Shown one piece after another: positions 1 to 58,403 of a stretch of DNA of 58,403 nt. The notes beneath the pieces are model-generated. The model was not told the DNA's origin, ran no database searches, and saw nothing but the letters and a program-made list of their open reading frames with translations. The stretch spans positions 1-58,403 of the IMG/VR virus record IMGVR_UViG_3300048598_000026, one strand, 5' to 3'. The DNA is from a virus. Taxonomy: Duplodnaviria; Caudoviricetes. How positions within the stretch are numbered: position 1 is the first letter of the stretch; the number at the start of each line of letters is the position of its first letter. The translations under genes were made by a program, and so were the position numbers.

Positions 1-117
1 ATGACGGAGGGGGGTGCAATTTTTGCAACACACCCCCTATATCTTTTGTAATTAAAAACCATAACCGTCTTTGTTTTTTGAAAATCATTTTTTTTAAAAG
101 AATTTACTTTCGTTGTT

Positions 118-366
118 TTAATTGATAAAATTGGTTGTGGAAACTTTCTTGTATATATTTCTGAAATCGTATTTGATGATTTCAGAAATCGCTCTTTCAA
201 TTTCCAAATCGTTCTCTTCTTCTGAAAGTTGATCTGAAGTTCTTGCAATTCTATCTAAATACGAACAAGAATTGTAACCTTTATCCATGTCGAACATATA
301 CCAAGAATCAAACTGTTCAAGTGGATCATAAGGGTTATCAAAGGTTGTTAACATACATTTAGCCAT
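118..366 (-). CDS. Phage hypothetical protein
   Basis: 82-aa ORF with GGGGTGA RBS directly after the RNAP-like gene. Confidence 0.7.
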   Translation of the reverse strand: MAKCMLTTFDNPYDPLEQFDSWYMFDMDKGYNSCSYLDRIARTSDQLSEEENDLEIERAISEIIKYDFRNIYKKVSTTNFIN

Positions 367-383
367 ATTTTATTATCACCCCT

Positions 384-3071
384 TTATGTGTTGGTGTAAT
401 TAGATACCGTTGATGTCGACACACCCAAAGACTTAGCTATGTCGGCATTGTTGTAACCAGATTCAAGCATAGATTTAATCTTATTGATTTTGGCAGTAGA
501 TAACTGTGTCGTAAATCTGGGAGTCGCTCTCTGTTTTATGACATCGGGATCAGTGTATCTAAGTATCTTAGATAGTTTATTGTCGGTAATGGCGCCAGCT
601 TGAATGGCTTCCCATTCTTTGTCACTTATGGTTATCCGAGTGTCTCTTCCACTGGCACCAACAGAAGCTCTAGCATCATAGATAGCTTGTTGACTGACCT
701 TTCTTATTTCTTTCTTATCCTTAGCCAAGTCCGGGTTGTCTTGAATTTTCGCTTTAACCGCCGAGTTAGCTACGGCCTGGGCTCTCCGTTCACGGGGGGC
801 GTTCATTAAAGCCACATTAAGTTGAGCCAATAAATGGTCCACTTCTTTTTGATAAATGGCCTTAGCGCTGCTGTAATACTCAATTTTACCAGCAGCCTTA
901 TACTCCTTCCGGGCACTATTCGCCAAAGCTTTCATCTTATTGGCATAGTCGGCATAAGCGTTTTCTTGGGGGGTACCGGAAGACAATATGCGGATGTCCT
1001 CTGTTTCATTAAGAAGTTTCACTTTAGTAACGGCAGGGGTCATCTTTCCAGTCTTGGGATCTAGGTACATTCTTCCTGATTGTTTATAGGTAACTTTTCC
1101 AGTAGTTGGATCAACAATACCGCTACCTTGTCTTTCTGGAACCCTGAGATCTTGCTTTCTTCTGGAGAGCAAAGTAGATGCTCCGCCAATTTCCTTACCA
1201 TCTTCATCGGTATAACCTTGGTATTTCTTTTTAAGTGCGACTATTCCATTATCTTTCTCGGACTGTTTATAATCGAGCTTATGTTTTTCAGCATCAATAA
1301 CAACCATGCTATGTTTAACTGCTCTTACTATTTCACTTTCTGGCGCACCTTTAAGAGTCATGTCAGTAATTAAATTTGAAATTGCCCCCATTTGTTTTCC
1401 GACAGAACCTTTTGACATGACTTTCATTCCATCGTGGTATGCATACTCAGTCTTTGGATCAAATCTCTCCAGGCCTTTAAGAGCCGGAGTTGACTTTATC
1501 CTGACTTTATCATTGATAGGAATCACAACAACTTGATCACCATCGAAATCAGCACCGGATAATCTTCCTGCAATTTTTGGATTTATACCAATAGCATCGG
1601 TTACATTTCCTAAGATGCTTCTTGCGGAGCGATTTTTATTGTTGACCGTTAGAACTGGAATCTCAAATGTGCCACCATGAGGATAGCGAACCAAAGAAAC
1701 TTTCTCTCCATTTTTATAGTTGGGGGCGTAAACCTCATTTTCAGCAAGAGCAGTTATAGGTAAAATAACCTGCGTTTTCTGTCGAGGAAGGGCAGCCGCT
1801 TTAAGATGTACAACTGCTCCATCACATTGGCCTACAAAATCCAGAAGCATCTTTTTCTTCACTGTTGGATTCGTGAGCGAGCATATTTCATCAAACTCTG
1901 CTTCTGCATCCGAATATGTAAGATTTAGTTGCTTCTTTATAAGTTGCATGGGTTGTTTAGACAAGAATTGAGAAGATAGGTTTTTTGACATAGAATCCCA
2001 ATCGCCTTCTTCTTTTAATTTGTTAATAGCTGATAATTTGGAGGTTCCATCCTTATCAATGTAATAGCTTTGTCCATCGGCTTTAATATAGGCTCCAAAT
2101 GGGTTATCTGGATCGTCTTTTATTTTCTTAAAAACGTCCAACTTATCTGTTCCAACTTTTTTATTCGTGTTGAATACAATATCGGCACCATCCGGCATAT
2201 CATCCGAATACATAGCCATACCCTTTAAATAGTGAGTTCCGTTAACAAGAATTCTAACTTGTGCATAATGAGAATTACCTAAATCCAAATCATTTACGCC
2301 TCTTCGAATTTCAATTACACCATCTTTTTGAGCCCCACCTTCATCGTCATATCGAATATGGACTCTTTTAGAATCAATACTAGCTGGGTATTCACGTTTA
2401 CTCCAACTAGAACCACCGTCAACCGAATGATACTCACCAACAGATTTAATGTCACCCATGTTTTGATAAGGTTCTCTTCCGGTCACATCAGGAGCACACA
2501 ATACTGGAATATTGGTTTGTTTGCCTGGATTATTAATTTGAGGAATACCTACTGGATGTATTTTATAACCTTCGTTCTCCAATATAAAAATGGCTTCTTT
2601 TAATGTAATTGGAGATACGCCTAGCTCTCTTTCTGCTCCAACTCCAACATCAATCATTCTTTTTGTTTTCAGTTCTTTTTTTAGAATATCAGCAGTAACT
2701 TGAGCTTTGTTTTTATTTGCCGCTGTATTTTCATTGAGAAGAGCGCGAATTGACGAATCGTTGTTATAACCCATAATCTCGGCAATTTCATTCAACGTTT
2801 TTCCGTCATCTCTTAAAGACCTGGCTCTATCTGCTTCCAATCTCCTTCTCTCATGTTTAGCTACCCGGAGTTGCATACGTAGATCAGTTGTAGTAAGACC
2901 CAATGCCTCAGCCCTTTGTTTTTCGTTAAAACCTTGTTTTGTCAATTCATCAACTCGACTTATAAAATCACCACTATGTTGATAAGGACTATCACCAGAG
3001 CCCCAAGGATAACGTCCAGAACGCCTTTTTACTCCATAATGCATTAGGATTTCTTCTGCGATGCGATTCAT
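384..3071 (-). CDS. Single-chain double-psi beta-barrel (DxDGD) RNA polymerase-like protein with N- and C-terminal HTHs
   Basis: RLSGADFDGD catalytic loop (DFDGD at 1536-1550), upstream LVRYPH motif, HTH-like GKTLNEIAEIMG and GYNNADIAKSLGVSTSTVSNY. Confidence 0.75.
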   Translation of the reverse strand: MNRIAEEILMHYGVKRRSGRYPWGSGDSPYQHSGDFISRVDELTKQGFNEKQRAEALGLTTTDLRMQLRVAKHERRRLEADRARSLRDDGKTLNEIAEIMGYNNDSSIRALLNENTAANKNKAQVTADILKKELKTKRMIDVGVGAERELGVSPITLKEAIFILENEGYKIHPVGIPQINNPGKQTNIPVLCAPDVTGREPYQNMGDIKSVGEYHSVDGGSSWSKREYPASIDSKRVHIRYDDEGGAQKDGVIEIRRGVNDLDLGNSHYAQVRILVNGTHYLKGMAMYSDDMPDGADIVFNTNKKVGTDKLDVFKKIKDDPDNPFGAYIKADGQSYYIDKDGTSKLSAINKLKEEGDWDSMSKNLSSQFLSKQPMQLIKKQLNLTYSDAEAEFDEICSLTNPTVKKKMLLDFVGQCDGAVVHLKAAALPRQKTQVILPITALAENEVYAPNYKNGEKVSLVRYPHGGTFEIPVLTVNNKNRSARSILGNVTDAIGINPKIAGRLSGADFDGDQVVVIPINDKVRIKSTPALKGLERFDPKTEYAYHDGMKVMSKGSVGKQMGAISNLITDMTLKGAPESEIVRAVKHSMVVIDAEKHKLDYKQSEKDNGIVALKKKYQGYTDEDGKEIGGASTLLSRRKQDLRVPERQGSGIVDPTTGKVTYKQSGRMYLDPKTGKMTPAVTKVKLLNETEDIRILSSGTPQENAYADYANKMKALANSARKEYKAAGKIEYYSSAKAIYQKEVDHLLAQLNVALMNAPRERRAQAVANSAVKAKIQDNPDLAKDKKEIRKVSQQAIYDARASVGASGRDTRITISDKEWEAIQAGAITDNKLSKILRYTDPDVIKQRATPRFTTQLSTAKINKIKSMLESGYNNADIAKSLGVSTSTVSNYTNT

Positions 3072-3074
3072 GGT

Positions 3075-3632
3075 TTAATCCTCCTCTGCTCTGATTTTTG
3101 TTATCAACTTGTCGAAAGTGATGATTTTATCGATTATTGGAACCAGGTCTTCCCCAGTTGGATTATGTACAATTATTTCATTAGACTGATAAATCCTTAG
3201 TTCCATCTCAATTTCAAAAGGTTTAATCTTGTATTCCAAACAAAAAAGAGCAGCATATATTTCAAGCTGCTCCATGTGTGCTGGAGTAACGCCCGACTTA
3301 TAGTCATGAATTCTAAGCAATCGATTTCTAAACGCAATTGCGTCAGTTGTGCCAAAACAATTTTCCGAATAGAACAACGGTTGCTCAGGCGTCATCTTAA
3401 AACCGATGGCATCATTCACATACATATTCAGCGTTTTTCTTGACTTCGGTAATTTCTGTCCAAGTCTGATACACTGAGCTGCGAACTCGTGAAGTATTGT
3501 TCCTTTTTGTGTAGCTAAGAATTTAGAATATACGTCAGCTACTTTTACTTCGTCATAATTAATCCAGTGATATTTACTGGCGCCAAGAAACGCATGTTGT
3601 CCTTCAAGGTTTAAATGCTTGTTGAAGTTCAT
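3075..3632 (-). CDS. PD-(D/E)XK exonuclease (Cas4/lambda-exo-like)
   Basis: GTILHEFA, FGTTDAI, IHDYKSG, QLEIYA motifs; start reassigned to MNFNKH after GGAGG. Confidence 0.75.
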   Translation of the reverse strand: MNFNKHLNLEGQHAFLGASKYHWINYDEVKVADVYSKFLATQKGTILHEFAAQCIRLGQKLPKSRKTLNMYVNDAIGFKMTPEQPLFYSENCFGTTDAIAFRNRLLRIHDYKSGVTPAHMEQLEIYAALFCLEYKIKPFEIEMELRIYQSNEIIVHNPTGEDLVPIIDKIITFDKLITKIRAEED

Positions 3633-3900
3633 GCAATACCTCCTCCTTATTCTCCGGACATATAAACCTTGAGAACGACATCTCATCCATAAGTCCGACA
3701 TAATATTCTTGGTTTGGCTGTTTCTTAGCGCTCGTGATTTTTTTACATTCCAAAGTGGCCCACTTTTTTTTGTACAAAACTAGCAGGTCAGGAATTCCTT
3801 GAATATAACCCGAATCAAGTTTCATTACCATGCATCCGGAAAACAGTGATTTCAATTCTTCGATTACCTCTTTTTGAAATTTGCTTTCTAAATTATTAAT
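3604..3900 (-). CDS. VRR-NUC / Holliday junction resolvase-like nuclease
   Basis: LESKFQ...GIPDL...LECK motifs; AGGAGG lies 7 nt before an in-frame ATT at 3900. Confidence 0.7.
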   Translation of the reverse strand: MNNLESKFQKEVIEELKSLFSGCMVMKLDSGYIQGIPDLLVLYKKKWATLECKKITSAKKQPNQEYYVGLMDEMSFSRFICPENKEEVLHELQQAFKP

Positions 3901-3980
3901 AAGCGGACCTCCTTTCTTGTTTAAAAACAGAAATAAAAGAGAGTGTCGAAATTTTAATTTCGGTTTTTATTATCTCTCTT

Positions 3981-4005
3981 CATAAAAGAGCGTGTTTTTT
4001 TCGCG
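3981..4005 (-). promoter_or_regulatory. 25-bp repeated motif (putative phage promoter), copy 1
   Basis: CGCGAAAAAAACACGCTCTTTTATG upstream of the nuclease-RNAP operon. Confidence 0.7.
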
Positions 4006-4069
4006 AAGCTAAAAACAGCAAAAGAAAAGCCCATACCATTTAGGTACAGGCTTGTTTAAAAAATTATAA

Positions 4070-4381
4070 TTAATCACGGAATAAGCGACAACCAGACTGA
4101 CAGTCCGGCCAGGGACCCCCACAGTCTTTACATATATCCGGTTCTTCGTCGATGTTACTTGTATAACATTCAAAATAATCGTCTTCGTAAGTTGCCTCTA
4201 AGGTAGGATAACCGTCTCCATAATCGGCTTCTTCGTCGGTGATGCTCCATTTACAAATATCACATTCCCAATACCCATCTTCATGAGTAGCCTTACGATG
4301 ACAATCCGGACAATATTGTTCGCCGGTAGATAACCACATAGATATGTTTATTTTTTCAATTTCCGCTTTCTTCTTTTTCAT
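4070..4381 (-). CDS. Small acidic Zn-ribbon protein
   Basis: CPDC...CDIC and CKDC...C..GC clusters; GGAGG RBS. Confidence 0.65.
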   Translation of the reverse strand: MKKKKAEIEKINISMWLSTGEQYCPDCHRKATHEDGYWECDICKWSITDEEADYGDGYPTLEATYEDDYFECYTSNIDEEPDICKDCGGPWPDCQSGCRLFRD

Positions 4382-4439
4382 AATCTTGTTACCTCCAACT
4401 TTAATAAGTTAGGAGATAAAAAGAGCTCTTTAACATCTC

Positions 4440-4464
4440 CTTAATAGGCCATGTAAAATTCACG
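4440..4464 (-). promoter_or_regulatory. 25-bp motif, copy 2
   Basis: CGTGAATTTTACATGGCCTATTAAG. Confidence 0.6.
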
Positions 4465-5086
4465 AATCTGTCGTGTTATCCGGGACCCCTTCGGATCTTT
4501 TTTTATTGTGATTTATCAGAACTCTTTCAATTTGATTCTTCATATTAGCTGTGATATCAATAGCTCCTTGCTGAATATTTGTTATAACGTCGTCGACCAT
4601 TTTCTTGTTCTTTTCTTTTTGCTCTAATCTTTTATTAGCTTTTTCCAGTCTTACTTCGGCTTTATATTTCTCTGATTTATCAAACAATTTTTGACTTTCT
4701 TCAATTACTTCAGAAGTTACATACTTTAAAAACACGAGCGTTCCCGGTTTAACTTTTTGTTTGTGTTTTGGTTTTGATCCGACAATCTGTAAATCAAAAC
4801 AGTCTTTATATTTGATATTTGCATCTCTAATGGCGACCGGTTCGACTTTTAATTTACACTCCTCAAGCAATATTATAGCTCGTTCTAATTTTATAGGAAG
4901 CCCTCTAGAATATAATTCCGGAATATCAACTAAGTCTTTTCTTTCTTTAACTTTCTCTTTTACTGTTTTAGCGGCGGCGTTTATTACCGGTTCAAAAATA
5001 GCCAAGGCCGTGCTAACGACTACGAGGGCGTTTGCTATATCTTCCGCATCTTTCAATCCTTTTTTTATTCTCTTAATATCAGCCAT
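4460..5086 (-). CDS. PASTA-like domain protein with N-terminal hydrophobic segment
   Basis: IPELY..LERAIILLEECKL...IVGSKPK..QKVKPGTLVFLKY resembles a PASTA repeat. Confidence 0.55.
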   Translation of the reverse strand: MADIKRIKKGLKDAEDIANALVVVSTALAIFEPVINAAAKTVKEKVKERKDLVDIPELYSRGLPIKLERAIILLEECKLKVEPVAIRDANIKYKDCFDLQIVGSKPKHKQKVKPGTLVFLKYVTSEVIEESQKLFDKSEKYKAEVRLEKANKRLEQKEKNKKMVDDVITNIQQGAIDITANMKNQIERVLINHNKKRSEGVPDNTTDS

Positions 5087-5249
5087 ACCAACCCTCCTAC
5101 CTTATCAAATAAAATTTCCAGCATCAGCATACCACGAACAGACGAAATATGGAAGAACTTTATAAGAACTCTTGGCTACTTCTTCAATTTGTGGTAGAGG
5201 GTATGGTTTTCACTTGCGAAAGTAATTTTTAACCTTTTTCATGTTCGTG

Positions 5250-5530
5250 GCCAAAAGCCCACTTTTTTTGGCCATATTTATATATATCTTTAATCTTTTT
5301 ATCGCATTTAATAGAGAATAAAAGTGGGCAAGTGGGCAAAAAACCCGCAAACCCGCATAAATACTGGGTTTTTCGTGGCCAAATCCGTTTTTAAAAGTGG
5401 GCAGAAAGTGGGCAAATGGCCACTTTTTTCAACCAAAAACGCCCGTACAATCAAAAAACTCTCCAAAAATCCACCCAATTTTTCACAAAACTCAAAAAGC
5501 CCACTTTGCAAAAATTAAAAGTGGGCGTAA
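5250..5530. repeat. Iteron-like AAAGTGGGC cluster; candidate replication origin
   Basis: Copies at 5321, 5330 (AAGTGGGC), 5394, 5405, 5518 and inverted at 5257, 5418 (variant), 5499; AT-rich tract at ~5275-5290. Confidence 0.6.
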
Positions 5531-5657
5531 ATTTGATCGTTTTTCATTTTTTATAAAAGTGTACGGACGACAGAAATCACATAAAAATAGCCCACATCTC
5601 ATTCTCACCATACAAGGCAAGTAACAAAACATGGGCTATAAATATATGATTCAATCA

Positions 5658-5783
5658 TTAACTATTATTTCTCAGATACCGAATCAGTATCCAAAGTAGC
5701 CATAACCCTCCAGTGAAAAGAGTCATGACAAAGTCGAAAATGAGACCAAATAATCCACGCTTTTTATTTCCGCTCCTACTCAT
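5658..5783 (-). CDS. 41-aa membrane protein (absent from the ORF track)
   Basis: MSRSGNKKRGLFGLIFDFVMTLFTGGLWLLWILIRYLRNNS; AAAGGAG RBS. Confidence 0.75.
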   Translation of the reverse strand: MSRSGNKKRGLFGLIFDFVMTLFTGGLWLLWILIRYLRNNS

Positions 5784-5823
5784 AATTTCTCCTTTCGATA
5801 AACATGCAAACTATTCCAAATAT

Positions 5824-5852
5824 ATTATATATATTATGGAGTCACATTTCAA
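5824..5852 (-). promoter_or_regulatory. sigmaA-type promoter
   Basis: TTGAAA-N17-TATAAT upstream of the 41-aa gene. Confidence 0.7.
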
Positions 5853-6053
5853 TCATCTCCAAACTCTACCGCTTTTCTTATTAACCAACACGATTCTTCC
5901 ATCAATTTGAAATCCGGAAAGTTCTACGATATTGAAAATCGTATATAAAAGTTTGTGAAACCTCTCGTTCTCCGTATCAATGTTTTTGATAGCTTCATAA
6001 GCGGTTGGATCAGAATATCCCTCGGCATTCTTTCTTAAATCTCTATCATTCAT
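5853..6053 (-). CDS. Phage hypothetical protein
   Basis: MNDRDLRKNAEGYSDPTAYEAI; GAGGAG RBS, overlaps nrdD stop. Confidence 0.65.
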   Translation of the reverse strand: MNDRDLRKNAEGYSDPTAYEAIKNIDTENERFHKLLYTIFNIVELSGFQIDGRIVLVNKKSGRVWR

Positions 6054-8064
6054 ACCACATCTCCTCTGAAACAAATTTATAAATTTCACTCAGACCGGAA
6101 TATTTTTTGTCACCATCTACAAGAGTCGGCGCCTGCATAATTCCAAGTCCGTTTACAAGTTCCATATTATCTTTGGTCAAAATTTTTGTAAAAGCTATAT
6201 CAGTTTCATTCAAAATTTTCTCCGCTTGCTTGCAGTTATGGCAGGTACCGGTGGTGACAAGGATTAACTCCTTATGAGTTTTGTTAATGTCGTACACACG
6301 ACGGTCTTCAAACTCCTGTACCTTTCCGTCGTTCCAATTTTGGACCGGTCGGTAATAGCCGGTAATACGACTGTAAATTTCATTTTTTTTACCGCAGACC
6401 GGGCAAGCTCCAACTTCTCCATTTATATATCCGTGGTTCTTACATATGGAGTATGTCGGAGATAAGGTATAATACGGTAGTTTATAGTTCTCAGCAATCT
6501 TACGAACTAAATTAGCAGCTGACCTCCAATCGGGAAGTTTTTCACCAAGGAAAGCGTGAAACACAGTACCTGATGTATACAGAGTCTGAAGCTCGTCCTG
6601 GATGTCGAGCGCAGAGAAAATATCATTCGTATACCCTACAGGGAGATGGCTTGAGTTAGTATAGTAAGGAGTTCCGTTTTCATTCGCAGTGACAATATCC
6701 AGATATTGATTTTTATCATACCTTGCAAAGCGATATGTGGTAGACTCAGCAGGGGTAGCCTCCAGGTTATAAAGATCACCATAGAGCTCTTGATAATCAC
6801 TAAGGCGTTCTCGCATGTGATTAAGAACATCTTTAGTAAATTGCTGCACTTCAGGAGTAGACAAATCCTTACGCAACCACTTAGCATTAAGACCAGCTTC
6901 ATTCATACCAACGATACCTACGGTTGAAAAATGATTATCAAATGTTCTTAAATATCGCTTAGTATATGGATATAATCCAGCATTCAAAAGCTTAGTGACG
7001 AAGGTTCGCTTAATCTTAAGAGAACGGGCTGAAATATCCATCAGCTCATCCAACTTCACATAGAAGTCTTTTTCATCCGAAGCCAGATGAGCAATTCTCG
7101 GTAAGTTGATAGTAACTACACCAACTGAACCAGTAGACTCCCCTGAACCAAAGAACCCTCCGGACTTCTTACGAAGCTCGCGTAGGTCAAGTCTAAGGCG
7201 ACAACACATTGACCTAACATCACTGGGATCCATATCTGAATTAACATAATTAGAAAAATATGGGGTACCGTACTTCGCGGTCATTTCAAATAGGAGTTTG
7301 TTATTCTCGGTCTCACCCCAATCAAAATCACGAGTGATAGAGTAGGTGGGGATGGGATATTGAAATCCTCGTCCGTTGGCGTCACCTTCAATCATGATCT
7401 CGATGAAGGCCTTATTGACCATATCCATTTCTTTTTGACAATCGCCATATGTGAAATCCATTTCCTTACCACCAACGATAGCAAGGAGGTTCTTAAGATC
7501 GTTTGGTACTATCCAATCCAAAGTAATGTTACAGAAAGGCGCCTGCGTTCCCCAACGTGATGGTGTATTAAGACCAAAGACTAATGACTGCACACATTGC
7601 TTGATTTCTTTTTGAGTTAGATTGTCGACCTTAACAAAAGGCGCCAGGTACGTATCAAAAGATGAAAATGCTTGAGCTCCGGCCCATTCGTTCTGCATAA
7701 TACCGATAAAGTTAACCATCTGGTTGCAGAGCGTTGATAAATGGCTAGCAGAAGTTGAGGTGATTTTACCAACCACACCGCCAAGCCCCTCCTGAATAAG
7801 TTGCTTCAAGCTCCAACCGGCACAATAACCAGTCAGCATAGACAAGTCGTGCAAGTGGATCGCAGCGCTTCGATGTGCGTCGGCGATTTCGCGGTCATAA
7901 ATGTTTGATAACCAATAGTTAGCGGTGATGGCGCCGGAATTAGATAGAATAAGACCTCCAACCGAGTAACTTACCGTGGAATTCTCTTTTACGCGCCAAT
8001 CGTTAACCTGTATGTAGTCATCGACCAGCTTTTTGTAATTTAAAATATGCTCATCATTCCTCAT
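6046..8064 (-). CDS. nrdD: Class III (anaerobic) ribonucleotide reductase with C-terminal glutaredoxin-like domain
   Basis: SMCCRL, ATPAES, CxxH...CxxC Zn site, YSRITGYY glycyl-radical loop; C-terminal TCHNC...APTL. Confidence 0.92.
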   Translation of the reverse strand: MRNDEHILNYKKLVDDYIQVNDWRVKENSTVSYSVGGLILSNSGAITANYWLSNIYDREIADAHRSAAIHLHDLSMLTGYCAGWSLKQLIQEGLGGVVGKITSTSASHLSTLCNQMVNFIGIMQNEWAGAQAFSSFDTYLAPFVKVDNLTQKEIKQCVQSLVFGLNTPSRWGTQAPFCNITLDWIVPNDLKNLLAIVGGKEMDFTYGDCQKEMDMVNKAFIEIMIEGDANGRGFQYPIPTYSITRDFDWGETENNKLLFEMTAKYGTPYFSNYVNSDMDPSDVRSMCCRLRLDLRELRKKSGGFFGSGESTGSVGVVTINLPRIAHLASDEKDFYVKLDELMDISARSLKIKRTFVTKLLNAGLYPYTKRYLRTFDNHFSTVGIVGMNEAGLNAKWLRKDLSTPEVQQFTKDVLNHMRERLSDYQELYGDLYNLEATPAESTTYRFARYDKNQYLDIVTANENGTPYYTNSSHLPVGYTNDIFSALDIQDELQTLYTSGTVFHAFLGEKLPDWRSAANLVRKIAENYKLPYYTLSPTYSICKNHGYINGEVGACPVCGKKNEIYSRITGYYRPVQNWNDGKVQEFEDRRVYDINKTHKELILVTTGTCHNCKQAEKILNETDIAFTKILTKDNMELVNGLGIMQAPTLVDGDKKYSGLSEIYKFVSEEMWYE

Positions 8065-8516
8065 ATCGAGTCAATGTTCCTTTCTTCAATCTTTACATTA
8101 ATAATTTTTTGGTTACTGCTGCCGTACATTTTACCGGTAACTATTTTATCCTGTTCAAATTTTCCATCTACTATATAATCGGCCATCCGTGCAAGTTGAG
8201 TGTCTTTTATTTCCTCATAGTTAAAACCGGTGTAAATCCATACATCTAAGTTCACAGGAAGAAGTTTTAAAAAAGAGACACATTCATCTTGCTGATAGAA
8301 CGGATCACCCCCAGATAACGTAACACCGTCAATATGTTTGTGTTTTTTTATGTCTGCAACTAATTCTTCTGGGGCCTTTTCAATTCCGCCATGGAAGTCC
8401 CATGTTTCCGGATTTTGACATCCAACACATTGATGCGAGCATCCCTGACAGAATATAACGTAACGGATACCATAACCATTCACGAGTGAACAAGATAGGG
8501 TTCCTGCTATTCTCAC
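8061..8516 (-). CDS. nrdG: Anaerobic RNR activase (radical SAM)
   Basis: GCSHQCVGCQNPETWDF CxxxCxxC, SGGDPF, YTGF, GSSNQ. Confidence 0.92.
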   Translation of the reverse strand: MRIAGTLSCSLVNGYGIRYVIFCQGCSHQCVGCQNPETWDFHGGIEKAPEELVADIKKHKHIDGVTLSGGDPFYQQDECVSFLKLLPVNLDVWIYTGFNYEEIKDTQLARMADYIVDGKFEQDKIVTGKMYGSSNQKIINVKIEERNIDSI

Positions 8517-8545
8517 GATAACAACCCCTCCGAATTTTGTCCTCC

Positions 8546-8881
8546 TTAAATATCACTTGTTTTTCGATGCACACTAAGTCCAGAGTCAAATCCCTCAGGA
8601 TAGCGTGCTTTAAGCTTATCAATATTCATCTGCAATATAGTTCCAAGGTCATAACCGATGGTATCCGCACTTATTGCAAGATACCAGGCAACATCCCCAA
8701 GTTCTTTTGCCACATGTTCCTTATTCAACTCATGACCCTGGAAAAGATGTTTCTTAAGTAAATCAATGCATTCACCAGCTTCACCGCTTAGACCCAAAAT
8801 ACCGTTCTGGAGTTGTTCAATGGAACTTAGTTTAGTATTTTTCGTTCGTAGTGCTGCTTTTTGATATTCGTTAATTTCCAT
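8546..8881 (-). CDS. MazG-like nucleotide pyrophosphohydrolase
   Basis: LGLSGEAGEC...KELGDVAWY...NIDKLKARYP. Confidence 0.85.
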   Translation of the reverse strand: MEINEYQKAALRTKNTKLSSIEQLQNGILGLSGEAGECIDLLKKHLFQGHELNKEHVAKELGDVAWYLAISADTIGYDLGTILQMNIDKLKARYPEGFDSGLSVHRKTSDI

Positions 8882-8882
8882 G

Positions 8883-9596
8883 CTAGTCCCCCTTAGGATT
8901 ACAAGTAATAATCTCACTGTACGGCAATTCCTCAACCCACTTGCAAAATTCCCGCCATTCATCAAGTTTGTGGTTTTTACGGTGCTGATAGATACCAGCC
9001 AAAACCTCATAGTTTAACATGACCGTACGCTTCTGGTTGTAAGAAGAGGGGAGAAGCTGAATCATCTGCCACCAAATATCTTTTTTTATTCGTACGCAGG
9101 CCTTGTCCGACAAAGCGGTGTAGTTTAAATTGACATCGGTATTAGTCGTCAAGAACGCCATACGATGCATATTGAGATGTTTGATGACGTGGAAAAGAAC
9201 ATCTTCACTTTGTATGGTTAGATGGTCATGCGAGAAATCATCAAGAGTAAACTCCTTCTCGTGAATCTTGTGCATAGTGGAGCAGGAGTTGGCGACCGTA
9301 CCCACTTTATAAGTATCAAACTCTTTCCACCAATACAAAGGCGCTGTGATATCCACATACACAGCAATCATTCTACGGAACTTGGCGTGAACAGGACCAC
9401 CTTTAATAAGCTTTATCATCAGTTCGTGGTCATTTTTGCCGATCTGAAAAGAGTTAGCACAGTTACAACAACCGATTCCATCATCGCCGCCTTTATAAAT
9501 ACCACTGTCGGATTTATCCCAGCTATTCATCGGGTTTCTCATTCCACGGATGGCCTGGTCAAAACCCATAACTTCTGTTTTTTCAATTAGAATCAT
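8883..9596 (-). CDS. Divergent ThyX-like (flavin-dependent thymidylate synthase fold) protein
   Basis: HAKFRRM, APLYWWKEFDTY, SCSTMH, LLPSSY, RKNHKLDEW; nucleotide-metabolism context. Confidence 0.5.
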   Translation of the reverse strand: MILIEKTEVMGFDQAIRGMRNPMNSWDKSDSGIYKGGDDGIGCCNCANSFQIGKNDHELMIKLIKGGPVHAKFRRMIAVYVDITAPLYWWKEFDTYKVGTVANSCSTMHKIHEKEFTLDDFSHDHLTIQSEDVLFHVIKHLNMHRMAFLTTNTDVNLNYTALSDKACVRIKKDIWWQMIQLLPSSYNQKRTVMLNYEVLAGIYQHRKNHKLDEWREFCKWVEELPYSEIITCNPKGD

Positions 9597-9650
9597 TTAT
9601 TTTCCATCCTTTCTATGGTACAATTTTTATTAAAACGGAGGTGAACTATT

Positions 9651-9956
9651 ATGCAACTCACAAAAGAACAACACGATATCCTTATAGATTGGGTCAGCCA
9701 AAACCTTAAACCAACCAAATCCATCAACAGAAATGTCGACACATCACATATCAGGCATACATTCGTAAAGCTTTACGATAAGGGTTTTTATATCGATAAT
9801 GATACTCTCAACAATGTGATGCTCGAATGCGGATATCGCGCTGCAAATTTTGCGTCTGACCCATACTTGCAATTCAACGTGTCACAGGAATCTCAAGCGA
9901 TTCGTATATACTTCTCCAATCTCGGAGCTCCTTCAAAGGTTCAGAAGTGTGAATAG
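9651..9956 (+). CDS. Hypothetical protein, opposite-strand moron
   Basis: GGAGGTG RBS and TG-n-TACAAT extended -10 at 9616-9624. Confidence 0.6.
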   Translation: MQLTKEQHDILIDWVSQNLKPTKSINRNVDTSHIRHTFVKLYDKGFYIDNDTLNNVMLECGYRAANFASDPYLQFNVSQESQAIRIYFSNLGAPSKVQKCE

Positions 9957-10188
9957 CTGTAGTCATATGCTCCTCAAGAACATAGGGATAACCAATAGTC
10001 CTTAATATATCCCAAAGAAGAGTCTTACCGGAACACTCAGGACCGGATATGATAATCCATTTGTCGGACCGTATTGCCCGAAACAGTTTTCTGGCTTCTT
10101 CTTTTCCTAACAGGTTTACAATGTATTCTCTTACCTTTTTAGGGCATTTTTTATATTTATAGTTAAAAGCTTCTATCGGCCATTTCAT
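9874..10188 (-). CDS. Small protein with a P-loop-like motif
   Basis: IIISGPECSGKT; AAGGAG RBS. Confidence 0.55.
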   Translation of the reverse strand: MKWPIEAFNYKYKKCPKKVREYIVNLLGKEEARKLFRAIRSDKWIIISGPECSGKTLLWDILRTIGYPYVLEEHMTTAIHTSEPLKELRDWRSIYESLEIPVTR

Positions 10189-10223
10189 CGTTATTCTCCT
10201 TTATTTGTTAAAATAAAAAGAAA

Positions 10224-10242
10224 GAGTCCTTGTTCTGGACTC
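10224..10242 (-). terminator. Intrinsic terminator, GAGTCC-loop-GGACTC family
   Basis: 6-bp stem followed by a T-run on the minus strand. Confidence 0.7.
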
Positions 10243-10438
10243 AATTTCTTTTACCATTATTAAATTTGGATTTAATCTTTTCTATTATTTTCTTTTGATT
10301 ACTTAAAACAAGTCTTCCTCCGATAAGAGCTGCATAAATTGCTATGTTCAATATAATAACTTCTTTCCCGTGCATTTTATAAAATTCTTTTTTCGGTTCA
10401 ACCACCATTGTTTTATAATCCTGAAACATTTTTTTCAT
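10241..10438 (-). CDS. Small membrane protein
   Basis: One hydrophobic helix; GAGGA RBS; lies between motif copy 3 and a terminator. Confidence 0.6.
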   Translation of the reverse strand: MKKMFQDYKTMVVEPKKEFYKMHGKEVIILNIAIYAALIGGRLVLSNQKKIIEKIKSKFNNGKRN

Positions 10439-10467
10439 TTTTATTTCCTCCTTTAAATATTGGTTTC

Positions 10468-10492
10468 CATAATAGGAGGTGTAAATTTCGCG
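10468..10492 (-). promoter_or_regulatory. 25-bp motif, copy 3
   Basis: CGCGAAATTTACACCTCCTATTATG. Confidence 0.7.
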
Positions 10493-10548
10493 TAAAAAAC
10501 CACATTCAGAAAGAAGAGTATCTTTTATGTTTATTTTTCTTTTCAATA

Positions 10549-11799
10549 TCACGCTGCTTGCTTCAAACCCCGAGAGCGGTTTACATACTTGGTCTCGTTA
10601 AAGTTCTTTTTATCTTTTAGAGACCGGCTTATAGCTAAATCAATTCCAGACCGAGTTTTCAAGTGGTAATAATACAAATCCGTGTAAGGCGTATTAAGTC
10701 TGTCAATTCGCCCAGCAGACTGCTGCATTATCTTGTAGGAATAGCTTTGGGAATAAAAAACAATTGTATCAGTCTTAATACAGTTCCATCCTTCACAACC
10801 AGCTGTATATTGCACGAGATATACCCATCTATCGCTATTTGGTATAGGTTGATGCTTATGACCGTTCCATTCAGCAACCTCCACGCCATCTCCATAATCC
10901 AAATTCTTAAGCAACTCGAGCTCATAGTCGAAGTTATAGAATATGATCATCCGTGGATGCTTTTCGAAAATCTCCAACAAAGCGATTTGTCTGGATACGT
11001 CCGTATTAACAATTTTTCGCAAGAGATAACAAAGACCTGCAGCATTCACTACGGGTTCGTTTTTGTATAGATCCCAGCGCGTCCTTGAAACATCCTTATA
11101 CTTTGAAATATCATACTTTACATAAACGTTTTCATGATGAGATACAGTCTGTCGCTTGAAGTCCATTTCGATTAATATACGGCTACGCAGCCTAATTAAT
11201 CGACCAGTGTTAAGATAACGGTCGACCAGGGGAAACCGGCTGAATCGACTATATACAATATGTTCTCTTGTGAACTCAGTTCGATTCTTGTAGAAGCCGT
11301 TCGCAATGAAAACTGGAATATAATCCTGCCAAGTGTCACCAGGAGTTGCAGATAACATAATCCAATAGTTCACTTTAGTTATTTTAAGGAAAGATTTTAC
11401 CCAGGCTCCGCTCCCAATTACCCGCTGCTCATCAAATATAAAGAAAGCATCGGTGACTTCAACATATTTTCCAATGTTGTTCCAGCTATCAACAATCACC
11501 TTTTGATCATGATAGAGATTGATTTCCGAATGAGTAGAAAGAAGGAAGGGCGAAAGTTCACCCTCCCATTCCAACGTATCTCTTTTTCTTGCAGTTGTGA
11601 TGATGTATAAGTCCTTAGGAGGATCGTCCATCTGAATATAATTACCCCCAATCAAGCTGTTTGGGTCTCCGCCATTTTGGAGATAGTAGTAGGACAGGGC
11701 AGTTAAACTTTTTCCAGAACCAACTCCGCCATAAAGAATACACCCGTTTTTCATTTGTTTCACAGCTTCAATTTGGTAATCAAATAATGTAACGGACAT
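10549..11799 (-). CDS. SF2 (SNF2/DEAD-like) helicase
   Basis: GVGSGKS, FIFDEQ, LSATP, EGWN, QSAGRIDR motifs. Confidence 0.85.
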   Translation of the reverse strand: MSVTLFDYQIEAVKQMKNGCILYGGVGSGKSLTALSYYYLQNGGDPNSLIGGNYIQMDDPPKDLYIITTARKRDTLEWEGELSPFLLSTHSEINLYHDQKVIVDSWNNIGKYVEVTDAFFIFDEQRVIGSGAWVKSFLKITKVNYWIMLSATPGDTWQDYIPVFIANGFYKNRTEFTREHIVYSRFSRFPLVDRYLNTGRLIRLRSRILIEMDFKRQTVSHHENVYVKYDISKYKDVSRTRWDLYKNEPVVNAAGLCYLLRKIVNTDVSRQIALLEIFEKHPRMIIFYNFDYELELLKNLDYGDGVEVAEWNGHKHQPIPNSDRWVYLVQYTAGCEGWNCIKTDTIVFYSQSYSYKIMQQSAGRIDRLNTPYTDLYYYHLKTRSGIDLAISRSLKDKKNFNETKYVNRSRGLKQAA

Positions 11800-11832
11800 T
11801 CATTAACCTCCTTTCATTTCCTCATATAGAAC

Positions 11833-12561
11833 TTAAAGTTTTCCTCCATGGAAAATTCGTCTCATGGTCCATACATTAGAAAAATACATGGGTGTAAACC
11901 AGTAATTTTCCGATGTATCAGTGGGGCTCATGGGCTCAGTTAATGTGTTTCCTATCTTAACATAACCGGCCATTCCAAGAAGTGAAAGCTGAATATAACA
12001 CATAAGTGCGGTCGTGTAATCAACATCCTGTGCGGTAATGAGAATATGATTTTGGAAATTGAGGTCAGCTTTTCCTAGTTGTCTTCTAGCCTCATGCACA
12101 GTAGCAATCAGAGTTGCCCCAGCTCCGCAGCAAGGATCATTAATTCTGATGTAGCCTTTTTCTTTGATTTGTGGAACAATATCACTCAATGTGGTTGCCG
12201 CCATAAGCTGACAAACATGATAAGGAGTGAAGAACTGTCCACCTGCTTCGTTGCCGAGATTGAGACTCATAAATATCTTTCCTAAAAAGTCTTGTTCGGG
12301 GTTGCGCTCCAATGTCATAACGGTATCAGCGGCGAGTTTAGGAAACAATTCCAACTCCCTAGGGCTATATTTCTTATTACAAATAATTTGCATATAAGAC
12401 ACTTCGCGTACGTTGAAATTAACCTTATCTAAAGGATTTGATAGAGCACATGCAAACATAGTAATGAAGTCCTTCCAAACTTCCCATGGTCTTGATCTGA
12501 TGGAGAGTTGTCTAAACGTATCCATAAACTCTTTTTCCGGGTTGTAGGATTTAGAATCCAT
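11833..12561 (-). CDS. N6-adenine methyltransferase-like (HsdM-type N-terminal part)
   Basis: GQFFTPYHV and NDPCCGAGA SAM-binding motif; no NPPY/F catalytic motif visible. Confidence 0.65.
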   Translation of the reverse strand: MDSKSYNPEKEFMDTFRQLSIRSRPWEVWKDFITMFACALSNPLDKVNFNVREVSYMQIICNKKYSPRELELFPKLAADTVMTLERNPEQDFLGKIFMSLNLGNEAGGQFFTPYHVCQLMAATTLSDIVPQIKEKGYIRINDPCCGAGATLIATVHEARRQLGKADLNFQNHILITAQDVDYTTALMCYIQLSLLGMAGYVKIGNTLTEPMSPTDTSENYWFTPMYFSNVWTMRRIFHGGKL

Positions 12562-12631
12562 ATGTTCCCCTTTCAAGGTAAAATATAAAGAGCCCCAGTC
12601 ATTACAACCTAGGCTCTTAACCGGTCTCATC

Positions 12632-13468
12632 TTAAAATGGAACTTTTTCAGGCCCTTCCTCGCTGGCATACTTAGCCGCAAACTCATCCTCTTCAATGGT
12701 AATATACATAGTCTTTAAGTACGCCTTAATGCCGGTCTTACCATTTACCTCCCACTTAGAAGGATTAATGGTCAAATCTACATTTCGGATTTCAGCAAAA
12801 TCAAGAACGTTAATAGATTCCTCATCGAGCTGTGTTTTGGCTCTTCTGGTGATCATAAATACCCTAGGAGGAACATTATCAAATCTCACGGCAACCTGAA
12901 TATAGTGCCTTGCTTCATCATCTTCGTCACGAGGAGCTAAAATTTTAACATTCCAGCCATCCTCAGCCAATCGATGGGCCTGTTCCGGGTTGTCGATGAT
13001 TACGCAGAAATTGCGGTCGCCCGCTCTGTTAAACTTCGACTCGGCCCCTGAGAAGTTTCGGAAGACAATACGAGCATTTTCAATAATCAAAGAATTACCC
13101 CTATCAGAAATAACACGATTTAATCTCAGCTCACCTCTGCGCATTTGGTGTAGCAGTTTTTTAATTTCAAGCTTAAAGCTCTTTGCTAGAGGTTTTCGAG
13201 ATTGCATAAGCAGCTCATATAATCCGTTTTCCGTCAAAAACCAAACCTCACGTTTCTGACCTGCCCGATATATTGTATCGGTCAGCTTTTCGTCATCGTC
13301 GACCAATTCCAACATCTGGTGTGTTTTATCAACCGAATACTCAATCATTTCGGCTACATCAACCGCCAAAAATAATGGACTATTAATGGTTCCATACATA
13401 TTGAATTTGGTATTCAATACTACTATGGACTCCACATTTGCCACGTCTTTTTCATCTACTTTTTTCAT
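12632..13468 (-). CDS. BRO-N domain fused to a putative ssDNA-binding protein
   Basis: N-half [14 protein letters not shown]...[23 protein letters not shown]; C-half [14 protein letters not shown]...[16 protein letters not shown] with acidic tail ending in PF. Confidence 0.65.
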
Positions 13469-13482
13469 AGTGATTTCTCCTT

Positions 13483-16400
13483 TCAAAATGGCATACATTC
13501 ATAGCCTGCATCACACATTAGCTTTTCATCAACTACCCAAGTTTTTTCCCAATGTACACACCCTTGGCAGTCAAATTTACCACATGGCATGTTCCAAGAA
13601 AAGTTTTTAGAAATATAGGGTTCGTCCGAAACAAACCATTCAAAATCGCCATATTTTGAGATGGACTTAACTGCCTCATCAACCATCTTGTCATAGTAAG
13701 ATCGATCAATATCGGACTCTTTTTCAAGCTTACGAACCATTGAGGATTCCAACCATCTATAACCTTTGGATCCAGTAGCTGAAGCATAACTTTTTTCTCC
13801 GGTTTTTTTATTGGTAGTTTCCCGAAGAAGGATTCCGCCGCCAGCACCTTCTTTCATTGGACAAAACTGACCGACCTTTCCGATGAAACGATAGTTGTGG
13901 CCCTTTTCAATAAGTTCTCTCAATTCAACAAGTCGAGCTTCCATTGAATTTACTTCTGAATCAGAAAGTTGTTCGGTAGATATTAATCTCTCCCAAATAT
14001 CATCTCTTTCTTTTTCATATGTCGAAACATCAGGAAGACTTTCGTTCATATCCAAATATAAAGCTGAGGTTACAGCTTTAGTCTCACACATGTTCTCAAA
14101 TATAATTTTCTCTCTACTGAATAGTTTCTTGAACACGTATGGAATTTGGAATTGGGTCCCGGTTGCCGTCCATTCTCCAGCATGTTTACCATCTTTGTAC
14201 TTGGCAATATAAACCGCATCATTAACTAAGCAAAATCTATCATAGGTAGCCTCGTGTTCAAAGGTATAGCCGTACTGCTTGCCGTAATCAGTAACAAACT
14301 GGATAATTTCCGGAGTAGCATCTGGGATCTTAATAGAATCTGTCTTAACATGAGCAACAATAAAGCCCCGTTTCTGCACCTCGTGTTTGAGGTTGATCAT
14401 GAACAGGGCTCCACGTTTTGCTACTATATTGTCTTTGTTGCGATTATCACGGAAAGGATTATCAAAGCTCGCCGATGTTAGACCGTATACGGAGTTGATT
14501 GCAATCTTTAAAGCCGTAGCCAAATCCGACGCAGCATTCTCATCAGTTAAGTATTTAGCCAATGCACCACCCAACATTTTTCGGGCTTTGTCAAAGTCTT
14601 TATGTTTGATTGCCATACGAGCATCCAGAATATCCTTGAATCGCTGCGTGTATTCCTCTCCGAAAAGTTTCTCAGCGACAATACTGCTTGGATGCATTGA
14701 AGCAACGTCTAAGAGTGCGACATTGCCGTACATACCAGGCTCAGAATATACGTAACCACCTTCGCCAACTTCTTCTCCGCGATAGGTTGACTTGCCGTTT
14801 TCAAATTTATATCCGGGAAATATCGGTTTATCTCCTTCAAATACAGTAAATTCCGGGTCGCAATCAAGCTCACCACGATACACCCAGTCGTGTTTCGGCT
14901 TTGACCCCATGTCACGGTAGTTAAACTGATCATGGGGCTTTCTGTTGCTTCCAAATATGATTTTAGTGGTCAAAGTATTCGTGGTGTCATTGACCGCCAT
15001 ACCGGCGACATCAGCCAGGATTTGTCTTGCTAAGAAGTCAGACTTTCGAGCATTGAATGTTGCCTCAGTTGCTATGACGTCGTTGTCACAATACTCTGCG
15101 ACTTTAGTCCAAAGCTCTTCAGGCACAGGCTGATCCCACGGTATTCCAAGCTCCTGATGGTGAATGCCAAGTTCGATTTCAAACTTTTTTAAAGACTGTT
15201 TTTTACTGGAGAAATCGTAGACGTCAGTATAAGAGACATTATAAGCTTCTCCAAAAAAACAATTTGGACTGCCATCGATAATTTTCATAGACAGCTTATA
15301 TAACTGTTCATTGTCATATCCCATCAATCTTGCGTAGAGAATATGATTATCATATCGACGACAATTAAAACCGACCAATCTAAATCTCATAAGATCTTCA
15401 ATTTCGGTCGGAGAAGGATTAATCATCCGTACCACAGGTTTCCCTTCGCCTTCAATTTTCCAATTGCAAAGGAAGAGATTAGGGAAGACCTCCACGTCAT
15501 AGAAAACCAACTTAGCATCTTCGTTTTTTCCTCCAGTGGATGGGTCTGCTGACTTAAACTGCATCTTGTTTACCAACTTGATACAATAGTCGGCCTGATG
15601 AGTGCTGCTTGCTGCAAAAGCTAATACCGCATTTCGCATATCGGTGATATCGTATTTCAAATCGCTGCTGAATGCATCCTCTAATATTTTGTAAATGAAA
15701 TCGATACTGGGCTTAGTCGCTGGGTGTATCTCTTTGTTGAGATTTCGTTTGATTTGTGTTCTAAGCCCTTTCTCGCTTTTCACTCCTTCAAAATTTACCA
15801 TTTTATTTTCTCCTTTCAGTGGTAAACCAGAGCTGATTGTCGAGATAGGTAGGTCGTTACATTTTGACAATTTTCGTCTTAATGAACTTCTACCTGTGAA
15901 CACCTTAATTTCTACGTAGTCATCATAGACCCGGCTCAACCTATAAACGTCTCCATTATAAATATAATGCAGGTGAATACCCGCACCACTCTTACTAAGC
16001 TCCGCATATGTAGGCGGCCATTTGCTTGCTTCTTCGAGGTTCTTTTCAAAAGACTTATTGCCTTTATCGTCCGTAATATCGAAGTCAATGACAATGTGGT
16101 TTTCTGGAACTCTAACGTAATGAACCCTAGATGTATTTAGCTCGGATAATTTTATTGTTACGTCGTCCCATTTTTCAAAGGGGGTTTCGTTCGATGTGGC
16201 GTACTGAGCAAAACAATCAGCACATTCCGTATCAAATATAGATTTTGTGCTTGTGAACTTAATTGTCGGAGCCTTTGTTTGATCCTCTTTATCATCAGAG
16301 GATCTTTCTTCAAATTTTTCCGTTCTAAATCCACCGTAGTAACTGCGAACCCTGGATCCATCTTCATTATTGAATCGTTCTTTGTAATCCCGGAAGTAAT

Positions 16401-17607
16401 TCTTAAGCTCCTCTTTAAAGATTCTTTGTGAATATGGGAATGTTACTTTTGCCTCATCGCAGTAAGTTTTATACATCTCCCAAGCGGCTTTAAGCGTAGT
16501 CCCATCTTCTTTTTTGAACACGTGATACGAGTCAATAACGAAATTGTAAAAATCATTTGATGCTCCAAGCATCGCCACTGGAATATAATCGTCATATTTA
16601 CCGGGATCACTCAAATATATTTCTTGGCAGTGATAAGCAATGGCCCCCAATTCAAATCCGACCTGCTTCACAATTGTTTTATACTCTCTCGGATTCAACT
16701 TATTACCAGAAGGGGATACATCAATCAGTCTTCGAATAAGACCCGACTTTGCATCTGTAATTTTTACCGGTTTATTGGTCCCTAAGAACAGAAAACACTT
16801 GAACCGATTGGCATAGGTAGACTTGAATTTCTCATTTACTGTCATAAGCTCATGGGAAACAAGACTGTTTAATCTTGTATTGTCCTCTATCCTAGAGAGA
16901 TCACCGTCGTGTTGGATTGCTACGAGCGGATTGGTTTTAAACGCTTCCAACGCAAAAGAGTTACTGGAAGAACCAAGAGCTCTCGCATCAAACACCGAAT
17001 AATATCCTTCGAATAACTGCTGGATGATGTTAAGTATTGTAGATTTACCGGTTCCGGTCGCGCCGTAGAGAACCATGAATTTTTGCAACCTCTTAGAATC
17101 TCCGGACACAATCGACCCGATTGCCCACTCAATTTTATGTCGTTCTTCCTCCACGTATAGAGTGGATATCAGCTTGTCATAAGCAGACAAATCGCCAGCT
17201 TCAAGCGGATAACCCAGCTTTTTACTGGCGTAATCTTTTTTATTGGTTTTATAGTTGGAAAATATAAGTTTTTCATCCAACATGTAAAAGTTATCTCTCA
17301 TCTGCTTTTGACAATATTTATGCCAAGAGTCAATCATTCCAGACTCAGCGTCCCACATATACAGAACTTTAATAGAAGAGTCAAACTTCTGGCGGTTTTC
17401 TTCCACATATCTATCCAATTCACGATCTATCAACTGTAAAGCGTCATGCTCATCCGTAGACCACAAACCGCGCTCTTCAATCCAGATAGCGTAAAAATCA
17501 CCGCCTCGAATCATAAGATCTGTACTCTTTTTTATGACGAACTTTGGGTAGATTTCTATAACACCACGCTTTGTACTACGTGTTGAAATCATTAAAAAAT
17601 CAATCAT
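13483..17607 (-). CDS. SF3 helicase - Prim-Pol primase - family B DNA polymerase fusion
   Basis: GATGTGKST Walker A; VIDFD and [11 protein letters not shown] primase motifs; exonuclease [18 protein letters not shown]; polymerase [21 protein letters not shown]. Confidence 0.85.
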
Positions 17608-17688
17608 TTCATTTTTTTAACCTCCTTCCTGAGCATTACAGATCTTATATTTCTTTGAAATGATATCCTCGTGAGTCATCTATTCCTA

Positions 17689-18243
17689 CTAAGATGCTAG
17701 GATGTCGTCCAAGTGCCAACACATCTGGTACCAAATCTCAACGGTTCGTAAATCATGTTTACAATGTTCCACAGTAAACAAACCACCCTCACCATTTCGT
17801 TTATATTCTCGGTTCATAAATCTTGAAACAACACCATCTATATAAGCCTTGTCGAATTTTGTGTCATTCATAGAACCCAAACCAAGATTTACAATCATAT
17901 TCCAGAACCATTGGTCTGTTCGATTACCCACATCGGGATCGTCCATAATATTTTCTTCACAACGAATAGCAAGGGCAATTAACATTTCTAAAACACTGCA
18001 AGACTTGTCATCCAAATATGTTGCAATCATAGGACTTTCGTACTTACGCTCATATCCAAATCGATATCTGAGGTCTATCCCATCTTCTGCTCTGTTACCA
18101 TCCATTTCAATACTATAGATAAACTCTATATTATGTAGATGGCTCAAAAGCTTTCGATAGGATAGCCTCTTAGAATATTTTTCATTGCATACGAGCTGGT
18201 ACATCCATTTAAAGTATTCATTGTTCAGCTCGTTTTTCGTCAT
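17689..18243 (-). CDS. Phage hypothetical protein
   Basis: 184-aa ORF in operon. Confidence 0.7.
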   Translation of the reverse strand: MTKNELNNEYFKWMYQLVCNEKYSKRLSYRKLLSHLHNIEFIYSIEMDGNRAEDGIDLRYRFGYERKYESPMIATYLDDKSCSVLEMLIALAIRCEENIMDDPDVGNRTDQWFWNMIVNLGLGSMNDTKFDKAYIDGVVSRFMNREYKRNGEGGLFTVEHCKHDLRTVEIWYQMCWHLDDILAS

Positions 18244-18852
18244 TTAGTCATTCACCCCGCGCGGCTTTCTTTTGATGATGTCCGAATACTTTCTCTGGTC
18301 AAGCAGGATTTCATAGTCACATTTCAGCCTGTCATTTCTGACAAATACTGAATCGTCCTCATACTCTCCAAAACTATTCAAAGAATCAAATCCGACAACG
18401 TTCTCAACATCATTTACCAATTCATCGTTGTCATCGGCCAGGACCTGATCGGCGTAATAAGTGAGACTAATTTTTTCATAATCATCAAACTCGCCAAACT
18501 CTTCCGGAGCGATAACATAAGGTTTGTCTACAGTCATAGGCTCCTTTTCCACCTCTTTTTCATTCTCAGGGCTAATATCCGAATAATTTGTATAGCCCTG
18601 TTTACGTAACCAAGCCGCGTATTCAACAACGTTTGGTTTTTCTTTTGTATAGTCAGCCTTTGTTCTTGTATCAATATCCTCACTTTCTTCGTTAAGGTCC
18701 GCTATTTCTCTCTTGAAGAATACTTTCTTCACCGAATCGATTTCGTCTTGAGCAATTTGCTCATATTTTTTCTCGACATAGTGCCAGGTAACTATCGAAC
18801 CGACGGCAGCACCCAGAACAAACATCATAAATTTTATTGTTTTACTCATCAT
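18244..18852 (-). CDS. Membrane-anchored acidic hypothetical protein
   Basis: N-terminal TM segment FVLGAAVGSIVTW. Confidence 0.7.
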   Translation of the reverse strand: MMSKTIKFMMFVLGAAVGSIVTWHYVEKKYEQIAQDEIDSVKKVFFKREIADLNEESEDIDTRTKADYTKEKPNVVEYAAWLRKQGYTNYSDISPENEKEVEKEPMTVDKPYVIAPEEFGEFDDYEKISLTYYADQVLADDNDELVNDVENVVGFDSLNSFGEYEDDSVFVRNDRLKCDYEILLDQRKYSDIIKRKPRGVND

Positions 18853-18974
18853 CGTTCTCCTCATTTTTTATTGTCATAACGGTTAAAGCCAACCCGCTAA
18901 AAAGTAAAATAAAAAAACTACCCTCAGACCAATTTAAAGATCAAAGGGCAGTCATCGTACTTTGATATGGGTTT

Positions 18975-19937
18975 TCACATCAGATCCAAAATGTTACCGT
19001 CTACGTTGAAGTCGAGAATGACTACTCGTTCGTATTTTTCTTTTCCGAATTTTTCACCCATCGCTTTATCCTTTCGGTAAGTTTCCTCATCCTTTCGGTA
19101 AGTTTCATAGATTCCAAAATCGACATAGTTGTCACCAAGGGGGTTTTCGGAATTATAGACCCAGCCAACAATTTGACCGGCTTTTGTTCTCGGAATCCCA
19201 AGAGTATCCAATACATCGTTCAGATACAGATATCCATTGACTCTCAATTTATCATTAGCATATTGCTGCTGGGCCAAAAGAAACATCCGATTATAGTCTC
19301 CATCTTTTTCCCAATAAGGATTGGACTCTTCAAAAAAGAAAGAATAATCGCTCAACGAGCCTTTTTCAACAACATTGATAGACTCTTTGACCTTCTTTTC
19401 TTTTCCGTCTTCGTCGACCACGACTTTTTCAATCTTTTTTGCTTTGATGTTATACTTCAGCTCACGGTCGACTTCTTCGCCAAAGCGCTCTACGACACGA
19501 TTACGGTATTCCTTGAATCCTTTATCAACCGCAGCATAGGCCGCCGCCAGTGCCACATTGCGTTTACGCAGAATATTGTTCGACGCCAGGATACTTCCGA
19601 GAGATAGAACACCGAGAGCTACTGACGGAGCATAAAGTTTCGCGAGCTTAAATCCGGTCTGAACATAAACGATCGCTAAATCCTTCTTGACGTCTTCAGG
19701 TGTATACTCTTCTGTTAGAGCTTCATTAGAAGCACAATCATGGATAGAATCAATATCTTCCTTGGACTTTTCAAGAATATCACTAACCTTAGTGGTAGCT
19801 TTACAAGCCATAACCGCACTTACTACGGTCCCAATTACACCAGCTACAACAAGGATTTCAGGGCTGTGTTTCTTAAGCCGAAAACCAATCTTGTTAAACG
19901 AACTGCTTACAGTCGTCATAAGTTCTGTTTTTTTCAT
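18975..19937 (-). CDS. DUF6353-like membrane protein, paralog 1
   Basis: KKHSPEILVVAGVIG...LYLNDVLDTLG...GWV...VDFG. Confidence 0.65.
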   Translation of the reverse strand: MKKTELMTTVSSSFNKIGFRLKKHSPEILVVAGVIGTVVSAVMACKATTKVSDILEKSKEDIDSIHDCASNEALTEEYTPEDVKKDLAIVYVQTGFKLAKLYAPSVALGVLSLGSILASNNILRKRNVALAAAYAAVDKGFKEYRNRVVERFGEEVDRELKYNIKAKKIEKVVVDEDGKEKKVKESINVVEKGSLSDYSFFFEESNPYWEKDGDYNRMFLLAQQQYANDKLRVNGYLYLNDVLDTLGIPRTKAGQIVGWVYNSENPLGDNYVDFGIYETYRKDEETYRKDKAMGEKFGKEKYERVVILDFNVDGNILDLM

Positions 19938-19939
19938 AA

Positions 19940-20215
19940 TTAGATATTCTCCTTTCTCGATGCAATTTCTGCGCCGCAAGCCGCATAACCGGCCAAATCT
20001 ACGAAGCTGTCATCAGTTGCCGTTCCGGTCTTAATTCGAGCAATCTTAAGTAATGCCATCATCATGGACACATCAGTTGCCGTAAACTCAACATTTTTAT
20101 ATGCCGACCACAAATCGGCTATTGACCGAAAATTATCTTCGGGGGAACCGTATTCTTTTTCTCGCTGGCCGCACACACATTGTTTGGCCTTATCCAAAGT
20201 TTCTGCTCTATTCAT
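19940..20215 (-). CDS. DUF6378-like protein
   Basis: REKEYGSPEDNF..IADLWSAY...LKIAR...DSFVDLAGYAACG. Confidence 0.7.
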   Translation of the reverse strand: MNRAETLDKAKQCVCGQREKEYGSPEDNFRSIADLWSAYKNVEFTATDVSMMMALLKIARIKTGTATDDSFVDLAGYAACGAEIASRKENI

Positions 20216-20260
20216 TTTATCTCTCCTCTGATGTTAAATATCCTTCAATATCGAATCTTC

Positions 20261-20842
20261 CTAGTTTAGAGGAAGAACCTTAGGCAGTTTAAGCATGTAG
20301 CCGTCTCGTACCCGAATTACAGATGCGCTCCGAATATCGGTCCACCCGTACTTATTGTCCGTATAATTGCCCGTAACCCCGACCAAATCATACAAATCTG
20401 CTACACTAACCAATCCGTAAGTAGAAATCAGTTCGTCCATTCTGGAAAGAACATCCTCAACTTCTCCGCGATTATCTAAGATAATGTCGTCGTAGCTGTA
20501 CCCTGTTCTAGGCCGGGAAGTATTATAATCTTTGTTCCTCTCATTCGATTTATCGTAATAGCTCCTATATGAGATTTTAGATGCCGTAGAATTTTTGCCT
20601 GGGCGGCCTTCTGGATAAAGAATGGCTTCTACTGTATCGGATAAAGCTCTTTTTATAAGCGGAACGATTACATCAAACAAAATATAAGATTTTACATTTG
20701 AAACATCTTCGGGAAGAAATAACCCCGCAAACTTCTGAATCTCGTTTTTCTTTTTGGATTTTACTGTTCCCGCGATCACCTTTTCCACTTTCTTTTCCGG
20801 CACAGATTTGGACTTATGGGAATTTGGCTTGTATTCAGCCAT
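20261..20842 (-). CDS. Phage hypothetical protein
   Basis: C-terminal VSVADLYDLVG...YGWTD; AAGGAG RBS. Confidence 0.7.
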   Translation of the reverse strand: MAEYKPNSHKSKSVPEKKVEKVIAGTVKSKKKNEIQKFAGLFLPEDVSNVKSYILFDVIVPLIKRALSDTVEAILYPEGRPGKNSTASKISYRSYYDKSNERNKDYNTSRPRTGYSYDDIILDNRGEVEDVLSRMDELISTYGLVSVADLYDLVGVTGNYTDNKYGWTDIRSASVIRVRDGYMLKLPKVLPLN

Positions 20843-20953
20843 CGTGTTTACTCCTTTCACTGAACTCTCCTTTCATAAAAAAAGGGAAAACACCTTGTTA
20901 AAGGCGCTCTCCCTCGTAAGAACTCGGTTTTCTATTTGCTGGATTTTGCTGAA

Positions 20954-21193
20954 TTACTCCTCAATCTCAGCATCTTCGAATTTATCAATTTCCTCGTCCA
21001 TCTTCTGCTGTTCCTTCTTGGCTTTAATTTTAGCCACCATCGGTTTGACTACATACTTGTAAGCTGCTACACCTCCAAGAACTGCCAATCCGATACCGAC
21101 TACTATCTTAAATACCTTCCCAGAACCCGCCGTTGCGATATCCTCAGTTACTTCGATAACCTCGCCATTTACCATGATTTCGTTAGTATTCAT
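20954..21193 (-). CDS. Small membrane protein
   Basis: One TM helix; downstream of motif copy 4. Confidence 0.65.
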   Translation of the reverse strand: MNTNEIMVNGEVIEVTEDIATAGSGKVFKIVVGIGLAVLGGVAAYKYVVKPMVAKIKAKKEQQKMDEEIDKFEDAEIEE

Positions 21194-21236
21194 TTTATTT
21201 TCTCCTTTCAAATATAGAAAAGTCTATATGTTCTTC

Positions 21237-21261
21237 CATTAAAGACCGTGTTTTTTTTGCG
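21237..21261 (-). promoter_or_regulatory. 25-bp motif, copy 4
   Basis: CGCAAAAAAAACACGGTCTTTAATG. Confidence 0.65.
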
Positions 21262-21271
21262 CACCTAAATA

Positions 21272-22039
21272 CTACCTGCTGTACTCATATCTAGGAGCAA
21301 CTTGATAATCAATGACGAGACATGGGGTTCCTTCGTCCGCTAACTGCGAGCTGAATCTCAAATCAATATAACCGTGGTCAATGTTCCATCCGAGATCATA
21401 GCCGATACTGGTAGGATTAAGTCCGATTTCGTAATAGAACTCATTAAGTGAAATGTATATTTCATCTCTCATTTTTCGATTGAGTTCGTTCTCGGCTTTC
21501 TTCAACTTATCGATATCCGATTTGAAGTATCGACCCGAAATCACATCATAACAGAGCGTATTACCCTTTTCAGTGATGATGATTTCTCGGCTACTAACCG
21601 GGTCCCGGTCAATCCTACCTTTCGCGATTGCGTCTCTTACGGATTGTTCCTTTTTTTCGCCGATAGCTTCAATCACTTTTTCTTGGTAATCTTTTAAAGC
21701 GGATTCAGATAACGTATAAGCCGTAGCCAACGCTGCATTACGACGGGCATTTACGGAGCTCGCTCCAATTAGACACGCTACAGATAAAGCGCCTGTGACC
21801 GCTGCTGGAACGTAACAAATCCACGCGGTTTTAATGGTTTCTACAGATGTAAGCTCATCCACACCTTCCTCGTTTTTCTTTTCCTCTATGAGAATAAGAG
21901 CTTTGGGCGTCGCTCTAACCGCTAGCATAGTGGTTGTGATCATCCCAGCAATTCCAATTCCGGTAAGAATCTCAGGACTATGTTTTTTCATTGCCGTCCG
22001 AACACTTTTAGCAATGTTAGATAGATTAAATTTACCCAC
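21272..22039 (-). CDS. DUF6353-like membrane protein, paralog 2
   Basis: KKHSPEILTGIGIAG...SLNEFYYEIG...LGW. Confidence 0.7.
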   Translation of the reverse strand: MGKFNLSNIAKSVRTAMKKHSPEILTGIGIAGMITTTMLAVRATPKALILIEEKKNEEGVDELTSVETIKTAWICYVPAAVTGALSVACLIGASSVNARRNAALATAYTLSESALKDYQEKVIEAIGEKKEQSVRDAIAKGRIDRDPVSSREIIITEKGNTLCYDVISGRYFKSDIDKLKKAENELNRKMRDEIYISLNEFYYEIGLNPTSIGYDLGWNIDHGYIDLRFSSQLADEGTPCLVIDYQVAPRYEYSR

Positions 22040-22094
22040 GTTTTTTCTCCTTTCGTTTTCTAAGTTTGTGGAGCCGCCAACAAGGGGTGGAGAT

Positions 22095-22626
22095 TTACAT
22101 CAACAGAAAAGCCGGACGAACCCCACGAGAAGTCGAAGCGTTGCCGGAGCCCGCACGGCCAGAGTAGAACACATAAGCGAAATGAGCTGCAGAAACTTCT
22201 TTTTTCATTGTATTTTGTATCCAATACCACTCATAGTCGTTATTGTAATCAGCAATGCGATTTTTTCTCTTTTTCATAATAATCTGGTTCCATTACACAA
22301 TCATACCAATCATCATGGCCTAATATCTGACCATACGTAGGAATACTAAGGTCACTAATCCTGTTTTTCATATCTTCGGGGAACGCATCCAATAGCACAG
22401 TGTTAATCCACTTGTAGAGATCCGATTTCTCATAACCACCTTTATTATTGTATTTGTTGTTCATGGGCTTATCCGCGACACACTCATCGAACAAAAACAG
22501 TGTTCCCTTATCGGTGATTTTCTGGGCTGTAGCGGTGAACTCACCAAAGCCAGTCAAATGAATGATGATCTGGTCGCCCACTCGAACATTGTTTGTTTCT
22601 AATTCCCGTTTTCTTAATACCTTCAT
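22095..22626 (-). pseudogene. Second DGR target (C-type-lectin-like fold), split by a frameshift into 22249-22626 and 22095-22277
   Basis: N-part KPMNN..NKGGYEKSDLYKWIN...LSIPTYGQILG; C-part WYWIQN...GVRPAF carries VR2; the two overlap in different frames. Confidence 0.75.
22112..22193 (-). repeat. DGR variable repeat VR2 (remote)
   Basis: 82-nt ungapped match to TR 31319-31400; 16 mismatches, all at TR adenines. Confidence 0.95.
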
Positions 22627-22961
22627 GATTTGTCTCCTTTCAAAAATAAATAAAGAATGTCTTCGGCAGCATTCTTTGCAATTGAAAATATAGGATTTGG
22701 TTTCTCATCGTCTCTAAAACACGAATAGTTTTCCATATCATTTATAAATTCTAAGATGATATCGATTGGTGATTTTGGTTCCCGTCCTGTAATATGAAGG
22801 GGTAGTCGTAATATCTCTTCATAAATACGTCCTTGAATTTCGTAGGCTGCCCATCTCGAATAACTTCGTTCTCGAATATAATACTTCGGCCAATTAGATC
22901 TGGGTTCAAAAAGGTGTTCGTCTATGTATTCTTGGATTACTGATATTGCCGATTCATTCAT
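22623..22961 (-). CDS. Hypothetical protein
   Basis: 112-aa ORF overlapping the next start (ATGA). Confidence 0.65.
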   Translation of the reverse strand: MNESAISVIQEYIDEHLFEPRSNWPKYYIRERSYSRWAAYEIQGRIYEEILRLPLHITGREPKSPIDIILEFINDMENYSCFRDDEKPNPIFSIAKNAAEDILYLFLKGDKS

Positions 22962-22985
22962 ACCATCCTCTCCCAGAAAGAAAAA

Positions 22986-23003
22986 GAGCCCTTGTTAGGA
23001 CTC
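22986..23003 (-). terminator. Intrinsic terminator, TAACAA-loop family
   Basis: GAGTCCTAACAAGGGCTC plus T-run; upstream gene's TAA stop is in the loop. Confidence 0.65.
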
Positions 23004-23153
23004 CTCTTCGTTTCTTTTGGCAAGCGCCTCATTTACTTTTTCTTCAATTTTTTCATCTATCTTCTTGTCATTAACCCAATCGGTTATGAGTGTTGCACCC
23101 ATTCCGATTACAGTTGCTGCAATACCAAGGATTTTAATCAATTTACCGTTCAT
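22995..23153 (-). CDS. Small membrane protein
   Basis: MNGKLIKILGIAATVIGMGATL...EEES*. Confidence 0.65.
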   Translation of the reverse strand: MNGKLIKILGIAATVIGMGATLITDWVNDKKIDEKIEEKVNEALAKRNEEES

Positions 23154-23171
23154 AAGACAATTACCCCCTTT

Positions 23172-23196
23172 CATAATAGTGGTTGTAAATTTTGCG
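23172..23196 (-). promoter_or_regulatory. 25-bp motif, copy 5
   Basis: CGCAAAATTTACAACCACTATTATG. Confidence 0.7.
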
Positions 23197-23199
23197 AGA

Positions 23200-24024
23200 T
23201 TAAACATCTTCCATATATTCAGCGGTTGGTTCGAAGACCATGTCAATTATAAATATTTCCATTCCATCATCGAGAACGACTTTGTGATGATTGAAGTCAA
23301 TCCAGTATATATCGCCATTACAAGATGACCAGCCCACAGCTTCGCCAATATCAATTTTTTCAAGACCAAGAAACTCATAGAAGTCATTCAGAGGAATTAC
23401 TCCTTTGAACATAAAATTCCTGTTAAAATGGTATTCTGCTTGAATGACTTTGCTTATAGTGGATTCAAAATGTCTTTGTGAAAAACTGTCATAAAATGTA
23501 CGAGTTATTTCTGGCTCCATTCCATCATCAAAATCAAGCGTGGAACAGCAAATAAAAGAATCAGCAGTAATATGAACATCTTTGCATTTCTCTTTAACTA
23601 TAGAGTCAACTATTGCGTTATGAACTTCCTCTCCATAAAGCTCTTTTAATTTTGCTTTGTACTCTTGGTAAGAACTACTTAACAATGCATAAGCACTTGT
23701 TAACGCGGCTTGTCTTCTCTGATTTAAAGCATTTGCGCCAAAGATACAAATAATTGTGGAGGCGCCAATGGTTATCGACGGAATATAACATTTCCATGCC
23801 GATATAATTGCTTCTGTTTTGGTGTACCCATATGGGTCTCCATCGTGTTTTTTTCGGCTATCGGCCTTAATTAGTTCAAGAGCCTTAGGCGTTGATCTAA
23901 CTGCCGAAATCGCGGTAGCCACGACACCAATGGAAGCTATGCAAGTCAATAGAATAGGAGAATGTCTTTTCAAATATAACTTTGACCTGTATAGAGCTTT
24001 TTGGATTGCCGGCTTTGTATTCAT
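23200..24024 (-). CDS. DUF6353-like membrane protein, paralog 3
   Basis: KRHSPILLTCIASIG...LNDFYEFLG...VGW...WIDF. Confidence 0.7.
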   Translation of the reverse strand: MNTKPAIQKALYRSKLYLKRHSPILLTCIASIGVVATAISAVRSTPKALELIKADSRKKHDGDPYGYTKTEAIISAWKCYIPSITIGASTIICIFGANALNQRRQAALTSAYALLSSSYQEYKAKLKELYGEEVHNAIVDSIVKEKCKDVHITADSFICCSTLDFDDGMEPEITRTFYDSFSQRHFESTISKVIQAEYHFNRNFMFKGVIPLNDFYEFLGLEKIDIGEAVGWSSCNGDIYWIDFNHHKVVLDDGMEIFIIDMVFEPTAEYMEDV

Positions 24025-24075
24025 GTTTTCTCCTTTCAAAATATAAGAGCCTTTGTCTGGGCTCTAAAAATTAAA

Positions 24076-24170
24076 GAAAGAGCACACGAGCGTCATAAAT
24101 GACGGTTAATCTCCTTCCGTTTCCGGGACGATATTGAAATCGTCTTAACAGTTTACCTCTGTACTCTTTC
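24076..24170 (-). ncRNA. Putative multibranched structured RNA
   Basis: Starts right after motif copy 6; 10-bp closing stem enclosing several helices; no ORF; followed by a U-rich tract. Confidence 0.6.
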
Positions 24171-24195
24171 CATAATAGACTCTGTATTTTTCGCG
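24171..24195 (-). promoter_or_regulatory. 25-bp motif, copy 6
   Basis: CGCGAAAAATACAGAGTCTATTATG. Confidence 0.7.
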
Positions 24196-24215
24196 TAAAA
24201 AAAGAGAAGAGGAGG

Positions 24216-24401
24216 CTAAACCCCCGTCTTCACGTCTTTCTCAATTCGAAGCGTCATATGCTCACATTTGATGTTTATCTTGATTTTGCGTTCCTGGTTT
24301 TCTATAACCATTGGAATTTCGATATCTGTATCTACATTCCTAGCTTCGTATAAAATACCCTTCTTCAAAATAGCTGATATAACCATATCGGTGATTTTCA
24401 T
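24216..24401 (-). CDS. Small hypothetical protein
   Basis: AGGAGG RBS, MKITDMVIS... Confidence 0.6.
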   Translation of the reverse strand: MKITDMVISAILKKGILYEARNVDTDIEIPMVIENQERKIKINIKCEHMTLRIEKDVKTGV

Positions 24402-24424
24402 AACATTACCTCCTAAATTGTTTT

Positions 24425-24449
24425 CATAATAGGGGGTGTTATTTTCGCG
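24425..24449 (-). promoter_or_regulatory. 25-bp motif, copy 7
   Basis: CGCGAAAATAACACCCCCTATTATG. Confidence 0.7.
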
Positions 24450-24450
24450 C

Positions 24451-24810
24451 TTAAATATTAGCTCTATCAAATACCGTCTCCCAGCGTGCTTTTGGAATCG
24501 GCTTCATTTTTAGCGCCCACATGATTTGTCTGACAGTAACAGTGGGGTATAAACCGTCCGTACACTCTCCAGAACGTTTATCAAAATATTCTTTAAATCC
24601 TGGACGCAAATATAGATCGTCAGTCAACCAAGGATCTAATTCGCTCCACCACGTACTCTTAGTTTCCTCGTCAAAACGCTGCTGTATCACTGATAAACCC
24701 TTATCGCCTATTTGAAACAGAGTACAACTGTTATAAACTGGATGTTCGCAAATATGAAGTTTTCCGTACATCGATAAATAAATTGTAGGTTTCTCATGGT
24801 GATACCGCAT
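24451..24810 (-). CDS. Hypothetical protein
   Basis: 119-aa ORF, GGGGG RBS. Confidence 0.65.
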   Translation of the reverse strand: MRYHHEKPTIYLSMYGKLHICEHPVYNSCTLFQIGDKGLSVIQQRFDEETKSTWWSELDPWLTDDLYLRPGFKEYFDKRSGECTDGLYPTVTVRQIMWALKMKPIPKARWETVFDRANI

Positions 24811-24831
24811 AAAATCCCCCAAAAGAAAAAA

Positions 24832-24849
24832 GAGTCCTTGTTAGGACTC
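24832..24849 (-). terminator. Intrinsic terminator, TAACAA-loop family
   Basis: GAGTCCTAACAAGGACTC plus T-run; stop codon in loop. Confidence 0.75.
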
Positions 24850-25113
24850 AATCTCTTTTTCTTTAATATCTCTTAATTTGATATGTTTGGTTGTAAGATT
24901 AGCATTTTTGACTTTAAGTTTCCAAATGTCAACACAAGCCGCCTTAGATAAGCCTTTTAATGTTTCAAACGCTGCTTCTGCTTGAAGAACCGTTGCTTCA
25001 CAACAATTAGCCCTTCTAAAAAGATTTAACGCTTCTTTCATTCGCTTGTCTAATTCGGTAATCATAGCGTTGAATACTTTCAACTCGTCATAATAACTCG
25101 ACTTATATACCAT
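24841..25113 (-). CDS. Hypothetical protein
   Basis: GGAGG RBS; ends ...EIES* inside the terminator. Confidence 0.6.
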   Translation of the reverse strand: MVYKSSYYDELKVFNAMITELDKRMKEALNLFRRANCCEATVLQAEAAFETLKGLSKAACVDIWKLKVKNANLTTKHIKLRDIKEKEIES

Positions 25114-25140
25114 AACCCATACCTCCCAAAATATAGTTTT

Positions 25141-25165
25141 CATAATAGGAGATGTTATTTTAGCG
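25141..25165 (-). promoter_or_regulatory. 25-bp motif, copy 8
   Basis: CGCTAAAATAACATCTCCTATTATG. Confidence 0.7.
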
Positions 25166-25177
25166 TAAAAGAAAAAA

Positions 25178-25195
25178 GAGTCCTTGTTAGGACTC
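25178..25195 (-). terminator. Intrinsic terminator, TAACAA-loop family
   Basis: GAGTCCTAACAAGGACTC plus T-run, immediately upstream of motif copy 8. Confidence 0.75.
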
Positions 25196-25209
25196 CTTCC
25201 TTGATTTTA

Positions 25210-25488
25210 TTAGTCTACGTATTCTACTGGATAACCAGCGAGGTCTCTTAAATATGCATCCTGACTTTCAGCCCATCCGCATTCTAAGCAATAGTAGCAA
25301 AAACCCTTAGCGTCCGGGACCATCGAAACCTTACCACATTTAGGGCATGGTCCTCTTCCTAACGTCTCTTTCAGCCTTGCAATGACCTCTTCTGGGTCTT
25401 CGTTTTCGTCCAACTCTGAGTAGTCAATCCCACTATCGTCGCCGTTATCGTAAATAAAATCGTGTTCATCTTTTTTCTTTTTGCTCAT
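25210..25488 (-). CDS. Small acidic Zn-ribbon protein
   Basis: CPKC...CLECGW. Confidence 0.65.
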   Translation of the reverse strand: MSKKKKDEHDFIYDNGDDSGIDYSELDENEDPEEVIARLKETLGRGPCPKCGKVSMVPDAKGFCYYCLECGWAESQDAYLRDLAGYPVEYVD

Positions 25489-25591
25489 AAAAACATTACC
25501 TCCTCATTAATTAGAAAGCAATTATACCCAATTATATATCACTTTCCGTATTAAGTCGAGAGATACAAAGAGCTCTTTAACATCTCCTTTC

Positions 25592-25616
25592 CATAAAGGG
25601 CCTTGTAAAATTCACG
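25592..25616 (-). promoter_or_regulatory. 25-bp motif, copy 9
   Basis: CGTGAATTTTACAAGGCCCTTTATG. Confidence 0.65.
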
Positions 25617-25675
25617 TGGAAAAACGAAGAGAACGTGCAAATTACACGACTCTTCGTTCTTTTGAACTATTAAGC

Positions 25676-26068
25676 CTATTTCTTTGTTGGTTTAAAACGG
25701 TTAAATAATCCTCTGAATGTCGTCGAGGTGTAAGTTCCGGTTTCTTCAAATCTAAATCCTCTCTTCATCCAGGCAGCATAGAATATCAGCGGCAATATAA
25801 TACTCGCTGCTTCCACTCCCAGTTTGAAGTATCGATCTTTGACTTGTTCTTCCAACTGGTCCTTCTTGAGTTGTTTATCGCTTTCGCGAGCATCATACTT
25901 CTCACCGAAGTCCCATTCATTTCTAGTCTCCTCGATCCTCAATCTGTAAAGCTTGGCTAAATCTTCAATTGCTGTCGATTTCTCTTTGCTTCCCGGTTCC
26001 AAGGTAGATAAGTCTCGAATCTCCGCCTTAATCTCCTCTTCTAACAAATTTCTGATTTCTTCGTCCAT
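25676..26068 (-). CDS. Hypothetical membrane protein
   Basis: Coiled-coil plus C-terminal TM; AAGGAG RBS. Confidence 0.7.
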   Translation of the reverse strand: MDEEIRNLLEEEIKAEIRDLSTLEPGSKEKSTAIEDLAKLYRLRIEETRNEWDFGEKYDARESDKQLKKDQLEEQVKDRYFKLGVEAASIILPLIFYAAWMKRGFRFEETGTYTSTTFRGLFNRFKPTKK

Positions 26069-26104
26069 TCTAGTTCTCCTTTCAATAAACGATTTAATTA
26101 GTTC

Positions 26105-26129
26105 CATAAGAGAGGGTGTTATTTATGCG
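26105..26129 (-). promoter_or_regulatory. 25-bp motif, copy 10
   Basis: CGCATAAATAACACCCTCTCTTATG. Confidence 0.65.
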
Positions 26130-26340
26130 GAATGAAACTTTTAAGGTTGACATTCATGGTTATGTACTTCTTTCGATAAACCTCACCGATATCTTTTGAC
26201 AACTCCAAAAACAAATATGGACTGTCGTCCGGATCGGAGGTGTCTACTCGAAGGGTGCCAACAGATTTGATGCGAGCCACAATGACCGAACAAACACTCC
26301 CGACCAACACTCCGATTCCAAATATAATAAATAGTTCCAT
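26119..26340 (-). CDS. Small membrane protein
   Basis: N-terminal TM, GTLRVDTSDPDDSPYLFLEL. Confidence 0.7.
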   Translation of the reverse strand: MELFIIFGIGVLVGSVCSVIVARIKSVGTLRVDTSDPDDSPYLFLELSKDIGEVYRKKYITMNVNLKSFIPHK

Positions 26341-26402
26341 AACGAACCCTCCTTTAAAAGCTTTTTAGAATTTCTAACCCTGGGATTTTTTCATATATCA
26401 AA

Positions 26403-26433
26403 ATAACATATTTTATGGTCACCTTCGTACGGA
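26403..26433 (-). promoter_or_regulatory. 31-bp second-class motif, copy A
   Basis: 26/31 identical to 32400-32430. Confidence 0.55.
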
Positions 26434-26460
26434 AAATCTAAGCTAGGATAAAAAAAAAGA

Positions 26461-26509
26461 AAGAACCCTTGTTAGGGGTTCTTTCATAATAGGAATTGTA
26501 AAATTTTCG
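26461..26509 (-). promoter_or_regulatory. 25-bp motif copy 11 (26485-26509) abutting a TAACAA-loop terminator (26461-26483): empty cassette
   Basis: CGAAAATTTTACAATTCCTATTATG then AAGAACCC-CTAACAA-GGGTTCTT plus T-run. Confidence 0.65.
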
Positions 26510-26516
26510 AAGGCAT

Positions 26517-26726
26517 TTAATCAGACTTTATATCGTCCTCATAAACGGTTTTCTTGTTAAGAGATGACCAATTAATAAATCGATCTTTACGGCAAACAGG
26601 ACAAAAGAATTTATTAACCTTACCACCAATATCTACAAGTTCTTGATATTCGGCTTCTAGCCGGCTTCCACAATTCGGACAATTAAATCGATACAGTTTT
26701 CGAACAGCTTTACCTAATATCTTCAT
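26517..26726 (-). CDS. Zn-ribbon protein
   Basis: CPNC...CPVC. Confidence 0.65.
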   Translation of the reverse strand: MKILGKAVRKLYRFNCPNCGSRLEAEYQELVDIGGKVNKFFCPVCRKDRFINWSSLNKKTVYEDDIKSD

Positions 26727-26727
26727 C

Positions 26728-27147
26728 TCACTTTCTCTCCTTATTCAGAATCCAGAAGAACCGTCTATACAATTCGTAATAGACATCCTTACCACAGGGA
26801 ATATCTAATCTAGCTTTCAAATGATCATAAGAAATGCCTTCTGTGACCGCCTTTAAAATATATCTCGATAAGTCCGCATCAGTTTCCATAGCGGTCTGTT
26901 CGATCATGCACATCCTTTCAAAATAAAACGATCTTGCTTCTATACATCTAGCAGTCGGATCACCATGAACGTTCGTCTTAGAAAACATGGCCAAATCGGC
27001 AGGTCGCTTACTCAGACCGTCTAATGCTGCATATGCTTTTTTCCATATCGGATATTGAAGACAGAAATGCTTTAACTCATAATAGCGATGTTTTTCAATC
27101 CAGTATTTGTTTTTCTCGGATAACTCCGGACGGATTATTGTTCCCAT
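26728..27147 (-). CDS. RinA/ArpU-like transcriptional regulator
   Basis: DPTARC...YYELYRRFFW C-terminal HTH-like pattern. Confidence 0.5.
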   Translation of the reverse strand: MGTIIRPELSEKNKYWIEKHRYYELKHFCLQYPIWKKAYAALDGLSKRPADLAMFSKTNVHGDPTARCIEARSFYFERMCMIEQTAMETDADLSRYILKAVTEGISYDHLKARLDIPCGKDVYYELYRRFFWILNKERK

Positions 27148-27396
27148 TTAACGTTTTTCTCCTTTCCATAAATATCCGGTTTCTTCCCATAGAAGTTTTG
27201 GTGAAATATAAAAATTGATTCGTCCGTACTTTGAGTTGACATCTTCAATTCTCGTTACGAGCTTCCCGTTCCTAGTGGCCTTTCCGATCGGTAGCCAGCC
27301 GGATATAATTCCAGCTCTGACCCACGATGCGTCTTTTCCGTATACTCTGGCAACCACTGAGACCGGCACGGAACCATTTTCAAAAATATCATCCAT
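27148..27396 (-). CDS. Small HTH protein, excisionase candidate
   Basis: VPVSVVARVYGKDASWVRAGI; near the integrase. Confidence 0.5.
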   Translation of the reverse strand: MDDIFENGSVPVSVVARVYGKDASWVRAGIISGWLPIGKATRNGKLVTRIEDVNSKYGRINFYISPKLLWEETGYLWKGEKR

Positions 27397-27507
27397 TTGC
27401 TTCTACCTCCCTTCAAAAACTATTCTAGGTTAAAAACGGCTATTAGTAAAAACAACCAAAGTGGACAAAAATAAAGAGCCTTTGTTATGGCTCTTCTTTG
27501 TTTAATT

Positions 27508-27840
27508 CTAAAGACGTTTATGATCCCACAATAGGAGTTGTGATTTTTGCGACTTCCATCGAATCATGGTCATTTCACAAGGGTAGTCCTCGAAACCGAT
27601 TGTGTCAGGAATTATGAGCTCTTCTAATACACCCCTTATTATTTCAGCCTCGTATTGTTTATAGGGGTAAATATCATCTGGAAGCTCCCTGTGAATCTCT
27701 CCGCATTCTACGCATCTCAACCTGCGTATTTCTATGTATTTTGATATTCGGCCCTTAGTCCGTACAATTCTTTTAACTTTATCGTAATATTTTAAATATC
27801 CTCCGCAATCCGGGCAAGTTGACTCGTTATTATTAATCAT
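27508..27840 (-). CDS. DUF6431-like Zn-ribbon protein
   Basis: CPDC...RRLRCVECG..HRELPD..PYKQY; divergent from the integrase. Confidence 0.6.
   Translation of the reverse strand: MINNNESTCPDCGGYLKYYDKVKRIVRTKGRISKYIEIRRLRCVECGEIHRELPDDIYPYKQYEAEIIRGVLEELIIPDTIGFEDYPCEMTMIRWKSQKSQLLLWDHKRL
27527..27551 (-). promoter_or_regulatory. 25-bp motif, copy 12
   Basis: CGCAAAAATCACAACTCCTATTGTG; terminator hairpin at 27474-27495 follows about 30 nt later. Confidence 0.6.
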
Positions 27841-27920
27841 AATAGCTGCCATCCTGTAGTACAAAAAACATATATGCCTCATTCTAACCTATGTTAAAAA
27901 ATATAACCAGAAAAAAAGTT

Positions 27921-27961
27921 TAGTGTAGGAGTTGACAATTCCTACACTATTCATATATGAT
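27921..27961 (+). promoter_or_regulatory. Integrase promoter with operator-like inverted repeat
   Basis: TAGTGTAGGA-N9-TCCTACACTA enclosing TTGACA (27932); TATGAT at 27956. Confidence 0.7.
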
Positions 27962-28010
27962 TACATAATTCAACTAGAAATTCTTAATCAAGTTGGAAAG
28001 GAGGAACATC

Positions 28011-29249
28011 ATGTTAATGAAATGTCCAGAATGCGAACTGCAAGTAAGCGATAAGGCACTGTCTTGTCCTCATTGTGGATTCCCGTTACAGCCGGATGTA
28101 AAACCAAGAAAACCTAGAAATAAAAATAACAAGAGAAGACGCTTACCTAATGGATTCGGACAAATAAGTGAGATAAAGAATCGCAATCTTAGAAACCCGT
28201 TTCGGGCAATGGTTACAGTCGGAAAGACACCTACCGGTAGACCCATTTGTAAACCTCTCAAACCGGAATCGTATTTCCCAACATATAACGATGCTTATAC
28301 TGCGTTAGTAGAGTATAACAAGAATCCATATGATTTAGAGCCATCAATAACGGTAAAAGAGCTTTATGAAAAGTGGACAAAAGAATACTTTAAGACTATT
28401 GGAGAATCTAGCATAAGAGGAACTGAAGATGCTTGGCGATATTGTACAGCCGTACACAATATGAGGGTGATAGATATTCGAGCCCGTCACATAAAAGGTT
28501 GTATGGAAGAGGGTAAAGCTACGATTAGAGGTAAAGAGCAAATGCCAAGTGCCTCTATGAAAAACAAAATCAAGACTCTATTCAACCAGATGCTTGACTA
28601 CGCTGTGGAATATGAGCTTGTAGACCGGAATTACTCCAGGACCTTCAATTTATCCGACGAAACCATTAAAGAGATTCAGACGGTTAAGAAGGAGCATATA
28701 GCATTTGCTGATTCGGAAATGGAGTTGCTTTGGCAGCATGTAGACAACAAGCGACTTGTTGACGTCTTGCTTATTCAATGCTATTCTGGATGGAGACCCC
28801 AAGAACTCGGTCTAATCGAACTAACTAAAGTGGATTTGGACAAGGGGTTATTCACCGGAGGTATGAAAACAGACTCCGGCACTGACAGAACTGTTCCAAT
28901 CCATTCACGCATTAAATATCTGGTAGAGAGAAAATATGAAGAGGCTCAGAAACTAGGCAGCGATTACTTGTTCAACTATATTGACGTGGACGGTAATCGA
29001 AGAAATATAAAGCTGACTTACAACCGGTATAAGAAAGTATTCGAACGAATCCGCGATGAACTTAACTTAAATCCTGAACACAGGCCTCATGATGGACGTA
29101 AGCATTTCGTCACGGCTGCTAAAAAATACGGCGTTGACGAGTACGCAATCAAATATATGGTCGGTCATAAAATTTCAGATATTACCGAGAAAGTATACAC
29201 TGACAGAGAGTTAAAGTGGCTTAAAGAGGAAATAGAAAAAATAAAATAG
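28011..29249 (+). CDS. int: Tyrosine integrase with N-terminal Zn ribbon
   Basis: YSGWRPQE, K, HDGRKHF, MVGH...TEKVY catalytic residues; N-terminal CPEC...CPHC. Confidence 0.92.
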   Translation: MLMKCPECELQVSDKALSCPHCGFPLQPDVKPRKPRNKNNKRRRLPNGFGQISEIKNRNLRNPFRAMVTVGKTPTGRPICKPLKPESYFPTYNDAYTALVEYNKNPYDLEPSITVKELYEKWTKEYFKTIGESSIRGTEDAWRYCTAVHNMRVIDIRARHIKGCMEEGKATIRGKEQMPSASMKNKIKTLFNQMLDYAVEYELVDRNYSRTFNLSDETIKEIQTVKKEHIAFADSEMELLWQHVDNKRLVDVLLIQCYSGWRPQELGLIELTKVDLDKGLFTGGMKTDSGTDRTVPIHSRIKYLVERKYEEAQKLGSDYLFNYIDVDGNRRNIKLTYNRYKKVFERIRDELNLNPEHRPHDGRKHFVTAAKKYGVDEYAIKYMVGHKISDITEKVYTDRELKWLKEEIEKIK

Positions 29250-29260
29250 GGTGTATTGTG

Positions 29261-29456
29261 TGTAGGAATAGAGGTATAGGAGTGGTGTAGGAGTAATATA
29301 CGATTTACATACATTTCCCTACATTTAACCACTCTTAGCCACTTCTGAAAATATTGATTTTGCTGGGTTTTTGGTGTTTAGGCACCAGAATCTGTTTCTA
29401 TTATAGAAACAAAAAATCCCGATATATCAGCATTTTTGTGTTGAAATGTAGGAATA
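29261..29456. other. Candidate attP
   Basis: Arm-like T(G/A)TAGGA repeats at 29261, 29275, 29286, 29447 around the inverted repeat TGTTTCTA-TTA-TAGAAACA (29393-29411). Confidence 0.6.
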
Positions 29457-29605
29457 ATCAATAAGTAATCTACACATAAACACAGCTACTCGCCGTATAC
29501 TACTGTCGAAGCAATGAATTCTCCAGAATCATTGTACCATCAGCTTGATGAACATGTACATTCTTTCTATAGGTTGAACTTCATTTACCAGAGCACCATC
29601 AATAG

Positions 29606-29950
29606 TCAAACCGCTGTTGAGTCTTTGTCAGTTAGTGTCTCGATGTATTTCGACTTTCGAATTGGTAATTTGTTAACTTCCTGCATAACACGTTTTGCAG
29701 ATCCATTAGCACCCATTTTTTCGTATGGCTTATATAAGTAATCATTAAGATTCTCATATTCGTCTTGAGTGATCCAACCACGCTCAATATGGCACATGCC
29801 AAGATATATGATTCTATCATGACCTAGCCCTATAAGCATTTCGGTTTTGACATCTTTCTTTTCAAGTTTTTTTTGTAAATATGCCCAAAAGCCCGAAGAT
29901 GCGATTACTGAGCAGACAATTGTGATGATCATTTGAATCCATGGTTCCAT
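29606..29950 (-). CDS. Holin-like membrane protein
   Basis: N-terminal TM, GLGHDRI...LYKPY..MGANG; end of late transcript. Confidence 0.6.
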   Translation of the reverse strand: MEPWIQMIITIVCSVIASSGFWAYLQKKLEKKDVKTEMLIGLGHDRIIYLGMCHIERGWITQDEYENLNDYLYKPYEKMGANGSAKRVMQEVNKLPIRKSKYIETLTDKDSTAV

Positions 29951-30000
29951 AAGCGGATACCTCCTTAAGGAATTCTTGTGGCGGTATATGAAAAGAAAAA

Positions 30001-30018
30001 GAGCCCTTGTTAGGACTC
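30001..30018 (-). terminator. Intrinsic terminator after the DGR RT, TAACAA-loop family
   Basis: Identical to 22986-23003 including flanks. Confidence 0.65.
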
Positions 30019-30024
30019 CTCTTT

Positions 30025-31209
30025 TTATAAAAGGACCAGTTTCTTATTGACAATAATAACCTTCTTATTAAACAGTTCCTCATAAAGGCATATAAGATTT
30101 TGTCTTTGTTGCCTTGATAATAGTTTGTAGAAACTACCCATCCAACCTTTAAACATATTTTCAACATTCTCATAGAGGACGTCGCCATTTTTCACTTTGA
30201 TGGCGAGTTTCTTTAGTTTTCTACGTATTGCTGTGACGCGTTCCGGATTTATTCGCTTTATGATCTTACCAGAACTGGTCAAGGTATATTTTATTTGGAG
30301 ATACTTATACGTGCCGCCGATTACCACGATTCTGGTCTTTTTCTCATTAATGTGGATCCCTAACCCCTTAGCAATTACACGAATATGATTTAAAATATCA
30401 AGTAATTCTTCTTTTGATGGGTTCATTATGTACCAATCATCCATATAACGCCCATAATATTTTTGACTTCTTACGTATTTTACATAATTGTCTATACGAT
30501 ATGGGTAATAGATACCAATTACTTGAGATAGTTGATCACCAATATTTACAGATTTTTCCATAAACTTCTTGCCTGTAAGCTCAGATTTTGGAATGAGCCT
30601 GTACTCAAGTTTGTTAAACGTATCTTCCATACAGGTAGAATACTCTTCGTCCGTCATATACGATGCATCAATTTTAAACCCATCAAATATAAGAGTAAGT
30701 AACCAGTCAATGAATTCATCATCGTCTAATAGCTTAAGTAGCTCCCTCTTGGCAATTTCGTGAATGACGTTGTCAAAGAACTTACTAAAATCACCAAACA
30801 AAATATAACCTTCATTACCATGCTCTATATAATATTTTCGGAGATGTACCTCGAAACGATTTCTCGAATGTGAGATTCCACGCCCCTTAATAGAAGCACC
30901 GTTATCGTAAATGATCTTTTTCTGAACCTCGGGAAGTAATATCTCATCACATAAAACATGACGGACTATACGATCCTTGGTTTGTAGACTTGTAATAGGC
31001 CTAACTCTACCTCGTTCAGAAAGTGAGAACTCATCAGTTGGTCCATTTTGTAGACTTCTGTTGATAAGATCTTCTTGAATGAAAAATATATACCGAAGGA
31101 AGTTCAGCATTACCTTTTGAGTTGACTCCTTCCATTTACTTCCTTTTATAGAGGCTTTGTAGGCCTTATACAAGTTATTGGCGTCGCAAAGTATCTCCTC
31201 ATAATTCAT
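30025..31209 (-). CDS. DGR reverse transcriptase
   Basis: DRIV, GDFSKFFDN, IGDQLSQ, YGRYMDD; adjacent TR and Avd. Confidence 0.95.
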   Translation of the reverse strand: MNYEEILCDANNLYKAYKASIKGSKWKESTQKVMLNFLRYIFFIQEDLINRSLQNGPTDEFSLSERGRVRPITSLQTKDRIVRHVLCDEILLPEVQKKIIYDNGASIKGRGISHSRNRFEVHLRKYYIEHGNEGYILFGDFSKFFDNVIHEIAKRELLKLLDDDEFIDWLLTLIFDGFKIDASYMTDEEYSTCMEDTFNKLEYRLIPKSELTGKKFMEKSVNIGDQLSQVIGIYYPYRIDNYVKYVRSQKYYGRYMDDWYIMNPSKEELLDILNHIRVIAKGLGIHINEKKTRIVVIGGTYKYLQIKYTLTSSGKIIKRINPERVTAIRRKLKKLAIKVKNGDVLYENVENMFKGWMGSFYKLLSRQQRQNLICLYEELFNKKVIIVNKKLVLL

Positions 31210-31318
31210 AGTTATTCACCGTTATAGCAATAGTTACCTTAGTAAATTGCGTCCGGCTTTGTCATTTATCCTTGATGGAAAGGATAGCATCTCCTTCTCT
31301 GTTGGTTAGGCAGAGAAT
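31210..31318 (-). ncRNA. DGR spacer RNA segment (3' of TR)
   Basis: Hairpins at 31295-31317, 31267-31286 and 31227-31250; segment AAAGCCGGACG at 31250-31260. Confidence 0.7.
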
Positions 31319-31400
31319 CCGGACGAACCCCATTAGAATTCGAAGCGTTGTTGGAGTTCGCATTGCCATTGTTGTTCACATTAGCGAAATTAGCTGCAGA
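31319..31400 (-). repeat. DGR template repeat (TR)
   Basis: 11 AAY codons; matches VR1 and VR2 except at adenines. Confidence 0.97.
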
Positions 31401-31408
31401 TTTAGATG

Positions 31409-31894
31409 CTACCCCTGTAAATATAATTTGATCTTGTTGTCTCTTTGACGCCATTTCTTTATCAAACCGATTTCTCGGTTAATAGCTTTGATGTACTTTC
31501 CATAGATATTGATGTCGACTTCAAATATTTCTACGACTCGCTGTAGCTCTTTGACTAGTTGTTCGCAATTTGCTATTGCGTCGTTCTGGTAATCTCTTCG
31601 ACGCTCATATTCATGCAAAGAAGTCGGATAAAGAGTATTAGCTGCTCTCACGTTGCTTGTAAGTAGAGATGATATATGGTCAATACGATTTTTAGAGTTC
31701 TGCATCAAATATCTGTATTTTGCAAAATCTTCTTTATCATCTTTTCCATATGCATAGCGAATACGTACAAGATTGTCCAAATCTTTAACGCCGAAACTTC
31801 TTTGCATGAGTTCTGTGAGCATAGCGTGTAGCTCTATGGAATAAGTTACCGCCTCAAATTTTGATTCTTTACGGTCGCTAACTAGAACACTCAT
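31409..31894 (-). CDS. avd: DGR accessory variability determinant (Avd-like)
   Basis: Basic helical protein ...AANTLYP...RRDYQ..AI..C...E..LIKKWR immediately upstream of TR. Confidence 0.75.
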   Translation of the reverse strand: MSVLVSDRKESKFEAVTYSIELHAMLTELMQRSFGVKDLDNLVRIRYAYGKDDKEDFAKYRYLMQNSKNRIDHISSLLTSNVRAANTLYPTSLHEYERRRDYQNDAIANCEQLVKELQRVVEIFEVDINIYGKYIKAINREIGLIKKWRQRDNKIKLYLQG

Positions 31895-32034
31895 TAGTAA
31901 GCCTTGCCGGTGATTTCTTCGAATTCGGCTTCAGTAATCCAGTTCATTATAACCGCATTTCGAACCCGAGTCTCATTCCACATCTTCATGACATAATAAG
32001 TCTTTACTTTATTGTAATTATCGCTATAATTCAT
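31894..32034 (-). CDS. XkdX-family small protein (absent from the ORF track)
   Basis: MNYSDNYNKVKTYYVMKMWNETRVRNAVIMNWITEAEFEEITGKAY; TAATG coupling to avd. Confidence 0.85.
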   Translation of the reverse strand: MNYSDNYNKVKTYYVMKMWNETRVRNAVIMNWITEAEFEEITGKAY

Positions 32035-32049
32035 GGTGATCCTCCTCTC

Positions 32050-32385
32050 TTAAAGCTCTACGCCCGTCATCATTGACAGATAATCGATGTCGGACCGAAT
32101 CTTAATCTGTTTGAGTTCTTCTAAAGAAATATCACGAAGAACAAACCAGTATTCACTGTTAACTTCGGTAACCTGAACGAGCTCCATGTTGTCATGGATT
32201 TCATCATGAGTTCCATCACTGATTATGACCGGAGAGCACTTGCCGTCAAAAACTTCCGGATCGATAGGTTCTACGGAAATATAATTATTCCCATTGAGTT
32301 TAAGGTTGTTTATTTCCGTTCCGTCATTAAGAGTGATTTTATAGTTTTTTTCATCCATTTCCATTTCAACTCTCATCCCTTTCAA
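32050..32385 (-). CDS. Tail-associated hypothetical protein upstream of xkdX
   Basis: C-terminal SDIDYLSMMTGVEL; actual start may be a few codons downstream. Confidence 0.7.
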   Translation of the reverse strand: MKGMRVEMEMDEKNYKITLNDGTEINNLKLNGNNYISVEPIDPEVFDGKCSPVIISDGTHDEIHDNMELVQVTEVNSEYWFVLRDISLEELKQIKIRSDIDYLSMMTGVEL

Positions 32386-32399
32386 TTTTTTCTTTTTTT

Positions 32400-32430
32400 A
32401 TAACATATATTCCGGTAACCTGCGTACGGA
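32400..32430 (-). promoter_or_regulatory. 31-bp second-class motif, copy B (upstream of the DGR operon)
   Basis: TCCGTACGCAGGTTACCGGAATATATGTTAT. Confidence 0.55.
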
Positions 32431-32441
32431 GTTTTTAAAAT

Positions 32442-32456
32442 GGGGCACAAGGCCCC
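32442..32456 (-). other. DGR hairpin/cruciform downstream of VR1
   Basis: GGGGC-CTTGT-GCCCC 9 nt after the target stop codon. Confidence 0.7.
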
Positions 32457-32465
32457 TAGATTAAG

Positions 32466-33287
32466 CTAACCAACAGGGAATGCCGGACGAACCCCAAAAG
32501 AAAACGAAGCGTTGTTGGAGTACGCATTGCCAAAGCTGTTCACAAAAGCGAAATTAGCTGCAGAAACGACATCTCTCAACCAGATTGATTGGCGATTCTT
32601 ATACGCTCTTGGATTAAGTCTAAACAATGATAGCTGCGAATTATCAATAGTGGTCCTTGTAGGAACAACTACCCCATTACCTGCTGGAGTACGTACGTAA
32701 GATCCATATACCATAATTTCATTCATAAGCTCAACGCTGGAATCAAACCATGCAGCGGCGGAAGAAGCACCATCAGTTACAGCGTTTACGAGATATTCTC
32801 TATGAGTGAGAAGCATATCACCAAAAGCTGTTAAAATTGTGGTCTTTGCATTATCTAGATTCGCTGTATACATGAGGGAGCCTACATAACCGCCCTCGGT
32901 AGTGTTTGTGGTATTCATCACCGCATTATAAAGTGAACCGTTAGGAACAATCACTAGATGGTGTTTCGTAAATGCGGTATCGCCGCAATTATACCAGTAA
33001 TCCATATCTGCTATTACCCAAGATACACCATTGATAACCCAGTAATCCCCGATGAACAAATCGTCAAATGTTCCGGATTGAATTGCCGCTTTCTGAGCCG
33101 CAGTAATAGTGGTTCCAAGATTTTTCCCTCTGTAAACATTTCGACGATTAACCACCGAAACAAGACCTGCAAATTCGATGGCCGCATCGCTAGCAAGAAT
33201 CTTTTTAGTACCACCACTACCATCTTTAATAAGGATATCTCCGGCGGTAAATCGAGTATCGGCAGCGTAAGTAATAAGTTTTGCCAT
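32466..33287 (-). CDS. DGR target 1, probable receptor-binding tail protein with C-terminal CLec-like fold
   Basis: Ends IWLRDVV-VR1-GVRPAFPVG; in tail module. Confidence 0.88.
   Translation of the reverse strand: MAKLITYAADTRFTAGDILIKDGSGGTKKILASDAAIEFAGLVSVVNRRNVYRGKNLGTTITAAQKAAIQSGTFDDLFIGDYWVINGVSWVIADMDYWYNCGDTAFTKHHLVIVPNGSLYNAVMNTTNTTEGGYVGSLMYTANLDNAKTTILTAFGDMLLTHREYLVNAVTDGASSAAAWFDSSVELMNEIMVYGSYVRTPAGNGVVVPTRTTIDNSQLSLFRLNPRAYKNRQSIWLRDVVSAANFAFVNSFGNAYSNNASFSFGVRPAFPVG
32483..32564 (-). repeat. DGR variable repeat VR1
   Basis: 82-nt match to TR; 10 mismatches, all at TR adenines. Confidence 0.97.
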
Positions 33288-33302
33288 TTTGAATTTTCCT
33301 CC

Positions 33303-33998
33303 TTAAATAAATGTACTATCGAGCAAAGCGTGTTCGTTCAATCTCGCAATATCTTCGCTTGCTTCAGAGATCCAAGATTCGACAGAAGTTAACCTACCGG
33401 AAATCAGTAACGATGCAATGCTATTTACAAGTATCGTCAAATCAGAAATATCTTTTCGCAAATCGACGATATCCGACATATCCGCAAACAATGTTCTTCC
33501 CAGAAGACTATCATCCGTACTGTCGATAAGATCGTATCCATTGGAATCCATCAATTCTTGATATATTGCGTGATCCATCAGGTCAGACTTCATAGCCATA
33601 ACTTTTGCAACCTTGCTATCTACTTCGTCATTTGCAGTTTCAGCAGCATAAGCAGCTTGGCTAGCGATATAAGCTGATGATGATGCATTAGACGCGGATG
33701 TAGCCGCTTCAGAAGCCTTGGTAGAAGCTGTAGACGCTGATGATGCTGCATTGGACGCTGACGTAGAAGCTGCTGATGCTGAAGACGATGCCGCAGATGC
33801 TTTGGTAGAAGCTGTGGAAGCGGATTGCGATGCCGCAGAAGCAGAGTTGGTGGCTGAGTTTTGAGCCGTCGATGCCGCCGACATAGCTTCGCTCGATTCG
33901 ATATTCATCGCGTTTATAGCATCATGAATAGCCCCTCGAACTTCTTCACCATAGACAGCAGACATTATTCGGTTTAAATACATGTTAATATTCGCTAT
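33303..33998 (-). CDS. Tail fibre/adaptor protein with Ala-Ser-rich repeats
   Basis: YGEEVRGAIHDAI N-terminus, ASTASTKAS repeats; RBS spacing favours ATA at 33998 over ATG at 33983. Confidence 0.65.
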   Translation of the reverse strand: MANINMYLNRIMSAVYGEEVRGAIHDAINAMNIESSEAMSAASTAQNSATNSASAASQSASTASTKASAASSSASAASTSASNAASSASTASTKASEAATSASNASSSAYIASQAAYAAETANDEVDSKVAKVMAMKSDLMDHAIYQELMDSNGYDLIDSTDDSLLGRTLFADMSDIVDLRKDISDLTILVNSIASLLISGRLTSVESWISEASEDIARLNEHALLDSTFI

Positions 33999-34078
33999 TA
34001 GATATCACCTCCATTTGCAAACCGAGCAAAGAACTTAATCCAAATTTATCATACCTCCTTATCCTTTTTCTCTCAGAA

Positions 34079-35989
34079 TTAAACTACCTCATTCAAGCAA
34101 CTAACAAGCGCATTAAGCTGGCTTGCGTAAACAAAATCACCTCTATTTTTTACTCCCGGCAGGTTAGTTAAGTTCATATCTGCAATAGCATTTCTAGCCT
34201 GGTTAAACATCGCAGCAGTAAAATAATTACCGCTATAAGCGTTAGTAAAATTATAACTAACTAGACCTTTATAAACTCTAAATTCATTAATCCTATTTAT
34301 AAAAGTATTCCATTCGGCAGCCGTTAAGGTCGTTGCTGGGTCACCACTGTGTTTTGGCGTTGTCCAGTGAAAGTTATTTGGTCTATCAGCAACATTTGTA
34401 GTTACAAATACAACACTAGCAGAACTATTTAGAATAACTCCATTGACACTTAAATATGATACTGCACTAAATTGATATGATTTACCAGGAAGCAAATTAG
34501 TCCATACTACAGTTCTGCTGCCTGCATTATAGCTGCTTCTAGAGATATCTTTATATGAAGGTGAAATGGAATTATTGAAAGCATATATTCTTATATAATC
34601 CCAGTTACCCGTAATTCCATCCGGCACTTCAATATCTATTGTATTGTAAGTAACTGCTGGACAAGTTATTGGAGATGGGGTTTTAGGAGTTGTAGTACCT
34701 GGGTTCTCGGATGTGTATGCCGAACTAAGAGAACCACAATCACCTCTAACAGATAAACTATATGTTACACCATATTCTAAGTTTGTTAATCTATAGTATG
34801 TTTGCGCTATATTACTGACAGTATGATATATACCGTCATAGTGCTTATATCTGAGAGTGTATGCTTCAGCATACTGAGATTGTCCCCATTGTAACTCTAA
34901 TTCACCTTCTCCTCTTGAAATAATAACTGGAGCAGATATGGGAGTAAGAGGGGGAGCGATTGGTTCTGCTTGTACTAAACCAGCTCCATATTCCAACGAA
35001 CTACCTAAATATTTAGCATTAGATAGTAATTTATCGACCAATTGACTTCTTGAATACGATGGATATTTTTCCTTGATACATGCTAGATGCCCCGTAACAT
35101 AAGCCGCCGCAAATGATGTACCAGACCAATATCCATATGGATACCCAAAACTTGGAACTGTACTAATTATATTTTCCCCAGGTGCAACTAAGTCCAAGCC
35201 ACTACCATAGTTTGAGAAGCTAGATCTAACTTCGTCTGAATTAATAGATCCTACTGCCAAACAAGAATAATCAGCGCCTGGACAAGCTATTTCATTTACG
35301 GCCACAAAGTCATTCATTGTACCATTGCCCGCAATGGCAACAACTATAATCCCGGCGTTATATGCTCTACGCGTAGCATCAACAACATCCTGCTCATACT
35401 CATCCGTATAAATTGAAAAATTTATGATGTCTACGTTTTGCGATACCGCCCAATCGATGCCTGCTACAAAATCATCAACATAACCTCTACCTTCATAATC
35501 CAAAACCTTTGCAACATATAGCTTTACATCCGGCGCAACACCGACATAGCCAATACTGTTATCCTGCATAGATATAATACCAGCCACAAAGGTACCATGC
35601 TCATCATCATCGTACTGACTGGATTGTCCGCTGACATAGTCTATAAATCTGTAAGCTGTCGGTAGATCTTCATGGTGTGCCAAACCGGTATCGAGCAAAG
35701 CAACCTTAACACCGCTGCCGCTATAAGTACCCCTATAACGAGTATCAACCTTTGTTTTAACATAGCCCCAGTCCATACCTTGCCCAGCACCGGCGCCTTT
35801 TCTACATGCACGGATTTCCTTAATTATAGGTTTACTTAACAGCTCCTGGACCTGCTCCTCAGTAAGCTCCGCAGAAAGAAGCTCCGACATATTTGCATAG
35901 TCATGTCTAACTTTACCGCCGACTGCTTCAATAACGCTACTATCCGTCTGAAATTGAAATTCTACTATATATCTTTTGTAGTCACCCAT
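34079..35989 (-). CDS. Subtilisin-like (S8) serine protease with propeptide and FN3-like domains
   Basis: LLDTG, HGTFVAG, GTSFAA catalytic triad; LTNLEYGVTY and TNLLPGKSY FN3 signatures. Confidence 0.9.
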   Translation of the reverse strand: MGDYKRYIVEFQFQTDSSVIEAVGGKVRHDYANMSELLSAELTEEQVQELLSKPIIKEIRACRKGAGAGQGMDWGYVKTKVDTRYRGTYSGSGVKVALLDTGLAHHEDLPTAYRFIDYVSGQSSQYDDDEHGTFVAGIISMQDNSIGYVGVAPDVKLYVAKVLDYEGRGYVDDFVAGIDWAVSQNVDIINFSIYTDEYEQDVVDATRRAYNAGIIVVAIAGNGTMNDFVAVNEIACPGADYSCLAVGSINSDEVRSSFSNYGSGLDLVAPGENIISTVPSFGYPYGYWSGTSFAAAYVTGHLACIKEKYPSYSRSQLVDKLLSNAKYLGSSLEYGAGLVQAEPIAPPLTPISAPVIISRGEGELELQWGQSQYAEAYTLRYKHYDGIYHTVSNIAQTYYRLTNLEYGVTYSLSVRGDCGSLSSAYTSENPGTTTPKTPSPITCPAVTYNTIDIEVPDGITGNWDYIRIYAFNNSISPSYKDISRSSYNAGSRTVVWTNLLPGKSYQFSAVSYLSVNGVILNSSASVVFVTTNVADRPNNFHWTTPKHSGDPATTLTAAEWNTFINRINEFRVYKGLVSYNFTNAYSGNYFTAAMFNQARNAIADMNLTNLPGVKNRGDFVYASQLNALVSCLNEVV

Positions 35990-36098
35990 TTATCATCTTC
36001 TTTTCCTTCTTTTCTAAAATTTTTGGTTTTTTTAAAAAGTAATTGCATTTCATGTAAAATGTATGCAATAATATCTAAAAGAAAAGGGAGTTGGTATC

Positions 36099-36671
36099 AT
36101 GTTCCAAAAAACAAAGTATCTTCTAATCGGCCTTGTCACCGGTCTGATCATGGCCACCGCCACCTTTGCCCTGGCTGATAATCCTATTAAACTCATTGTC
36201 AACGGTCAAGAAATCCAATGTGATGTACCACCTCAAAATGTTAATGGGCGCGTTTTAGTTCCAGCCAGATTTGTTGCAGAATCCCTGGGTGCCAGTGTAA
36301 CGTGGGATGCTGCCAGCAATGCTGTTGTGGTAACATCGGCTACACCTCCTTCGACAGTTGAAGAAAAAAAAGTTAGCTCCCCAACCGTGGAAGCTGGAGA
36401 GCATGGAGTTAAAGAAACCACATTCAAAGGATTGAAGGCTATTGAGGTTGATGGGAAAATTTATTTTAGTGGTATTGATTACAGTAGAAAATATGAAAAA
36501 GGGCCGGGAACACCATATAGTCCGGGATATGGCATAGATAAAGGTGCGAATATGTTGACTTACTCTGATTCCAACGGACAAACAACTTCTATCGCTACCA
36601 TTAATGAAGATTCTATTCAAAATTATTCCCATTTCAGCTATATAAACGTGAAATATTACCGTGAACCCTAA
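36099..36671 (+). CDS. Secreted protein with copper amine oxidase N-terminal (stalk) domain; moron
   Basis: Signal peptide, then IKLIVNG...GRVLVPARFVAESLGASVTWD. Confidence 0.8.
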   Translation: MFQKTKYLLIGLVTGLIMATATFALADNPIKLIVNGQEIQCDVPPQNVNGRVLVPARFVAESLGASVTWDAASNAVVVTSATPPSTVEEKKVSSPTVEAGEHGVKETTFKGLKAIEVDGKIYFSGIDYSRKYEKGPGTPYSPGYGIDKGANMLTYSDSNGQTTSIATINEDSIQNYSHFSYINVKYYREP

Positions 36672-38803
36672 CCGAAAACGGCGGTAATACCACCACTATC
36701 GGGGAAAGAAACATTTCCTCTTATTATTGTGTTCCCCAGATAATGACCTATTTGCGTATTGTTTAATCCTGTTACCACTAATGTAGGCCCTCCGGGGTCT
36801 ACATATATTTCAGCCACACCATTCCATTTAATACCACCTAAGTATTCTGGTTTCATATATAAATATTTCCCAATCGTTGCGTTCGTACCAACATTAATGG
36901 TTGTATTAGATGTAATCGTTCCACCCCTAATGTCTGGGCTTTCTATAGTTGTCTGCGTAATCTTAGTCTTAGTAATATACGACGGCAGCGCATCGGCAGA
37001 AAGCGCCCCAATATCCTCGGGGGATGTCGGTATATCACTGCTTGCAGCAACTCCATCGGGTAGGTTATCCCAGGTGATAACACTGTTAGGTCCCATGATA
37101 ATATCGCCTTCGATTCTTAAAATGCCGTCGATCCCTGTTTTTAATATTCCATCGTCTATACTTTTTGCTAAAATTTCGATTTCATTCACTACATCAACGT
37201 TGTTAACTATCAAGCTGCGACAGTCAACATCACCTGAGAAATTACCCTGTGTAGCTGTTAGCTTACCATCGGCATCAACCTTGAACACCCCGTCATTAAT
37301 ATTTATAGAGCCTTTTTTAATGGTTAACGTTCCTGTGGAAAGATCAAAAATAACATTTCCATTTTGATCTTTCAGCTTTCCAGTTTTTATTAGGTCAGCA
37401 TTAAGTATTCCAACCGTAATAAAATCAGCCACAATAGCGCCGTCCATGGTAATGGCTAATCCAAACGTTTCACCACCATCATTTGAATACGCAAGCCCGT
37501 TGATATTCCATTTCCAAAGCTTGGTTGCTTTTGTATAATCTTTGTCGTTTGAAATATACATAGTATTGGTACCATATTGGTCTTGTGTGATGGTAATATA
37601 ACCATTAGTGGCCATGTTCATAATTTGAGTGGCATTTTCTTTGGCTTCTTTTAAAACGCTCTGAACTTTCGGAAGACTTTCAATTTTCTGTAAAATATTA
37701 GTATTAGTTTGGTTATTAACACTCGTCAAGGAAGTTTTGATAGTATCCCCAAGTTTAAACTGTGTACCCTCAGGACTATCAAGTGGAATTTCAAGTTTAG
37801 TAACTGGAAAATATCGATCCATACCGTGAGGTTTAGAGACAACTCGAAGTTCATCGAGCAACTTAACTGCCTCATGATTCACATTTAAATAATGCAAATC
37901 CAAAGAGCTAAGCTCGATAGACAGATTGTCGAACTGAATATCAGCAAGATAAGCTTCGGCTTTAGATAACAATGACGATGCCGTACTTACATCGTCCCAA
38001 TGAATAACTTTTTCGATCCATCCGTATGAAGCCACTGCCTCGCTTGATTGCACGTAAAGACTACCGTTGTTCACACTTTCTACGGTTAGGTAAGCATCCA
38101 GAGCCTCAATCGGACTTTCATCCAATCGATTACCAAGTGGAACGATTACTGTAGCAAATTCCATTAAATCCCATTTGCGTGTAAAATCCAGAAGGTTCTT
38201 TCCAAATTCAATGATCTGACTGTTGGTGTTAGGATAATCGGCTAAATAATCCAAATATCTTACGCCATTAACTTTACGAATTCTGAGATGTCCTCCGAGC
38301 CTTTTTACAAGCTTTTCATTGATACACTCTATAGTTTTTTCGTAATTAGTGTAGCGATACAAAGAGTCATTGAAATCAATAACCGTTACACTACCAATAG
38401 TAAATTGCTTGTCGTTGGTCACCTTAGAATTATGAATGTTTATCAAAGTTTCTAAAAATCCCCGAACCGTTTGCCCAGAATATTCAGCAGGAGGTTGTGT
38501 GCTATCGTTTAAAAATGCAAGCTCGCCTTCACAATAAAGAACCCTATTATTCCAAAAGTCTTTATTTTCGGATAATACTCGGCCGGCCCATATCTCTTCA
38601 CCATCTTTATACACCGAAATATCACTTACCATTCGAACTATGGTGCTGTATCCAATGTTTGATGGCGGTAAAGTCATTGATAAAGAACCGGCTGCGTTGT
38701 CTTCAAGCGTTAACTTTGGATCTATGACTTTTGTGTTGTCTAAAGCGAAGACATCATTATATATACAAGCGCCATCGGCATAAATCGAATACATAAGAAT
38801 CAC
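36668..38803 (-). CDS. Tail hub/Tal-like baseplate protein
   Basis: Follows Dit; IEFGKNLLD, WKWNINGL, AITMDGAIVADFIT. Confidence 0.75.
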   Translation of the reverse strand: MILMYSIYADGACIYNDVFALDNTKVIDPKLTLEDNAAGSLSMTLPPSNIGYSTIVRMVSDISVYKDGEEIWAGRVLSENKDFWNNRVLYCEGELAFLNDSTQPPAEYSGQTVRGFLETLINIHNSKVTNDKQFTIGSVTVIDFNDSLYRYTNYEKTIECINEKLVKRLGGHLRIRKVNGVRYLDYLADYPNTNSQIIEFGKNLLDFTRKWDLMEFATVIVPLGNRLDESPIEALDAYLTVESVNNGSLYVQSSEAVASYGWIEKVIHWDDVSTASSLLSKAEAYLADIQFDNLSIELSSLDLHYLNVNHEAVKLLDELRVVSKPHGMDRYFPVTKLEIPLDSPEGTQFKLGDTIKTSLTSVNNQTNTNILQKIESLPKVQSVLKEAKENATQIMNMATNGYITITQDQYGTNTMYISNDKDYTKATKLWKWNINGLAYSNDGGETFGLAITMDGAIVADFITVGILNADLIKTGKLKDQNGNVIFDLSTGTLTIKKGSININDGVFKVDADGKLTATQGNFSGDVDCRSLIVNNVDVVNEIEILAKSIDDGILKTGIDGILRIEGDIIMGPNSVITWDNLPDGVAASSDIPTSPEDIGALSADALPSYITKTKITQTTIESPDIRGGTITSNTTINVGTNATIGKYLYMKPEYLGGIKWNGVAEIYVDPGGPTLVVTGLNNTQIGHYLGNTIIRGNVSFPDSGGITAVFG

Positions 38804-39555
38804 AACCTCCCTTGTCTGAAATCAATTGATACGGTACCCGTACCAGAAACACACTTGAAATATACGGTTACAGTATCACCAAGAAATAAAAATTCGGGAA
38901 TCTGTGTTGTTCCATTTTGAACTAATTTAGTAATATCGATCCCTAATTTATTGTTGACGAAACGAATATACATACCGTTTCCTAATACGGTAAAAACAAT
39001 AAACAACGGACAAACGGGCGCCCTACCAAACAAACCTTTGTCATATGTGTGAGCCGCATAAGATTCTGTAACGGAGATATTCTTAAACTCAGTCATAATA
39101 ATCCCGGTATAGAAGTTAAACGGGTCCCATTCCCAATCATCTAAAGACGCGTGTAAAAGCCATTTATACGGTCCGAGATTATAGTCGATGACAATTCGAG
39201 ACCAATCCTTGTCGCTTTTCCATTCATTTACAGTAAAGCGGCCTTCGTAAAAATACTCACGGTCATCTTCAAGAATGACTCGCATAGTTTGCCCGTGTAA
39301 ATAATCCATAATGTCCGAATAGGTCTGATACCATTGTTTATAGCCATTCATAACAATGAATTCTAAACTGCCCACTCTGTTTTCATAAACCGGATACCCG
39401 GTGAGTGATTCTGATAAATCGATAGAACAATCTGCACCGGGTATATCCAAGATCTTTCTTTTCAGTGATGGAGGATTAAATACCGGACGTGAGGAAGGAA
39501 CAATGTGCCAATCATCCCACGTGTTCTTATTTCCGAAAGTGATTGAATGATACAA
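38800..39555 (-). CDS. Distal tail protein (Dit)
   Basis: IPGADC.IDL...YENR.GSLEF; directly after the tape measure gene. Confidence 0.75.
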   Translation of the reverse strand: MYHSITFGNKNTWDDWHIVPSSRPVFNPPSLKRKILDIPGADCSIDLSESLTGYPVYENRVGSLEFIVMNGYKQWYQTYSDIMDYLHGQTMRVILEDDREYFYEGRFTVNEWKSDKDWSRIVIDYNLGPYKWLLHASLDDWEWDPFNFYTGIIMTEFKNISVTESYAAHTYDKGLFGRAPVCPLFIVFTVLGNGMYIRFVNNKLGIDITKLVQNGTTQIPEFLFLGDTVTVYFKCVSGTGTVSIDFRQGRL

Positions 39556-39558
39556 TTG

Positions 39559-42500
39559 TTAAATCCCCCTTCTTTCATAAATTACTCGTTGTCCAAAAGA
39601 AGAATCCAAAGGACCTACTAAGGCTCCAACTAATGTGCCGGTATCCATCACGATCTTTAGTTTACTCATGGTATTAGTCAAAACCGACATGTCATTACGA
39701 AGTTCTTCTATCGCTTTAACCACATTATCATTGTTAAGTATGATATTGTTTTGATTATCAGCAGTAGAATCATTCATACTCATGCCGATTTTTCCGGCTA
39801 AATTAATTGATCTTTGCGAGTAAAGCATCTTATCAACTTCGTTAACGCCTTTTATTACATTTGATAAATCTATAACTGGTCGGATTGTAGGCTCTGTATC
39901 CATATTAAAGTCCAAAGTGTCTGCTATTCCTGAAATTGCATTAGATATTCCCTTGATAGCGCTTTCACCAACATCCCTAGATGCGTCTACCACTTTAGAA
40001 GAGTAGTTTTTTAAACCACGAACAAACCCATCACCAGAATATTTACCAAATTCAATGAACGATTTAGAAGAGGAAATAGCATTGGAAACAACGCTTTTAA
40101 CAGCTGAAATAACGCTTATAGCTGTGTTCTGTATGCCTTTCTTTAACCCATCAACTTCGTTAACGCCTTTTGTTACATTTGATAAATCTATAATCGGTCG
40201 GATTGTAGGTTCTATATCGATCTTACCATTAACTATATCCGCCATGTTTGAAACGGTGTTCTTCAATGATTCCTTGGTATCATTGCCAATTTTTTTAACT
40301 TCTTTTACTGATAATTCGGAATATTCCCTTAAACCACCAGCAAAACCCTCCATGGAATACATGCCAATTTTTGCGAATTCCTTAGATGGTGATTTAATAC
40401 CGAGTGCCTTTTTAGCCGCTACTAAAGCTTTCTTAGCAGCATCAGCCGTAGCAATTGCTAACTCTACAGCTTGACTATTAACGCCGGCAGTTATACCATC
40501 TATAATGCTTTTTCCAAGTCCAACCCAATCTGGCTGTTGTAAAGCGTTTTGCATATTAGTCGCAATTTCTACAAAGTCTTTATTGTTCTCAACCTTTAAC
40601 GTTTCTACATTTGCATTCCATTTTGAATTAAAATCCGTAAGTTGAACTTGAGTTACCGAAGTTATTTCAGCAAGTTGCTTTCGATATATATTTTTTAATT
40701 CTTGAAGATCCTTTTGGGCTTGAGACTTTAAAAGTTTAATTTGTTTATCGGATTCAATACGAATTCCTTCAAGTTCTTTTGTTGCCTTTTTACTTGCCTG
40801 ACTATACTTCTCTTCCCATAGATCTGAGTATTTATCTAATTCAGGCCCACTGAGTTGGTTCAAAGCCTTAATCTTTTCAAGCGCTGTTGGGCCCATTTCT
40901 GTGAGTTCTTGAAGGAGACCTTCGCTAATGCCTTTATTTGCAAGTTTCTTTAAGTCTCTCTCCCATTCGTCAAATGCTTCAACTTGACTTTCTAAGTTTG
41001 TTAGTAGTTCAGAACCAGATACCGATTGTTCAGGTTCTTCAACTTTATCAAACAGACCATATGCATCATATAAGGCATTGGTACGAGACGCAAGAGCACT
41101 CTCGTATTTGTCGTTCACAGCCTGTATGTCTTGTTTGAGCTTTTCGTTGACTTCTGCGGTCTTTGAGTAATAATCGTTTTCTAATTGTTTTTTCTTCTCA
41201 GTTATCTCTTTATTAACTCTGTAAACCTCACGATCGGCTCTTTTACGTTCCTCAGTACCGGCTAAATATCGGCTTTGTATGCGCTCCCAAGCAGCGAGTT
41301 CCTCCATTAAGCTTAGATTGTTATAATATTTTCTATCATCAATCCACTTAACAGAATTATCAAATTCAGATTTGAGAAGCTCATTTTTAACCCGATATAC
41401 TTCCTTATCAACTCTTTTACGTTCTTCAGTACCGGCTAAATATCGGCTTTGTACTCGTTCCCAAGCAGCTAATTCCTCCATTAAACTTAGATCGTTATAA
41501 TATTTTCTATCATCAATCCACTTAACAGAATTATCAAATTCGGCTTTGATAAGCTCGTTTTTGACCCGATATACTTCCTTATCGGCTCTTTTACGTTCCT
41601 CAGTACCGGCTAAATATCGGCTTTGTATGCGCTCCCAAGCAGCGAGTTCCTCCATTAAGCTTAGATTGTTATAATATTTTCTATCATCAATCCACTTAAC
41701 AGAATTATCAAATTCATCCTTACTTGCTTTCACTGCTTTTTTAGCCATAGTCGATGACTCTGCGACTGCCTTCGGGGTTTCCTGTTTTATACCATTCGTT
41801 AGTCCAGCAACAATATTTTCACCAAACCCTTGAAATACCTTAGAAGGTGAGTGAATACCCAACAAATTCTTAGCTGCGGAAATAGCATCAGAAACAACGC
41901 CTTTCGCAGCTAAAACAACACTACCCGCTGCATTCTGTATGCCACGCTTTAACCCATTAATCAAATCACTGCCCATTGAGGTAAACTCGGATAATTTGCC
42001 TTTTATTCCGGATAAAACATTCGATATAATATTGGTGGCCGCATTCTTAACATCAGAAATCTTATTGGAAATACCATTCTTGAGGTTTATCGTTAATTCC
42101 TCGCCTTTTGACAAGAACTCGCCCATCTTATTAGATATAGCTGAAACCAAATCGGTTACAACATTGATGATGGATTGAACCGCGTCAGAAAGCTTATTGG
42201 AAATACCATTGATAAGACCCTGAATGATATTCATACCAATATCAGTAAATACCTTAGAAGGTGAGTGAATACCGAGGAATACCAATACAACTTCTAATAA
42301 TGACTTAAACAAGTGAATAAACGCATCTCTGATACGAGGGGCATTTTCTTCTATCCCCTGAGCTAGTCCATCGATAAGGCTAATAATAATGTCAATACCC
42401 GCTTGAATGACGTCAGGAATCATCGATGTAATTCCTTGTAAAAAGCCAATAAGTATCTTTATACCGGCTTGTACTATTTGTGGAATATGACTAGCTAACG

Positions 42501-45500
42501 ATTCTAACACAGATGTTATTAGCAATAAAAATGCATCGATGACTTTTGGAATAACGGTTATAATCGCATCAATAAGAGCAGTTAAAACAGTTGTGATCGC
42601 AGCAAGAATTGTTGGGCCAGCTCCAGCAATAACCTCAGCAAAGGCTATTATACCTTCGCCAAGCATTTTGAGAGTCATTGGTATTAATCCTATAAGACCA
42701 GTTACAAGTGCTACTAATGCCACTGTGCCAGCAGTACCAGCTACCGCTAAGGCCGACAGTCCTGCTGATAACGCTAATATGCCAGCACCAATAGCTGCAA
42801 CACCTACGCCCAATAGTGCAATAGCTGCCGCTAACCCTAATATAGCTGGAATTGCTGGTGTTAATAACATTGCAGCTACGCCAATAACTGTAAACGCTCC
42901 AGCTAATCCAAGCAAAGCTATTCCGATCTGTGCTAAGGACATTGAACCGATAGTTTTTAATGCACCAGCTAATATAGTGATTGAGAGAGCAAAAATTGAA
43001 AATGTCAAAGAATCGACCATGGAACTTGTTTTTCCTAACATCACAAACGCGGCTATAATAACGGTCAAAGAACCAAGTAAAGCTACTAAACTTCTTGCTA
43101 TTTCATCCCAAGACATGCTACTCAATGCTTTTAAAGCCTGTGCCAAAATCATTATAGCGCTGGCAACATCGAGTAAAGCTAACGATTGTATAAATATGTT
43201 TTTCGGCAACGCTAAAAACGTTACAGTTATCATTGCTAAAGCCGCGCCTAATGATAACAGTCCTTTACTCATCGCTTCCCATGACATAGCACTCATTTTT
43301 ATAATGGCCGCTGCTAATATGTTAATAGCCGTTCCAAGAACTATTAAACTAACAGCCGTCTTAATCACATTTGGCGCGTTTCCTGCTATGTTCGTAAAAA
43401 TAGTAATCTCGGTTAATATAACAGCAATACCAGCAAGACCTTTGACCAACGCACCAAGATCAATTTCGCTTATCTTTCTCACTGCATCAGCTAAAACAGA
43501 TATAGCCACAGCCAAAAGTAGAAGACCTGCACCTTTTAATGCACCCATACCACTAAGGTCAGTCGCTTTCATAAATAACGACAACTCCGCAGATAATACA
43601 CCAACGGCAATAAGCCCTTTAGCTAAGTCGGCAAGATCAAGTTCACCTAATTGCTTAACAGCTTTAGTAAGGATTAATATAGATGTTCCAAATATAATAA
43701 AACCGACTGATGCGACTATAAGACTTTTTGAACTTGTTTCTAATGCTTTTGACGTTTGTATTAATATAACGGATAAACCTGCCACACCAACAAGACCTTT
43801 AATTACACCATCCCAATCAAGATTACCCAACTTTTCCATCGCCGATGTGAGTATGAGAACTGCTACAGATAAACCTATCATTCCAGTTGTGATTTTTATC
43901 ATCGCTAAGAAACCATGAGGCCCAGTAAGAGTGCTAAACACTGACATAGCAGTAAATAGTTCTATAAACATCACCGTCATAGCACCTAACGAAACTGTAA
44001 GTTTTTCGGAATCTATCATTGATATAGTTAACAAAGCGGCAGCTAGTATACCAATAGCTATAGCAATTTTTAATAATATATTCGCTTTTAACTGTGACTG
44101 ATAAGCTTCAAGACAACCTCTAACCCCATCTAAGATTTCTGTCATATCCGCTATCGAACTTGTAAACTTTTTAATCCCATACAATATTCCAACGAGTAAA
44201 CCATTGTTTATAAAATTAAATAAAGAATTAAAGTTGACATCATTAAGAGATTTAGTTATACCATCCTGTAATATACCAACCGCTTTACCGATTTCTAAAG
44301 CAAGATTGTAGAAGAAAGATATAAAGCTTTTCAAAGCCTCTCCAACTTTCATAAGAGGTTGAAATCTCTTTTCTATTTGTCCAGTAAACTCGTCAACACC
44401 AGTCATGTCTGGTACCTTGACAGCTTTAAAGGCACTTGCTATCAGATTACCAAACATTACAATTCCTTCTGCAACCGGTTTTAAGACTTTACCGATGTTT
44501 TGAATTACGACGTTGAATGCGTCAGAAGACTTTAACGCGTCACGAATAGCAACAATGAAATCCCCAACTCCCCCAGTAACAGAAAGAAAACCATCACTAA
44601 CAGGGAGTAACATTTTAACAAGAGAAATAAGACCTCCAACGATTGCTGTTAAAGCCATTTTACCAATATCAAGAAGTGCGAAGAAACCTTTGAATGTGTT
44701 TTTAATGTCTTTAGCAGTTTCGTCTCCTATTTTGAGGCTTTCTGTGAAATTCTTAAGTCCTTCTGTCATAGAGACTAATTGTGCACCTGTTATTGAAGGA
44801 AAGATTTCTCTAAAAGCTTCTCTTATAGGTTTTAAAACTCGTCCTAATGCTTCAAACGAGTTTCTAAACGAATCAATAAGTGCTGCGCGACCACCATTGT
44901 CTTTCCAGAACTGCAACATTTCATTTCGAGCATCTGCCGATTTACCGATGAGACCGCCGAATATATCACTAATTTCAGTCAGAAGAGCTTTAGCTTCTTC
45001 AAAATCACCAATAATAATTTCCCAGCTCTGAGACCAACCGGACTGAGCGGACTCTTTCAAAGTGTCCCATAACTGAGTAAAAGTCTTAACTTTAGTGGCG
45101 GCATCTTCCATGGCTTGAGCTTCGGTAATAAGAGCATCAGCCTGCTTCTGAGTCCATTTGCCAGACTCCATCATGCTCTTGGCATAGTTGGTCGCTCCAT
45201 CGACGGTGAATTTATTCAAAGTCTCGTTAAGGATATCAGCGGAAATCCATCCTTCCTGCAACGAGTCTCTAAACGAACCATTTGCTTTGATAATTTGGTC
45301 TACGGCAATGCCATGTTCTCTAGCTGTCTGCTTTAGAGCTTCCTGAAACTTTTCGCCACCCATACCAGCATTAACGACTGAGTTCCAGTCCATAAGTTGT
45401 ACTTTACCAGTTGCTAATGCCTGAGAAAGCTGATACATTGCCGTCGATGCCTGTTGCGAAGATGAACCGGATGCTGCCGCTAAGTTAGCAATACCTTGAA

Positions 45501-45999
45501 TAGCTTTTGCTGATTCTTCCAAACCAACTCCGGCGGCCGTGAAGGTACCGATATTACGGGTCATCTCAGCGAAGTTGTAAATCGTCTTATCGGCATATGT
45601 ATTCAACTCGTCGATGACTCGTGTAACATCCTTCATAGTCGTGCCCTTACTTGCGGTATTGGATATGATTGTCTGAATGGCGTTGATCTTGGTTTCATAC
45701 TCTGAGAAACCCGTCATAATCGGATCTATAGTTAAGGCTGAAAGCATTCTCTTTCCAGTATTAATTGCTGAATTAGTAATATTTGCGAGGGCTGTTACCG
45801 CCATGACCTCGAGAGCCGAAAACTTGATACGAACCGATTCTACAGCCCCGCTAAGTCCTGACATGCTGTTATTACTTCCGGTCATATTCAAACTTTGATT
45901 AAGTTTATCAAGAGATGATAATGTACCTTTGATATTAGACTCAAACTGTCTATTATCAAACTGCATCTCAACAATTCTCGAATCGATTGTCCTACTCAT
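39559..45999 (-). CDS. Tape measure protein
   Basis: 2146 aa; tape-measure domain, long hydrophobic central region, GIHSPS repeats. Confidence 0.93.
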   Translation of the reverse strand: MSRTIDSRIVEMQFDNRQFESNIKGTLSSLDKLNQSLNMTGSNNSMSGLSGAVESVRIKFSALEVMAVTALANITNSAINTGKRMLSALTIDPIMTGFSEYETKINAIQTIISNTASKGTTMKDVTRVIDELNTYADKTIYNFAEMTRNIGTFTAAGVGLEESAKAIQGIANLAAASGSSSQQASTAMYQLSQALATGKVQLMDWNSVVNAGMGGEKFQEALKQTAREHGIAVDQIIKANGSFRDSLQEGWISADILNETLNKFTVDGATNYAKSMMESGKWTQKQADALITEAQAMEDAATKVKTFTQLWDTLKESAQSGWSQSWEIIIGDFEEAKALLTEISDIFGGLIGKSADARNEMLQFWKDNGGRAALIDSFRNSFEALGRVLKPIREAFREIFPSITGAQLVSMTEGLKNFTESLKIGDETAKDIKNTFKGFFALLDIGKMALTAIVGGLISLVKMLLPVSDGFLSVTGGVGDFIVAIRDALKSSDAFNVVIQNIGKVLKPVAEGIVMFGNLIASAFKAVKVPDMTGVDEFTGQIEKRFQPLMKVGEALKSFISFFYNLALEIGKAVGILQDGITKSLNDVNFNSLFNFINNGLLVGILYGIKKFTSSIADMTEILDGVRGCLEAYQSQLKANILLKIAIAIGILAAALLTISMIDSEKLTVSLGAMTVMFIELFTAMSVFSTLTGPHGFLAMIKITTGMIGLSVAVLILTSAMEKLGNLDWDGVIKGLVGVAGLSVILIQTSKALETSSKSLIVASVGFIIFGTSILILTKAVKQLGELDLADLAKGLIAVGVLSAELSLFMKATDLSGMGALKGAGLLLLAVAISVLADAVRKISEIDLGALVKGLAGIAVILTEITIFTNIAGNAPNVIKTAVSLIVLGTAINILAAAIIKMSAMSWEAMSKGLLSLGAALAMITVTFLALPKNIFIQSLALLDVASAIMILAQALKALSSMSWDEIARSLVALLGSLTVIIAAFVMLGKTSSMVDSLTFSIFALSITILAGALKTIGSMSLAQIGIALLGLAGAFTVIGVAAMLLTPAIPAILGLAAAIALLGVGVAAIGAGILALSAGLSALAVAGTAGTVALVALVTGLIGLIPMTLKMLGEGIIAFAEVIAGAGPTILAAITTVLTALIDAIITVIPKVIDAFLLLITSVLESLASHIPQIVQAGIKILIGFLQGITSMIPDVIQAGIDIIISLIDGLAQGIEENAPRIRDAFIHLFKSLLEVVLVFLGIHSPSKVFTDIGMNIIQGLINGISNKLSDAVQSIINVVTDLVSAISNKMGEFLSKGEELTINLKNGISNKISDVKNAATNIISNVLSGIKGKLSEFTSMGSDLINGLKRGIQNAAGSVVLAAKGVVSDAISAAKNLLGIHSPSKVFQGFGENIVAGLTNGIKQETPKAVAESSTMAKKAVKASKDEFDNSVKWIDDRKYYNNLSLMEELAAWERIQSRYLAGTEERKRADKEVYRVKNELIKAEFDNSVKWIDDRKYYNDLSLMEELAAWERVQSRYLAGTEERKRVDKEVYRVKNELLKSEFDNSVKWIDDRKYYNNLSLMEELAAWERIQSRYLAGTEERKRADREVYRVNKEITEKKKQLENDYYSKTAEVNEKLKQDIQAVNDKYESALASRTNALYDAYGLFDKVEEPEQSVSGSELLTNLESQVEAFDEWERDLKKLANKGISEGLLQELTEMGPTALEKIKALNQLSGPELDKYSDLWEEKYSQASKKATKELEGIRIESDKQIKLLKSQAQKDLQELKNIYRKQLAEITSVTQVQLTDFNSKWNANVETLKVENNKDFVEIATNMQNALQQPDWVGLGKSIIDGITAGVNSQAVELAIATADAAKKALVAAKKALGIKSPSKEFAKIGMYSMEGFAGGLREYSELSVKEVKKIGNDTKESLKNTVSNMADIVNGKIDIEPTIRPIIDLSNVTKGVNEVDGLKKGIQNTAISVISAVKSVVSNAISSSKSFIEFGKYSGDGFVRGLKNYSSKVVDASRDVGESAIKGISNAISGIADTLDFNMDTEPTIRPVIDLSNVIKGVNEVDKMLYSQRSINLAGKIGMSMNDSTADNQNNIILNNDNVVKAIEELRNDMSVLTNTMSKLKIVMDTGTLVGALVGPLDSSFGQRVIYERRGI
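41212..41715 (-). repeat. Three tandem 174-bp (58-aa) repeats in the tape measure gene
   Basis: EFDNSVKWIDDRKYY...VYRV x3; DNA offsets 41353/41527/41701. Confidence 0.9.
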
Positions 46000-46373
46000 G
46001 ACTTAGTAACTTCCCTCCATGCTTCATTTACGATTTTATCAAAAAGAGGCTGGATAGCAGGATTGATATAATCTCGCCCCTGTACCCAGCCGCCATTACG
46101 AGTTCCGTGTCCATACTGTAGAATGATAGCTATTGGAACTCCATTTTGAATGTTTGAATTATAAAAAGTAATTGTTGCTGATCCGTTTTTGTTAACTATC
46201 TTATAATACCAAGAATTAGCTGTTTGTCCGGAGTCGACTGGTGTTGCAGACGCAAGGGCGGCTACTCCCTCTCGACCGTACTTGTCGAGATCTCCGAGAC
46301 GAATAGCCTCTTTAGCTTTCTCCAAAAAACGTGTCAGTTTAGAGAAGTCGCCCTTTTGTCTGAAACTTATCAT
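45996..46373 (-). CDS. HK97 gp10-like tail completion protein
   Basis: TPVDSG.TANSW...QYGHGT...GRDYINPA. Confidence 0.8.
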   Translation of the reverse strand: MISFRQKGDFSKLTRFLEKAKEAIRLGDLDKYGREGVAALASATPVDSGQTANSWYYKIVNKNGSATITFYNSNIQNGVPIAIILQYGHGTRNGGWVQGRDYINPAIQPLFDKIVNEAWREVTKS

Positions 46374-46390
46374 ATGGATTCTCCTTCTAA

Positions 46391-46702
46391 CTAAATTGTA
46401 GGACTATCAGAGTTGCTATTAACGAAATCGACCGATTTAGCTGACTCGAAAGTTATGCCGCCTTCTTTGTGATCGCTTTTTGCCATGTTCAAATAGAACG
46501 AGCAAATAACCCCGTGAGCTGTCCACGGCAACCCAACCATAGCGGAAAGCCATGGTAGAGAACCAGTAAATCCCTTATATACGCATAAACCGGCCAGCAA
46601 AAGACCACCGACAGTCACAACCCATAAAAGCAGTCTGATGTCTGATACAAGTCGCTTTGAATACTCTGTCTTCCTTTCCGCCAGCCGACCAAGCTTCATC
46701 AT
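46391..46702 (-). CDS. Two-TM membrane protein of the lysis cassette
   Basis: Two hydrophobic helices; overlaps endolysin stop. Confidence 0.6.
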   Translation of the reverse strand: MMKLGRLAERKTEYSKRLVSDIRLLLWVVTVGGLLLAGLCVYKGFTGSLPWLSAMVGLPWTAHGVICSFYLNMAKSDHKEGGITFESAKSVDFVNSNSDSPTI

Positions 46703-47508
46703 ACTTTTCCCATCATCTGCGCGAAACGATAAAACAACGTGATAGCCTGTTCACGTGTAAGCATGTCTGCCCACATGTAATTTGGCTGCCCGTCAGCGCC
46801 GTTTCCACCTCCGGCAATCAGACCGGTCTCAATAGCCCACTGACGAGCCTTCTCGCTCCAAGCAGCACTATCGTTGTCTTGAAGTTCCTTGCGCATTTCA
46901 TTCCAAAGCTCTTTAAATTTATTGACGTCCATGTCTTCATCCTCCTTTTCATCCTCCTCTTGTACGAGCGAATAATCTGGCCGACCATAACCACCGATCT
47001 TCGTATAGTTTAAGCTGTACGATTTGTCTCGCACTGCTCCGCCGTTAGCAACGACACCGGCATTACTTGAGGTATTGCCCTCGATAGTATAGACTCGTCC
47101 ATTGGCTACTTTCTCGACAATGCCGGTATGCCCCATTTCGTTGCCATTCGTGAAGAAAATCTGATCTCCGGGCTGCGGATTGTCGGTGACGAACCGACCT
47201 ACTTCCTTATAGTAGTTTGCTGAACAGGTGCATCCGGCACCGTATCCACCCATTGCCTGATTCGTCATTTTCATGGCCGTTTTCAGACCAAAGGTCTTGA
47301 TAAAACACCAATCAACAAATATGTCGCACCAGGAATAACCATTTTTAGGGAAATTGTAAATGCCCATACTGTCAAGGTCACGGGCATACTTGGTCCAGTT
47401 GTTATACCCAGCATTAGCAGTATGGTCGTCGAGCCGAGCGTTGGAGGCTTTTTCAAGATAGCCAATTTCTTTTCTAGCCGTAGTTAAAAGTTTTTCAACT
47501 GGCGTCAT
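46699..47508 (-). CDS. CHAP-domain endolysin with SLH-like C-terminus
   Basis: WCDIFVDW, GHTGIV, TIEGNT; C-terminal WA...GLI.G...TREQ. Confidence 0.85.
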   Translation of the reverse strand: MTPVEKLLTTARKEIGYLEKASNARLDDHTANAGYNNWTKYARDLDSMGIYNFPKNGYSWCDIFVDWCFIKTFGLKTAMKMTNQAMGGYGAGCTCSANYYKEVGRFVTDNPQPGDQIFFTNGNEMGHTGIVEKVANGRVYTIEGNTSSNAGVVANGGAVRDKSYSLNYTKIGGYGRPDYSLVQEEDEKEDEDMDVNKFKELWNEMRKELQDNDSAAWSEKARQWAIETGLIAGGGNGADGQPNYMWADMLTREQAITLFYRFAQMMGKV

Positions 47509-47851
47509 TGGTATCACTCCCATCCACCAGCGCGGTCTCAATAGTAATAATGCCGTTCTTAAGCTCATAGACAGCTGCCTCAATCATCGCATCCAATTTG
47601 CTTTCATCAAATGTAATGCCATGATCGTGAAGCCAGTCAAGAACATATGCTTTTTTATCTACGCCGCGACCAGTTCCAACATAGATCTGTTCAGCGGCAG
47701 TTACGGCAATTTTTACCCAGGCGTTGATCTCCGTCTGCTGCTGCTTCGTGGTTTTGCTCTTGATATAGGGAATGACTACGACCATGATAACGATGCCAAT
47801 CAGCGCAAACACAGCATCAATAATTGTGGTAGCATTAAACATACTAAACAT
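47495..47851 (-). CDS. Holin (LL-H family-like)
   Basis: TM plus AVTAAEQ...KKAYV...IEAAVYEL. Confidence 0.8.
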   Translation of the reverse strand: MFSMFNATTIIDAVFALIGIVIMVVVIPYIKSKTTKQQQTEINAWVKIAVTAAEQIYVGTGRGVDKKAYVLDWLHDHGITFDESKLDAMIEAAVYELKNGIITIETALVDGSDTNDAS

Positions 47852-47861
47852 ACTTTAAAAA

Positions 47862-48404
47862 TCATCCTCTCGTATTTAGTTGTTTTCTGCGAGCCGCGTT
47901 CAAAGCAGCATTGCGACTCATGATGTCTTTCTTACTTCTCTTCTTAGGCGGCGTATTTTTAATATTGCAAACTTTAATTAAAGTAAGAAGACGGTTAAGA
48001 TGCCATTTCTGACACTCGAATGGGATATTCAAAGCAATCATCCAGTAATAGATAAGCTCTGCTGTAATCTGCTCTCTGCTTACTTTGCTGGTTTTATCAT
48101 CAGAAAAATAAGTGGCCGTCATCGGAGCTTCTATATACTTGTTAATCTTGTTAATGTTTCCATTGGTGAGATAATTGTAAATACCTGGATCCACGTTCTG
48201 CGTAAGTGTCATACATTTTATGTAATCCAGAGTTTCTTCGAATGACTTTTCGTTCCTAGTCAAAAACGCTTTACACCATTTGGACTCCCATTTTGAAAGG
48301 GAGACGAGAGAATGCTCTAATTGCAACGTCTGCTCTTTTGTTGTGACAAACTCTTGTTTTTTCTCGTCCCATTGCTCAACAGCCGGTATTGTAATCCAAA
48401 GCAT
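47862..48404 (-). CDS. Tail assembly chaperone-like protein
   Basis: Position before tape measure; LEHSLVSLSKWESKW. Confidence 0.6.
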   Translation of the reverse strand: MLWITIPAVEQWDEKKQEFVTTKEQTLQLEHSLVSLSKWESKWCKAFLTRNEKSFEETLDYIKCMTLTQNVDPGIYNYLTNGNINKINKYIEAPMTATYFSDDKTSKVSREQITAELIYYWMIALNIPFECQKWHLNRLLTLIKVCNIKNTPPKKRSKKDIMSRNAALNAARRKQLNTRG

Positions 48405-48423
48405 TCCTCAACCCTCCAATTAT

Positions 48424-48819
48424 TTATTGATGCGTAACAGGAGCCGGAGCAGTTTTAGCCGCATCAACAGGAACGATAGCATTCACAAATTTCGCAGCAG
48501 CATCGGCATCGGTAGCCAACTCCATAAACAGCTGAGAGTATGCCTCGGTCTGAGAAAAGGCCGTAGAAATTTCTTCAGACTTGATAAACCTCTTTCCGTC
48601 AGGAGATTTCTCTCCGTAAGCCTTGAGAATGATCTCTTTGAAGGTCTTGATAATCCTTTCACCGTCCTGCGCAGCGACGATCCTATTGAGCATTTGTGTC
48701 ATTCCTCCGGTTACGCCCATCTCCATTTCCAAGACTTCTGCCTTAGATAGATTAAAGTAGAAATCCTCGGTCCTTTTGTTTCCGTCGAAGTCCTCGTAAG
48801 TAATGGTCTTTTTCAACAT
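48424..48819 (-). CDS. Tail assembly chaperone
   Basis: Follows major tail genes; TEDFYFNL, YGEKSPDGKRF. Confidence 0.65.
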   Translation of the reverse strand: MLKKTITYEDFDGNKRTEDFYFNLSKAEVLEMEMGVTGGMTQMLNRIVAAQDGERIIKTFKEIILKAYGEKSPDGKRFIKSEEISTAFSQTEAYSQLFMELATDADAAAKFVNAIVPVDAAKTAPAPVTHQ

Positions 48820-48887
48820 GATAAATTTTCTCCTTTCGATAATAAAAATAGGGGACCACCAGCCCGTCAGCCTGAATACGACTCCCT

Positions 48888-49625
48888 CTAATAGACAACA
48901 GATTGCATTGAATTACCGAAGCTATCCAAAAGTAAATCATTGTTCGAATCTCTTAAATACATATGAATTTGAAAAAGCTCTTTTATCTCTGAAACTAATG
49001 GAAGTCTCGCATCCGTTTCGGTACTGCCATACAATACTTCTTCTATACTTTTTAAAACATTAACCAAACCGGAAGACTTGAATTTTGTAGAGTCGCAAAT
49101 CAGGAACGCAATAGGTTTAAACCCATCAACCAATACCGGGGTAGTGGTAATTTCCCAGGAAAAAGTTATTGCTTCTGGGCTATCATTAATGGTTGAATAT
49201 TCTTTATCCGAAGGAGCCGCCAAAGCTCCATAAATCAAATGAATCTTATATCCATAATCGGTTGCATCTTTATCATTACCAATTAAAGTACGATAGCATA
49301 AACCAAAAAGCGATTTCTTCTGTTGAGTAATCGTAATCCCAGGAATTATCGCATGTTCACCTAAACATCGCTTAAATTCATCAGGATAAGTATAAGCCTC
49401 AATTGTGGCACCGAATTCTTCGGCGGATAGCAGATTCAAATACTTGATGTTATCAGCATACAAAGGGTTGGGTTCAGCACCCGAAGGGGATTCGGTTACA
49501 GCTGTAAGACCACTCCACGCAACACCTTTCGTGTACCCTCCAGTCTGAATAGGATAAAGAACACCATGACTGACACCGGTTTCATAAAAACGTTCACCGG
49601 TCTTATCCCAAACAAGTTTCGACAT
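48888..49625 (-). CDS. Major tail protein paralog 2 with C-terminal extension
   Basis: First ~84 aa identical to paralog 1; extra LRDSNNDLLLDS tail. Confidence 0.8.
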   Translation of the reverse strand: MSKLVWDKTGERFYETGVSHGVLYPIQTGGYTKGVAWSGLTAVTESPSGAEPNPLYADNIKYLNLLSAEEFGATIEAYTYPDEFKRCLGEHAIIPGITITQQKKSLFGLCYRTLIGNDKDATDYGYKIHLIYGALAAPSDKEYSTINDSPEAITFSWEITTTPVLVDGFKPIAFLICDSTKFKSSGLVNVLKSIEEVLYGSTETDARLPLVSEIKELFQIHMYLRDSNNDLLLDSFGNSMQSVVY

Positions 49626-50305
49626 TTTGATTCCTCCTAAATTAAGAAGACATCAGCGTAATAATCTCAGCGGGTAGAGGTAGTCTTGACTCGGTCTGAG
49701 TATCACCATAAAGAATTTTTTCCAAAGCGAATAAATTTGCCTCATTAACCTTAGTGCTATCAATAGTCACACTAGCTGTCGGCTTATGACTCGGGACATC
49801 AACTGGTGTGGTGGTAATTTCCCAGGAAAAAGTTATTGCTTCTGGGCTATCATTAATGGTTGAATATTCTTTATCCGAAGGAGCCGCCAAAGCTCCATAA
49901 ATCAAATGCAGCTTATAACCATGATCATTGTTGTCAATGTCATTACCGATAATTGTTCTATAACAAAGACCGAAAGTTTTACGGTTTTGCTGTCCGATTT
50001 TCACCCCAGGAGCAATTTCCGCAGAACCATCGCACTCTGCGAATTCATCAGGATAAGTATAAGCCTCAATTGTGGCACCGAATTCTTCGGCGGATAGCAG
50101 ATTCAAATACTTGATGTTATCAGCATACAAAGGGTTGGGTTCAGCACCCGAAGGGGATTCGGTTACAGCTGTAAGACCACTCCACGCAACACCTTTCGTG
50201 TACCCTCCAGTCTGAATAGGATAAAGAACACCATGACTGACACCGGTTTCATAAAAACGTTCACCGGTCTTATCCCAAACAAGTTTCGACATTTTGATTC
50301 CTCCT
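49375..50305. repeat. 264-bp exact direct repeat (49375-49638 = 50042-50305); second 98-bp block 49144-49241 = 49811-49908
   Basis: Direct comparison; both blocks offset by 667 bp. Confidence 0.9.
49642..50292 (-). CDS. Major tail protein paralog 1
   Basis: ESPSGAE, YADNIKY, IEAYTYPDEF, INDSPEAITFSWE. Confidence 0.85.
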   Translation of the reverse strand: MSKLVWDKTGERFYETGVSHGVLYPIQTGGYTKGVAWSGLTAVTESPSGAEPNPLYADNIKYLNLLSAEEFGATIEAYTYPDEFAECDGSAEIAPGVKIGQQNRKTFGLCYRTIIGNDIDNNDHGYKLHLIYGALAAPSDKEYSTINDSPEAITFSWEITTTPVDVPSHKPTASVTIDSTKVNEANLFALEKILYGDTQTESRLPLPAEIITLMSS

Positions 50306-50306
50306 T

Positions 50307-50621
50307 TTAAAAATATAGAATAAAAACATCATGATTAAGATTGTCCGACTCGAAATGCCGATTAAATCGACAAGTAGGTAAAGCCGCAACTTTATCTACA
50401 ATCGGGCTATCTGGATCCTCATCAATGACCGTTACGGAATATTTCTTTCTAAAAAAATAAACCCCGTCATCTGCAAACGTGTTCTCGATGTCTTCGAGAC
50501 CGTAAACAATGGCGGGGTATTTCATTTTTAGTAACTCAGGGGGTTGAAAATACACATTTCGACTTCCGATAAGTTCCTCAAGTAAAATCTGTAGTTTGAT
50601 CCTACTGGGTATTGTACACAC
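50307..50621 (-). CDS. Tail terminator-like protein
   Basis: NVYFQPP...YPAIVY; position before major tail; possible ATA start at 50612. Confidence 0.65.
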   Translation of the reverse strand: MCTIPSRIKLQILLEELIGSRNVYFQPPELLKMKYPAIVYGLEDIENTFADDGVYFFRKKYSVTVIDEDPDSPIVDKVAALPTCRFNRHFESDNLNHDVFILYF

Positions 50622-50919
50622 CCCCTATAGTCAGTATTAATCTAGGGTACTGAACTTCTACCTTTGTAATCTTCCATTTAGCACCCATAAACTCAACGTA
50701 GCGCATCGAATGAAAATTCTCATTGGCAAACGGATCGGATACGATGCTGATCTCATTTGCAACATTGATGTCGTCATTGAGTTTGTCGGTGGATTGAAGC
50801 TTGCTGGTGTTCCGAACCAGGTCACCATAGTAATCGCGCTCGGTAAACTGCTCCTTCCACACGCCAGGCGTCGTTTCCGCCGTTTCAGCGTAGCCGATTA
50901 CTCCGTAAAATTTAGCCAT
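50602..50919 (-). CDS. Head-tail adaptor/stopper
   Basis: Position after capsid gene; YVEFMGAKWKI...YPRLIL. Confidence 0.65.
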   Translation of the reverse strand: MAKFYGVIGYAETAETTPGVWKEQFTERDYYGDLVRNTSKLQSTDKLNDDINVANEISIVSDPFANENFHSMRYVEFMGAKWKITKVEVQYPRLILTIGGVYNTQ

Positions 50920-50953
50920 TTTGAATTCTCTCCTTTGTTAATTAACCCTGGTT

Positions 50954-52624
50954 TTATTCGGTGGAAAGCTCCAAAGAGATGGCGGAGTAAGGCTTGATCA
51001 ACGCGCCGGAGCAACGAGTCTCGATGAGGTACTTCTGGGCATTGTAATCAATATCGAAGTCATCGAACATGTTAACAGCGCCGCCCTTGTCAGCACCGAT
51101 GTTATAGTCATTCAAGTTGACAATGATGCCCATTAGACTATAAGTAGTGCTGCCGTCGACACGAGACAGATCCTCCATAACAGGAACAGTCACGATCTCT
51201 TTGACACGCAGAGCAGTCGCCAGCTTCGTGACAGAATCATAGATGATACGACCGGTTGTATCTTCCATCAACAGGCAGTCGGTGAGAACGTCCTCAGTAG
51301 TGTATAAAGTGGGCTCGCCGGAACCCTTGTAGTTTTTACGTGCCTTGATGGCCGCACGGATAAATGCTTTCGCCTTCTGATCGGCGGTAGCACCAGTCGC
51401 AACCGTAACAGGAGCCTTGATGGTGTACAGATCGGCATCAGTCCAGATAGGACGAATGTTTTGCTCGTTGATCTTATCGTCGGAAGAGCTCAGACGACCA
51501 TCGCCGACCAGAACGGCACGGGCAATTTCCTCGTCCAGCATCATACGCATCTCCGACTTAAGCCAAGTCACAACGTCGAAATCGGTGATATCAACAACAT
51601 CATCGCGATCCAACTTCTGCTTCTTGTAGATAGTGGTCGGAGTTGTCGAACGCTTGAGCAGAGAAAAGACTTCTTCCTTCTTCAGTTTACCCTTAATATA
51701 ACCCTTAGCGCGGGCATCCTCTTCTGTGATGTCGGCAAAAATAGACTTGATGCGAGAGAACGGGGTGTGATGAACACCGTTCATAATTTTCTGAACCCAA
51801 CCCATATCTCTCTGGATAAACTGAGGGGTATTAGTAACGTTTTGGGCATCGGGGAACAGGTAATCAATATTATCAATACCGTGAGCAAGGGCACTGTCTC
51901 TTAGACTGCCGTAACGCTTAGCGTCGGCAAAGATAGCTTCCATATCGGAGTGACTCAAAACATCCTTCTTCTGAATATCCTCATTGTCAAATACGTTGTG
52001 TTTCATAACTTTATTTCCTCCTTTAGGATCATCATTGTTATTATCTTCGGACTCTTCATTTTCATCAAGAGCTCGCCCAATCATCGCATAGACCACCATT
52101 TTCTGTTTTTCGTTGAGGGTGTTGAATACATCGGCAACGGTTTCCTCGGTTTCGTTCTTCTTCTCTTCGGCATGGTATAACGCAATGTTCTCACCGGTAT
52201 AGATGATGGCTTCCTCATCGGATTCCTCTCCATGCCGAATTACAGCATCGATGAATGCGCCGGGATTTGCTCCAGCCAGAACGAGACTTAGTTCACGAAT
52301 CGCACCATGAAGCACATTGGGACCCTGCTGCTTCAGTTGATTAGCGTAAATGGACAGAGCAGACACGTCACCATGCTCAACCAGAAGCTTAGCATTCTTG
52401 CCAGATTCAGTTTCGTTGAATTTACAATAAGCGTATACACCTTCATCACGATTTTCGAGCAAAGCGTGCCCAAGAACGTTGAGTGGATCATTGTGCTGGT
52501 GATTCCATACAAGAGGAACCGTCTGCCCGTCGTTATGCTTAAATGCATCTTTCATGATGGTTCTTCCATCAGAGCATTTGAGATTGTTTCGGGTAGCCCA
52601 ACCACTGAAATCAAATATCTTCAT
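50954..52624 (-). CDS. Prohead protease - HK97-type major capsid fusion
   Basis: N-terminal VPLVWNH.H...LSI...ELSLV..GANP protease; C-terminal capsid domain EEIARAVLVGDG. Confidence 0.85.
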   Translation of the reverse strand: MKIFDFSGWATRNNLKCSDGRTIMKDAFKHNDGQTVPLVWNHQHNDPLNVLGHALLENRDEGVYAYCKFNETESGKNAKLLVEHGDVSALSIYANQLKQQGPNVLHGAIRELSLVLAGANPGAFIDAVIRHGEESDEEAIIYTGENIALYHAEEKKNETEETVADVFNTLNEKQKMVVYAMIGRALDENEESEDNNNDDPKGGNKVMKHNVFDNEDIQKKDVLSHSDMEAIFADAKRYGSLRDSALAHGIDNIDYLFPDAQNVTNTPQFIQRDMGWVQKIMNGVHHTPFSRIKSIFADITEEDARAKGYIKGKLKKEEVFSLLKRSTTPTTIYKKQKLDRDDVVDITDFDVVTWLKSEMRMMLDEEIARAVLVGDGRLSSSDDKINEQNIRPIWTDADLYTIKAPVTVATGATADQKAKAFIRAAIKARKNYKGSGEPTLYTTEDVLTDCLLMEDTTGRIIYDSVTKLATALRVKEIVTVPVMEDLSRVDGSTTYSLMGIIVNLNDYNIGADKGGAVNMFDDFDIDYNAQKYLIETRCSGALIKPYSAISLELSTE

Positions 52625-52690
52625 TTTGAATTTTCTCCTTTACAATTTATTATTTACCGTCCTGATCTTTTCTTCAGCCACATCATTCAC

Positions 52691-53905
52691 TTAATCGGTT
52701 TTGTCTTTTGACGGTTCGCTCAGGTTCTTATTCCTAAGCTCGTCCGCTTTCGGATCATCCGACGGCTTCATTCCGATGATCTGTCTAATTTCGTTCGACG
52801 TCATTATCTCGTTTCGAGTAAACTTGTCAGCAATTTCAGAAATCTCATTAACCGGAACAAGCTTGAACGGGTCTCTGAAGAATGAAATCGACTGCAATTG
52901 TGACCGAGCGGTTTTAGTTAGAAACTTTCGTTTCATCTCATCAACAATAGCTGAAAGAATAGGCTCAATCGTACGGTTATAATAGTTGAGCATCGTTTTA
53001 TTGTCGGCAGAACCATCCAATATACTCTGAGTGATCCCTAACTGGCTGTATAACATACTCGTTAGGTATTCAATCTGTTTCATTAAATTATTTTCGACAG
53101 CGCGATTCAATTGTGTGATACGCTCGGTACCATCGGTATAAGCAATACCATACCTTGAACCTACCAATTGCTCTTCTATATCTTTACGCCGATTTTCGGC
53201 TTGTTGACGTCTTGCTTCTGTCTTGATTATATATGGTAACTGAATAATTAAATCTAACTTACCAGAACTACTCTGTTCATCAACCACATCCAAAAGATTA
53301 AGTTTTCGAACAAGACGCTTCATGGTTGAGTTAGGTTCGTTAATAACTGCATACAAGGGATTTTCGACGATGGCAACCGTGCTTTTCGGAACCTCAATAT
53401 CCTCTTTAAGACCGGTTTTCTCATTGTATACACGAACTCTGATATGATTTGGATACCAGTCTAAAATTTTACCAGTTCGCATTGAATTGATGTCATAAGA
53501 ACTGGTAACCTCGGGATTAAAGGTTGTGTCGACTGGAACAATAGCCACACTTCCTTCATCCAGCATTGACATAACGGCATCCTGTATAAAAGCTCTACCA
53601 GTTTGATCAATGTTGGCTTCGACAGTAAGGCATCCGTTTAATCCCGATTCTATGACCGATAGGAAACGATTATTTTCGTCTAATCGAACATGCTGGACGT
53701 TGATGGACGCAGAATCTAAAGCAATACGGTTATATACCGAAGTTACTATAGATCGCTCATTTCCACGTGTAAGTCTCGGCCTGTCCGGTCTATAAGAATG
53801 ACCGACCCCAATATTTCTGTAATAACTTGTGGGGTCTTTATTGAGAAATGCATTCCAAGCATGTTTTAGTCTGGAACCAAAAGTCATCTCCAATTTAATC
53901 ATCAC
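52691..53905 (-). CDS. Portal protein
   Basis: HK97-like portal between terminase and capsid; IMTSNEIR. Confidence 0.88.
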   Translation of the reverse strand: MMIKLEMTFGSRLKHAWNAFLNKDPTSYYRNIGVGHSYRPDRPRLTRGNERSIVTSVYNRIALDSASINVQHVRLDENNRFLSVIESGLNGCLTVEANIDQTGRAFIQDAVMSMLDEGSVAIVPVDTTFNPEVTSSYDINSMRTGKILDWYPNHIRVRVYNEKTGLKEDIEVPKSTVAIVENPLYAVINEPNSTMKRLVRKLNLLDVVDEQSSSGKLDLIIQLPYIIKTEARRQQAENRRKDIEEQLVGSRYGIAYTDGTERITQLNRAVENNLMKQIEYLTSMLYSQLGITQSILDGSADNKTMLNYYNRTIEPILSAIVDEMKRKFLTKTARSQLQSISFFRDPFKLVPVNEISEIADKFTRNEIMTSNEIRQIIGMKPSDDPKADELRNKNLSEPSKDKTD

Positions 53906-54224
53906 CTCCTAAACGATCGAGCGAATTGGCGATGATCTTAAGTCCTCCGATGATTTGTAACATGTGCAAAGTATCGATTTTTCCAGCCTTTATCATCGTT
54001 TGGATAGATTTAGAACTTATCGCCACGCCACCAATAATACGAAGTATATCAAGAACCTCATGTTTACCATTCGCAGAGATATTTTTCTTGGTGTTACTAT
54101 CCTTTTTGGGCGAAGTTTTTTGTTTAAATTCTTTTCTTCCCGCAACGCGATCAAGAGTCCCCCTGGTTCTTCTTACACCCCACTTCATTCCGAGAATGCC
54201 ATAATGTTGCAAACTATTGCTCAT
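53895..54224 (-). CDS. Head-module protein with LQHYGILGMKWG N-terminal motif
   Basis: Shares RBS and first 19 codons with 56002-56523. Confidence 0.65.
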   Translation of the reverse strand: MSNSLQHYGILGMKWGVRRTRGTLDRVAGRKEFKQKTSPKKDSNTKKNISANGKHEVLDILRIIGGVAISSKSIQTMIKAGKIDTLHMLQIIGGLKIIANSLDRLGGDD

Positions 54225-54240
54225 GATCGTTATCCCTCCT

Positions 54241-55989
54241 TTAATCAAAAGCATCTTTGTTCAGCTTATAAGCGATGTAAGCATCCATCATAGCGGCTAC
54301 GGCATCGATCTTCTGCTCATATCGTTTTTTTAGTAATTTTCGGTTTCCATTGGTATCTTCCAGGGTTATACAGTTACCCATGGCAAAAGTCATGAGTTCT
54401 TCGTCAAATAAAAGCATCCGCTCCTCGGAAAGTTTTTTTAACTCTCCAAGAGGAACGGACTCTGTTTTTGCACCCTGTATAACTTTTTCGATACCAAACG
54501 GACCATTTTCTGATTCCCAGCGCTCTATAAATTCCTTTGCATTATATGGGTCAAAGCCGAAACATCGTACATCATATCCACATTCGTTTATATGATTATC
54601 CAAGTCCTCATAAACCTGCATCATGTCAAGCACGGTTCCCTCAAGAACGATCAAACTTCCCTCATTCATAAATTGGTCATACTTGATTCTCATGGCCGCT
54701 GGAAGTTTCATTAAAGTTGTGGAGGTTATGTAGTTTCGAGTTTTAATACCAAAACAACCGTTGGATAACGGAAAGAGAAAGGTAAACGCGCAGAAGTCAT
54801 CGCCTTGCGAAAGGTCTCCACCTAATGAACAGGGCATTTGCCAAAAGTCTCGTTTCCTGTGAGGAAGAGTTTCTTCGTAAGTAAAGTAGTAAGTATAACC
54901 CTCCATAGGAATCCCGAAACGCTTTGCCAAAATATCGTTTCTGGCTGCCGGGGCTTTTTCTGCTCTTTCAACTTCAAGCTGGTAAGTCTCGTAGCTAACG
55001 GTCTTTCCGAGATTCGGATTGGCTTTTGGCCACATATCTGGGTTGGAGACTTCGTCGAGGGAGTCGAGTTTATACCACCAAATTGAGACATGCGGGTTAA
55101 TATAATCACCCTTTAGAATGTCAGATAGCTCCATTTTGATTGTATCGCCGCTTCCGTTTCGAACAGTACCTTCCGAACTCATAGCCACAATGAGATAGTC
55201 ATCCGTATTTTTTGAAGCGCCCTGTTCAATCGCGCCAACGACGTCTTCCCGAATATCACATGAAAGCCATTCGTCAACAGTGGCGACCCTGTCGTGTCTA
55301 CCTTGGAGCTTGGCTATGCTCATCGGTCTAACTTCAAGGATGGAACCTGTCAAAAAGTTTTGGATACCCAGCTTAGTCGAAGCCAGTTTAACCCTATTCG
55401 CTTTGGAACCCGTCGTGTTTTGAAGAGAACCTTCGGTTAGGAAACGAAACAGTGGACCTCGAGATCTTGTTATAGATGTTCTAATTGGGCCAACGACCTC
55501 GTCGGCTTGTTTCATAGTTGGGGCCGTCGTAACTTGCTGCGTGGTTGATGTATCGACATTTATAAAGTAGCTCTGAATAGTCGAACCATACATCGTCTTA
55601 GCTGCGCCCCTTCCGACGATAAGATATTGTTTGTTGATAAGGCGTTTCTTGATAGTCTTCTTGATGTAATGTCCACCATGACCATCAGAATTTGGCTCGT
55701 ACACGCTTCTTTCAACGAAGTAATACCATCCAAAAACTTGTTCACCCCATAGTTTAAAACTATCCAACAAATGTAAATCGGCACCATCGGTTAAAGTGAG
55801 TTCAGTCTCACAATAATTTATCCAGCCTTCGACTGCTTGATCATCGTAGTAAACTCCGGGATTAGCAATGAGATCATCAATACGGTTCATCTCCATTGAG
55901 ATTTCTTTACATACCGGAATCTCTCCTCGGATAACGGCATCTCTAAACATGCCGTAATATTTTGGAACGGCAGTGTTTGATAATGCCAT
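54241..55989 (-). CDS. terL: Terminase large subunit
   Basis: VGRGAAKT Walker A, TVDE Walker B, GGDLS, FDPYNA, KIDAVAA. Confidence 0.92.
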   Translation of the reverse strand: MALSNTAVPKYYGMFRDAVIRGEIPVCKEISMEMNRIDDLIANPGVYYDDQAVEGWINYCETELTLTDGADLHLLDSFKLWGEQVFGWYYFVERSVYEPNSDGHGGHYIKKTIKKRLINKQYLIVGRGAAKTMYGSTIQSYFINVDTSTTQQVTTAPTMKQADEVVGPIRTSITRSRGPLFRFLTEGSLQNTTGSKANRVKLASTKLGIQNFLTGSILEVRPMSIAKLQGRHDRVATVDEWLSCDIREDVVGAIEQGASKNTDDYLIVAMSSEGTVRNGSGDTIKMELSDILKGDYINPHVSIWWYKLDSLDEVSNPDMWPKANPNLGKTVSYETYQLEVERAEKAPAARNDILAKRFGIPMEGYTYYFTYEETLPHRKRDFWQMPCSLGGDLSQGDDFCAFTFLFPLSNGCFGIKTRNYITSTTLMKLPAAMRIKYDQFMNEGSLIVLEGTVLDMMQVYEDLDNHINECGYDVRCFGFDPYNAKEFIERWESENGPFGIEKVIQGAKTESVPLGELKKLSEERMLLFDEELMTFAMGNCITLEDTNGNRKLLKKRYEQKIDAVAAMMDAYIAYKLNKDAFD

Positions 55990-56001
55990 AATTTATTCTC
56001 C

Positions 56002-56523
56002 TTATTTTTTAGTTTTTTCAAGAATAGCCTTAATCTTTTCGGCATTGTTATAAATAGTAAGAGCTGTAGTAGTAACAGCCGCAACGGTTGTCCCAGCTTT
56101 GATAATCTTTTGTGTATACTCTTTTCCCTTACTAACACTACCTTCGGATAATTGAGAATACTGCCTTTCCATTTGAAGACGATTTACAACTTTTCGAAGC
56201 TCGTCATCGGACATTTCCTTAACATTCTTAGACTTTGCTTTCTTGTTAACTTCTCTCAAAGTCCTATTTTTTTCTTTATCTTTTGCAATACTGTTTCTCC
56301 TTGCTTCTTCCATCGCTTTACGAGCATTTTTATTAGCTTGTCTAACGGTTACATATTTAGATGATGCTCTATCTTTCGCGATACTATTTAATCTTGCTTC
56401 TTTCATTGCTTTTCGAGCATTTTTATTAGCTTGTCTAACGGTTACATATCCGAGTTGAGCTGGGTTTCTTCTTACACCCCACTTCATTCCGAGAATGCCA
56501 TAATGTTGCAAACTATTGCTCAT
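56002..56523 (-). CDS. Basic head-module protein with LQHYGILGMKWG motif and internal 31-aa duplication
   Basis: YVTVRQANKNARKAM x2; MSDDELR...RLQMERQY. Confidence 0.7.
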   Translation of the reverse strand: MSNSLQHYGILGMKWGVRRNPAQLGYVTVRQANKNARKAMKEARLNSIAKDRASSKYVTVRQANKNARKAMEEARRNSIAKDKEKNRTLREVNKKAKSKNVKEMSDDELRKVVNRLQMERQYSQLSEGSVSKGKEYTQKIIKAGTTVAAVTTTALTIYNNAEKIKAILEKTKK

Positions 56524-56528
56524 GATCG

Positions 56529-56882
56529 TTATCCCTCCTCTTTTTTCACCGACTCGGCCGCAACTTGAATTCTCCACTCAAACTCACCGGCCATCTGCTT
56601 CATCGACTCGATCACGGCAGAACTAAGCGGCGGATCGAAAATGAGTTTAACTTTTAGATACATATAGGACTTTACAAATTCCAACGTTTCAATATCGTTT
56701 GGGATAAAATCCGTCCATACTGCATCTGCACCTTCAATCGAGAAACCTTTGGAAGGACCGACACCAATCTGAGTTAGAATTGCGAAAATAGAATTGATAT
56801 GCATGATAAGATCCGTATCAAAGTGTGTATACCCCCCCGAAGGACCGAGCAGTTTCTTAATTGATGTCAGTATACTCTCCAT
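56529..56882 (-). CDS. Head-tail connector-like protein
   Basis: SILTSIKKLLG...FDTDLIMHIN...FDPP. Confidence 0.6.
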   Translation of the reverse strand: MESILTSIKKLLGPSGGYTHFDTDLIMHINSIFAILTQIGVGPSKGFSIEGADAVWTDFIPNDIETLEFVKSYMYLKVKLIFDPPLSSAVIESMKQMAGEFEWRIQVAAESVKKEEG

Positions 56883-56969
56883 GATGAGCCTCCTATGAGT
56901 GAACCGTGGCGTGTTTTCGTATTTTTCACATCCGTTCCTCCGATCTATTCATTTTCAAGATTTTGTGTA

Positions 56970-57315
56970 GTATAATAAGGCTATCATTTTGGATAGGAGG
57001 TTTATTTATGTCAAAGAGCCTGGATTTTTCCTATTTAAACGATAAGGGGAAACGCGTTACAGGAGCCGCCGCATTTAATCACTACGTTTACACCGAAAAA
57101 GGTAGCATCCAGAGCTACAATGATGAAGTTGGAACAGAATATGTTTCAGAATTCGTCCGTCAGAACTCCGACACGATCAATACCGGTTTAGCCAAGAAAG
57201 TCAAAAAGAGCCAACTTAAAGTAGTGTAATACCACTGAAAAGCTGAGCGATGGTCCACACACCATTACTCGGCTTTTCAATCGGACTCCTATCCAAAATG
57301 ATAGCCTTATTATAC
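56970..57315. repeat. Perfect 30-bp inverted repeat (56970-56999 / 57286-57315)
   Basis: GTATAATAAGGCTATCATTTTGGATAGGAG on + and on -. Confidence 0.9.
57008..57229 (+). CDS. 73-aa hypothetical protein inside the inverted repeat
   Basis: AGGAGG RBS, MSKSLDFSYLNDKG... Confidence 0.65.
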   Translation: MSKSLDFSYLNDKGKRVTGAAAFNHYVYTEKGSIQSYNDEVGTEYVSEFVRQNSDTINTGLAKKVKKSQLKVV

Positions 57316-57430
57316 GTCCCCCGACGCTTCTTTACGGCTGAGCAGTTATATACTTCTTCATACAGAATCCTTACCGATCAGGTTTGTGTTCTTAACCAAT
57401 TCATCCTGATACTTTTTTCTTCTCCTTTTA

Positions 57431-57847
57431 TTAGTGTCTCCATGGGCACGTGTCGTTTCTTCTTCGTTCAATTGGAGCTTTGATTATTAGACCTTCGTCT
57501 CCGTAGTGAATTGCGTTGTGTGTTGAAATAATCGTCGAAATCAGATACTCAGGATTCAATAGGAATGCACTTCGATAGATGACGTCATGAGGTAAAATGG
57601 GGTTCATGTGATGAATTAAGATCGTACCGTGAATCTCATAACCATCAATTCCAAGGTCACACCCGTTATCTCTGACTATCACAAAATCTCGAACAGATTT
57701 CCATTCTTGAGATTTGTAAAAGTTTTGGTTGATAAATCTATCAAACCCGAATGTCTCTTCTCCGACTTTTCCGTGAAGCTTTAAATATCGATATCGTTCT
57801 TCGAAAGTCGGAAGCTTAATCAGTTCCGAATAGGTTTTAATAATCAT
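57431..57847 (-). CDS. Packaging-associated HNH endonuclease
   Basis: EWKSVRDFVIVRD.GC...IHHMNP...NPEYL...THNAIH. Confidence 0.85.
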   Translation of the reverse strand: MIIKTYSELIKLPTFEERYRYLKLHGKVGEETFGFDRFINQNFYKSQEWKSVRDFVIVRDNGCDLGIDGYEIHGTILIHHMNPILPHDVIYRSAFLLNPEYLISTIISTHNAIHYGDEGLIIKAPIERRRNDTCPWRH

Positions 57848-58175
57848 CTGAACCACCTTGCCCACTGTAGTTCCTCATAGCGTCAAGAGCATTCTTGTAG
57901 AGCTCTTCAATTCTTTGAGCCGACTGTAACGATTGGGTTTTGGCTTCAATCAGCTCTTTCTGTTTTTCAAGAATTTCTTTTTCGATTTTATCTTTGGTTG
58001 AGCCAAGCTTTAAGTAATGTGTTATAACTTGCTGAGAAGCAGTTCCCTCTAATAACTGTTTCTCAGCAAGGTCTACGGCCAAGGACACTAATTGATTTTC
58101 CCTAGCTTCTGGAGATAAAGCTGGTCTCATCTTTCTCGAAGACTCAGAAGAGGTTACAGCCTTAGCTTTCTTCAT
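57837..58175 (-). CDS. First late gene; terminase small subunit candidate
   Basis: Position before HNH and terL; helical; no diagnostic motif. Confidence 0.45.
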   Translation of the reverse strand: MKKAKAVTSSESSRKMRPALSPEARENQLVSLAVDLAEKQLLEGTASQQVITHYLKLGSTKDKIEKEILEKQKELIEAKTQSLQSAQRIEELYKNALDAMRNYSGQGGSDDY

Positions 58176-58403
58176 TCTTACTGCCTCCTCTCGATTAAAT
58201 ATCACATGGTTCTCGTACTGTTTTGTAGTGTTTTGTAGTGTTTACATGAAGTTTTGCATAGCATTTATAAGAACTCACAAAGCTGACCAACACCTTTTGA
58301 AAGGAGAAAAGAAAAAATGAAAAAGTCAACCTTGTGAGCTCGTTTAAATGTTATGCGGATACAAAAACAACCCTAAAATATCACCCCCGGAGAATTTTTA
58401 AGG

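Follow-up and report, generated by a model that had tools for sequence, protein, structure and literature searches.

A remote second variable repeat of a phage diversity-generating retroelement in a DUF6273 gene that is intact in relatives and probably inactivated in one genome

The virus record analyzed here (hereinafter the window, that is, the whole stretch of DNA under analysis) is complete and comprises 58,403 bases. We consider it likely that the segment at 22112-22193 (minus strand) is a genuine non-adjacent variable repeat (VR2) of the single diversity-generating retroelement (DGR) of this phage, and that the gene that carries it, which is an intact core gene in the relatives, has been recently inactivated in the window. 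The arrangement in which one template serves two targets, one of them remote, is already known, and the locus of this lineage adds a new example. It is a well-defined and widespread one, seen in the inducible Acutalibacter phage Fontainebleau as well as in prophages of cultured Lachnospiraceae (Cuneatibacter caecimuris and Blautia glucerasea, among others); in all of these, the second target belongs to a non-structural module and resides in the prophage arm opposite to that of the template.

The repeat family and the retroelement

A repeat finder detected a single three-copy family in the window (22108-22207, 31315-31414 and 32479-32578), and the ungapped register delimits an 82-nt core in each copy, namely, VR2, the template repeat (TR; 31319-31400, minus strand) and the first variable repeat (VR1; 32483-32564, minus strand). 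Across the 82 ungapped positions, all 16 mismatches between VR2 and TR fall on TR adenines, as do all 10 mismatches between the VR1 core and TR. The TR core consists of 23 A, 20 C, 18 G and 21 T, and the hypergeometric probability that all 16 VR2 mismatches hit A by chance is 5.9e-12; none of the 59 non-adenine positions of VR2 differs from TR. The ungapped, adenine-only alignment that an earlier note on this DNA had described was hence reproduced, and the two peptide strings quoted there matched exactly on recomputing. Nearly all TR adenines (22 of 23) occupy positions 1 and 2 of 11 AAY codons, and the 11 most variable columns across 114 members of the protein family are exactly these 11 codons. 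The 3' end of the repeat (22112-22124, minus strand, in VR2) is GC-rich, IMH-like and identical in VR2, TR and VR1; the 13-base motif, GGGGTTCGTCCGG, has three matches in the window at no more than one mismatch, compared to 0.03 expected, and these are solely VR2, TR and VR1.

Read from the sequence, the Avd-TR-RT cassette (30.0-31.9 kb) is both complete and open. The DGR reverse transcriptase (RT; 30025-31209, minus strand) is an open frame of 394 aa whose translation contains YMDD and matches Pfam RVT_1 (E 2.9e-16); the same frame carries IGDQLSQ, a hallmark of DGR-type RTs. The accessory protein Avd is encoded at 31409-31894 (minus strand; phrog_3206, 'Avd protein of DGR', E 1.5e-10). VR1 lies inside the gene for a 273-aa target protein (32466-33287, minus strand), which adjoins a tail-fibre-like gene (33303-33983, a match to the tail fibre family phrog_3279). 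VR2 is separated from TR by about 9.2 kb, with a tyrosine integrase gene in between (27993-29249, plus strand; Pfam Phage_integrase, E 2.2e-15). The mismatch pattern and the position of the integrase bear out the view that VR2 is a second target of the same TR, remote and located across the integrase, and by the sequence of the repeats VR2 appears to be a real non-adjacent second variable repeat of the DGR.

Under the known DGR mechanism, RT and Avd would copy the TR RNA into cDNA, with misreading of adenines, and the cDNA would then overwrite those repeats that have the shared GC-rich motif at their end and a short GC hairpin just beyond it. In this phage, two repeats of this kind would be available to the element: VR1, in the 273-aa protein encoded beside the tail fibre gene, and VR2, at the 3' end of the small DUF6273 gene.

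Disruption of the second target gene and its hairpin

The region 22095-22626 had been taken for the coding sequence of a single protein. Instead, under translation table 11, it consists of two open reading frames (ORFs) of 125 aa and 60 aa that lie in different frames and are split by a 17-nt deletion. The 125-aa ORF A (22249-22626, minus strand) corresponds to the N-terminal part of the DUF6273 domain (Pfam positions 2-66 of 172, E 3.3e-6, 27.5 bits) and matches phrog_21980 (E 2.5e-43); its ATG is preceded by a good Shine-Dalgarno sequence and overlaps the stop codon of the upstream gene. The 60-aa ORF B (22095-22277, minus strand) corresponds to the C-terminal part of the domain and carries VR2 (positions 115-170 of 172, E 7.6e-5, 23.1 bits). 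Relative to the gathering cut-off of DUF6273 (PF19789), 23.5 bits, ORF A scores above and ORF B just below. In the protein alignment, the starting methionine of ORF B is an internal, conserved methionine of the intact relatives. Judging from these matches, ORF A and ORF B are the two halves of one DUF6273 domain.

The deletion site maps to 22278-22284 (minus strand), where 17 extra bases are present in all six aligned relatives and where the tblastn segments of the relatives change frame (at 22282/22280). Aligned to the relatives, the window protein lacks about 7 residues between the two halves, with conserved residues lost, and its C-terminus is one codon shorter than theirs. Several other explanations of the split were considered. 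Homopolymer slippage and programmed frameshifting are ruled out by the nature of the break, a 17-nt deletion that removes conserved residues. Reading TGA as a sense codon does not join the frames because a TAA is met two codons on. An independent mini-gene is an unlikely status for ORF B, given that its ATG has no Shine-Dalgarno sequence and that 60 aa make up a third of the domain.

The 17-nt loss is the sole sense-strand frame break across the 22.4 kb of the window that is covered by ORFs of the relatives, the three further breaks flagged in this comparison being antisense ORFs. In the window, VR2 is not part of an intact coding sequence, and in the 18 complete copies from IMG/VR and the 25 copies from genomes, the coding sequence that contains it is intact. 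From this comparison, the copy in the window probably represents a recently inactivated, decaying target. The competing explanation attributes the deletion to an artefact of assembly or sequencing, or else to a rare variant, with the real population having an intact, working target of 177-183 aa. It draws on the lack of any non-adenine drift of VR2 from TR, on the integrity of the gene in 18 of 18 complete IMG/VR relatives and 25 of 25 genome copies, and on the fact that the deletion is known from the assembled sequence alone. Nevertheless, we deem an artefact or a rare variant unlikely: a 17-nt loss does not resemble a homopolymer slip, no other frame break occurs in the 22.4 kb compared with the relatives, and the same locus bears two further unique lesions, in the hairpin described below, as well as the shortened C-terminus, all of which fit real decay.

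The hairpin is a short GC-rich element downstream of the repeats. Past VR1, it is intact (GGGGC-CTTGT-GCCCC, 32442-32456, minus strand, apparent from the sequence), whereas past VR2, comparison with the relatives and with VR1 reveals a degraded version (CCACCC-CTTGT-TGGCGG, 22074-22090, minus strand). A stem of 5-6 GC base pairs with a CTTGT loop is found at a fixed distance past the repeat in 14 other sequences, namely, the VR1 of the window and 13 VR2 flanks from the relatives, with stems of the forms GGGGC/GCCCC and CGCCC/GGGCG. In the alignment of all 15 sequences, 85% of the cells are paired, compared to 62% in shuffled alignments, and none of 500 shuffles reaches 85%. At three of the hairpin pairs, CG/GC swaps are observed in five sequences, which may trace to a single event. 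Among the five pairs of the core stem in the 15 sequences, only two cells are unpaired, and both belong to VR2 of the window. Thermodynamic DNA folding of the VR flanks performed no better than shuffles (z of +1.3, +0.2 and -0.7), so that the hairpin call is based on comparison among the relatives rather than on energy. A run of T comes after the hairpin in some relatives, and given these runs, the hairpin could be only a terminator.

In Bordetella phage BPP-1, a hairpin is needed for homing. By analogy, the damage to the hairpin of VR2 suggests weakened target recognition. Thus, in terms of the mechanism outlined above, the state of the locus in the window would be that of a target gene split by a 17-nt deletion, with two of the five core hairpin pairs broken and the repeat itself still free of non-adenine changes. 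Because VR2 is still perfectly matched to the template at the non-adenine positions, either the damage is recent or homing continues; rewriting of VR2 may, in other words, still go on even though the ORF is broken and the hairpin weak. What the window appears to capture is the loss of a target of this kind, by a frameshift and a damaged hairpin, with the repeat still template-perfect.

The intact gene, its neighborhood and template matching in relatives

A protein search with ORF A returned 249 homologues at E <= 1e-3. Among the 120 of these that were listed, 114 are 176-190 aa long, and the precomputed Pfam domain PF19789 is present in all 120. In 19 IMG/VR loci, each of the 18 complete copies of the gene is a single ORF, with lengths of 181-211 aa, and the remaining copy is cut by the contig end; in contigs of bacterial genomes, 25 of 25 copies read through both halves of the domain. 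The intact gene thus typically encodes about 183 aa in the relatives, and some members of the family possess a C-terminal extension of about 100 aa.

The neighborhood is conserved as well. ORF A is translationally coupled to a 112-aa gene (22623-22961, minus strand; phrog_10740, function unknown), and of the 19 IMG/VR loci, 17 have this gene immediately before the DUF6273 gene (in L010 it was not found, and in L015 it is present but separated by a gap); among the 25 genome loci, 18 have it upstream of a DUF6273 gene. On both sides of the pair, genes for DUF6353 membrane proteins with hydrophobic segments are located, one downstream (21272-22039, minus strand; Pfam E 9.3e-88) and one upstream (23200-24039, minus strand; Pfam E 2e-79). 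The gene order runs from the integrase through several small genes, a DUF6353 gene, a small membrane protein and the 112-aa protein to DUF6273, and then through DUF6353, a small membrane protein, a 199-aa protein, another DUF6353 and further genes to the DNA polymerase-primase. Of the 19 loci from IMG/VR and the 25 from genomes, most in each set retain this order, with little or none of it in L010 and L046-L051. The gene does sit among non-structural genes, as stated previously. The intact gene is a conserved core gene, within a non-structural module, of a lineage of temperate Clostridia phages. Where hosts are named, most are Lachnospiraceae isolates, including Cuneatibacter caecimuris, [Ruminococcus] torques, Enterocloster lavalensis, Hungatella hathewayi and Blautia species; host names attached to MAG contigs may reflect binning errors. 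A blastn search of 21200-24100 and 29900-33400 against the INPHARED phages gave no match.

Comparison of integrated and non-integrated relatives delimits an approximate attP crossover zone at 29370-29413, with the RT side on one flank and the integrase on the other: the non-integrated relatives align past this zone, whereas the similarity of the integrated ones to the window begins there. It had been predicted that, after integration, VR and TR would end up in opposite arms of the prophage, and this is what is seen in the integrated relatives, where the two are about 42-50 kb apart. The TRs of the relatives lie mostly outside the loci and were found through the RT in the full records, a looser scan within the loci yielding a TR in L003 only. 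In the G002 provirus, 15 of 15 VR-TR mismatches are at TR adenines at a distance of 48 kb. The two copies in C. caecimuris DSM 29486 show 14 of 14 (copy 1, 50.5 kb) and 18 of 18 (copy 2, 48.6 kb), and the copy in Blautia glucerasea shows 8 of 9 (41.7 kb). At the shorter distance of 11 kb, G005 has 16 of 16 mismatches at TR adenines, plus one edge position. L003 is an exception: 17 of its mismatches are at A, and 4 are at other positions. Furthermore, the non-adenine positions vary among lineages and yet agree between each TR and its own VR2, as predicted by repeated overwriting. A more distant case is provided by Acutalibacter phage Fontainebleau, in which a homologue with 36% identity is encoded between DNA polymerase I and a helicase; its VR, compared with the TR beside the RT of that phage, 25 kb away, has 13 of 13 mismatches at A. 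The paper that names this phage nowhere mentions the terms DGR, retroelement or diversity-generating.

By these alignments, the remote DUF6273 gene appears to stay in register with its own TR in several relatives, including integrated prophages in which about 50 kb separate the two. In four pairs of loci (L032/L057, L038/L053, L041/L054 and L042/L056), no TR-VR match was obtained within the thresholds. The first three of these pairs have RT loci that lack the motif searched for and genes with the C-terminal extension, one VR having an extra codon, and in L042, the RT is merely a remnant. In G001, a complete genome, the DUF6273 gene is present and the RT is absent.

Published descriptions place these observations in context, and from them it is clear that the unusual character previously ascribed to a remote second target was overstated: small and remote DUF6273 second targets have already been published. 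DUF6273 itself has been described as a C-lec-like DGR target domain. A close precedent is the DGR of Toutatisvirus of Faecalibacterium, in which one TR serves two DUF6273 targets, the second being a core gene located 17,480 nt from TR that persists without the DGR (bioRxiv 10.1101/2024.10.15.618418). The lineage analyzed here resembles this description in that TR is positioned between Avd and RT, in that there are two VRs, each at the C-terminus of a DUF6273 domain, and in that the target is kept where the DGR is missing, as in G001. The Toutatisvirus second target is, however, described as lying upstream of TR, whereas here the second target is on the far side of the integrase and attP, in the module that precedes the DNA polymerase, with genes for DUF6353 membrane proteins on both sides, and in the window it is frameshifted. 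One TR with two DUF6273 targets is also described for nd4/nd12, where tgt2 is the second target (PMC10743442), and for Lelie and CP11, under the designation 'small DGR target proteins' (PMC11792537). Compared by description, these share with the present case a small single-domain DUF6273/C-lec protein with a C-terminal VR that is the second target of the same TR; they differ in size (234-294 aa vs about 183 aa here) and, in nd4/nd12, in location within the DGR cassette.

On the survey level, Wu et al. 2017 reported many non-adjacent targets of phage-associated DGRs at up to 50 kb from the RT, in passages that do not name this lineage, this module or DUF6273 (PMC5758913), and according to the portion of Roux et al. 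2021 consulted, remote targets were undetectable in that survey (PMC8144416). In the literature searched, supplements aside, we found neither the module of this lineage with a target beyond attP nor the Fontainebleau case.

Fold and possible role of the second target

The DUF6273 domain fills the whole protein, and no hydrophobic segment was detected in ORF A or ORF B, the N-terminus included. The earlier description of a small, stand-alone protein with neither signal peptide nor stalk is right for the family. An AlphaFold2 model was built for an intact relative, P0002, rather than for the broken product of the window, from an alignment of 65 sequences; the best of five models has a pLDDT of 78, and the other four are at about 57. 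The top fold match of the model is the DUF6273 N-terminal domain of the Thomasclavelia ramosa IgA peptidase (9qa6; Z 12.8, rmsd 2.6 over 148 residues), followed by the C-terminal domain of Legionella Lcl (Z 7.9), Treponema denticola TvpA (2y3c; Z 7.8, rmsd 4.3 over 133 residues, 12% identity), the Bacteroides pilin 4eps (Z 7.2) and, at Z 5-6, about 35 C-type lectin domains. The 9qa6 and Lcl matches were also obtained with Foldseek. The model thus supports a C-type-lectin-like fold for the domain of the intact relative, and the C-lec-like character proposed for the protein holds up on two counts, the Pfam DUF6273 match and the similarity of the P0002 fold to 9qa6.

As in Mtd of BPP-1 and in TvpA, the VR is in the C-terminal part of a C-type-lectin-like fold. 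The sequence identity to TvpA is low, at 12%. Mtd has trimerising N-terminal domains, which the DUF6273 protein does not have, and Mtd is absent among the fold matches listed. Most likely, the intact protein is a soluble binder with a rewritten ligand pocket. As to where it acts, a virion or extracellular adhesin heads the list although it does not reach an even chance, a non-virion role comes second, and some other function third, each being possible in decreasing measure.

The earlier note had proposed early expression and an intracellular role in anti-defence or host takeover, for which gene position is the sole support. Searches of PADLOC, PHROGs and the protein atlas returned nothing functional. 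In particular, every PHROG family matched in the module is labelled 'unknown function', with no structural match among them, and neither Pfam nor the protein atlas assigns a function to the neighbors. PADLOC, run on ten proteins of the module, gave no match for the DUF6273 ORF or for eight of its nine neighbors; the only row is a weak match of the remaining neighbor to ZorA (E 0.008), and the PADLOC models represent defence rather than anti-defence, which makes this a weak test. Promoter-like sites occur at chance level (9 found vs 9.8 expected).

An intact, stand-alone intracellular binder of this kind, encoded in an early region and actively diversified in this phage, would accord with the position of the gene between the integrase and the DNA polymerase, which the 19 loci from IMG/VR and most of the 25 from genomes retain, with the Fontainebleau homologue, which is likewise TR-matched and lies between DNA polymerase I and the helicase, and with the lack of a signal peptide or membrane segment. 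Yet we regard it as quite improbable, given that the gene is frameshifted in this genome, that no defence or anti-defence family was matched apart from the weak ZorA row in a neighbor, that the PHROG families of the module offer no function and that promoter-like sites do not exceed chance. In addition, receptor binding has been put forward for small DUF6273 targets in those portions of the papers that we consulted.

Those proposals, made without experiments as far as the texts consulted go (PMC10743442, PMC11792537, bioRxiv 10.1101/2024.10.15.618418), concern receptor binding or adhesion by DUF6273 targets such as tentaclins, the Mtd-like tgt2 and Hoc-like proteins. They point to a different explanation, in which the intact member would be an accessory adhesin or receptor-binding protein of the virion that is encoded outside the structural module, with VR1 and VR2 exploring the same sequence space for related surface ligands. 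[quoted passage not shown] The location of the gene, which belongs to the conserved non-structural module in the IMG/VR set of 19 loci and in most of the 25 loci from genomes, the presence of the Fontainebleau homologue in a replication module and the lack of a structural PHROG match argue against it, and we see the accessory adhesin as a plausible but not a probable identity of the protein.

More speculatively, and in our estimate rather doubtfully, the small stand-alone DUF6273 proteins could form a conserved class of non-virion DGR targets, that is, soluble hypervariable binders produced from the non-structural arm of temperate Clostridia phages. Their site of action would be the interior or the membrane of an infected or lysogenic cell, and superinfection exclusion and counter-defence are examples of what they might do there. 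Should such a class exist, phage DGRs would diversify more than receptor binding, and the broken copy in the window would represent a lineage that dispensed with the function. The choice between a virion adhesin and a non-structural function for the small DUF6273 targets is a question that can be tested in the cultured strains.

The DUF6353 proteins encoded next to the DUF6273 gene contain one or two hydrophobic segments, and a search of the literature found no mention of this family. In phages of Gordonia and Arthrobacter, too, genes for DUF6353 proteins occupy the stretch that separates the tail genes from the primase/polymerase, and they are annotated merely as membrane proteins.

Copies of the DUF6273 target in related genomes

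The small DUF6273 gene, which encodes a C-type-lectin-like target of the diversity-generating retroelement (DGR), is present twice in several relatives. These are the loci L008 (1177-2323), L028 (1069-2200), L031, L033, L034 and L048, and the duplicate copies are either arranged in tandem or have a DUF6353 unit between them; in Cuneatibacter caecimuris, a single template repeat (TR) is matched by both copies. In five Lachnospiraceae prophages (L032, L035, L038, L041 and L042, with the gene from 10001), the protein is extended at the C-terminus by approximately 100 aa beyond the DUF6273 domain, and the variable repeat (VR) is internal to these genes because the domain runs on into the extension; the VR of L032 contains one extra codon. 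A DGR is also present in Acutalibacter phage Fontainebleau (ON453893.1; L023-L025; regions of interest 9330-9899 and 35120-36482), where the reverse transcriptase (RT) match consists of two adjacent pieces and the TR-matched, small DUF6273 target is 25 kb distant, within the replication module. The paper that named this phage does not mention a DGR.

Loss and decay among relatives

The DGR is lost or decayed in some relatives. The complete 53-kb genome with terminal repeats that contains locus L001 (G001) retains the target gene and lacks an RT; in a Hungatella hathewayi prophage (G010:C1:3297997-3298479), the RT is reduced to residues 233-393; and the RT of G005 (G005:C1:2276-3454) contains an internal TAA. 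The G005 version of VR2, the repeat in the small DUF6273 gene, is shared unchanged by four loci (L014, L016-L018) that come from different samples. Elsewhere, the VR-like C-termini of L011/L012 (5391-5520), L013 and L043 no longer follow the template pattern, and the downstream hairpin is absent in L011 and L012; these C-termini look like decayed targets.

Repeats and paralogues of the small-gene region

A repeat finder identified in the window a 43-nt motif (family D3) in 7 copies (10465-10507, 23169-23211, 24168-24210, 24422-24464, 25138-25180, 25589-25631 and 26102-26144), one of which lies in the replication arm. The motif includes a conserved upstream block and terminates on the minus strand in a start codon, as verified at copy 25138-25143; it could be a promoter, an operator or a translational element of the small-gene region. 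Along its whole length, the 895-aa protein encoded at 384-3071 (-) matches phrog_4291 (E 0), a family that carries the label 'RNA-dependent RNA polymerase'. The protein may belong to the YonO-like single-subunit RNA polymerases, which would be relevant to the transcription of the genes preceded by the motif.

Families D6 and D11 from the same search consist of GC hairpins that, on the minus strand, lead into T runs (22969-23018, 24815-24864, 25161-25210, 26448-26491, 27459-27508 and 29984-30033); in the 23-30 kb interval they are probably terminators that delimit units of one gene each. The hairpins located 3' of the VRs have a loop that is the reverse complement of theirs.

The window encodes three DUF6353 paralogues (18975-19979, 21272-22039 and 23200-24039) with pairwise identity of 25-35%, and the two that flank VR2 each have a small membrane protein after them (22995-23153 and 20954-21211). 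In many Gordonia and Arthrobacter phages, the genome contains two DUF6353 genes, with the tail genes on one side of them and the primase/polymerase on the other.

Direct repeats in the structural arm

Perfect or near-perfect direct repeats in the structural arm (49375-49638 and 50042-50305, 100%; 49135-49308 and 49802-49975, 85%; 54167-54240 and 56466-56539, 100%) span the adjoining paralogous ORFs 48888-49625 and 49642-50292, and reflect a genuine duplication or else an artefact of assembly.

What the first reader, a model, noticed from the sequence alone, without database searches (positions are those of the whole stretch)
31250..31260. Spacer segment AAAGCCGGACG: candidate self-primer that also matches both target junctions
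Seen: this DGR-RNA segment is complementary to the TR 3' end (CGUCCGG, 7 bp) and, over 11 nt, to the VR 3' junctions: VR2 CGTCCGGCTTT (11/11) and VR1 CGTCCGGCATT (10/11). The TR itself diverges there (CGTCCGGATTC). Known: BPP-1 cDNA is primed in cis from the spacer, giving an RNA-cDNA chimera. Inference: extension from this segment gives a chimera continuously complementary to VR plus IMH, which would explain IMH versus IMH* directionality by base pairing.
Basis: partly seen in the sequence, partly recalled or inferred. Interest (0 to 1): 0.82.

Follow-up and report, generated by a model that had tools for sequence, protein, structure and literature searches.

The report
DGR spacer segment, probably not the primer
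The flagged 11-base stretch really is complementary to the end of this phage retroelement's template, but comparison with relatives suggests the self-primer that matches the target flanks is a different hairpin about 35 bases upstream, as in the known Bordetella phage system.

Summary
The window holds a diversity-generating retroelement (DGR) on the minus strand: VR1 target, avd, TR, a 109-nt spacer (Sp), RT, and a remote VR2. Sp59-69 AAAGCCGGACG (31260-31250) complements the last 7 nt of TR, VR2's junction 11/11 and VR1's 10/11.

Three results argue against it being the primer:
- In 127 VRs of related loci plus the window, the 4-nt extension into the VR flank holds in only 3. Sp AAAG is invariant in 134/134 while the VR flank varies, because it encodes Val/Ala-Phe.
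- The 7-bp TR pairing has one compensatory change in 92 distinct sequences and 47 broken cells.
- Its last G covaries with the next stem-loop instead.

Covariation supports a BPP-1-like RNA. Hairpin H1 (Sp2-8:Sp18-24) is followed by invariant GG, an 11-bp avd:Sp duplex, a short stem-loop, adenosines and a 3' stem-loop. By that layout the likely primer is A24 (31295), and the flagged segment sits where BPP-1 has its single-stranded "Thumb Ring".

The RNA just 5' of A24 (Sp10-26) complements the VR1 flank 15/17 and co-varies with VR flanks across lineages. Directionality through primer-IMH pairing was already proposed for BPP-1 in 2017. Verdict: right principle, wrong segment; a new member of a known kind.

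The parts
31250..31260 (-). The flagged segment, Sp59-69 AAAGCCGGACG. It forms the last part of a single-stranded linker plus the first base (G69, 31250) of stem-loop H5. AAAGC and A67 are invariant and positions 65-66 vary.
31227..31250 (-). H5, the 3' stem-loop GCAAUUUAC-UAAG-GUAACUAUUGC. Relatives have a UACG tetraloop, and the stem has a 2-nt bulge. By order of elements it corresponds to the BPP-1 bRT-binding stem-loop.
   Evidence: 9 pairs, 3 with changes on both sides, 99.9% of cells paired. Position by analogy.
31261..31268 (-). UAAAUGAC (Sp51-58). The adenosines follow the short stem-loop; UAAAU is nearly invariant. Candidate equivalent of BPP-1 A80/A81 (A-minor contacts).
   Evidence: BPP-1 description
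31269..31279 (-). H3, a short stem-loop UCC-AUCAA-GGA (Sp40-50). Many relatives have a GNRA tetraloop, and some have a longer stem.
   Evidence: 3 pairs, 99.6% paired, 1 with a double change
31282..31292 (-). Spacer strand of H2 (Sp27-37 AGAUGCUAUCC). It pairs with the 3' end of avd and is the equivalent of the BPP-1 cPRT-Stop duplex.
   Evidence: 11 pairs, 7 with changes on both sides
31404..31414 (-). avd-side strand of H2 (GGGUAGCAUCU). It spans the avd stop codon and lies immediately 5' of TR.
31293..31294 (-). Invariant G25 G26 linker between H1 and H2. It has the same layout as BPP-1 G57 C58.
   Evidence: invariant columns
31295..31301 (-). 3' strand of H1 (Sp18-24 CAGAGAA), the predicted primer strand. 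A24 (31295) is the predicted priming adenosine.
   Evidence: 7 pairs, 5 with changes on both sides. The role is inferred from the BPP-1 layout.
31302..31310 (-). H1 loop CCUAACCAA (Sp9-17), nearly invariant in the family. It is complementary to the VR flank TTGGTTAG.
31311..31317 (-). 5' strand of H1 (Sp2-8 UUCUCUG). It lies right after the GC-rich TR end and is the IMH*-like template-side strand. A1 (31318) precedes it.
31319..31403 (-). Template repeat TR, 85 nt as aligned to the VRs, ending in GGGGUUCGUCCGG
30025..31209 (-). DGR reverse transcriptase gene. A probable Shine-Dalgarno GGUGA lies at 31216-31220.
   Evidence: RVT_1, 2.9e-16; phrog_1423, 4.4e-56
31409..31894 (-). avd (accessory variability determinant) gene
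   Evidence: phrog_3206 'Avd protein of DGR', 1.5e-10. No Pfam or NCBIfam hit.
32466..32567 (-). VR1 (32483-32567) plus its 17-nt 3' flank (32482-32466, CATTCCCTGTTGGTTAG, the IMH-like element including the stop codon) at the end of target gene 32466-33287
32442..32456 (-). GC-rich hairpin GGGGC-CTTGT-GCCCC downstream of the VR1 flank. It sits in the same position as the BPP-1 DNA stem-loop after IMH.
   Evidence: sequence; BPP-1; AATC..GGGG recurs in relatives' VR flanks
22096..22196 (-). VR2 (22112-22196) plus its 3' flank (22111-22096, CTTTTCTGTTGATGTA) at the end of a DUF6273 gene that is split by a frameshift

Best explanation
The segment belongs to the DGR RNA spacer but is most likely not the primer. 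Shown by covariation: the RNA of this DGR family folds into H1 (Sp2-8:Sp18-24), invariant GG, an 11-bp duplex between Sp27-37 and the 3' end of avd (H2), a short stem-loop H3 followed by UAAAU, an approximately 18-nt linker, and stem-loop H5. Inferred from the BPP-1 cryo-EM layout: H1 is the template:primer duplex and A24 (31295) donates the 2'-OH. Copying would start at A1/G0 (31318/31319), at the very end of the TR-VR homology. H2 plus H3 and the adenosines would form the stop module. The flagged segment (the end of the linker plus the first base of H5) would then correspond to the protein-bound single strand that BPP-1 calls the Thumb Ring, next to the RT-binding stem-loop. Its invariant AAAGC and A67 would be protein contacts, and its 7-nt complementarity to the TR end would be incidental or at most an auxiliary pairing. 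The RNA that is complementary to the target flanks is Sp10-26, just 5' of the predicted priming site.
For: Support for the other helices, in 92 distinct sequences (alignment A2):
- H2 has 7 of 11 pairs with changes on both sides.
- H1 has 5 of 7.
- H5 has 3 of 9.
- Overall 97.5-97.7% of cells are paired, against 43-49% when partners are slid by 1-3 columns.

The flagged pairing H4 fares much worse. It has 1 double change in 1 sequence and 47 non-paired cells. All 7 pairs are standard in 63 of 92 sequences, while 16, 6 and 7 sequences have 1, 2 and 3 broken pairs. G69 pairs within H5 in 91 of 92 sequences, including 7 AU, against 83 of 92 with TR.

The layout matches BPP-1. There, primer strand Sp47-56 ends in A56, followed by G57 C58, then Sp59-70 paired to avd369-379 (11 bp), then a 2-bp stem with a UNCG loop, A80/A81, the Thumb Ring Sp82-94 and the stem-loop Sp95-139 (preprint 10.1101/2023.10.23.563531, sections 6-8). 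I checked the residue numbering on AY029185.2.

Distant DGRs keep the order TR-flank strand, insert with its own stem-loop...GGAA, GG, AG..., with an upstream partner for the last element. This is seen in L147 and its relatives, L158 and L164; in L147 the upstream partner is a perfect 11-mer.

Complementarity to the VR flanks:
- The reverse complement of Sp10-26 matches the VR1 flank 15/17. None of 5000 shuffles reach its local score.
- The VR2 flank matches 10 of its first 11 bases; 63 of 5000 shuffles reach its local score.
- Across 31 spacer types, own-versus-swapped VR flanks score 331.2 against 265.9 +/- 8.9, with 0 of 20000 permutations as high.
- Lineage-specific changes are mirrored in L104, L127, L131, L133 and L135.

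CCGGACGC or a close variant also sits before the last stem-loop in the distant L147 family, whose TR ends lack CGUCCGG.
Against: No junction has been mapped, so the role of H1 rests on analogy with BPP-1.
- H1 could instead be the counterpart of the BPP-1 Avd-binding stem-loop, which also lies just 3' of TR. Our family has only a 9-nt loop where BPP-1 has that stem-loop.
- The TR strand of H4 is constrained by what it writes into the VR (Arg-Pro codons). Lack of compensation on that side is therefore weak evidence against H4.
- Changes at two spacer C positions opposite G are C-to-U, which keeps G-U pairs (18 and 23 sequences).
- L125 shows one G-C to A-U change in H4.
- L158, whose TR ends in CGCGUCG, has CGAUGCG two bases downstream of the homologous site, giving 7 pairs with one G-U (read by eye).
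- The chimera predicted from H1 is one base shorter than most VR junctions: TR has GG-A-TTC where VRs have GG-TC-TTC.
- In L161 and L164 the primer-side RNA matches the VR flank only over about 5-6 bases.
- In BPP-1 the first template base is G, whereas here it would be A.
Confidence: 0.65

Rival explanations
1. Sp63-69 pairs with the last 7 nt of TR as the template:primer duplex. cDNA is primed near 31250, and the RNA-cDNA chimera is continuously complementary to the VR plus the first 4 nt of its flank, which would set the direction of homing.
For: The 7-bp GC-rich complementarity occurs in 43 of 20000 shuffles for that exact 7-mer. It is fully paired in 63 of 92 distinct relatives. In this window it matches VR2 11/11 and VR1 10/11, against 9/11 for TR. 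BPP-1 likewise uses 7 canonical pairs near the TR 3' end. L158 may carry a compensated version two bases away.
Against: The flank extension holds 4/4 in only 3 of 127 VRs and 2/4 in 106, while AAAG is invariant in 134/134. The two central pairs are broken in 16 and 17 of 92 sequences without compensation, and G69 covaries with H5 instead. TR-end variants are uncompensated in the L129-L134 clade, L126/L133, L117 and L164. The pairing crosses H2, so it would be a pseudoknot, and it is not followed by a stop duplex as in BPP-1. The difference between VR and TR is only 1-2 of 11 bases.
Confidence: 0.08
2. The segment does not prime, but its pairing with the TR end is real as an auxiliary long-range contact. 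It would form a pseudoknot stacked on H1. That could hold the first template bases in a resting state, or help place the TR 3' end next to the RT-bound linker.
For: The same complementarity statistics as above. Only C-to-U changes occur at the two variable positions opposite G. L125 shows an A-U change and L158 a shifted 7-bp match. L116 keeps 6 pairs with one bulged C (by eye). BPP-1 RNPs show several conformations, including a resting one (passages and section 11).
Against: The central pairs are lost in about a fifth of distinct relatives. No equivalent pairing is visible in the BPP-1 sequence (by eye). In the L147 family the conserved motif has only 5-7 possible pairs, at a different place in TR (by eye).
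Confidence: 0.2
3. H1 is only the Avd-binding stem-loop, and the family primes somewhere not identified here: a third site, an exogenous primer, or a nicked RNA 3'-OH. The match between Sp10-26 and the VR flanks would then be a relic of how the TR cassette arose.
For: In BPP-1 the stem-loop immediately 3' of TR binds Avd. The preprint reports putative Avd-binding stem-loops just downstream of TR in 207 of 278 DGRs.
Against: Only two invariant bases separate H1 from the stop duplex, as with the BPP-1 primer strand. Distant relatives place a separate tetraloop hairpin inside the H1 loop, as BPP-1 does. Sp10-26 and the VR flanks co-vary, which a relic would not do.
Confidence: 0.07

Closest known systems
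Bordetella phage BPP-1 DGR RNA: TR:Sp template:primer duplex with priming from the 2'-OH of Sp A56 (Handa 2018, passages read; Handa et al. preprint 2023/24, sections 6-8, 10 and 11 read)
   Same: The gene order is target-VR, avd, TR, spacer, RT. The TR ends in a GC-rich block. A fold-back helix lies right after that block, its 3' strand ends in A, two linker bases follow, and then comes an 11-bp duplex with the avd 3' end. After that come a short tetraloop hairpin, adenosines, a single-stranded linker and a terminal stem-loop.
   Different: Here the two strands of the fold-back helix are joined by a 9-nt loop rather than by an Avd-binding stem-loop. The spacer is 109 nt against 140. The predicted first template base is A rather than G. 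Priming chemistry has not been tested.
Naorem et al. [quoted passage not shown]
   Same: The RNA just 5' of the predicted priming site complements the VR flanks much better than the TR flank resembles them. For VR1 this is 15/17, against 7/17 direct similarity of the TR flank. The same trend appears in BPP-1 (9/9 against 6/9) and in L147, L156 and L158.
   Different: Here the complementarity extends through the hairpin loop to about 17 nt and co-varies across lineages. Most VR junctions have a 1-nt register offset.
BPP-1 'Thumb Ring' (Sp82-94) and bRT-binding stem-loop (Sp95-139)
   Same: The flagged segment lies in the single-stranded stretch between the adenosines after the short hairpin and the terminal stem-loop. 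It has a mix of invariant and free positions.
   Different: There is no sequence similarity to BPP-1. The assignment rests on order of elements only, and no structure exists for this family.
Retron msr-msd priming from an internal 2'-OH
   Same: A branched RNA-cDNA is primed in cis from an internal nucleotide next to a short duplex. The preprint draws the same comparison.
   Different: Retrons prime from a G, have no TR/VR pair, no Avd and no adenine mutagenesis. This element has all the DGR parts.

Membership tests
Diversity-generating retroelement (DGR) | A TR/VR repeat pair whose differences fall at TR adenines | tested here: met
   VR1 has 13 of 13 mismatches at TR A, and VR2 has 19 of 19. 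The 85-nt TR has 26 A.
Diversity-generating retroelement (DGR) | Reverse transcriptase gene next to TR | tested here: met
   RVT_1 at 2.9e-16 and phrog_1423 at 4.4e-56. The gene starts 109 nt after the TR end. No DGR-specific RT model was available, and the NCBIfam hits were all below their cut-offs.
Diversity-generating retroelement (DGR) | Avd accessory gene | tested here: met
   phrog_3206 'Avd protein of DGR' at 1.5e-10. No Pfam or NCBIfam hit.
Diversity-generating retroelement (DGR) | VR at the 3' end of a target gene, followed by an IMH-like flank and a DNA hairpin | tested here: met
   VR1 ends 17 nt before the stop codon's end in ORF 32466-33287, and a GC hairpin lies at 32442-32456. 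VR2 lies at the end of a DUF6273 gene. Function of the flank was not tested.
BPP-1-type cis-priming DGR RNA | Duplex between the avd 3' end and the spacer (cPRT Stop) | tested here: met
   11 pairs, 7 with changes on both sides
BPP-1-type cis-priming DGR RNA | A fold-back duplex at the TR 3' flank whose spacer strand ends two bases before the stop duplex | tested here: met
   H1 has 7 pairs, 5 with changes on both sides, and is followed by invariant GG. That it is the template:primer duplex is an inference.
BPP-1-type cis-priming DGR RNA | Short hairpin followed by adenosines after the stop duplex | tested here: met
   H3 plus UAAAU. A-minor contacts are not testable here.
BPP-1-type cis-priming DGR RNA | Priming from the 2'-OH of an internal adenosine, giving a branched RNA-cDNA | not testable with these tools
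   No sequencing run was listed. This needs biochemistry.
   1 double change in 1 of 92 sequences, 47 broken cells, and the last G covaries with H5
   CTTT flank in 3 of 127 VRs, AAAG invariant in 134/134, and matches to TR, VR1 and VR2 of 9, 10 and 11 out of 11

The most novel reading that the evidence does not exclude
In this prophage DGR family the roughly 17 nt of RNA immediately 5' of the predicted priming adenosine (H1 loop plus 3' strand, 31309-31293) is kept complementary to the DNA flank of the VRs, including VR2, which belongs to an unrelated target protein family (DUF6273), and it changes together with those flanks from lineage to lineage. If this reflects RNA:DNA pairing, or copying of that RNA into the flank, during homing, it would be comparative evidence from a second, distant DGR lineage that primer-IMH pairing chooses the target and sets the direction. 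It would also give a simple rule for predicting or re-aiming DGR targets. I found no such comparative analysis in two full-text searches. A 2026 paper still calls the integration step incompletely understood (passages).
Probability: 0.45. Interest if true: 0.6.

Novelty: new member of a known kind. Interest (0 to 1): 0.38.

Why it matters
How DGR cDNA finds and enters the variable region, and why information flows only from TR to VR, is still unresolved. The flagged segment does not answer that question. The locus and its roughly 135 relatives do give a clean natural data set in which the BPP-1 RNA architecture can be recognised by covariation. In that data set the RNA next to the predicted priming site tracks the VR flanks. 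This turns the 2017 primer-IMH pairing idea into something testable in a second system from gut Bacillota prophages, with precise predictions: the junction should fall at 31293-31295, and swapping Sp10-26 together with the VR flank should preserve homing.

Tried and rejected
Steps that gave nothing or were set aside:
- **Single-sequence folding.** It was not informative by itself.
- **Annotated phages.** A blastn of the DGR region against that collection found no match.
- **Rfam.** A scan of 31100-31500 at E <= 1 found no family.
- **Sequencing runs.** The look-up of sequencing runs for 30025-33300 listed none, so read laying was not used and no junction reads could be sought.
- **More distant DGRs.** Two further scans with the RTs of L158 and L164 returned only contigs already held.
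- **An alternative avd-side partner.** I considered AAAUGGCGUC, about 45 nt upstream of the avd stop, which is 9/10 complementary to Sp GACGCAAUUU. I dropped it because that spacer stretch covaries as the local hairpin H5.
- **Other partners for AAAGC within TR.** I looked by eye at GCUU around the AACGCTTCG stretch. That stretch varies in relatives while AAAGC does not.

Rows dropped before counts:
- Of 147 loci, 136 had at least 340 nt upstream and an N-terminal RT match.
- Of 137 sequences (136 loci plus the window), 3 lacked a recognisable TR junction motif; one of these was L147, which also has a divergent spacer.
- 15 of the remaining 134 had no VR within the fetched flank.
- Six VRs with flank TCTACAAG do not show the TTGGTTAG element. 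They were kept in the counts.

Supplementary files of the papers were not opened. Table S3 of the Handa preprint, which lists DGRs with predicted RNA elements, may already include this family.
Full report
**What is at the site**

The window carries a DGR on the minus strand. Its parts are:
- the RT gene at 30025-31209 (RVT_1 2.9e-16; phrog_1423 4.4e-56);
- a 109-nt spacer, with Sp1 at 31318;
- TR at 31319-31403;
- avd at 31409-31894 (phrog_3206, 1.5e-10);
- VR1 at 32483-32567, at the end of ORF 32466-33287, next to tail-fibre-like genes;
- a remote VR2 at 22112-22196, at the end of a DUF6273 gene.

All 13 TR-VR1 differences and all 19 TR-VR2 differences lie at TR adenines.

The flagged bases 31260-31250 read AAAGCCGGACG in RNA sense, which is Sp59-69. 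They complement the last 7 TR bases CGUCCGG. Their reverse complement matches the VR2 junction 11/11, VR1 10/11 and the TR junction 9/11.

The 7-mer core is rare by chance. It appears in 43 of 20000 shuffles for that exact 7-mer, and in 735 of 20000 for any 7-mer complementary to the last 15 TR bases. The extra bases toward the VRs are the codons Ala-Phe of the target proteins (CGT CCG GCT TTT and CGT CCG GCA TTC).

I fetched 147 related loci, 80 viral contigs and 67 genome contigs, mostly Lachnospiraceae and other Bacillota. Of these, 136 had enough upstream sequence. Together with the window, 134 had recognisable TR-junction and spacer motifs, and 127 VRs were found in 119 of them.

- Sp AAAGC is invariant in 134/134, and the TR flank is ATTC in 133/134.
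- The first four bases of the VR flank take 13 forms. TCTT accounts for 87, TATT 8, ACTT 7, TCTA 6 and CATT 4, with TTTT, CTTT and CCTT at 3 each.
- CTTT, the complement of AAAG, therefore occurs in 3 of 127 VRs, one being the window's VR2.
- The full 11-mer match is 11/11 in 3 VRs, 10/11 in 4, 9/11 in 55, 8/11 in 35 and lower in 30.

There is no covariation. The long match in this window comes from the particular Ala codons of its two targets.

**The pairing with TR**

I aligned 92 distinct sequences of the 256 nt upstream of the RT (A2) and counted pairs for a structure I specified.

Two pairs vary by C-to-U opposite G, in 18 and 23 sequences. It has 47 cells that are not standard pairs, and the two central pairs are broken in 16 and 17 sequences.

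All seven pairs are standard in 63 of 92 sequences, while 16, 6 and 7 sequences have one, two and three breaks.

The segment's last base, G69 at 31250, pairs with the 3' end of the next stem-loop in 91 of 92 sequences (GC 82, AU 7, GU 2). With the TR cytosine it pairs in 83 of 92. When G69 becomes A, the stem-loop partner becomes U and the TR base does not change.

TR-end variants are not compensated in the spacer in the L129-L134 clade, L126/L133, L117 or the more distant L164.

Some points favour the pairing. The TR strand cannot vary freely, because it writes Arg-Pro codons into the VR. The two variable spacer positions that lie opposite G show only the pair-preserving C-to-U change. L158, whose TR ends in CGCGUCG, has CGAUGCG two bases downstream of the homologous place (by eye). 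I therefore keep an auxiliary pairing as a live rival.

**What the RNA looks like**

The other helices are well supported.
- **H2** is an 11-bp duplex between GGGUAGCAUCU at the avd 3' end (31414-31404) and Sp27-37 (31292-31282). It has 7 pairs with changes on both sides.
- **H1** pairs Sp2-8 UUCUCUG (31317-31311) with Sp18-24 CAGAGAA (31301-31295). It has 5 of 7 such pairs.
- **H3** is a 3-bp stem, often with a GNRA loop, followed by a nearly invariant UAAAU.
- **H5** (31250-31227) has a UACG tetraloop in relatives and 3 covarying pairs.
- Overall 97.5-97.7% of cells pair, against 43-49% when the partners are slid by 1-3 columns.
- An independent RNAalifold run recovered H1, part of H2, H3 and H5.

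**Comparison with BPP-1**

The Handa et al. preprint describes the BPP-1 elements in order (sections 6-8, 10 and 11 read):
- TR117-129 paired with Sp47-56, with A56 priming;
- two linker bases, G57 and C58;
- Sp59-70 paired with avd369-379 (11 canonical pairs, the "cPRT Stop");
- a 2-bp stem with a UNCG loop;
- A80 and A81, which make A-minor contacts;
- the single-stranded Thumb Ring, Sp82-94;
- the bRT-binding stem-loop, Sp95-139;
- an Avd-binding stem-loop, Sp3-33, lying between the template and primer strands.

I confirmed the numbering on AY029185.2. U114, G117, U118, G119, A56, G57, C58, U63 and A80/A81 all fall where the papers say.

The window's RNA has the same order. H1's 3' strand ends in A24, invariant G25 G26 follow, and then come the stop-duplex strand, hairpin, adenosines, linker and terminal stem-loop. 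The difference is that H1's strands are joined by a 9-nt loop rather than by an Avd-binding hairpin.

More distant DGRs keep "...GGAA-GG-AG..." with an upstream partner and place a separate tetraloop hairpin inside the H1 loop, as BPP-1 does. I saw this in L147 (RT 28% identical) and its relatives L149-L154, in L158 and in L164 (by eye).

From this I infer that H1 is the template:primer duplex, that A24 (31295) is the primer, and that copying starts at A1/G0 (31318/31319). By position the flagged segment corresponds to the Thumb Ring plus the first pair of the RT-binding stem-loop. These roles are inferences, not demonstrations.

A CCGGACGC-like motif (SCGRACGC) also precedes the last stem-loop in the L147 family, whose TR ends differ. 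This suggests the motif is conserved for a reason other than pairing with CGUCCGG. Short 5-7-bp pairings elsewhere in those TRs cannot be excluded.

**Where the complementarity to the target flanks really lies**

The reverse complement of Sp10-26 (31309-31293) is CCTTCTCTGTTGGTTAG. The VR1 flank directly after CGTCCGG is CATTCCCTGTTGGTTAG, a 15/17 match. Its local score is 13, and 0 of 5000 shuffles reach that.

The VR2 flank CTTTTCTGTTG matches 10 of its first 11 bases in a register one base shorter. Here 63 of 5000 shuffles reach the local score. The TR flank read in the same direction shares only 7/17 and 9/17.

In relatives, VR flanks read TTC-NNN-RTTGGTTAR, which is complementary to the nearly invariant H1 loop and the 3' strand. 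Lineage-specific changes are mirrored:
- L104: ATCGGTTAAA;
- L127: GGTGT;
- L131: ATTGGC;
- L133: 15 of 16;
- L135: 20 of 22 aligned bases, with one gap.

Across 31 spacer types the summed own-pair score is 331.2, against 265.9 +/- 8.9 for permuted pairings, with 0 of 20000 permutations as high. Shuffled spacers give a mean score of 5.1 against 10.8 for own pairs.

Exceptions and caveats:
- Six VRs with flank TCTACAAG lack the element.
- Most VR junctions are one base longer than the predicted chimera.
- L161 and L164 show only about 5-6 complementary bases.
- Relatedness inflates such statistics.

**What was already known**

Naorem et al. [quoted passage not shown]

On the BPP-1 sequence, the reverse complement of Sp47-56 is TGACCACCTA. 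VR has TGACCACCT at the corresponding place and TR has TGCCCATCA (by eye).

Two full-text searches turned up no comparative study of this pairing in other DGR families. A 2026 paper still calls the integration step incompletely understood (passages).

**Verdict**

My probabilities are:
- 0.65 that the segment is a conserved linker and stem-loop element and that H1/A24 is the priming module;
- 0.20 that the segment makes an auxiliary pairing with the TR end;
- 0.08 that it is the primer;
- 0.07 that priming occurs at a site not identified here.

This is a new member of a known kind.

Noticed in passing
window 22095-22626 (-): The VR2 target gene (DUF6273) is split into two overlapping ORFs, 22249-22626 and 22095-22277, in different frames. 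The break lies at an A-rich run (GAAAAAGAGAAAAAATCG). It could be a pseudogene, a sequencing error or programmed slippage. VR2 still differs from TR only at adenines.
   Followed up: partly
window 32442-32456 (-); VR flanks of related loci: A GC-rich hairpin GGGGC-CTTGT-GCCCC follows the VR1 flank, preceded by AATCT. Most relatives' VR flanks show AATC followed by a G-run at the same distance. This resembles the DNA stem-loop required downstream of IMH in BPP-1.
   Followed up: partly
window 22969-23018, 24815-24864, 25161-25210, 26448-26491, 27459-27508, 29984-30033: A dispersed family of intergenic hairpins (AAAGAGYCCTTGTTAGGACTC) recurs after several small genes, and one lies just downstream of the RT gene. 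They look like terminator or REP-like elements with a shared CTTGTT loop.
   Followed up: no
L147 4791-4798; L149-L154: A distant DGR family (RT about 28% identical) carries a conserved spacer motif SCGRACGC-UUCUUGCAUGG before its last stem-loop. This resembles CCGGACGC in the window's spacer, although the TR ends differ.
   Followed up: partly
L006, L035, L133 (TR region) and L052: In some relatives the repeat next to the RT has lost most adenines and looks VR-like (L006, L035, L133). In L052 nearly the whole TR is missing, with avd sequence running into GGTCC-GGATTC. These are possibly decayed or rearranged cassettes.
   Followed up: no
window 41206-41716 and 49135-50305: There are three tandem 174-nt repeats (87-93% identical). 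There is also a duplicated block of about 440 nt made of two repeat families, 264 nt at 100% and 174 nt at 85% identity, each at 667-nt spacing. The genes they lie in were not examined.
   Followed up: no
window 27993-29249 (+): A 418-aa ORF on the opposite strand lies about 800 nt beyond the RT gene's end. From its sequence alone it looks like a tyrosine recombinase/integrase, which would place the DGR at one end of a prophage. It was not searched against any library.
   Followed up: no

What the first reader, a model, noticed from the sequence alone, without database searches (positions are those of the whole stretch)
31293..31317. Hairpin after TR displays a loop antisense to the target 3' end: a possible RNA guide or toehold
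Seen: the RNA folds as UUCUCUG-CCUAACCAA-CAGAGAA. Loop plus 3' arm (CUAACCAACAGAGAAGG) is the reverse complement of target-1's last 17 coding nt CATTCCCTGTTGGTTAG (32466-32482; 15/17, 11 contiguous). It also pairs with target-2's CTTTTCTGTTG (22101-22111; 10 Watson-Crick plus one G-T). The shared CTGTTG is in different reading frames in the two targets, pointing to nucleotide-level constraint. Inference: loop-initiated strand exchange lets the DGR RNA recognise targets, a programmable targeting step I do not know to be described.
Basis: partly seen in the sequence, partly recalled or inferred. Interest (0 to 1): 0.85.

Follow-up and report, generated by a model that had tools for sequence, protein, structure and literature searches.

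The report
DGR primer hairpin loop matches target
A small RNA hairpin next to the template of a phage hypermutation element carries a loop that stays complementary to the end of the genes it mutates, which suggests that the RNA itself helps to find its targets.

Summary
On the minus strand a 7-bp, 9-nt-loop hairpin (31317..31295) directly follows the template repeat (TR) of a diversity-generating retroelement (DGR). Its loop plus 3' arm is antisense to the last 17 coding nt of target 1 (15/17, 11 contiguous) and pairs partly with target 2.

The stem is conserved with compensatory changes in relatives. Its 3' arm ends in AA|GGAG, the motif that follows the fold-back primer strand in other DGR clades. 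I therefore read it as a minimal form of the BPP-1 template:primer duplex.

Of 188 related loci with both hairpin and variable-repeat (VR) flank, 177 have at least 6 nt of loop-to-flank complementarity. Divergent lineages changed loop and flank together at several core positions. In a class-level permutation, 0 of 20,000 shuffles reached the observed match.

This supports RNA pairing with the target flank. The idea is not new in kind: Naorem et al. 2017 proposed RNA primer to IMH pairing for BPP-1. What is new is the compact hairpin form and the comparative covariation. The priming site, the partner strand and any need for the pairing are inferred, not shown. Verdict: new variant of a known kind, of real interest.

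The parts
31295..31317 (-). HP1: fold-back hairpin directly after the TR. 5' arm UUCUCUG 31317..31311, loop CCUAACCAA 31310..31302, 3' arm CAGAGAA 31301..31295. The inferred priming adenosine is 31295.
   Evidence: Sequence. Fold at -7.0 kcal/mol. On 42 distinct relatives, 7 pairs, 3 with changes on both sides, 97.6% of cells paired.
31291..31294 (-). GGAG following the 3' arm. It is part of the conserved AAGGAG motif that follows the primer strand.
   Evidence: Invariant in the 42-sequence alignment A1. 215 of 226 family loci have a hairpin ending AA before GGAG. Similar AAGGAG/AAGGAA follows the fold-back strand in other RT clades.
31318..31414 (-). Template repeat (TR). The 5' end is not mapped precisely; it overlaps the end of the Avd ORF.
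   Evidence: Repeat family D2. Against VR1 all 10 mismatches fall at TR adenines; against VR2 17 of 18 do (fraction 0.94).
31227..31250 (-). HP3: 9-bp stem with a 2-nt bulge, capped by the tetraloop UAAG (UACG in 40 of the 42 aligned sequences, UAAG also in L025). Candidate Avd-binding stem-loop, placed downstream of the primer strand instead of inside the fold-back loop.
   Evidence: 100% of cells paired, 1 pair with compensatory change. Fits the description of Avd-binding stem-loops in preprint 10.1101/2023.10.23.563531. The assignment is inferred.
31268..31285 (-). HP2: AUCCUU-UCCAUC-AAGGAU hairpin in the spacer.
   Evidence: 88.9% of cells paired, 1 pair with a change on both sides. Function unknown.
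30025..31209 (-). DGR reverse transcriptase, 394 aa.
   Evidence: PF00078 E 2.9e-16. phrog_1423 'Reverse transcriptase' E 4.4e-56.
31409..31894 (-). Avd-like accessory protein, 161 aa.
   Evidence: phrog_3206 'Avd protein of DGR' E 1.5e-10. No Pfam or NCBIfam hit.
32483..32578 (-). VR1, at the 3' end of target gene 1 (ORF 33287..32466).
   Evidence: Repeat D2. A-specific mismatches to the TR.
32466..32482 (-). VR1 3' flank CATTCCCTGTTGGTTAG (last codons plus stop). IMH-like element complementary to HP1 loop + 3' arm.
   Evidence: TTGGTT is kept in relatives in more than one reading frame.
32442..32456 (-). GC-rich hairpin GGGGCCTTGTGCCCC downstream of VR1 (terminator-like DGR target hairpin).
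   Evidence: Sequence. Visible beside the proximal VR in most rows; not counted systematically. Matches the requirement described for BPP-1 (PMC3240598, abstract and Discussion).
22104..22207 (-). VR2, at the 3' end of target 2.
   Evidence: Repeat D2. 17 of 18 mismatches at TR adenines.
22095..22111 (-). VR2 3' flank CTTTTCTGTTGATGTAA. Partial complement of HP1: the 3' arm plus 3 loop nt.
   Evidence: duplex -15.5 kcal/mol with RNA parameters.

Best explanation
The hairpin is a minimal fold-back template:primer duplex of this phage DGR's RNA. The TR's 3' end (5' arm) pairs with the strand CAGAGAA. By analogy with BPP-1 SpA56, the last adenosine of that strand (31295, followed by GGAG) primes cDNA synthesis on the TR. 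The RNA just 5' of the priming site, that is the 9-nt loop and the 3' arm, therefore stays covalently joined to the 5' end of the cDNA.

That RNA segment is antisense to the sense strand at the 3' edge of the variable repeats (TTGGTTAG and neighbours, the IMH equivalent). Loop, arm and cDNA together form one continuous antisense strand across the VR boundary. Pairing of the exposed loop, extended by opening of the weak stem, would anchor the RNA-linked cDNA at the correct end of the correct genes. It would also distinguish VR from TR, because the TR's DNA carries the motif inverted.

Shown here: the hairpin and its conservation; loop/flank complementarity; covariation of loop and flank.
Inferred: the priming site; that the partner is VR DNA; that the pairing is needed for homing.
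For: 1. Complementarity in the window: 15/17 to VR1 with 11 contiguous, and 10 WC + 1 G-T to VR2.
2. The stem is conserved: 7 pairs, 3 with compensatory change, 97.6% paired in 42 distinct sequences. The alternative long-range helix CGTCCGG:CCGGACG has no compensatory change and is broken in 7-9 sequences.
3. 215 of 226 family loci have a hairpin ending AA|GGAG. In other RT clades the TR end folds back on a strand about 40-70 nt downstream that is also followed by AAGGAG/AAGGAA. An automated search found this in 73 of 148 unique TR/VR combinations, a total that includes the window's family.
4. The BPP-1 architecture and priming are published.
5. Of 188 loci with hairpin and VR flank, 177 have a loop-only complementary run of at least 6 nt and 147 of at least 8. 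Over the 72 unique combinations the mean run is 7.44, against 4.02 with shuffled flanks.
6. Divergent lineages changed both sides together: L367 loop TTTTAACCGA with flank TCGGTTAAAG; L390 AACACCAAA with TTGGTGT; L383 CACCAG with TTGGTG; L392-395 and L397 (A)AGCCAA with TTGGC; L398/L407 AGATTACCAA with TTGGT(T)AATCT. These sit in separate branches of the RT tree.
7. Class-level permutation over 19 distinct guide segments: 142 of 190 positions matched, against a permuted 123.8 +/- 4.2 with a maximum of 141; 0 of 20,000 shuffles reached the observed value.
8. In the L004 lineage a 3'-arm change breaks a stem pair but matches the VR. In L389, L396 and L379 the 3' arm is Watson-Crick to the VR (8 of 8, 9 of 10 and 7 of 8 nt) but wobble-paired to the TR.
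9. The same is true of BPP-1: rc(Sp48-56) equals VR118-126 at 9/9 and the TR at 6/9.
10. Duplex energies with RNA parameters (-19.1 for VR1, -15.5 for VR2) exceed the hairpin's -7.0 kcal/mol.
Against:
- The single-site test (second loop nt, C/T, against VR position 8, G/A) is underpowered. It found 4-5 independent pairs, about 3 going the same way, none opposite and the rest unchanged, with sign test p about 0.25.
- 6 of 111 distinct rows carry a C-A mismatch at that site.
- The first loop nt matches the VR in 20 of 75 loci, which is chance level.
- The region of the VR equivalent to the 3' arm differs from the arm's complement at 1-3 of 7 positions in most loci.
- VR-like copies in L027, L028, L055, L071, L072 and L075 have a different flank with no TTGGTTAG, yet differ from the TR mostly at adenines. 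They may be truncated relics.
- The window's VR2 keeps only about 11 pairs.
- In several other DGR clades (for example L082, L192, L196, L238) the primer strand is no more complementary to the VR than controls are, so the feature is not universal.
- The class-level permutation ignores the relatedness of the classes.
Confidence: 0.6

Rival explanations
1. Information transfer rather than recognition. The VR flank is periodically rewritten from the RNA primer during homing: the loop + arm RNA, attached to the cDNA, is used as template in repair. Complementarity would then be a product of the mechanism, not a guide that selects the site.
For: This would also yield covariation of loop and flank. 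Naorem et al. propose RNase H/Pol I processing of the annealed RNA primer, which leaves room for copying.
Against: The VR segment between the cDNA-derived part and the loop-equivalent part (the 3'-arm equivalent) is the less well matched one. Typical cases are TTCGCTA or TTCCCTA against TTCTCTG, while the loop-equivalent 8 nt match. A conversion tract starting from the cDNA should rewrite the nearer segment first. The VR also carries one extra nt at the junction in the family loci where both flanks were read.
Confidence: 0.13
2. The loop pairs with something other than VR DNA, for example the 3' end of the target mRNA (the stop-codon region UUGGUUAG). That would link DGR RNA and target expression, or recruit the RNP to the transcribing target.
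For: The complementary stretch covers the last codons and the stop codon of the target. Covariation cannot tell DNA from RNA partners. G-U-compatible combinations occur.
Against: The geometry fits the DNA model exactly: loop + arm + cDNA form one continuous antisense strand across the VR boundary. No evidence exists for an mRNA role in any DGR paper I read.
Confidence: 0.12
3. The hairpin is purely a structural or protein-binding element (template:primer duplex, RT/Avd contact). The loop's likeness to the inverted VR flank would be a historical accident, such as an inverted hairpin loop of an ancestral IMH* copy, without any pairing today.
For: The loop core TAACCAA is invariant in the 80 viral loci in which the hairpin was found (of the 81 fetched), as a protein contact would be. 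Other clades work without such complementarity. Some VR-like copies lack the motif.
Against: Compensatory changes at several core positions in separate lineages, and 0 of 20,000 permutations reaching the observed match. TTGGTT is kept in the VR flank in different reading frames. Arm changes favour VR pairing over stem pairing.
Confidence: 0.1
4. Chance complementarity.
For: Short sequences; 8-nt matches do occur by chance.
Against: About 6e-4 for the window alone. Conserved in 177 of 188 loci. Covariation.
Confidence: 0.02

Closest known systems
Bordetella phage BPP-1 DGR: spacer RNA primer (Sp47-56, priming A56) and its proposed pairing with the VR IMH (Naorem et al. 2017, PMC5703328; Handa et al. 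2018, PMC6182149; preprint 10.1101/2023.10.23.563531)
   Same: - The TR 3' end folds back on a downstream strand.
- An adenosine followed by G lies at the end of that strand.
- RNA 5' of that adenosine is antisense to the VR's 3' flank, more so than to the TR (BPP-1: 9/9 against 6/9).
- A GC hairpin lies after the VR.
- Avd and RT are present.
   Different: - The fold-back loop is 9 nt here, against about 46 nt of spacer holding the Avd-binding stem-loop in BPP-1.
- The tetraloop stem-loop lies downstream of the primer strand here.
- The extra complementarity to the target lies in an unpaired loop, not in the primer strand.
- The VR has one extra nt at the junction.
- There are two targets.
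- Priming chemistry is untested here.
DGR target-site elements: IMH plus downstream hairpin/cruciform (Guo et al. 2011, PMC3240598)
   Same: A short sequence beyond the TR/VR homology, plus a GC hairpin directly downstream of the VR. Nucleotide-level conservation is independent of coding.
   Different: The IMH equivalent here is about 16 nt ending in the stop codon. It is related to the TR flank partly by homology (arm) and partly by inversion (loop), instead of being a near-identical IMH*.
Group II intron EBS-IBS pairing (recalled, not tested here)
   Same: A retroelement RNA loop recognises its DNA target by short base pairing that covaries with the target.
   Different: There is no ribozyme and no reverse splicing. 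The DGR cDNA is made before target contact.

Membership tests
Diversity-generating retroelement (DGR) | Reverse transcriptase of the DGR clade next to the repeats | tested here: met
   PF00078. phrog_1423 E 4.4e-56. 39% identity to the annotated RT of a phage whose locus carries a TR/VR pair with 84% of mismatches at TR adenines.
Diversity-generating retroelement (DGR) | TR/VR pair whose mismatches fall at TR adenines | tested here: met
   VR1: 10 of 10 mismatches at A. VR2: 17 of 18 (fraction 0.94).
Diversity-generating retroelement (DGR) | Avd accessory gene | tested here: met
   phrog_3206 E 1.5e-10. No Pfam or NCBIfam support.
Diversity-generating retroelement (DGR) | GC-rich hairpin just downstream of the VR | tested here: met
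   GGGGCCTTGTGCCCC at 32456..32442. Seen beside the proximal VR in most related loci. The VR2 hairpin has 2 mismatches.
BPP-1-type cis-primed reverse transcription (template:primer fold-back) | Base-paired duplex between the TR 3' end and a spacer strand | tested here: met
   HP1: 7 bp, 3 compensatory pairs.
BPP-1-type cis-primed reverse transcription (template:primer fold-back) | Priming adenosine at the 3' end of that strand, followed by G | tested here: inconclusive
   The sequence fits: AA|GGAG is invariant. Whether it primes cannot be seen from sequence.
BPP-1-type cis-primed reverse transcription (template:primer fold-back) | Covalent RNA-cDNA molecule (2'-5' branch or nicked RNA) | not testable with these tools
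   No RNA run holds the locus.
BPP-1-type cis-primed reverse transcription (template:primer fold-back) | Avd-binding stem-loop between the TR end and the primer strand | tested here: not met
   The fold-back loop is 9 nt. The only tetraloop-capped 9-bp stem (HP3) lies downstream of the primer strand.
RNA primer to IMH pairing (Naorem 2017 hypothesis) | RNA 5' of the priming site more complementary to the VR flank than to the TR flank | tested here: met
   The loop's 8 nt pair with the VR1 flank only; the arm matches 6/7 to the VR and 7/7 to the TR. Family-wide counts are, covariation.
Any Rfam RNA family | Covariance-model match | tested here: not met
   0 matches at E up to 1 in 30900-32700.

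The most novel reading that the evidence does not exclude
In this large clade of gut Clostridia prophage DGRs, target choice and homing direction are set by a short programmable RNA guide. This guide is the exposed loop of the self-priming hairpin. It seeds pairing with the sense strand at the VR's 3' boundary and then opens the stem (a natural toehold). Changing loop and flank together would retarget the element. The same logic, RNA 5' of the priming site read against the IMH, would underlie IMH recognition in DGRs generally.
Probability: 0.45. Interest if true: 0.8.

Novelty: new variant of a known kind. Interest (0 to 1): 0.62.

Why it matters
How DGR cDNA finds and enters the variable repeat is still described as unknown (PLoS Genet 2026, PMC12875486, passages read). 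The only RNA-pairing proposal rested on one sequence comparison in BPP-1.

This family offers a natural mutational series. About 190 loci share an 8-10-nt loop that tracks the target flank, which turns the proposal into a directly testable rule. If it holds, the element is compact (a 23-nt hairpin plus a 16-nt flank) and could be used to aim DGR mutagenesis at chosen genes. It would also explain why the last codons of DGR targets are conserved at the nucleotide level.

Tried and rejected
- DNA search of the phage collection with the 3.3-kb DGR region found no match.
- A protein search of the 5.8-billion set listed only relatives of at least 73% identity, so it did not help reach distant DGRs.
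- A long-range helix between the TR's CGTCCGG and the spacer's CCGGACG appears in the MFE fold. I rejected it: no compensatory change, and it is broken in 7-9 of 42 sequences.
- Rfam gave no match.
- The look-up of sequencing runs listed no RNA holder and only three DNA runs with 5-6% of the words.
- The single-site phylogenetic test was run three times with growing samples. It never reached significance and is reported as underpowered.
- The ungapped-register comparison of primer strand against VR fails for the window's family, because the VR has one extra nt at the junction. The automated choice of primer site was wrong for L151 and excluded BPP-1.
- Scripts returned nothing because of my own regex errors and were rewritten.
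- In one search the ORF picker took wrong proteins for L056, L261, L374 and L388 (long branches) and found no RT for L007 and L259. I use that tree only for the placement of the other rows.
- In one search one 'VR flank' (L331) was in fact a TR. It counts among the 72 combinations and was dropped. L367 was missed and added to.
- A reading of AAGGAG as a Shine-Dalgarno site was rejected. It lies about 85 nt from the RT start, which has its own GGTGA site, and the ATG right after it is not conserved.
- Supplementary files of the papers were not opened. Table S3 and Fig. S18 of the Handa/Ghosh preprint, which list predicted RNA elements of 278 DGRs, might already include this clade.

Full report
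OBSERVATION. The window carries a DGR on its minus strand. Its parts are target 1 (33287..32466) with VR1 at its 3' end, a 111-aa ORF, an Avd-like gene (31894..31409), the TR (about 31414..31318), a 108-nt spacer and the RT (31209..30025). A second VR lies at 22207..22104. RT, Avd and target families were confirmed by profile searches. TR/VR mismatches fall at TR adenines: 10 of 10 for VR1 and 17 of 18 for VR2.

Directly after the last shared block GTCCGG the TR continues A-TTCTCTG-CCTAACCAA-CAGAGAA-GGAG. VR1 continues CATTCCCTGTTGGTTAG and VR2 continues CTTTTCTGTTGATGTAA. The 3' arm's match to the VRs follows from TR/VR similarity through the 5' arm. The non-trivial part is the loop, whose 8 nt complement TTGGTTAG in register (rough chance estimate 6e-4).

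THE HAIRPIN IS CONSERVED. A scan of viral contigs with the RT gave 80 loci at 77-88% identity. In the 80 loci where the hairpin was found, the loop core TAACCAA is invariant. On 42 distinct spacer sequences the 7-bp stem is paired in 97.6% of cells, and 3 pairs show changes on both sides. Examples are TTCTCTG/CAGAGAA to TTCTTCG/CGAAGAA and to TTCTCTA/TAGAGAA. A competing long-range helix from the MFE fold has no compensatory change and is broken in 7-9 sequences. Two further hairpins follow. HP3 is a 9-bp bulged stem capped by a tetraloop (UACG in 40 of the 42 aligned sequences; UAAG in the window and L025).

WHAT THE HAIRPIN IS. I sampled other DGR clades starting from three phage RTs at 31-39% identity. 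TR/VR pairs were found in 200 of 257 loci, giving 148 unique combinations. In many of these the TR's 3' end is complementary to a strand about 40-70 nt downstream, and that strand is followed by AAGGAG or AAGGAA. The intervening loop holds a tetraloop stem-loop (the automated search found this in 73 of 148 combinations, the window's family included).

This is the published BPP-1 layout. Sp3-33 is the Avd-binding stem-loop, Sp47-56 pairs with TR117-129, A56 primes and G57 is required. I read this in passages and section 10 of preprint 10.1101/2023.10.23.563531, in section 6 and the Discussion of Naorem 2017 and in passages of Handa 2018.

In the window's family the same arm + AAGGAG follows the TR after only a 9-nt loop. 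215 of 226 family loci have a hairpin ending AA|GGAG. I therefore read HP1 as a minimal template:primer duplex, with A31295 as the likely priming nucleotide and the tetraloop stem-loop moved downstream. This is inference by analogy. No read or experiment here shows priming.

LOOP AND TARGET FLANK. If priming is at that A, then loop, 3' arm and cDNA form one continuous antisense strand over the VR boundary. This is what Naorem et al. noted for BPP-1. I verified it on AY029185: rc(Sp48-56) TGACCACCT equals VR118-126 at 9/9, while the TR has 6/9.

Across the family (viral loci, a pattern scan for T-class loops, and 67 prophage loci from Lachnospiraceae, Christensenellaceae and other genomes), 188 loci have both hairpin and VR flank. 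Of these, 177 have a loop-only complementary run of at least 6 nt and 147 of at least 8. Over 72 unique combinations the mean is 7.44, against 4.02 with shuffled flanks. TTGGTT is kept in the VR flank in different reading frames.

COVARIATION. The divergent prophage loci are decisive:
- L367: loop TTTTAACCGA, flank TCGGTTAAAG.
- L390: AACACCAAA with TTGGTGT.
- L383: CACCAG with TTGGTG.
- L392-395 and L397: (A)AGCCAA with TTGGC.
- L398/L407: AGATTACCAA with TTGGT(T)AATCT.
- L399: AACCAA with TTGGTT.

These are compensatory changes at core positions 2, 5, 6 and 7, in lineages that sit apart on the RT tree (four rows of that tree were wrong ORFs and are ignored). Loop changes without a VR change are wobble-compatible (L356). 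In the L004 lineage an arm change breaks a stem pair but matches the VR. In L389, L396 and L379 the 3' arm is Watson-Crick to the VR and wobble-paired to the TR.

With one representative for each of 19 distinct 10-nt guide segments, 142 of 190 positions match the locus's own flank. Permuted flanks give 123.8 +/- 4.2 with a maximum of 141, and 0 of 20,000 permutations reach the observed value. That test ignores relatedness among classes. Other clades also show a primer strand that fits the VR better than the TR: L149/L151 (10 against 5 nt), L124 (8), and L101/L125 (8 against 6).

AGAINST, AND LIMITS.
- The single-site test (second loop nt, C/T, against VR position 8, G/A) has only 4-5 independent contrasts: about 3 the same way, none opposite, p about 0.25. 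Six of 111 distinct rows have a C-A mismatch at that site.
- The first loop nt matches at chance level, 20 of 75.
- The arm-equivalent part of the VR is less well matched than the loop-equivalent part.
- VR-like copies in six loci lack the motif and the GC hairpin, yet differ from the TR mostly at adenines. In L071 the copy sits in a 50-aa ORF beside a 413-aa reverse-strand gene and looks truncated.
- Several other clades show no excess complementarity.
- No RNA run holds the locus.

LITERATURE AND NOVELTY. I searched.
- Guo 2011 (abstract and Discussion read) defines IMH plus hairpin.
- Naorem 2017 (section 6 and Discussion read) proposes RNA primer to IMH pairing.
- The 2026 PLoS Genet paper (passages read) still calls integration unknown and favours annealing to the lagging-strand template.
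- The DGRec preprint (one passage read) only notes the IMH requirement.

I found no paper in these searches that reports loop/flank covariation or a 9-nt fold-back hairpin. Supplements were not available. The kind of mechanism is therefore already proposed. The compact architecture and the comparative support appear to be new.

MECHANISM AND RIVALS. Best reading (0.6): a self-priming hairpin whose loop, and then arm, pairs with the sense strand at the VR's 3' edge. This anchors the RNA-linked cDNA and tells VR from TR. Rivals:
- Rewriting of the flank from the RNA primer (0.13). Disfavoured, because the nearer arm-equivalent segment is the less matched one.
- Pairing with the target mRNA or at another step (0.12).
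- A purely structural hairpin with inherited inversion (0.1). Disfavoured by the covariation.
- Chance (0.02).

VERDICT. This is a new variant of a known, still unproven kind of mechanism, with unusually good natural covariation that makes it directly testable.

Noticed in passing
window 22095-22626 (minus strand): Target gene 2 is split into two overlapping ORFs in different frames (22626..22249, 125 aa; 22277..22095, 60 aa with VR2). They match consecutive parts of phrog_21980 (profile 58-176 and 181-239). The break lies near A-runs. Its VR-side GC hairpin has two mismatches. This may be a decaying target, a sequencing error or a frameshift site.
   Followed up: partly
window 32480-32484 vs 31317-31319; L001-L410; L149, L151: At the junction between the last shared block (..CCGG) and the TTC.. 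arm-equivalent, the VR has one more nucleotide than the TR (VR CCGG-NN-TTC, TR CCGG-A-TTC). This holds in the family loci where both flanks were read, including divergent ones, and in the unrelated L149/L151 clade. BPP-1 has no such indel. Unexplained; it could reflect the geometry of the RNA-cDNA joint or an untemplated nucleotide.
   Followed up: partly
L081-L263, spacer about 40-70 nt after the TR: Across several DGR RT clades the fold-back strand is followed by a conserved AAGGAG/AAGGAA. The fold-back loop holds a motif like GACAAAGTAACC-tetraloop-GGTGAAATC. AAGGAG looks like a ribosome-binding site but lies 85-230 nt from the RT start.
   Followed up: partly
VR flanks (e.g. window 32457-32465): Between the stop codon and the GC hairpin most VR flanks, in several RT clades, carry one or two copies of [A/T]AATC (TTAATC, AAAATC, TAATCnnnTAATC). 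Many spacers carry GAAATC in the same sense. The L398 loop extends its complementarity into this motif.
   Followed up: no
window 21232-30033 (families D1, D3-D7, D9): Two repeated regulatory-looking elements lie between the minus-strand genes. One is a 30-38-nt motif (TTTCATAATAGnnnnTGTnATTTTnGCG on the plus strand, 6-7 copies). The other is terminator-like hairpins GAGCCC-TTGTTA-GGACTC (4-5 copies). The hairpin after VR1 has the same CTTGT-type loop, so the DGR target hairpin looks like this phage's ordinary terminators.
   Followed up: no
L027, L028, L055, L071, L072, L075 around 7080-7200; L037 second copy: These loci hold short VR-like copies whose homology to the proximal VR stops right after GGTCT and which lack TTGGTTAG and the GC hairpin. 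In L071 the copy lies in a 50-aa ORF next to a 413-aa reverse-strand ORF. The copies differ between loci mostly at TR-adenine positions; L027/L055 also differ at non-A sites.
   Followed up: partly
L389, L396, L379: In these lineages the 3' arm is complementary to the VR flank (8 of 8, 9 of 10 and 7 of 8 nt). It pairs with the TR's 5' arm only through two or three G-U pairs, as in BPP-1, where the primer fits the IMH better than the IMH*.
   Followed up: partly
L083-L085: In this clade the 7 nt right after the TR/VR homology are inverted between the two: the TR has ATAATGC where the VR has GCATTAT. A second 7-mer (GATTAAA / TTTAATC) is also complementary, although the primer strand lies about 50 nt further on. 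This may be the same principle with a looped-out insertion.
   Followed up: no
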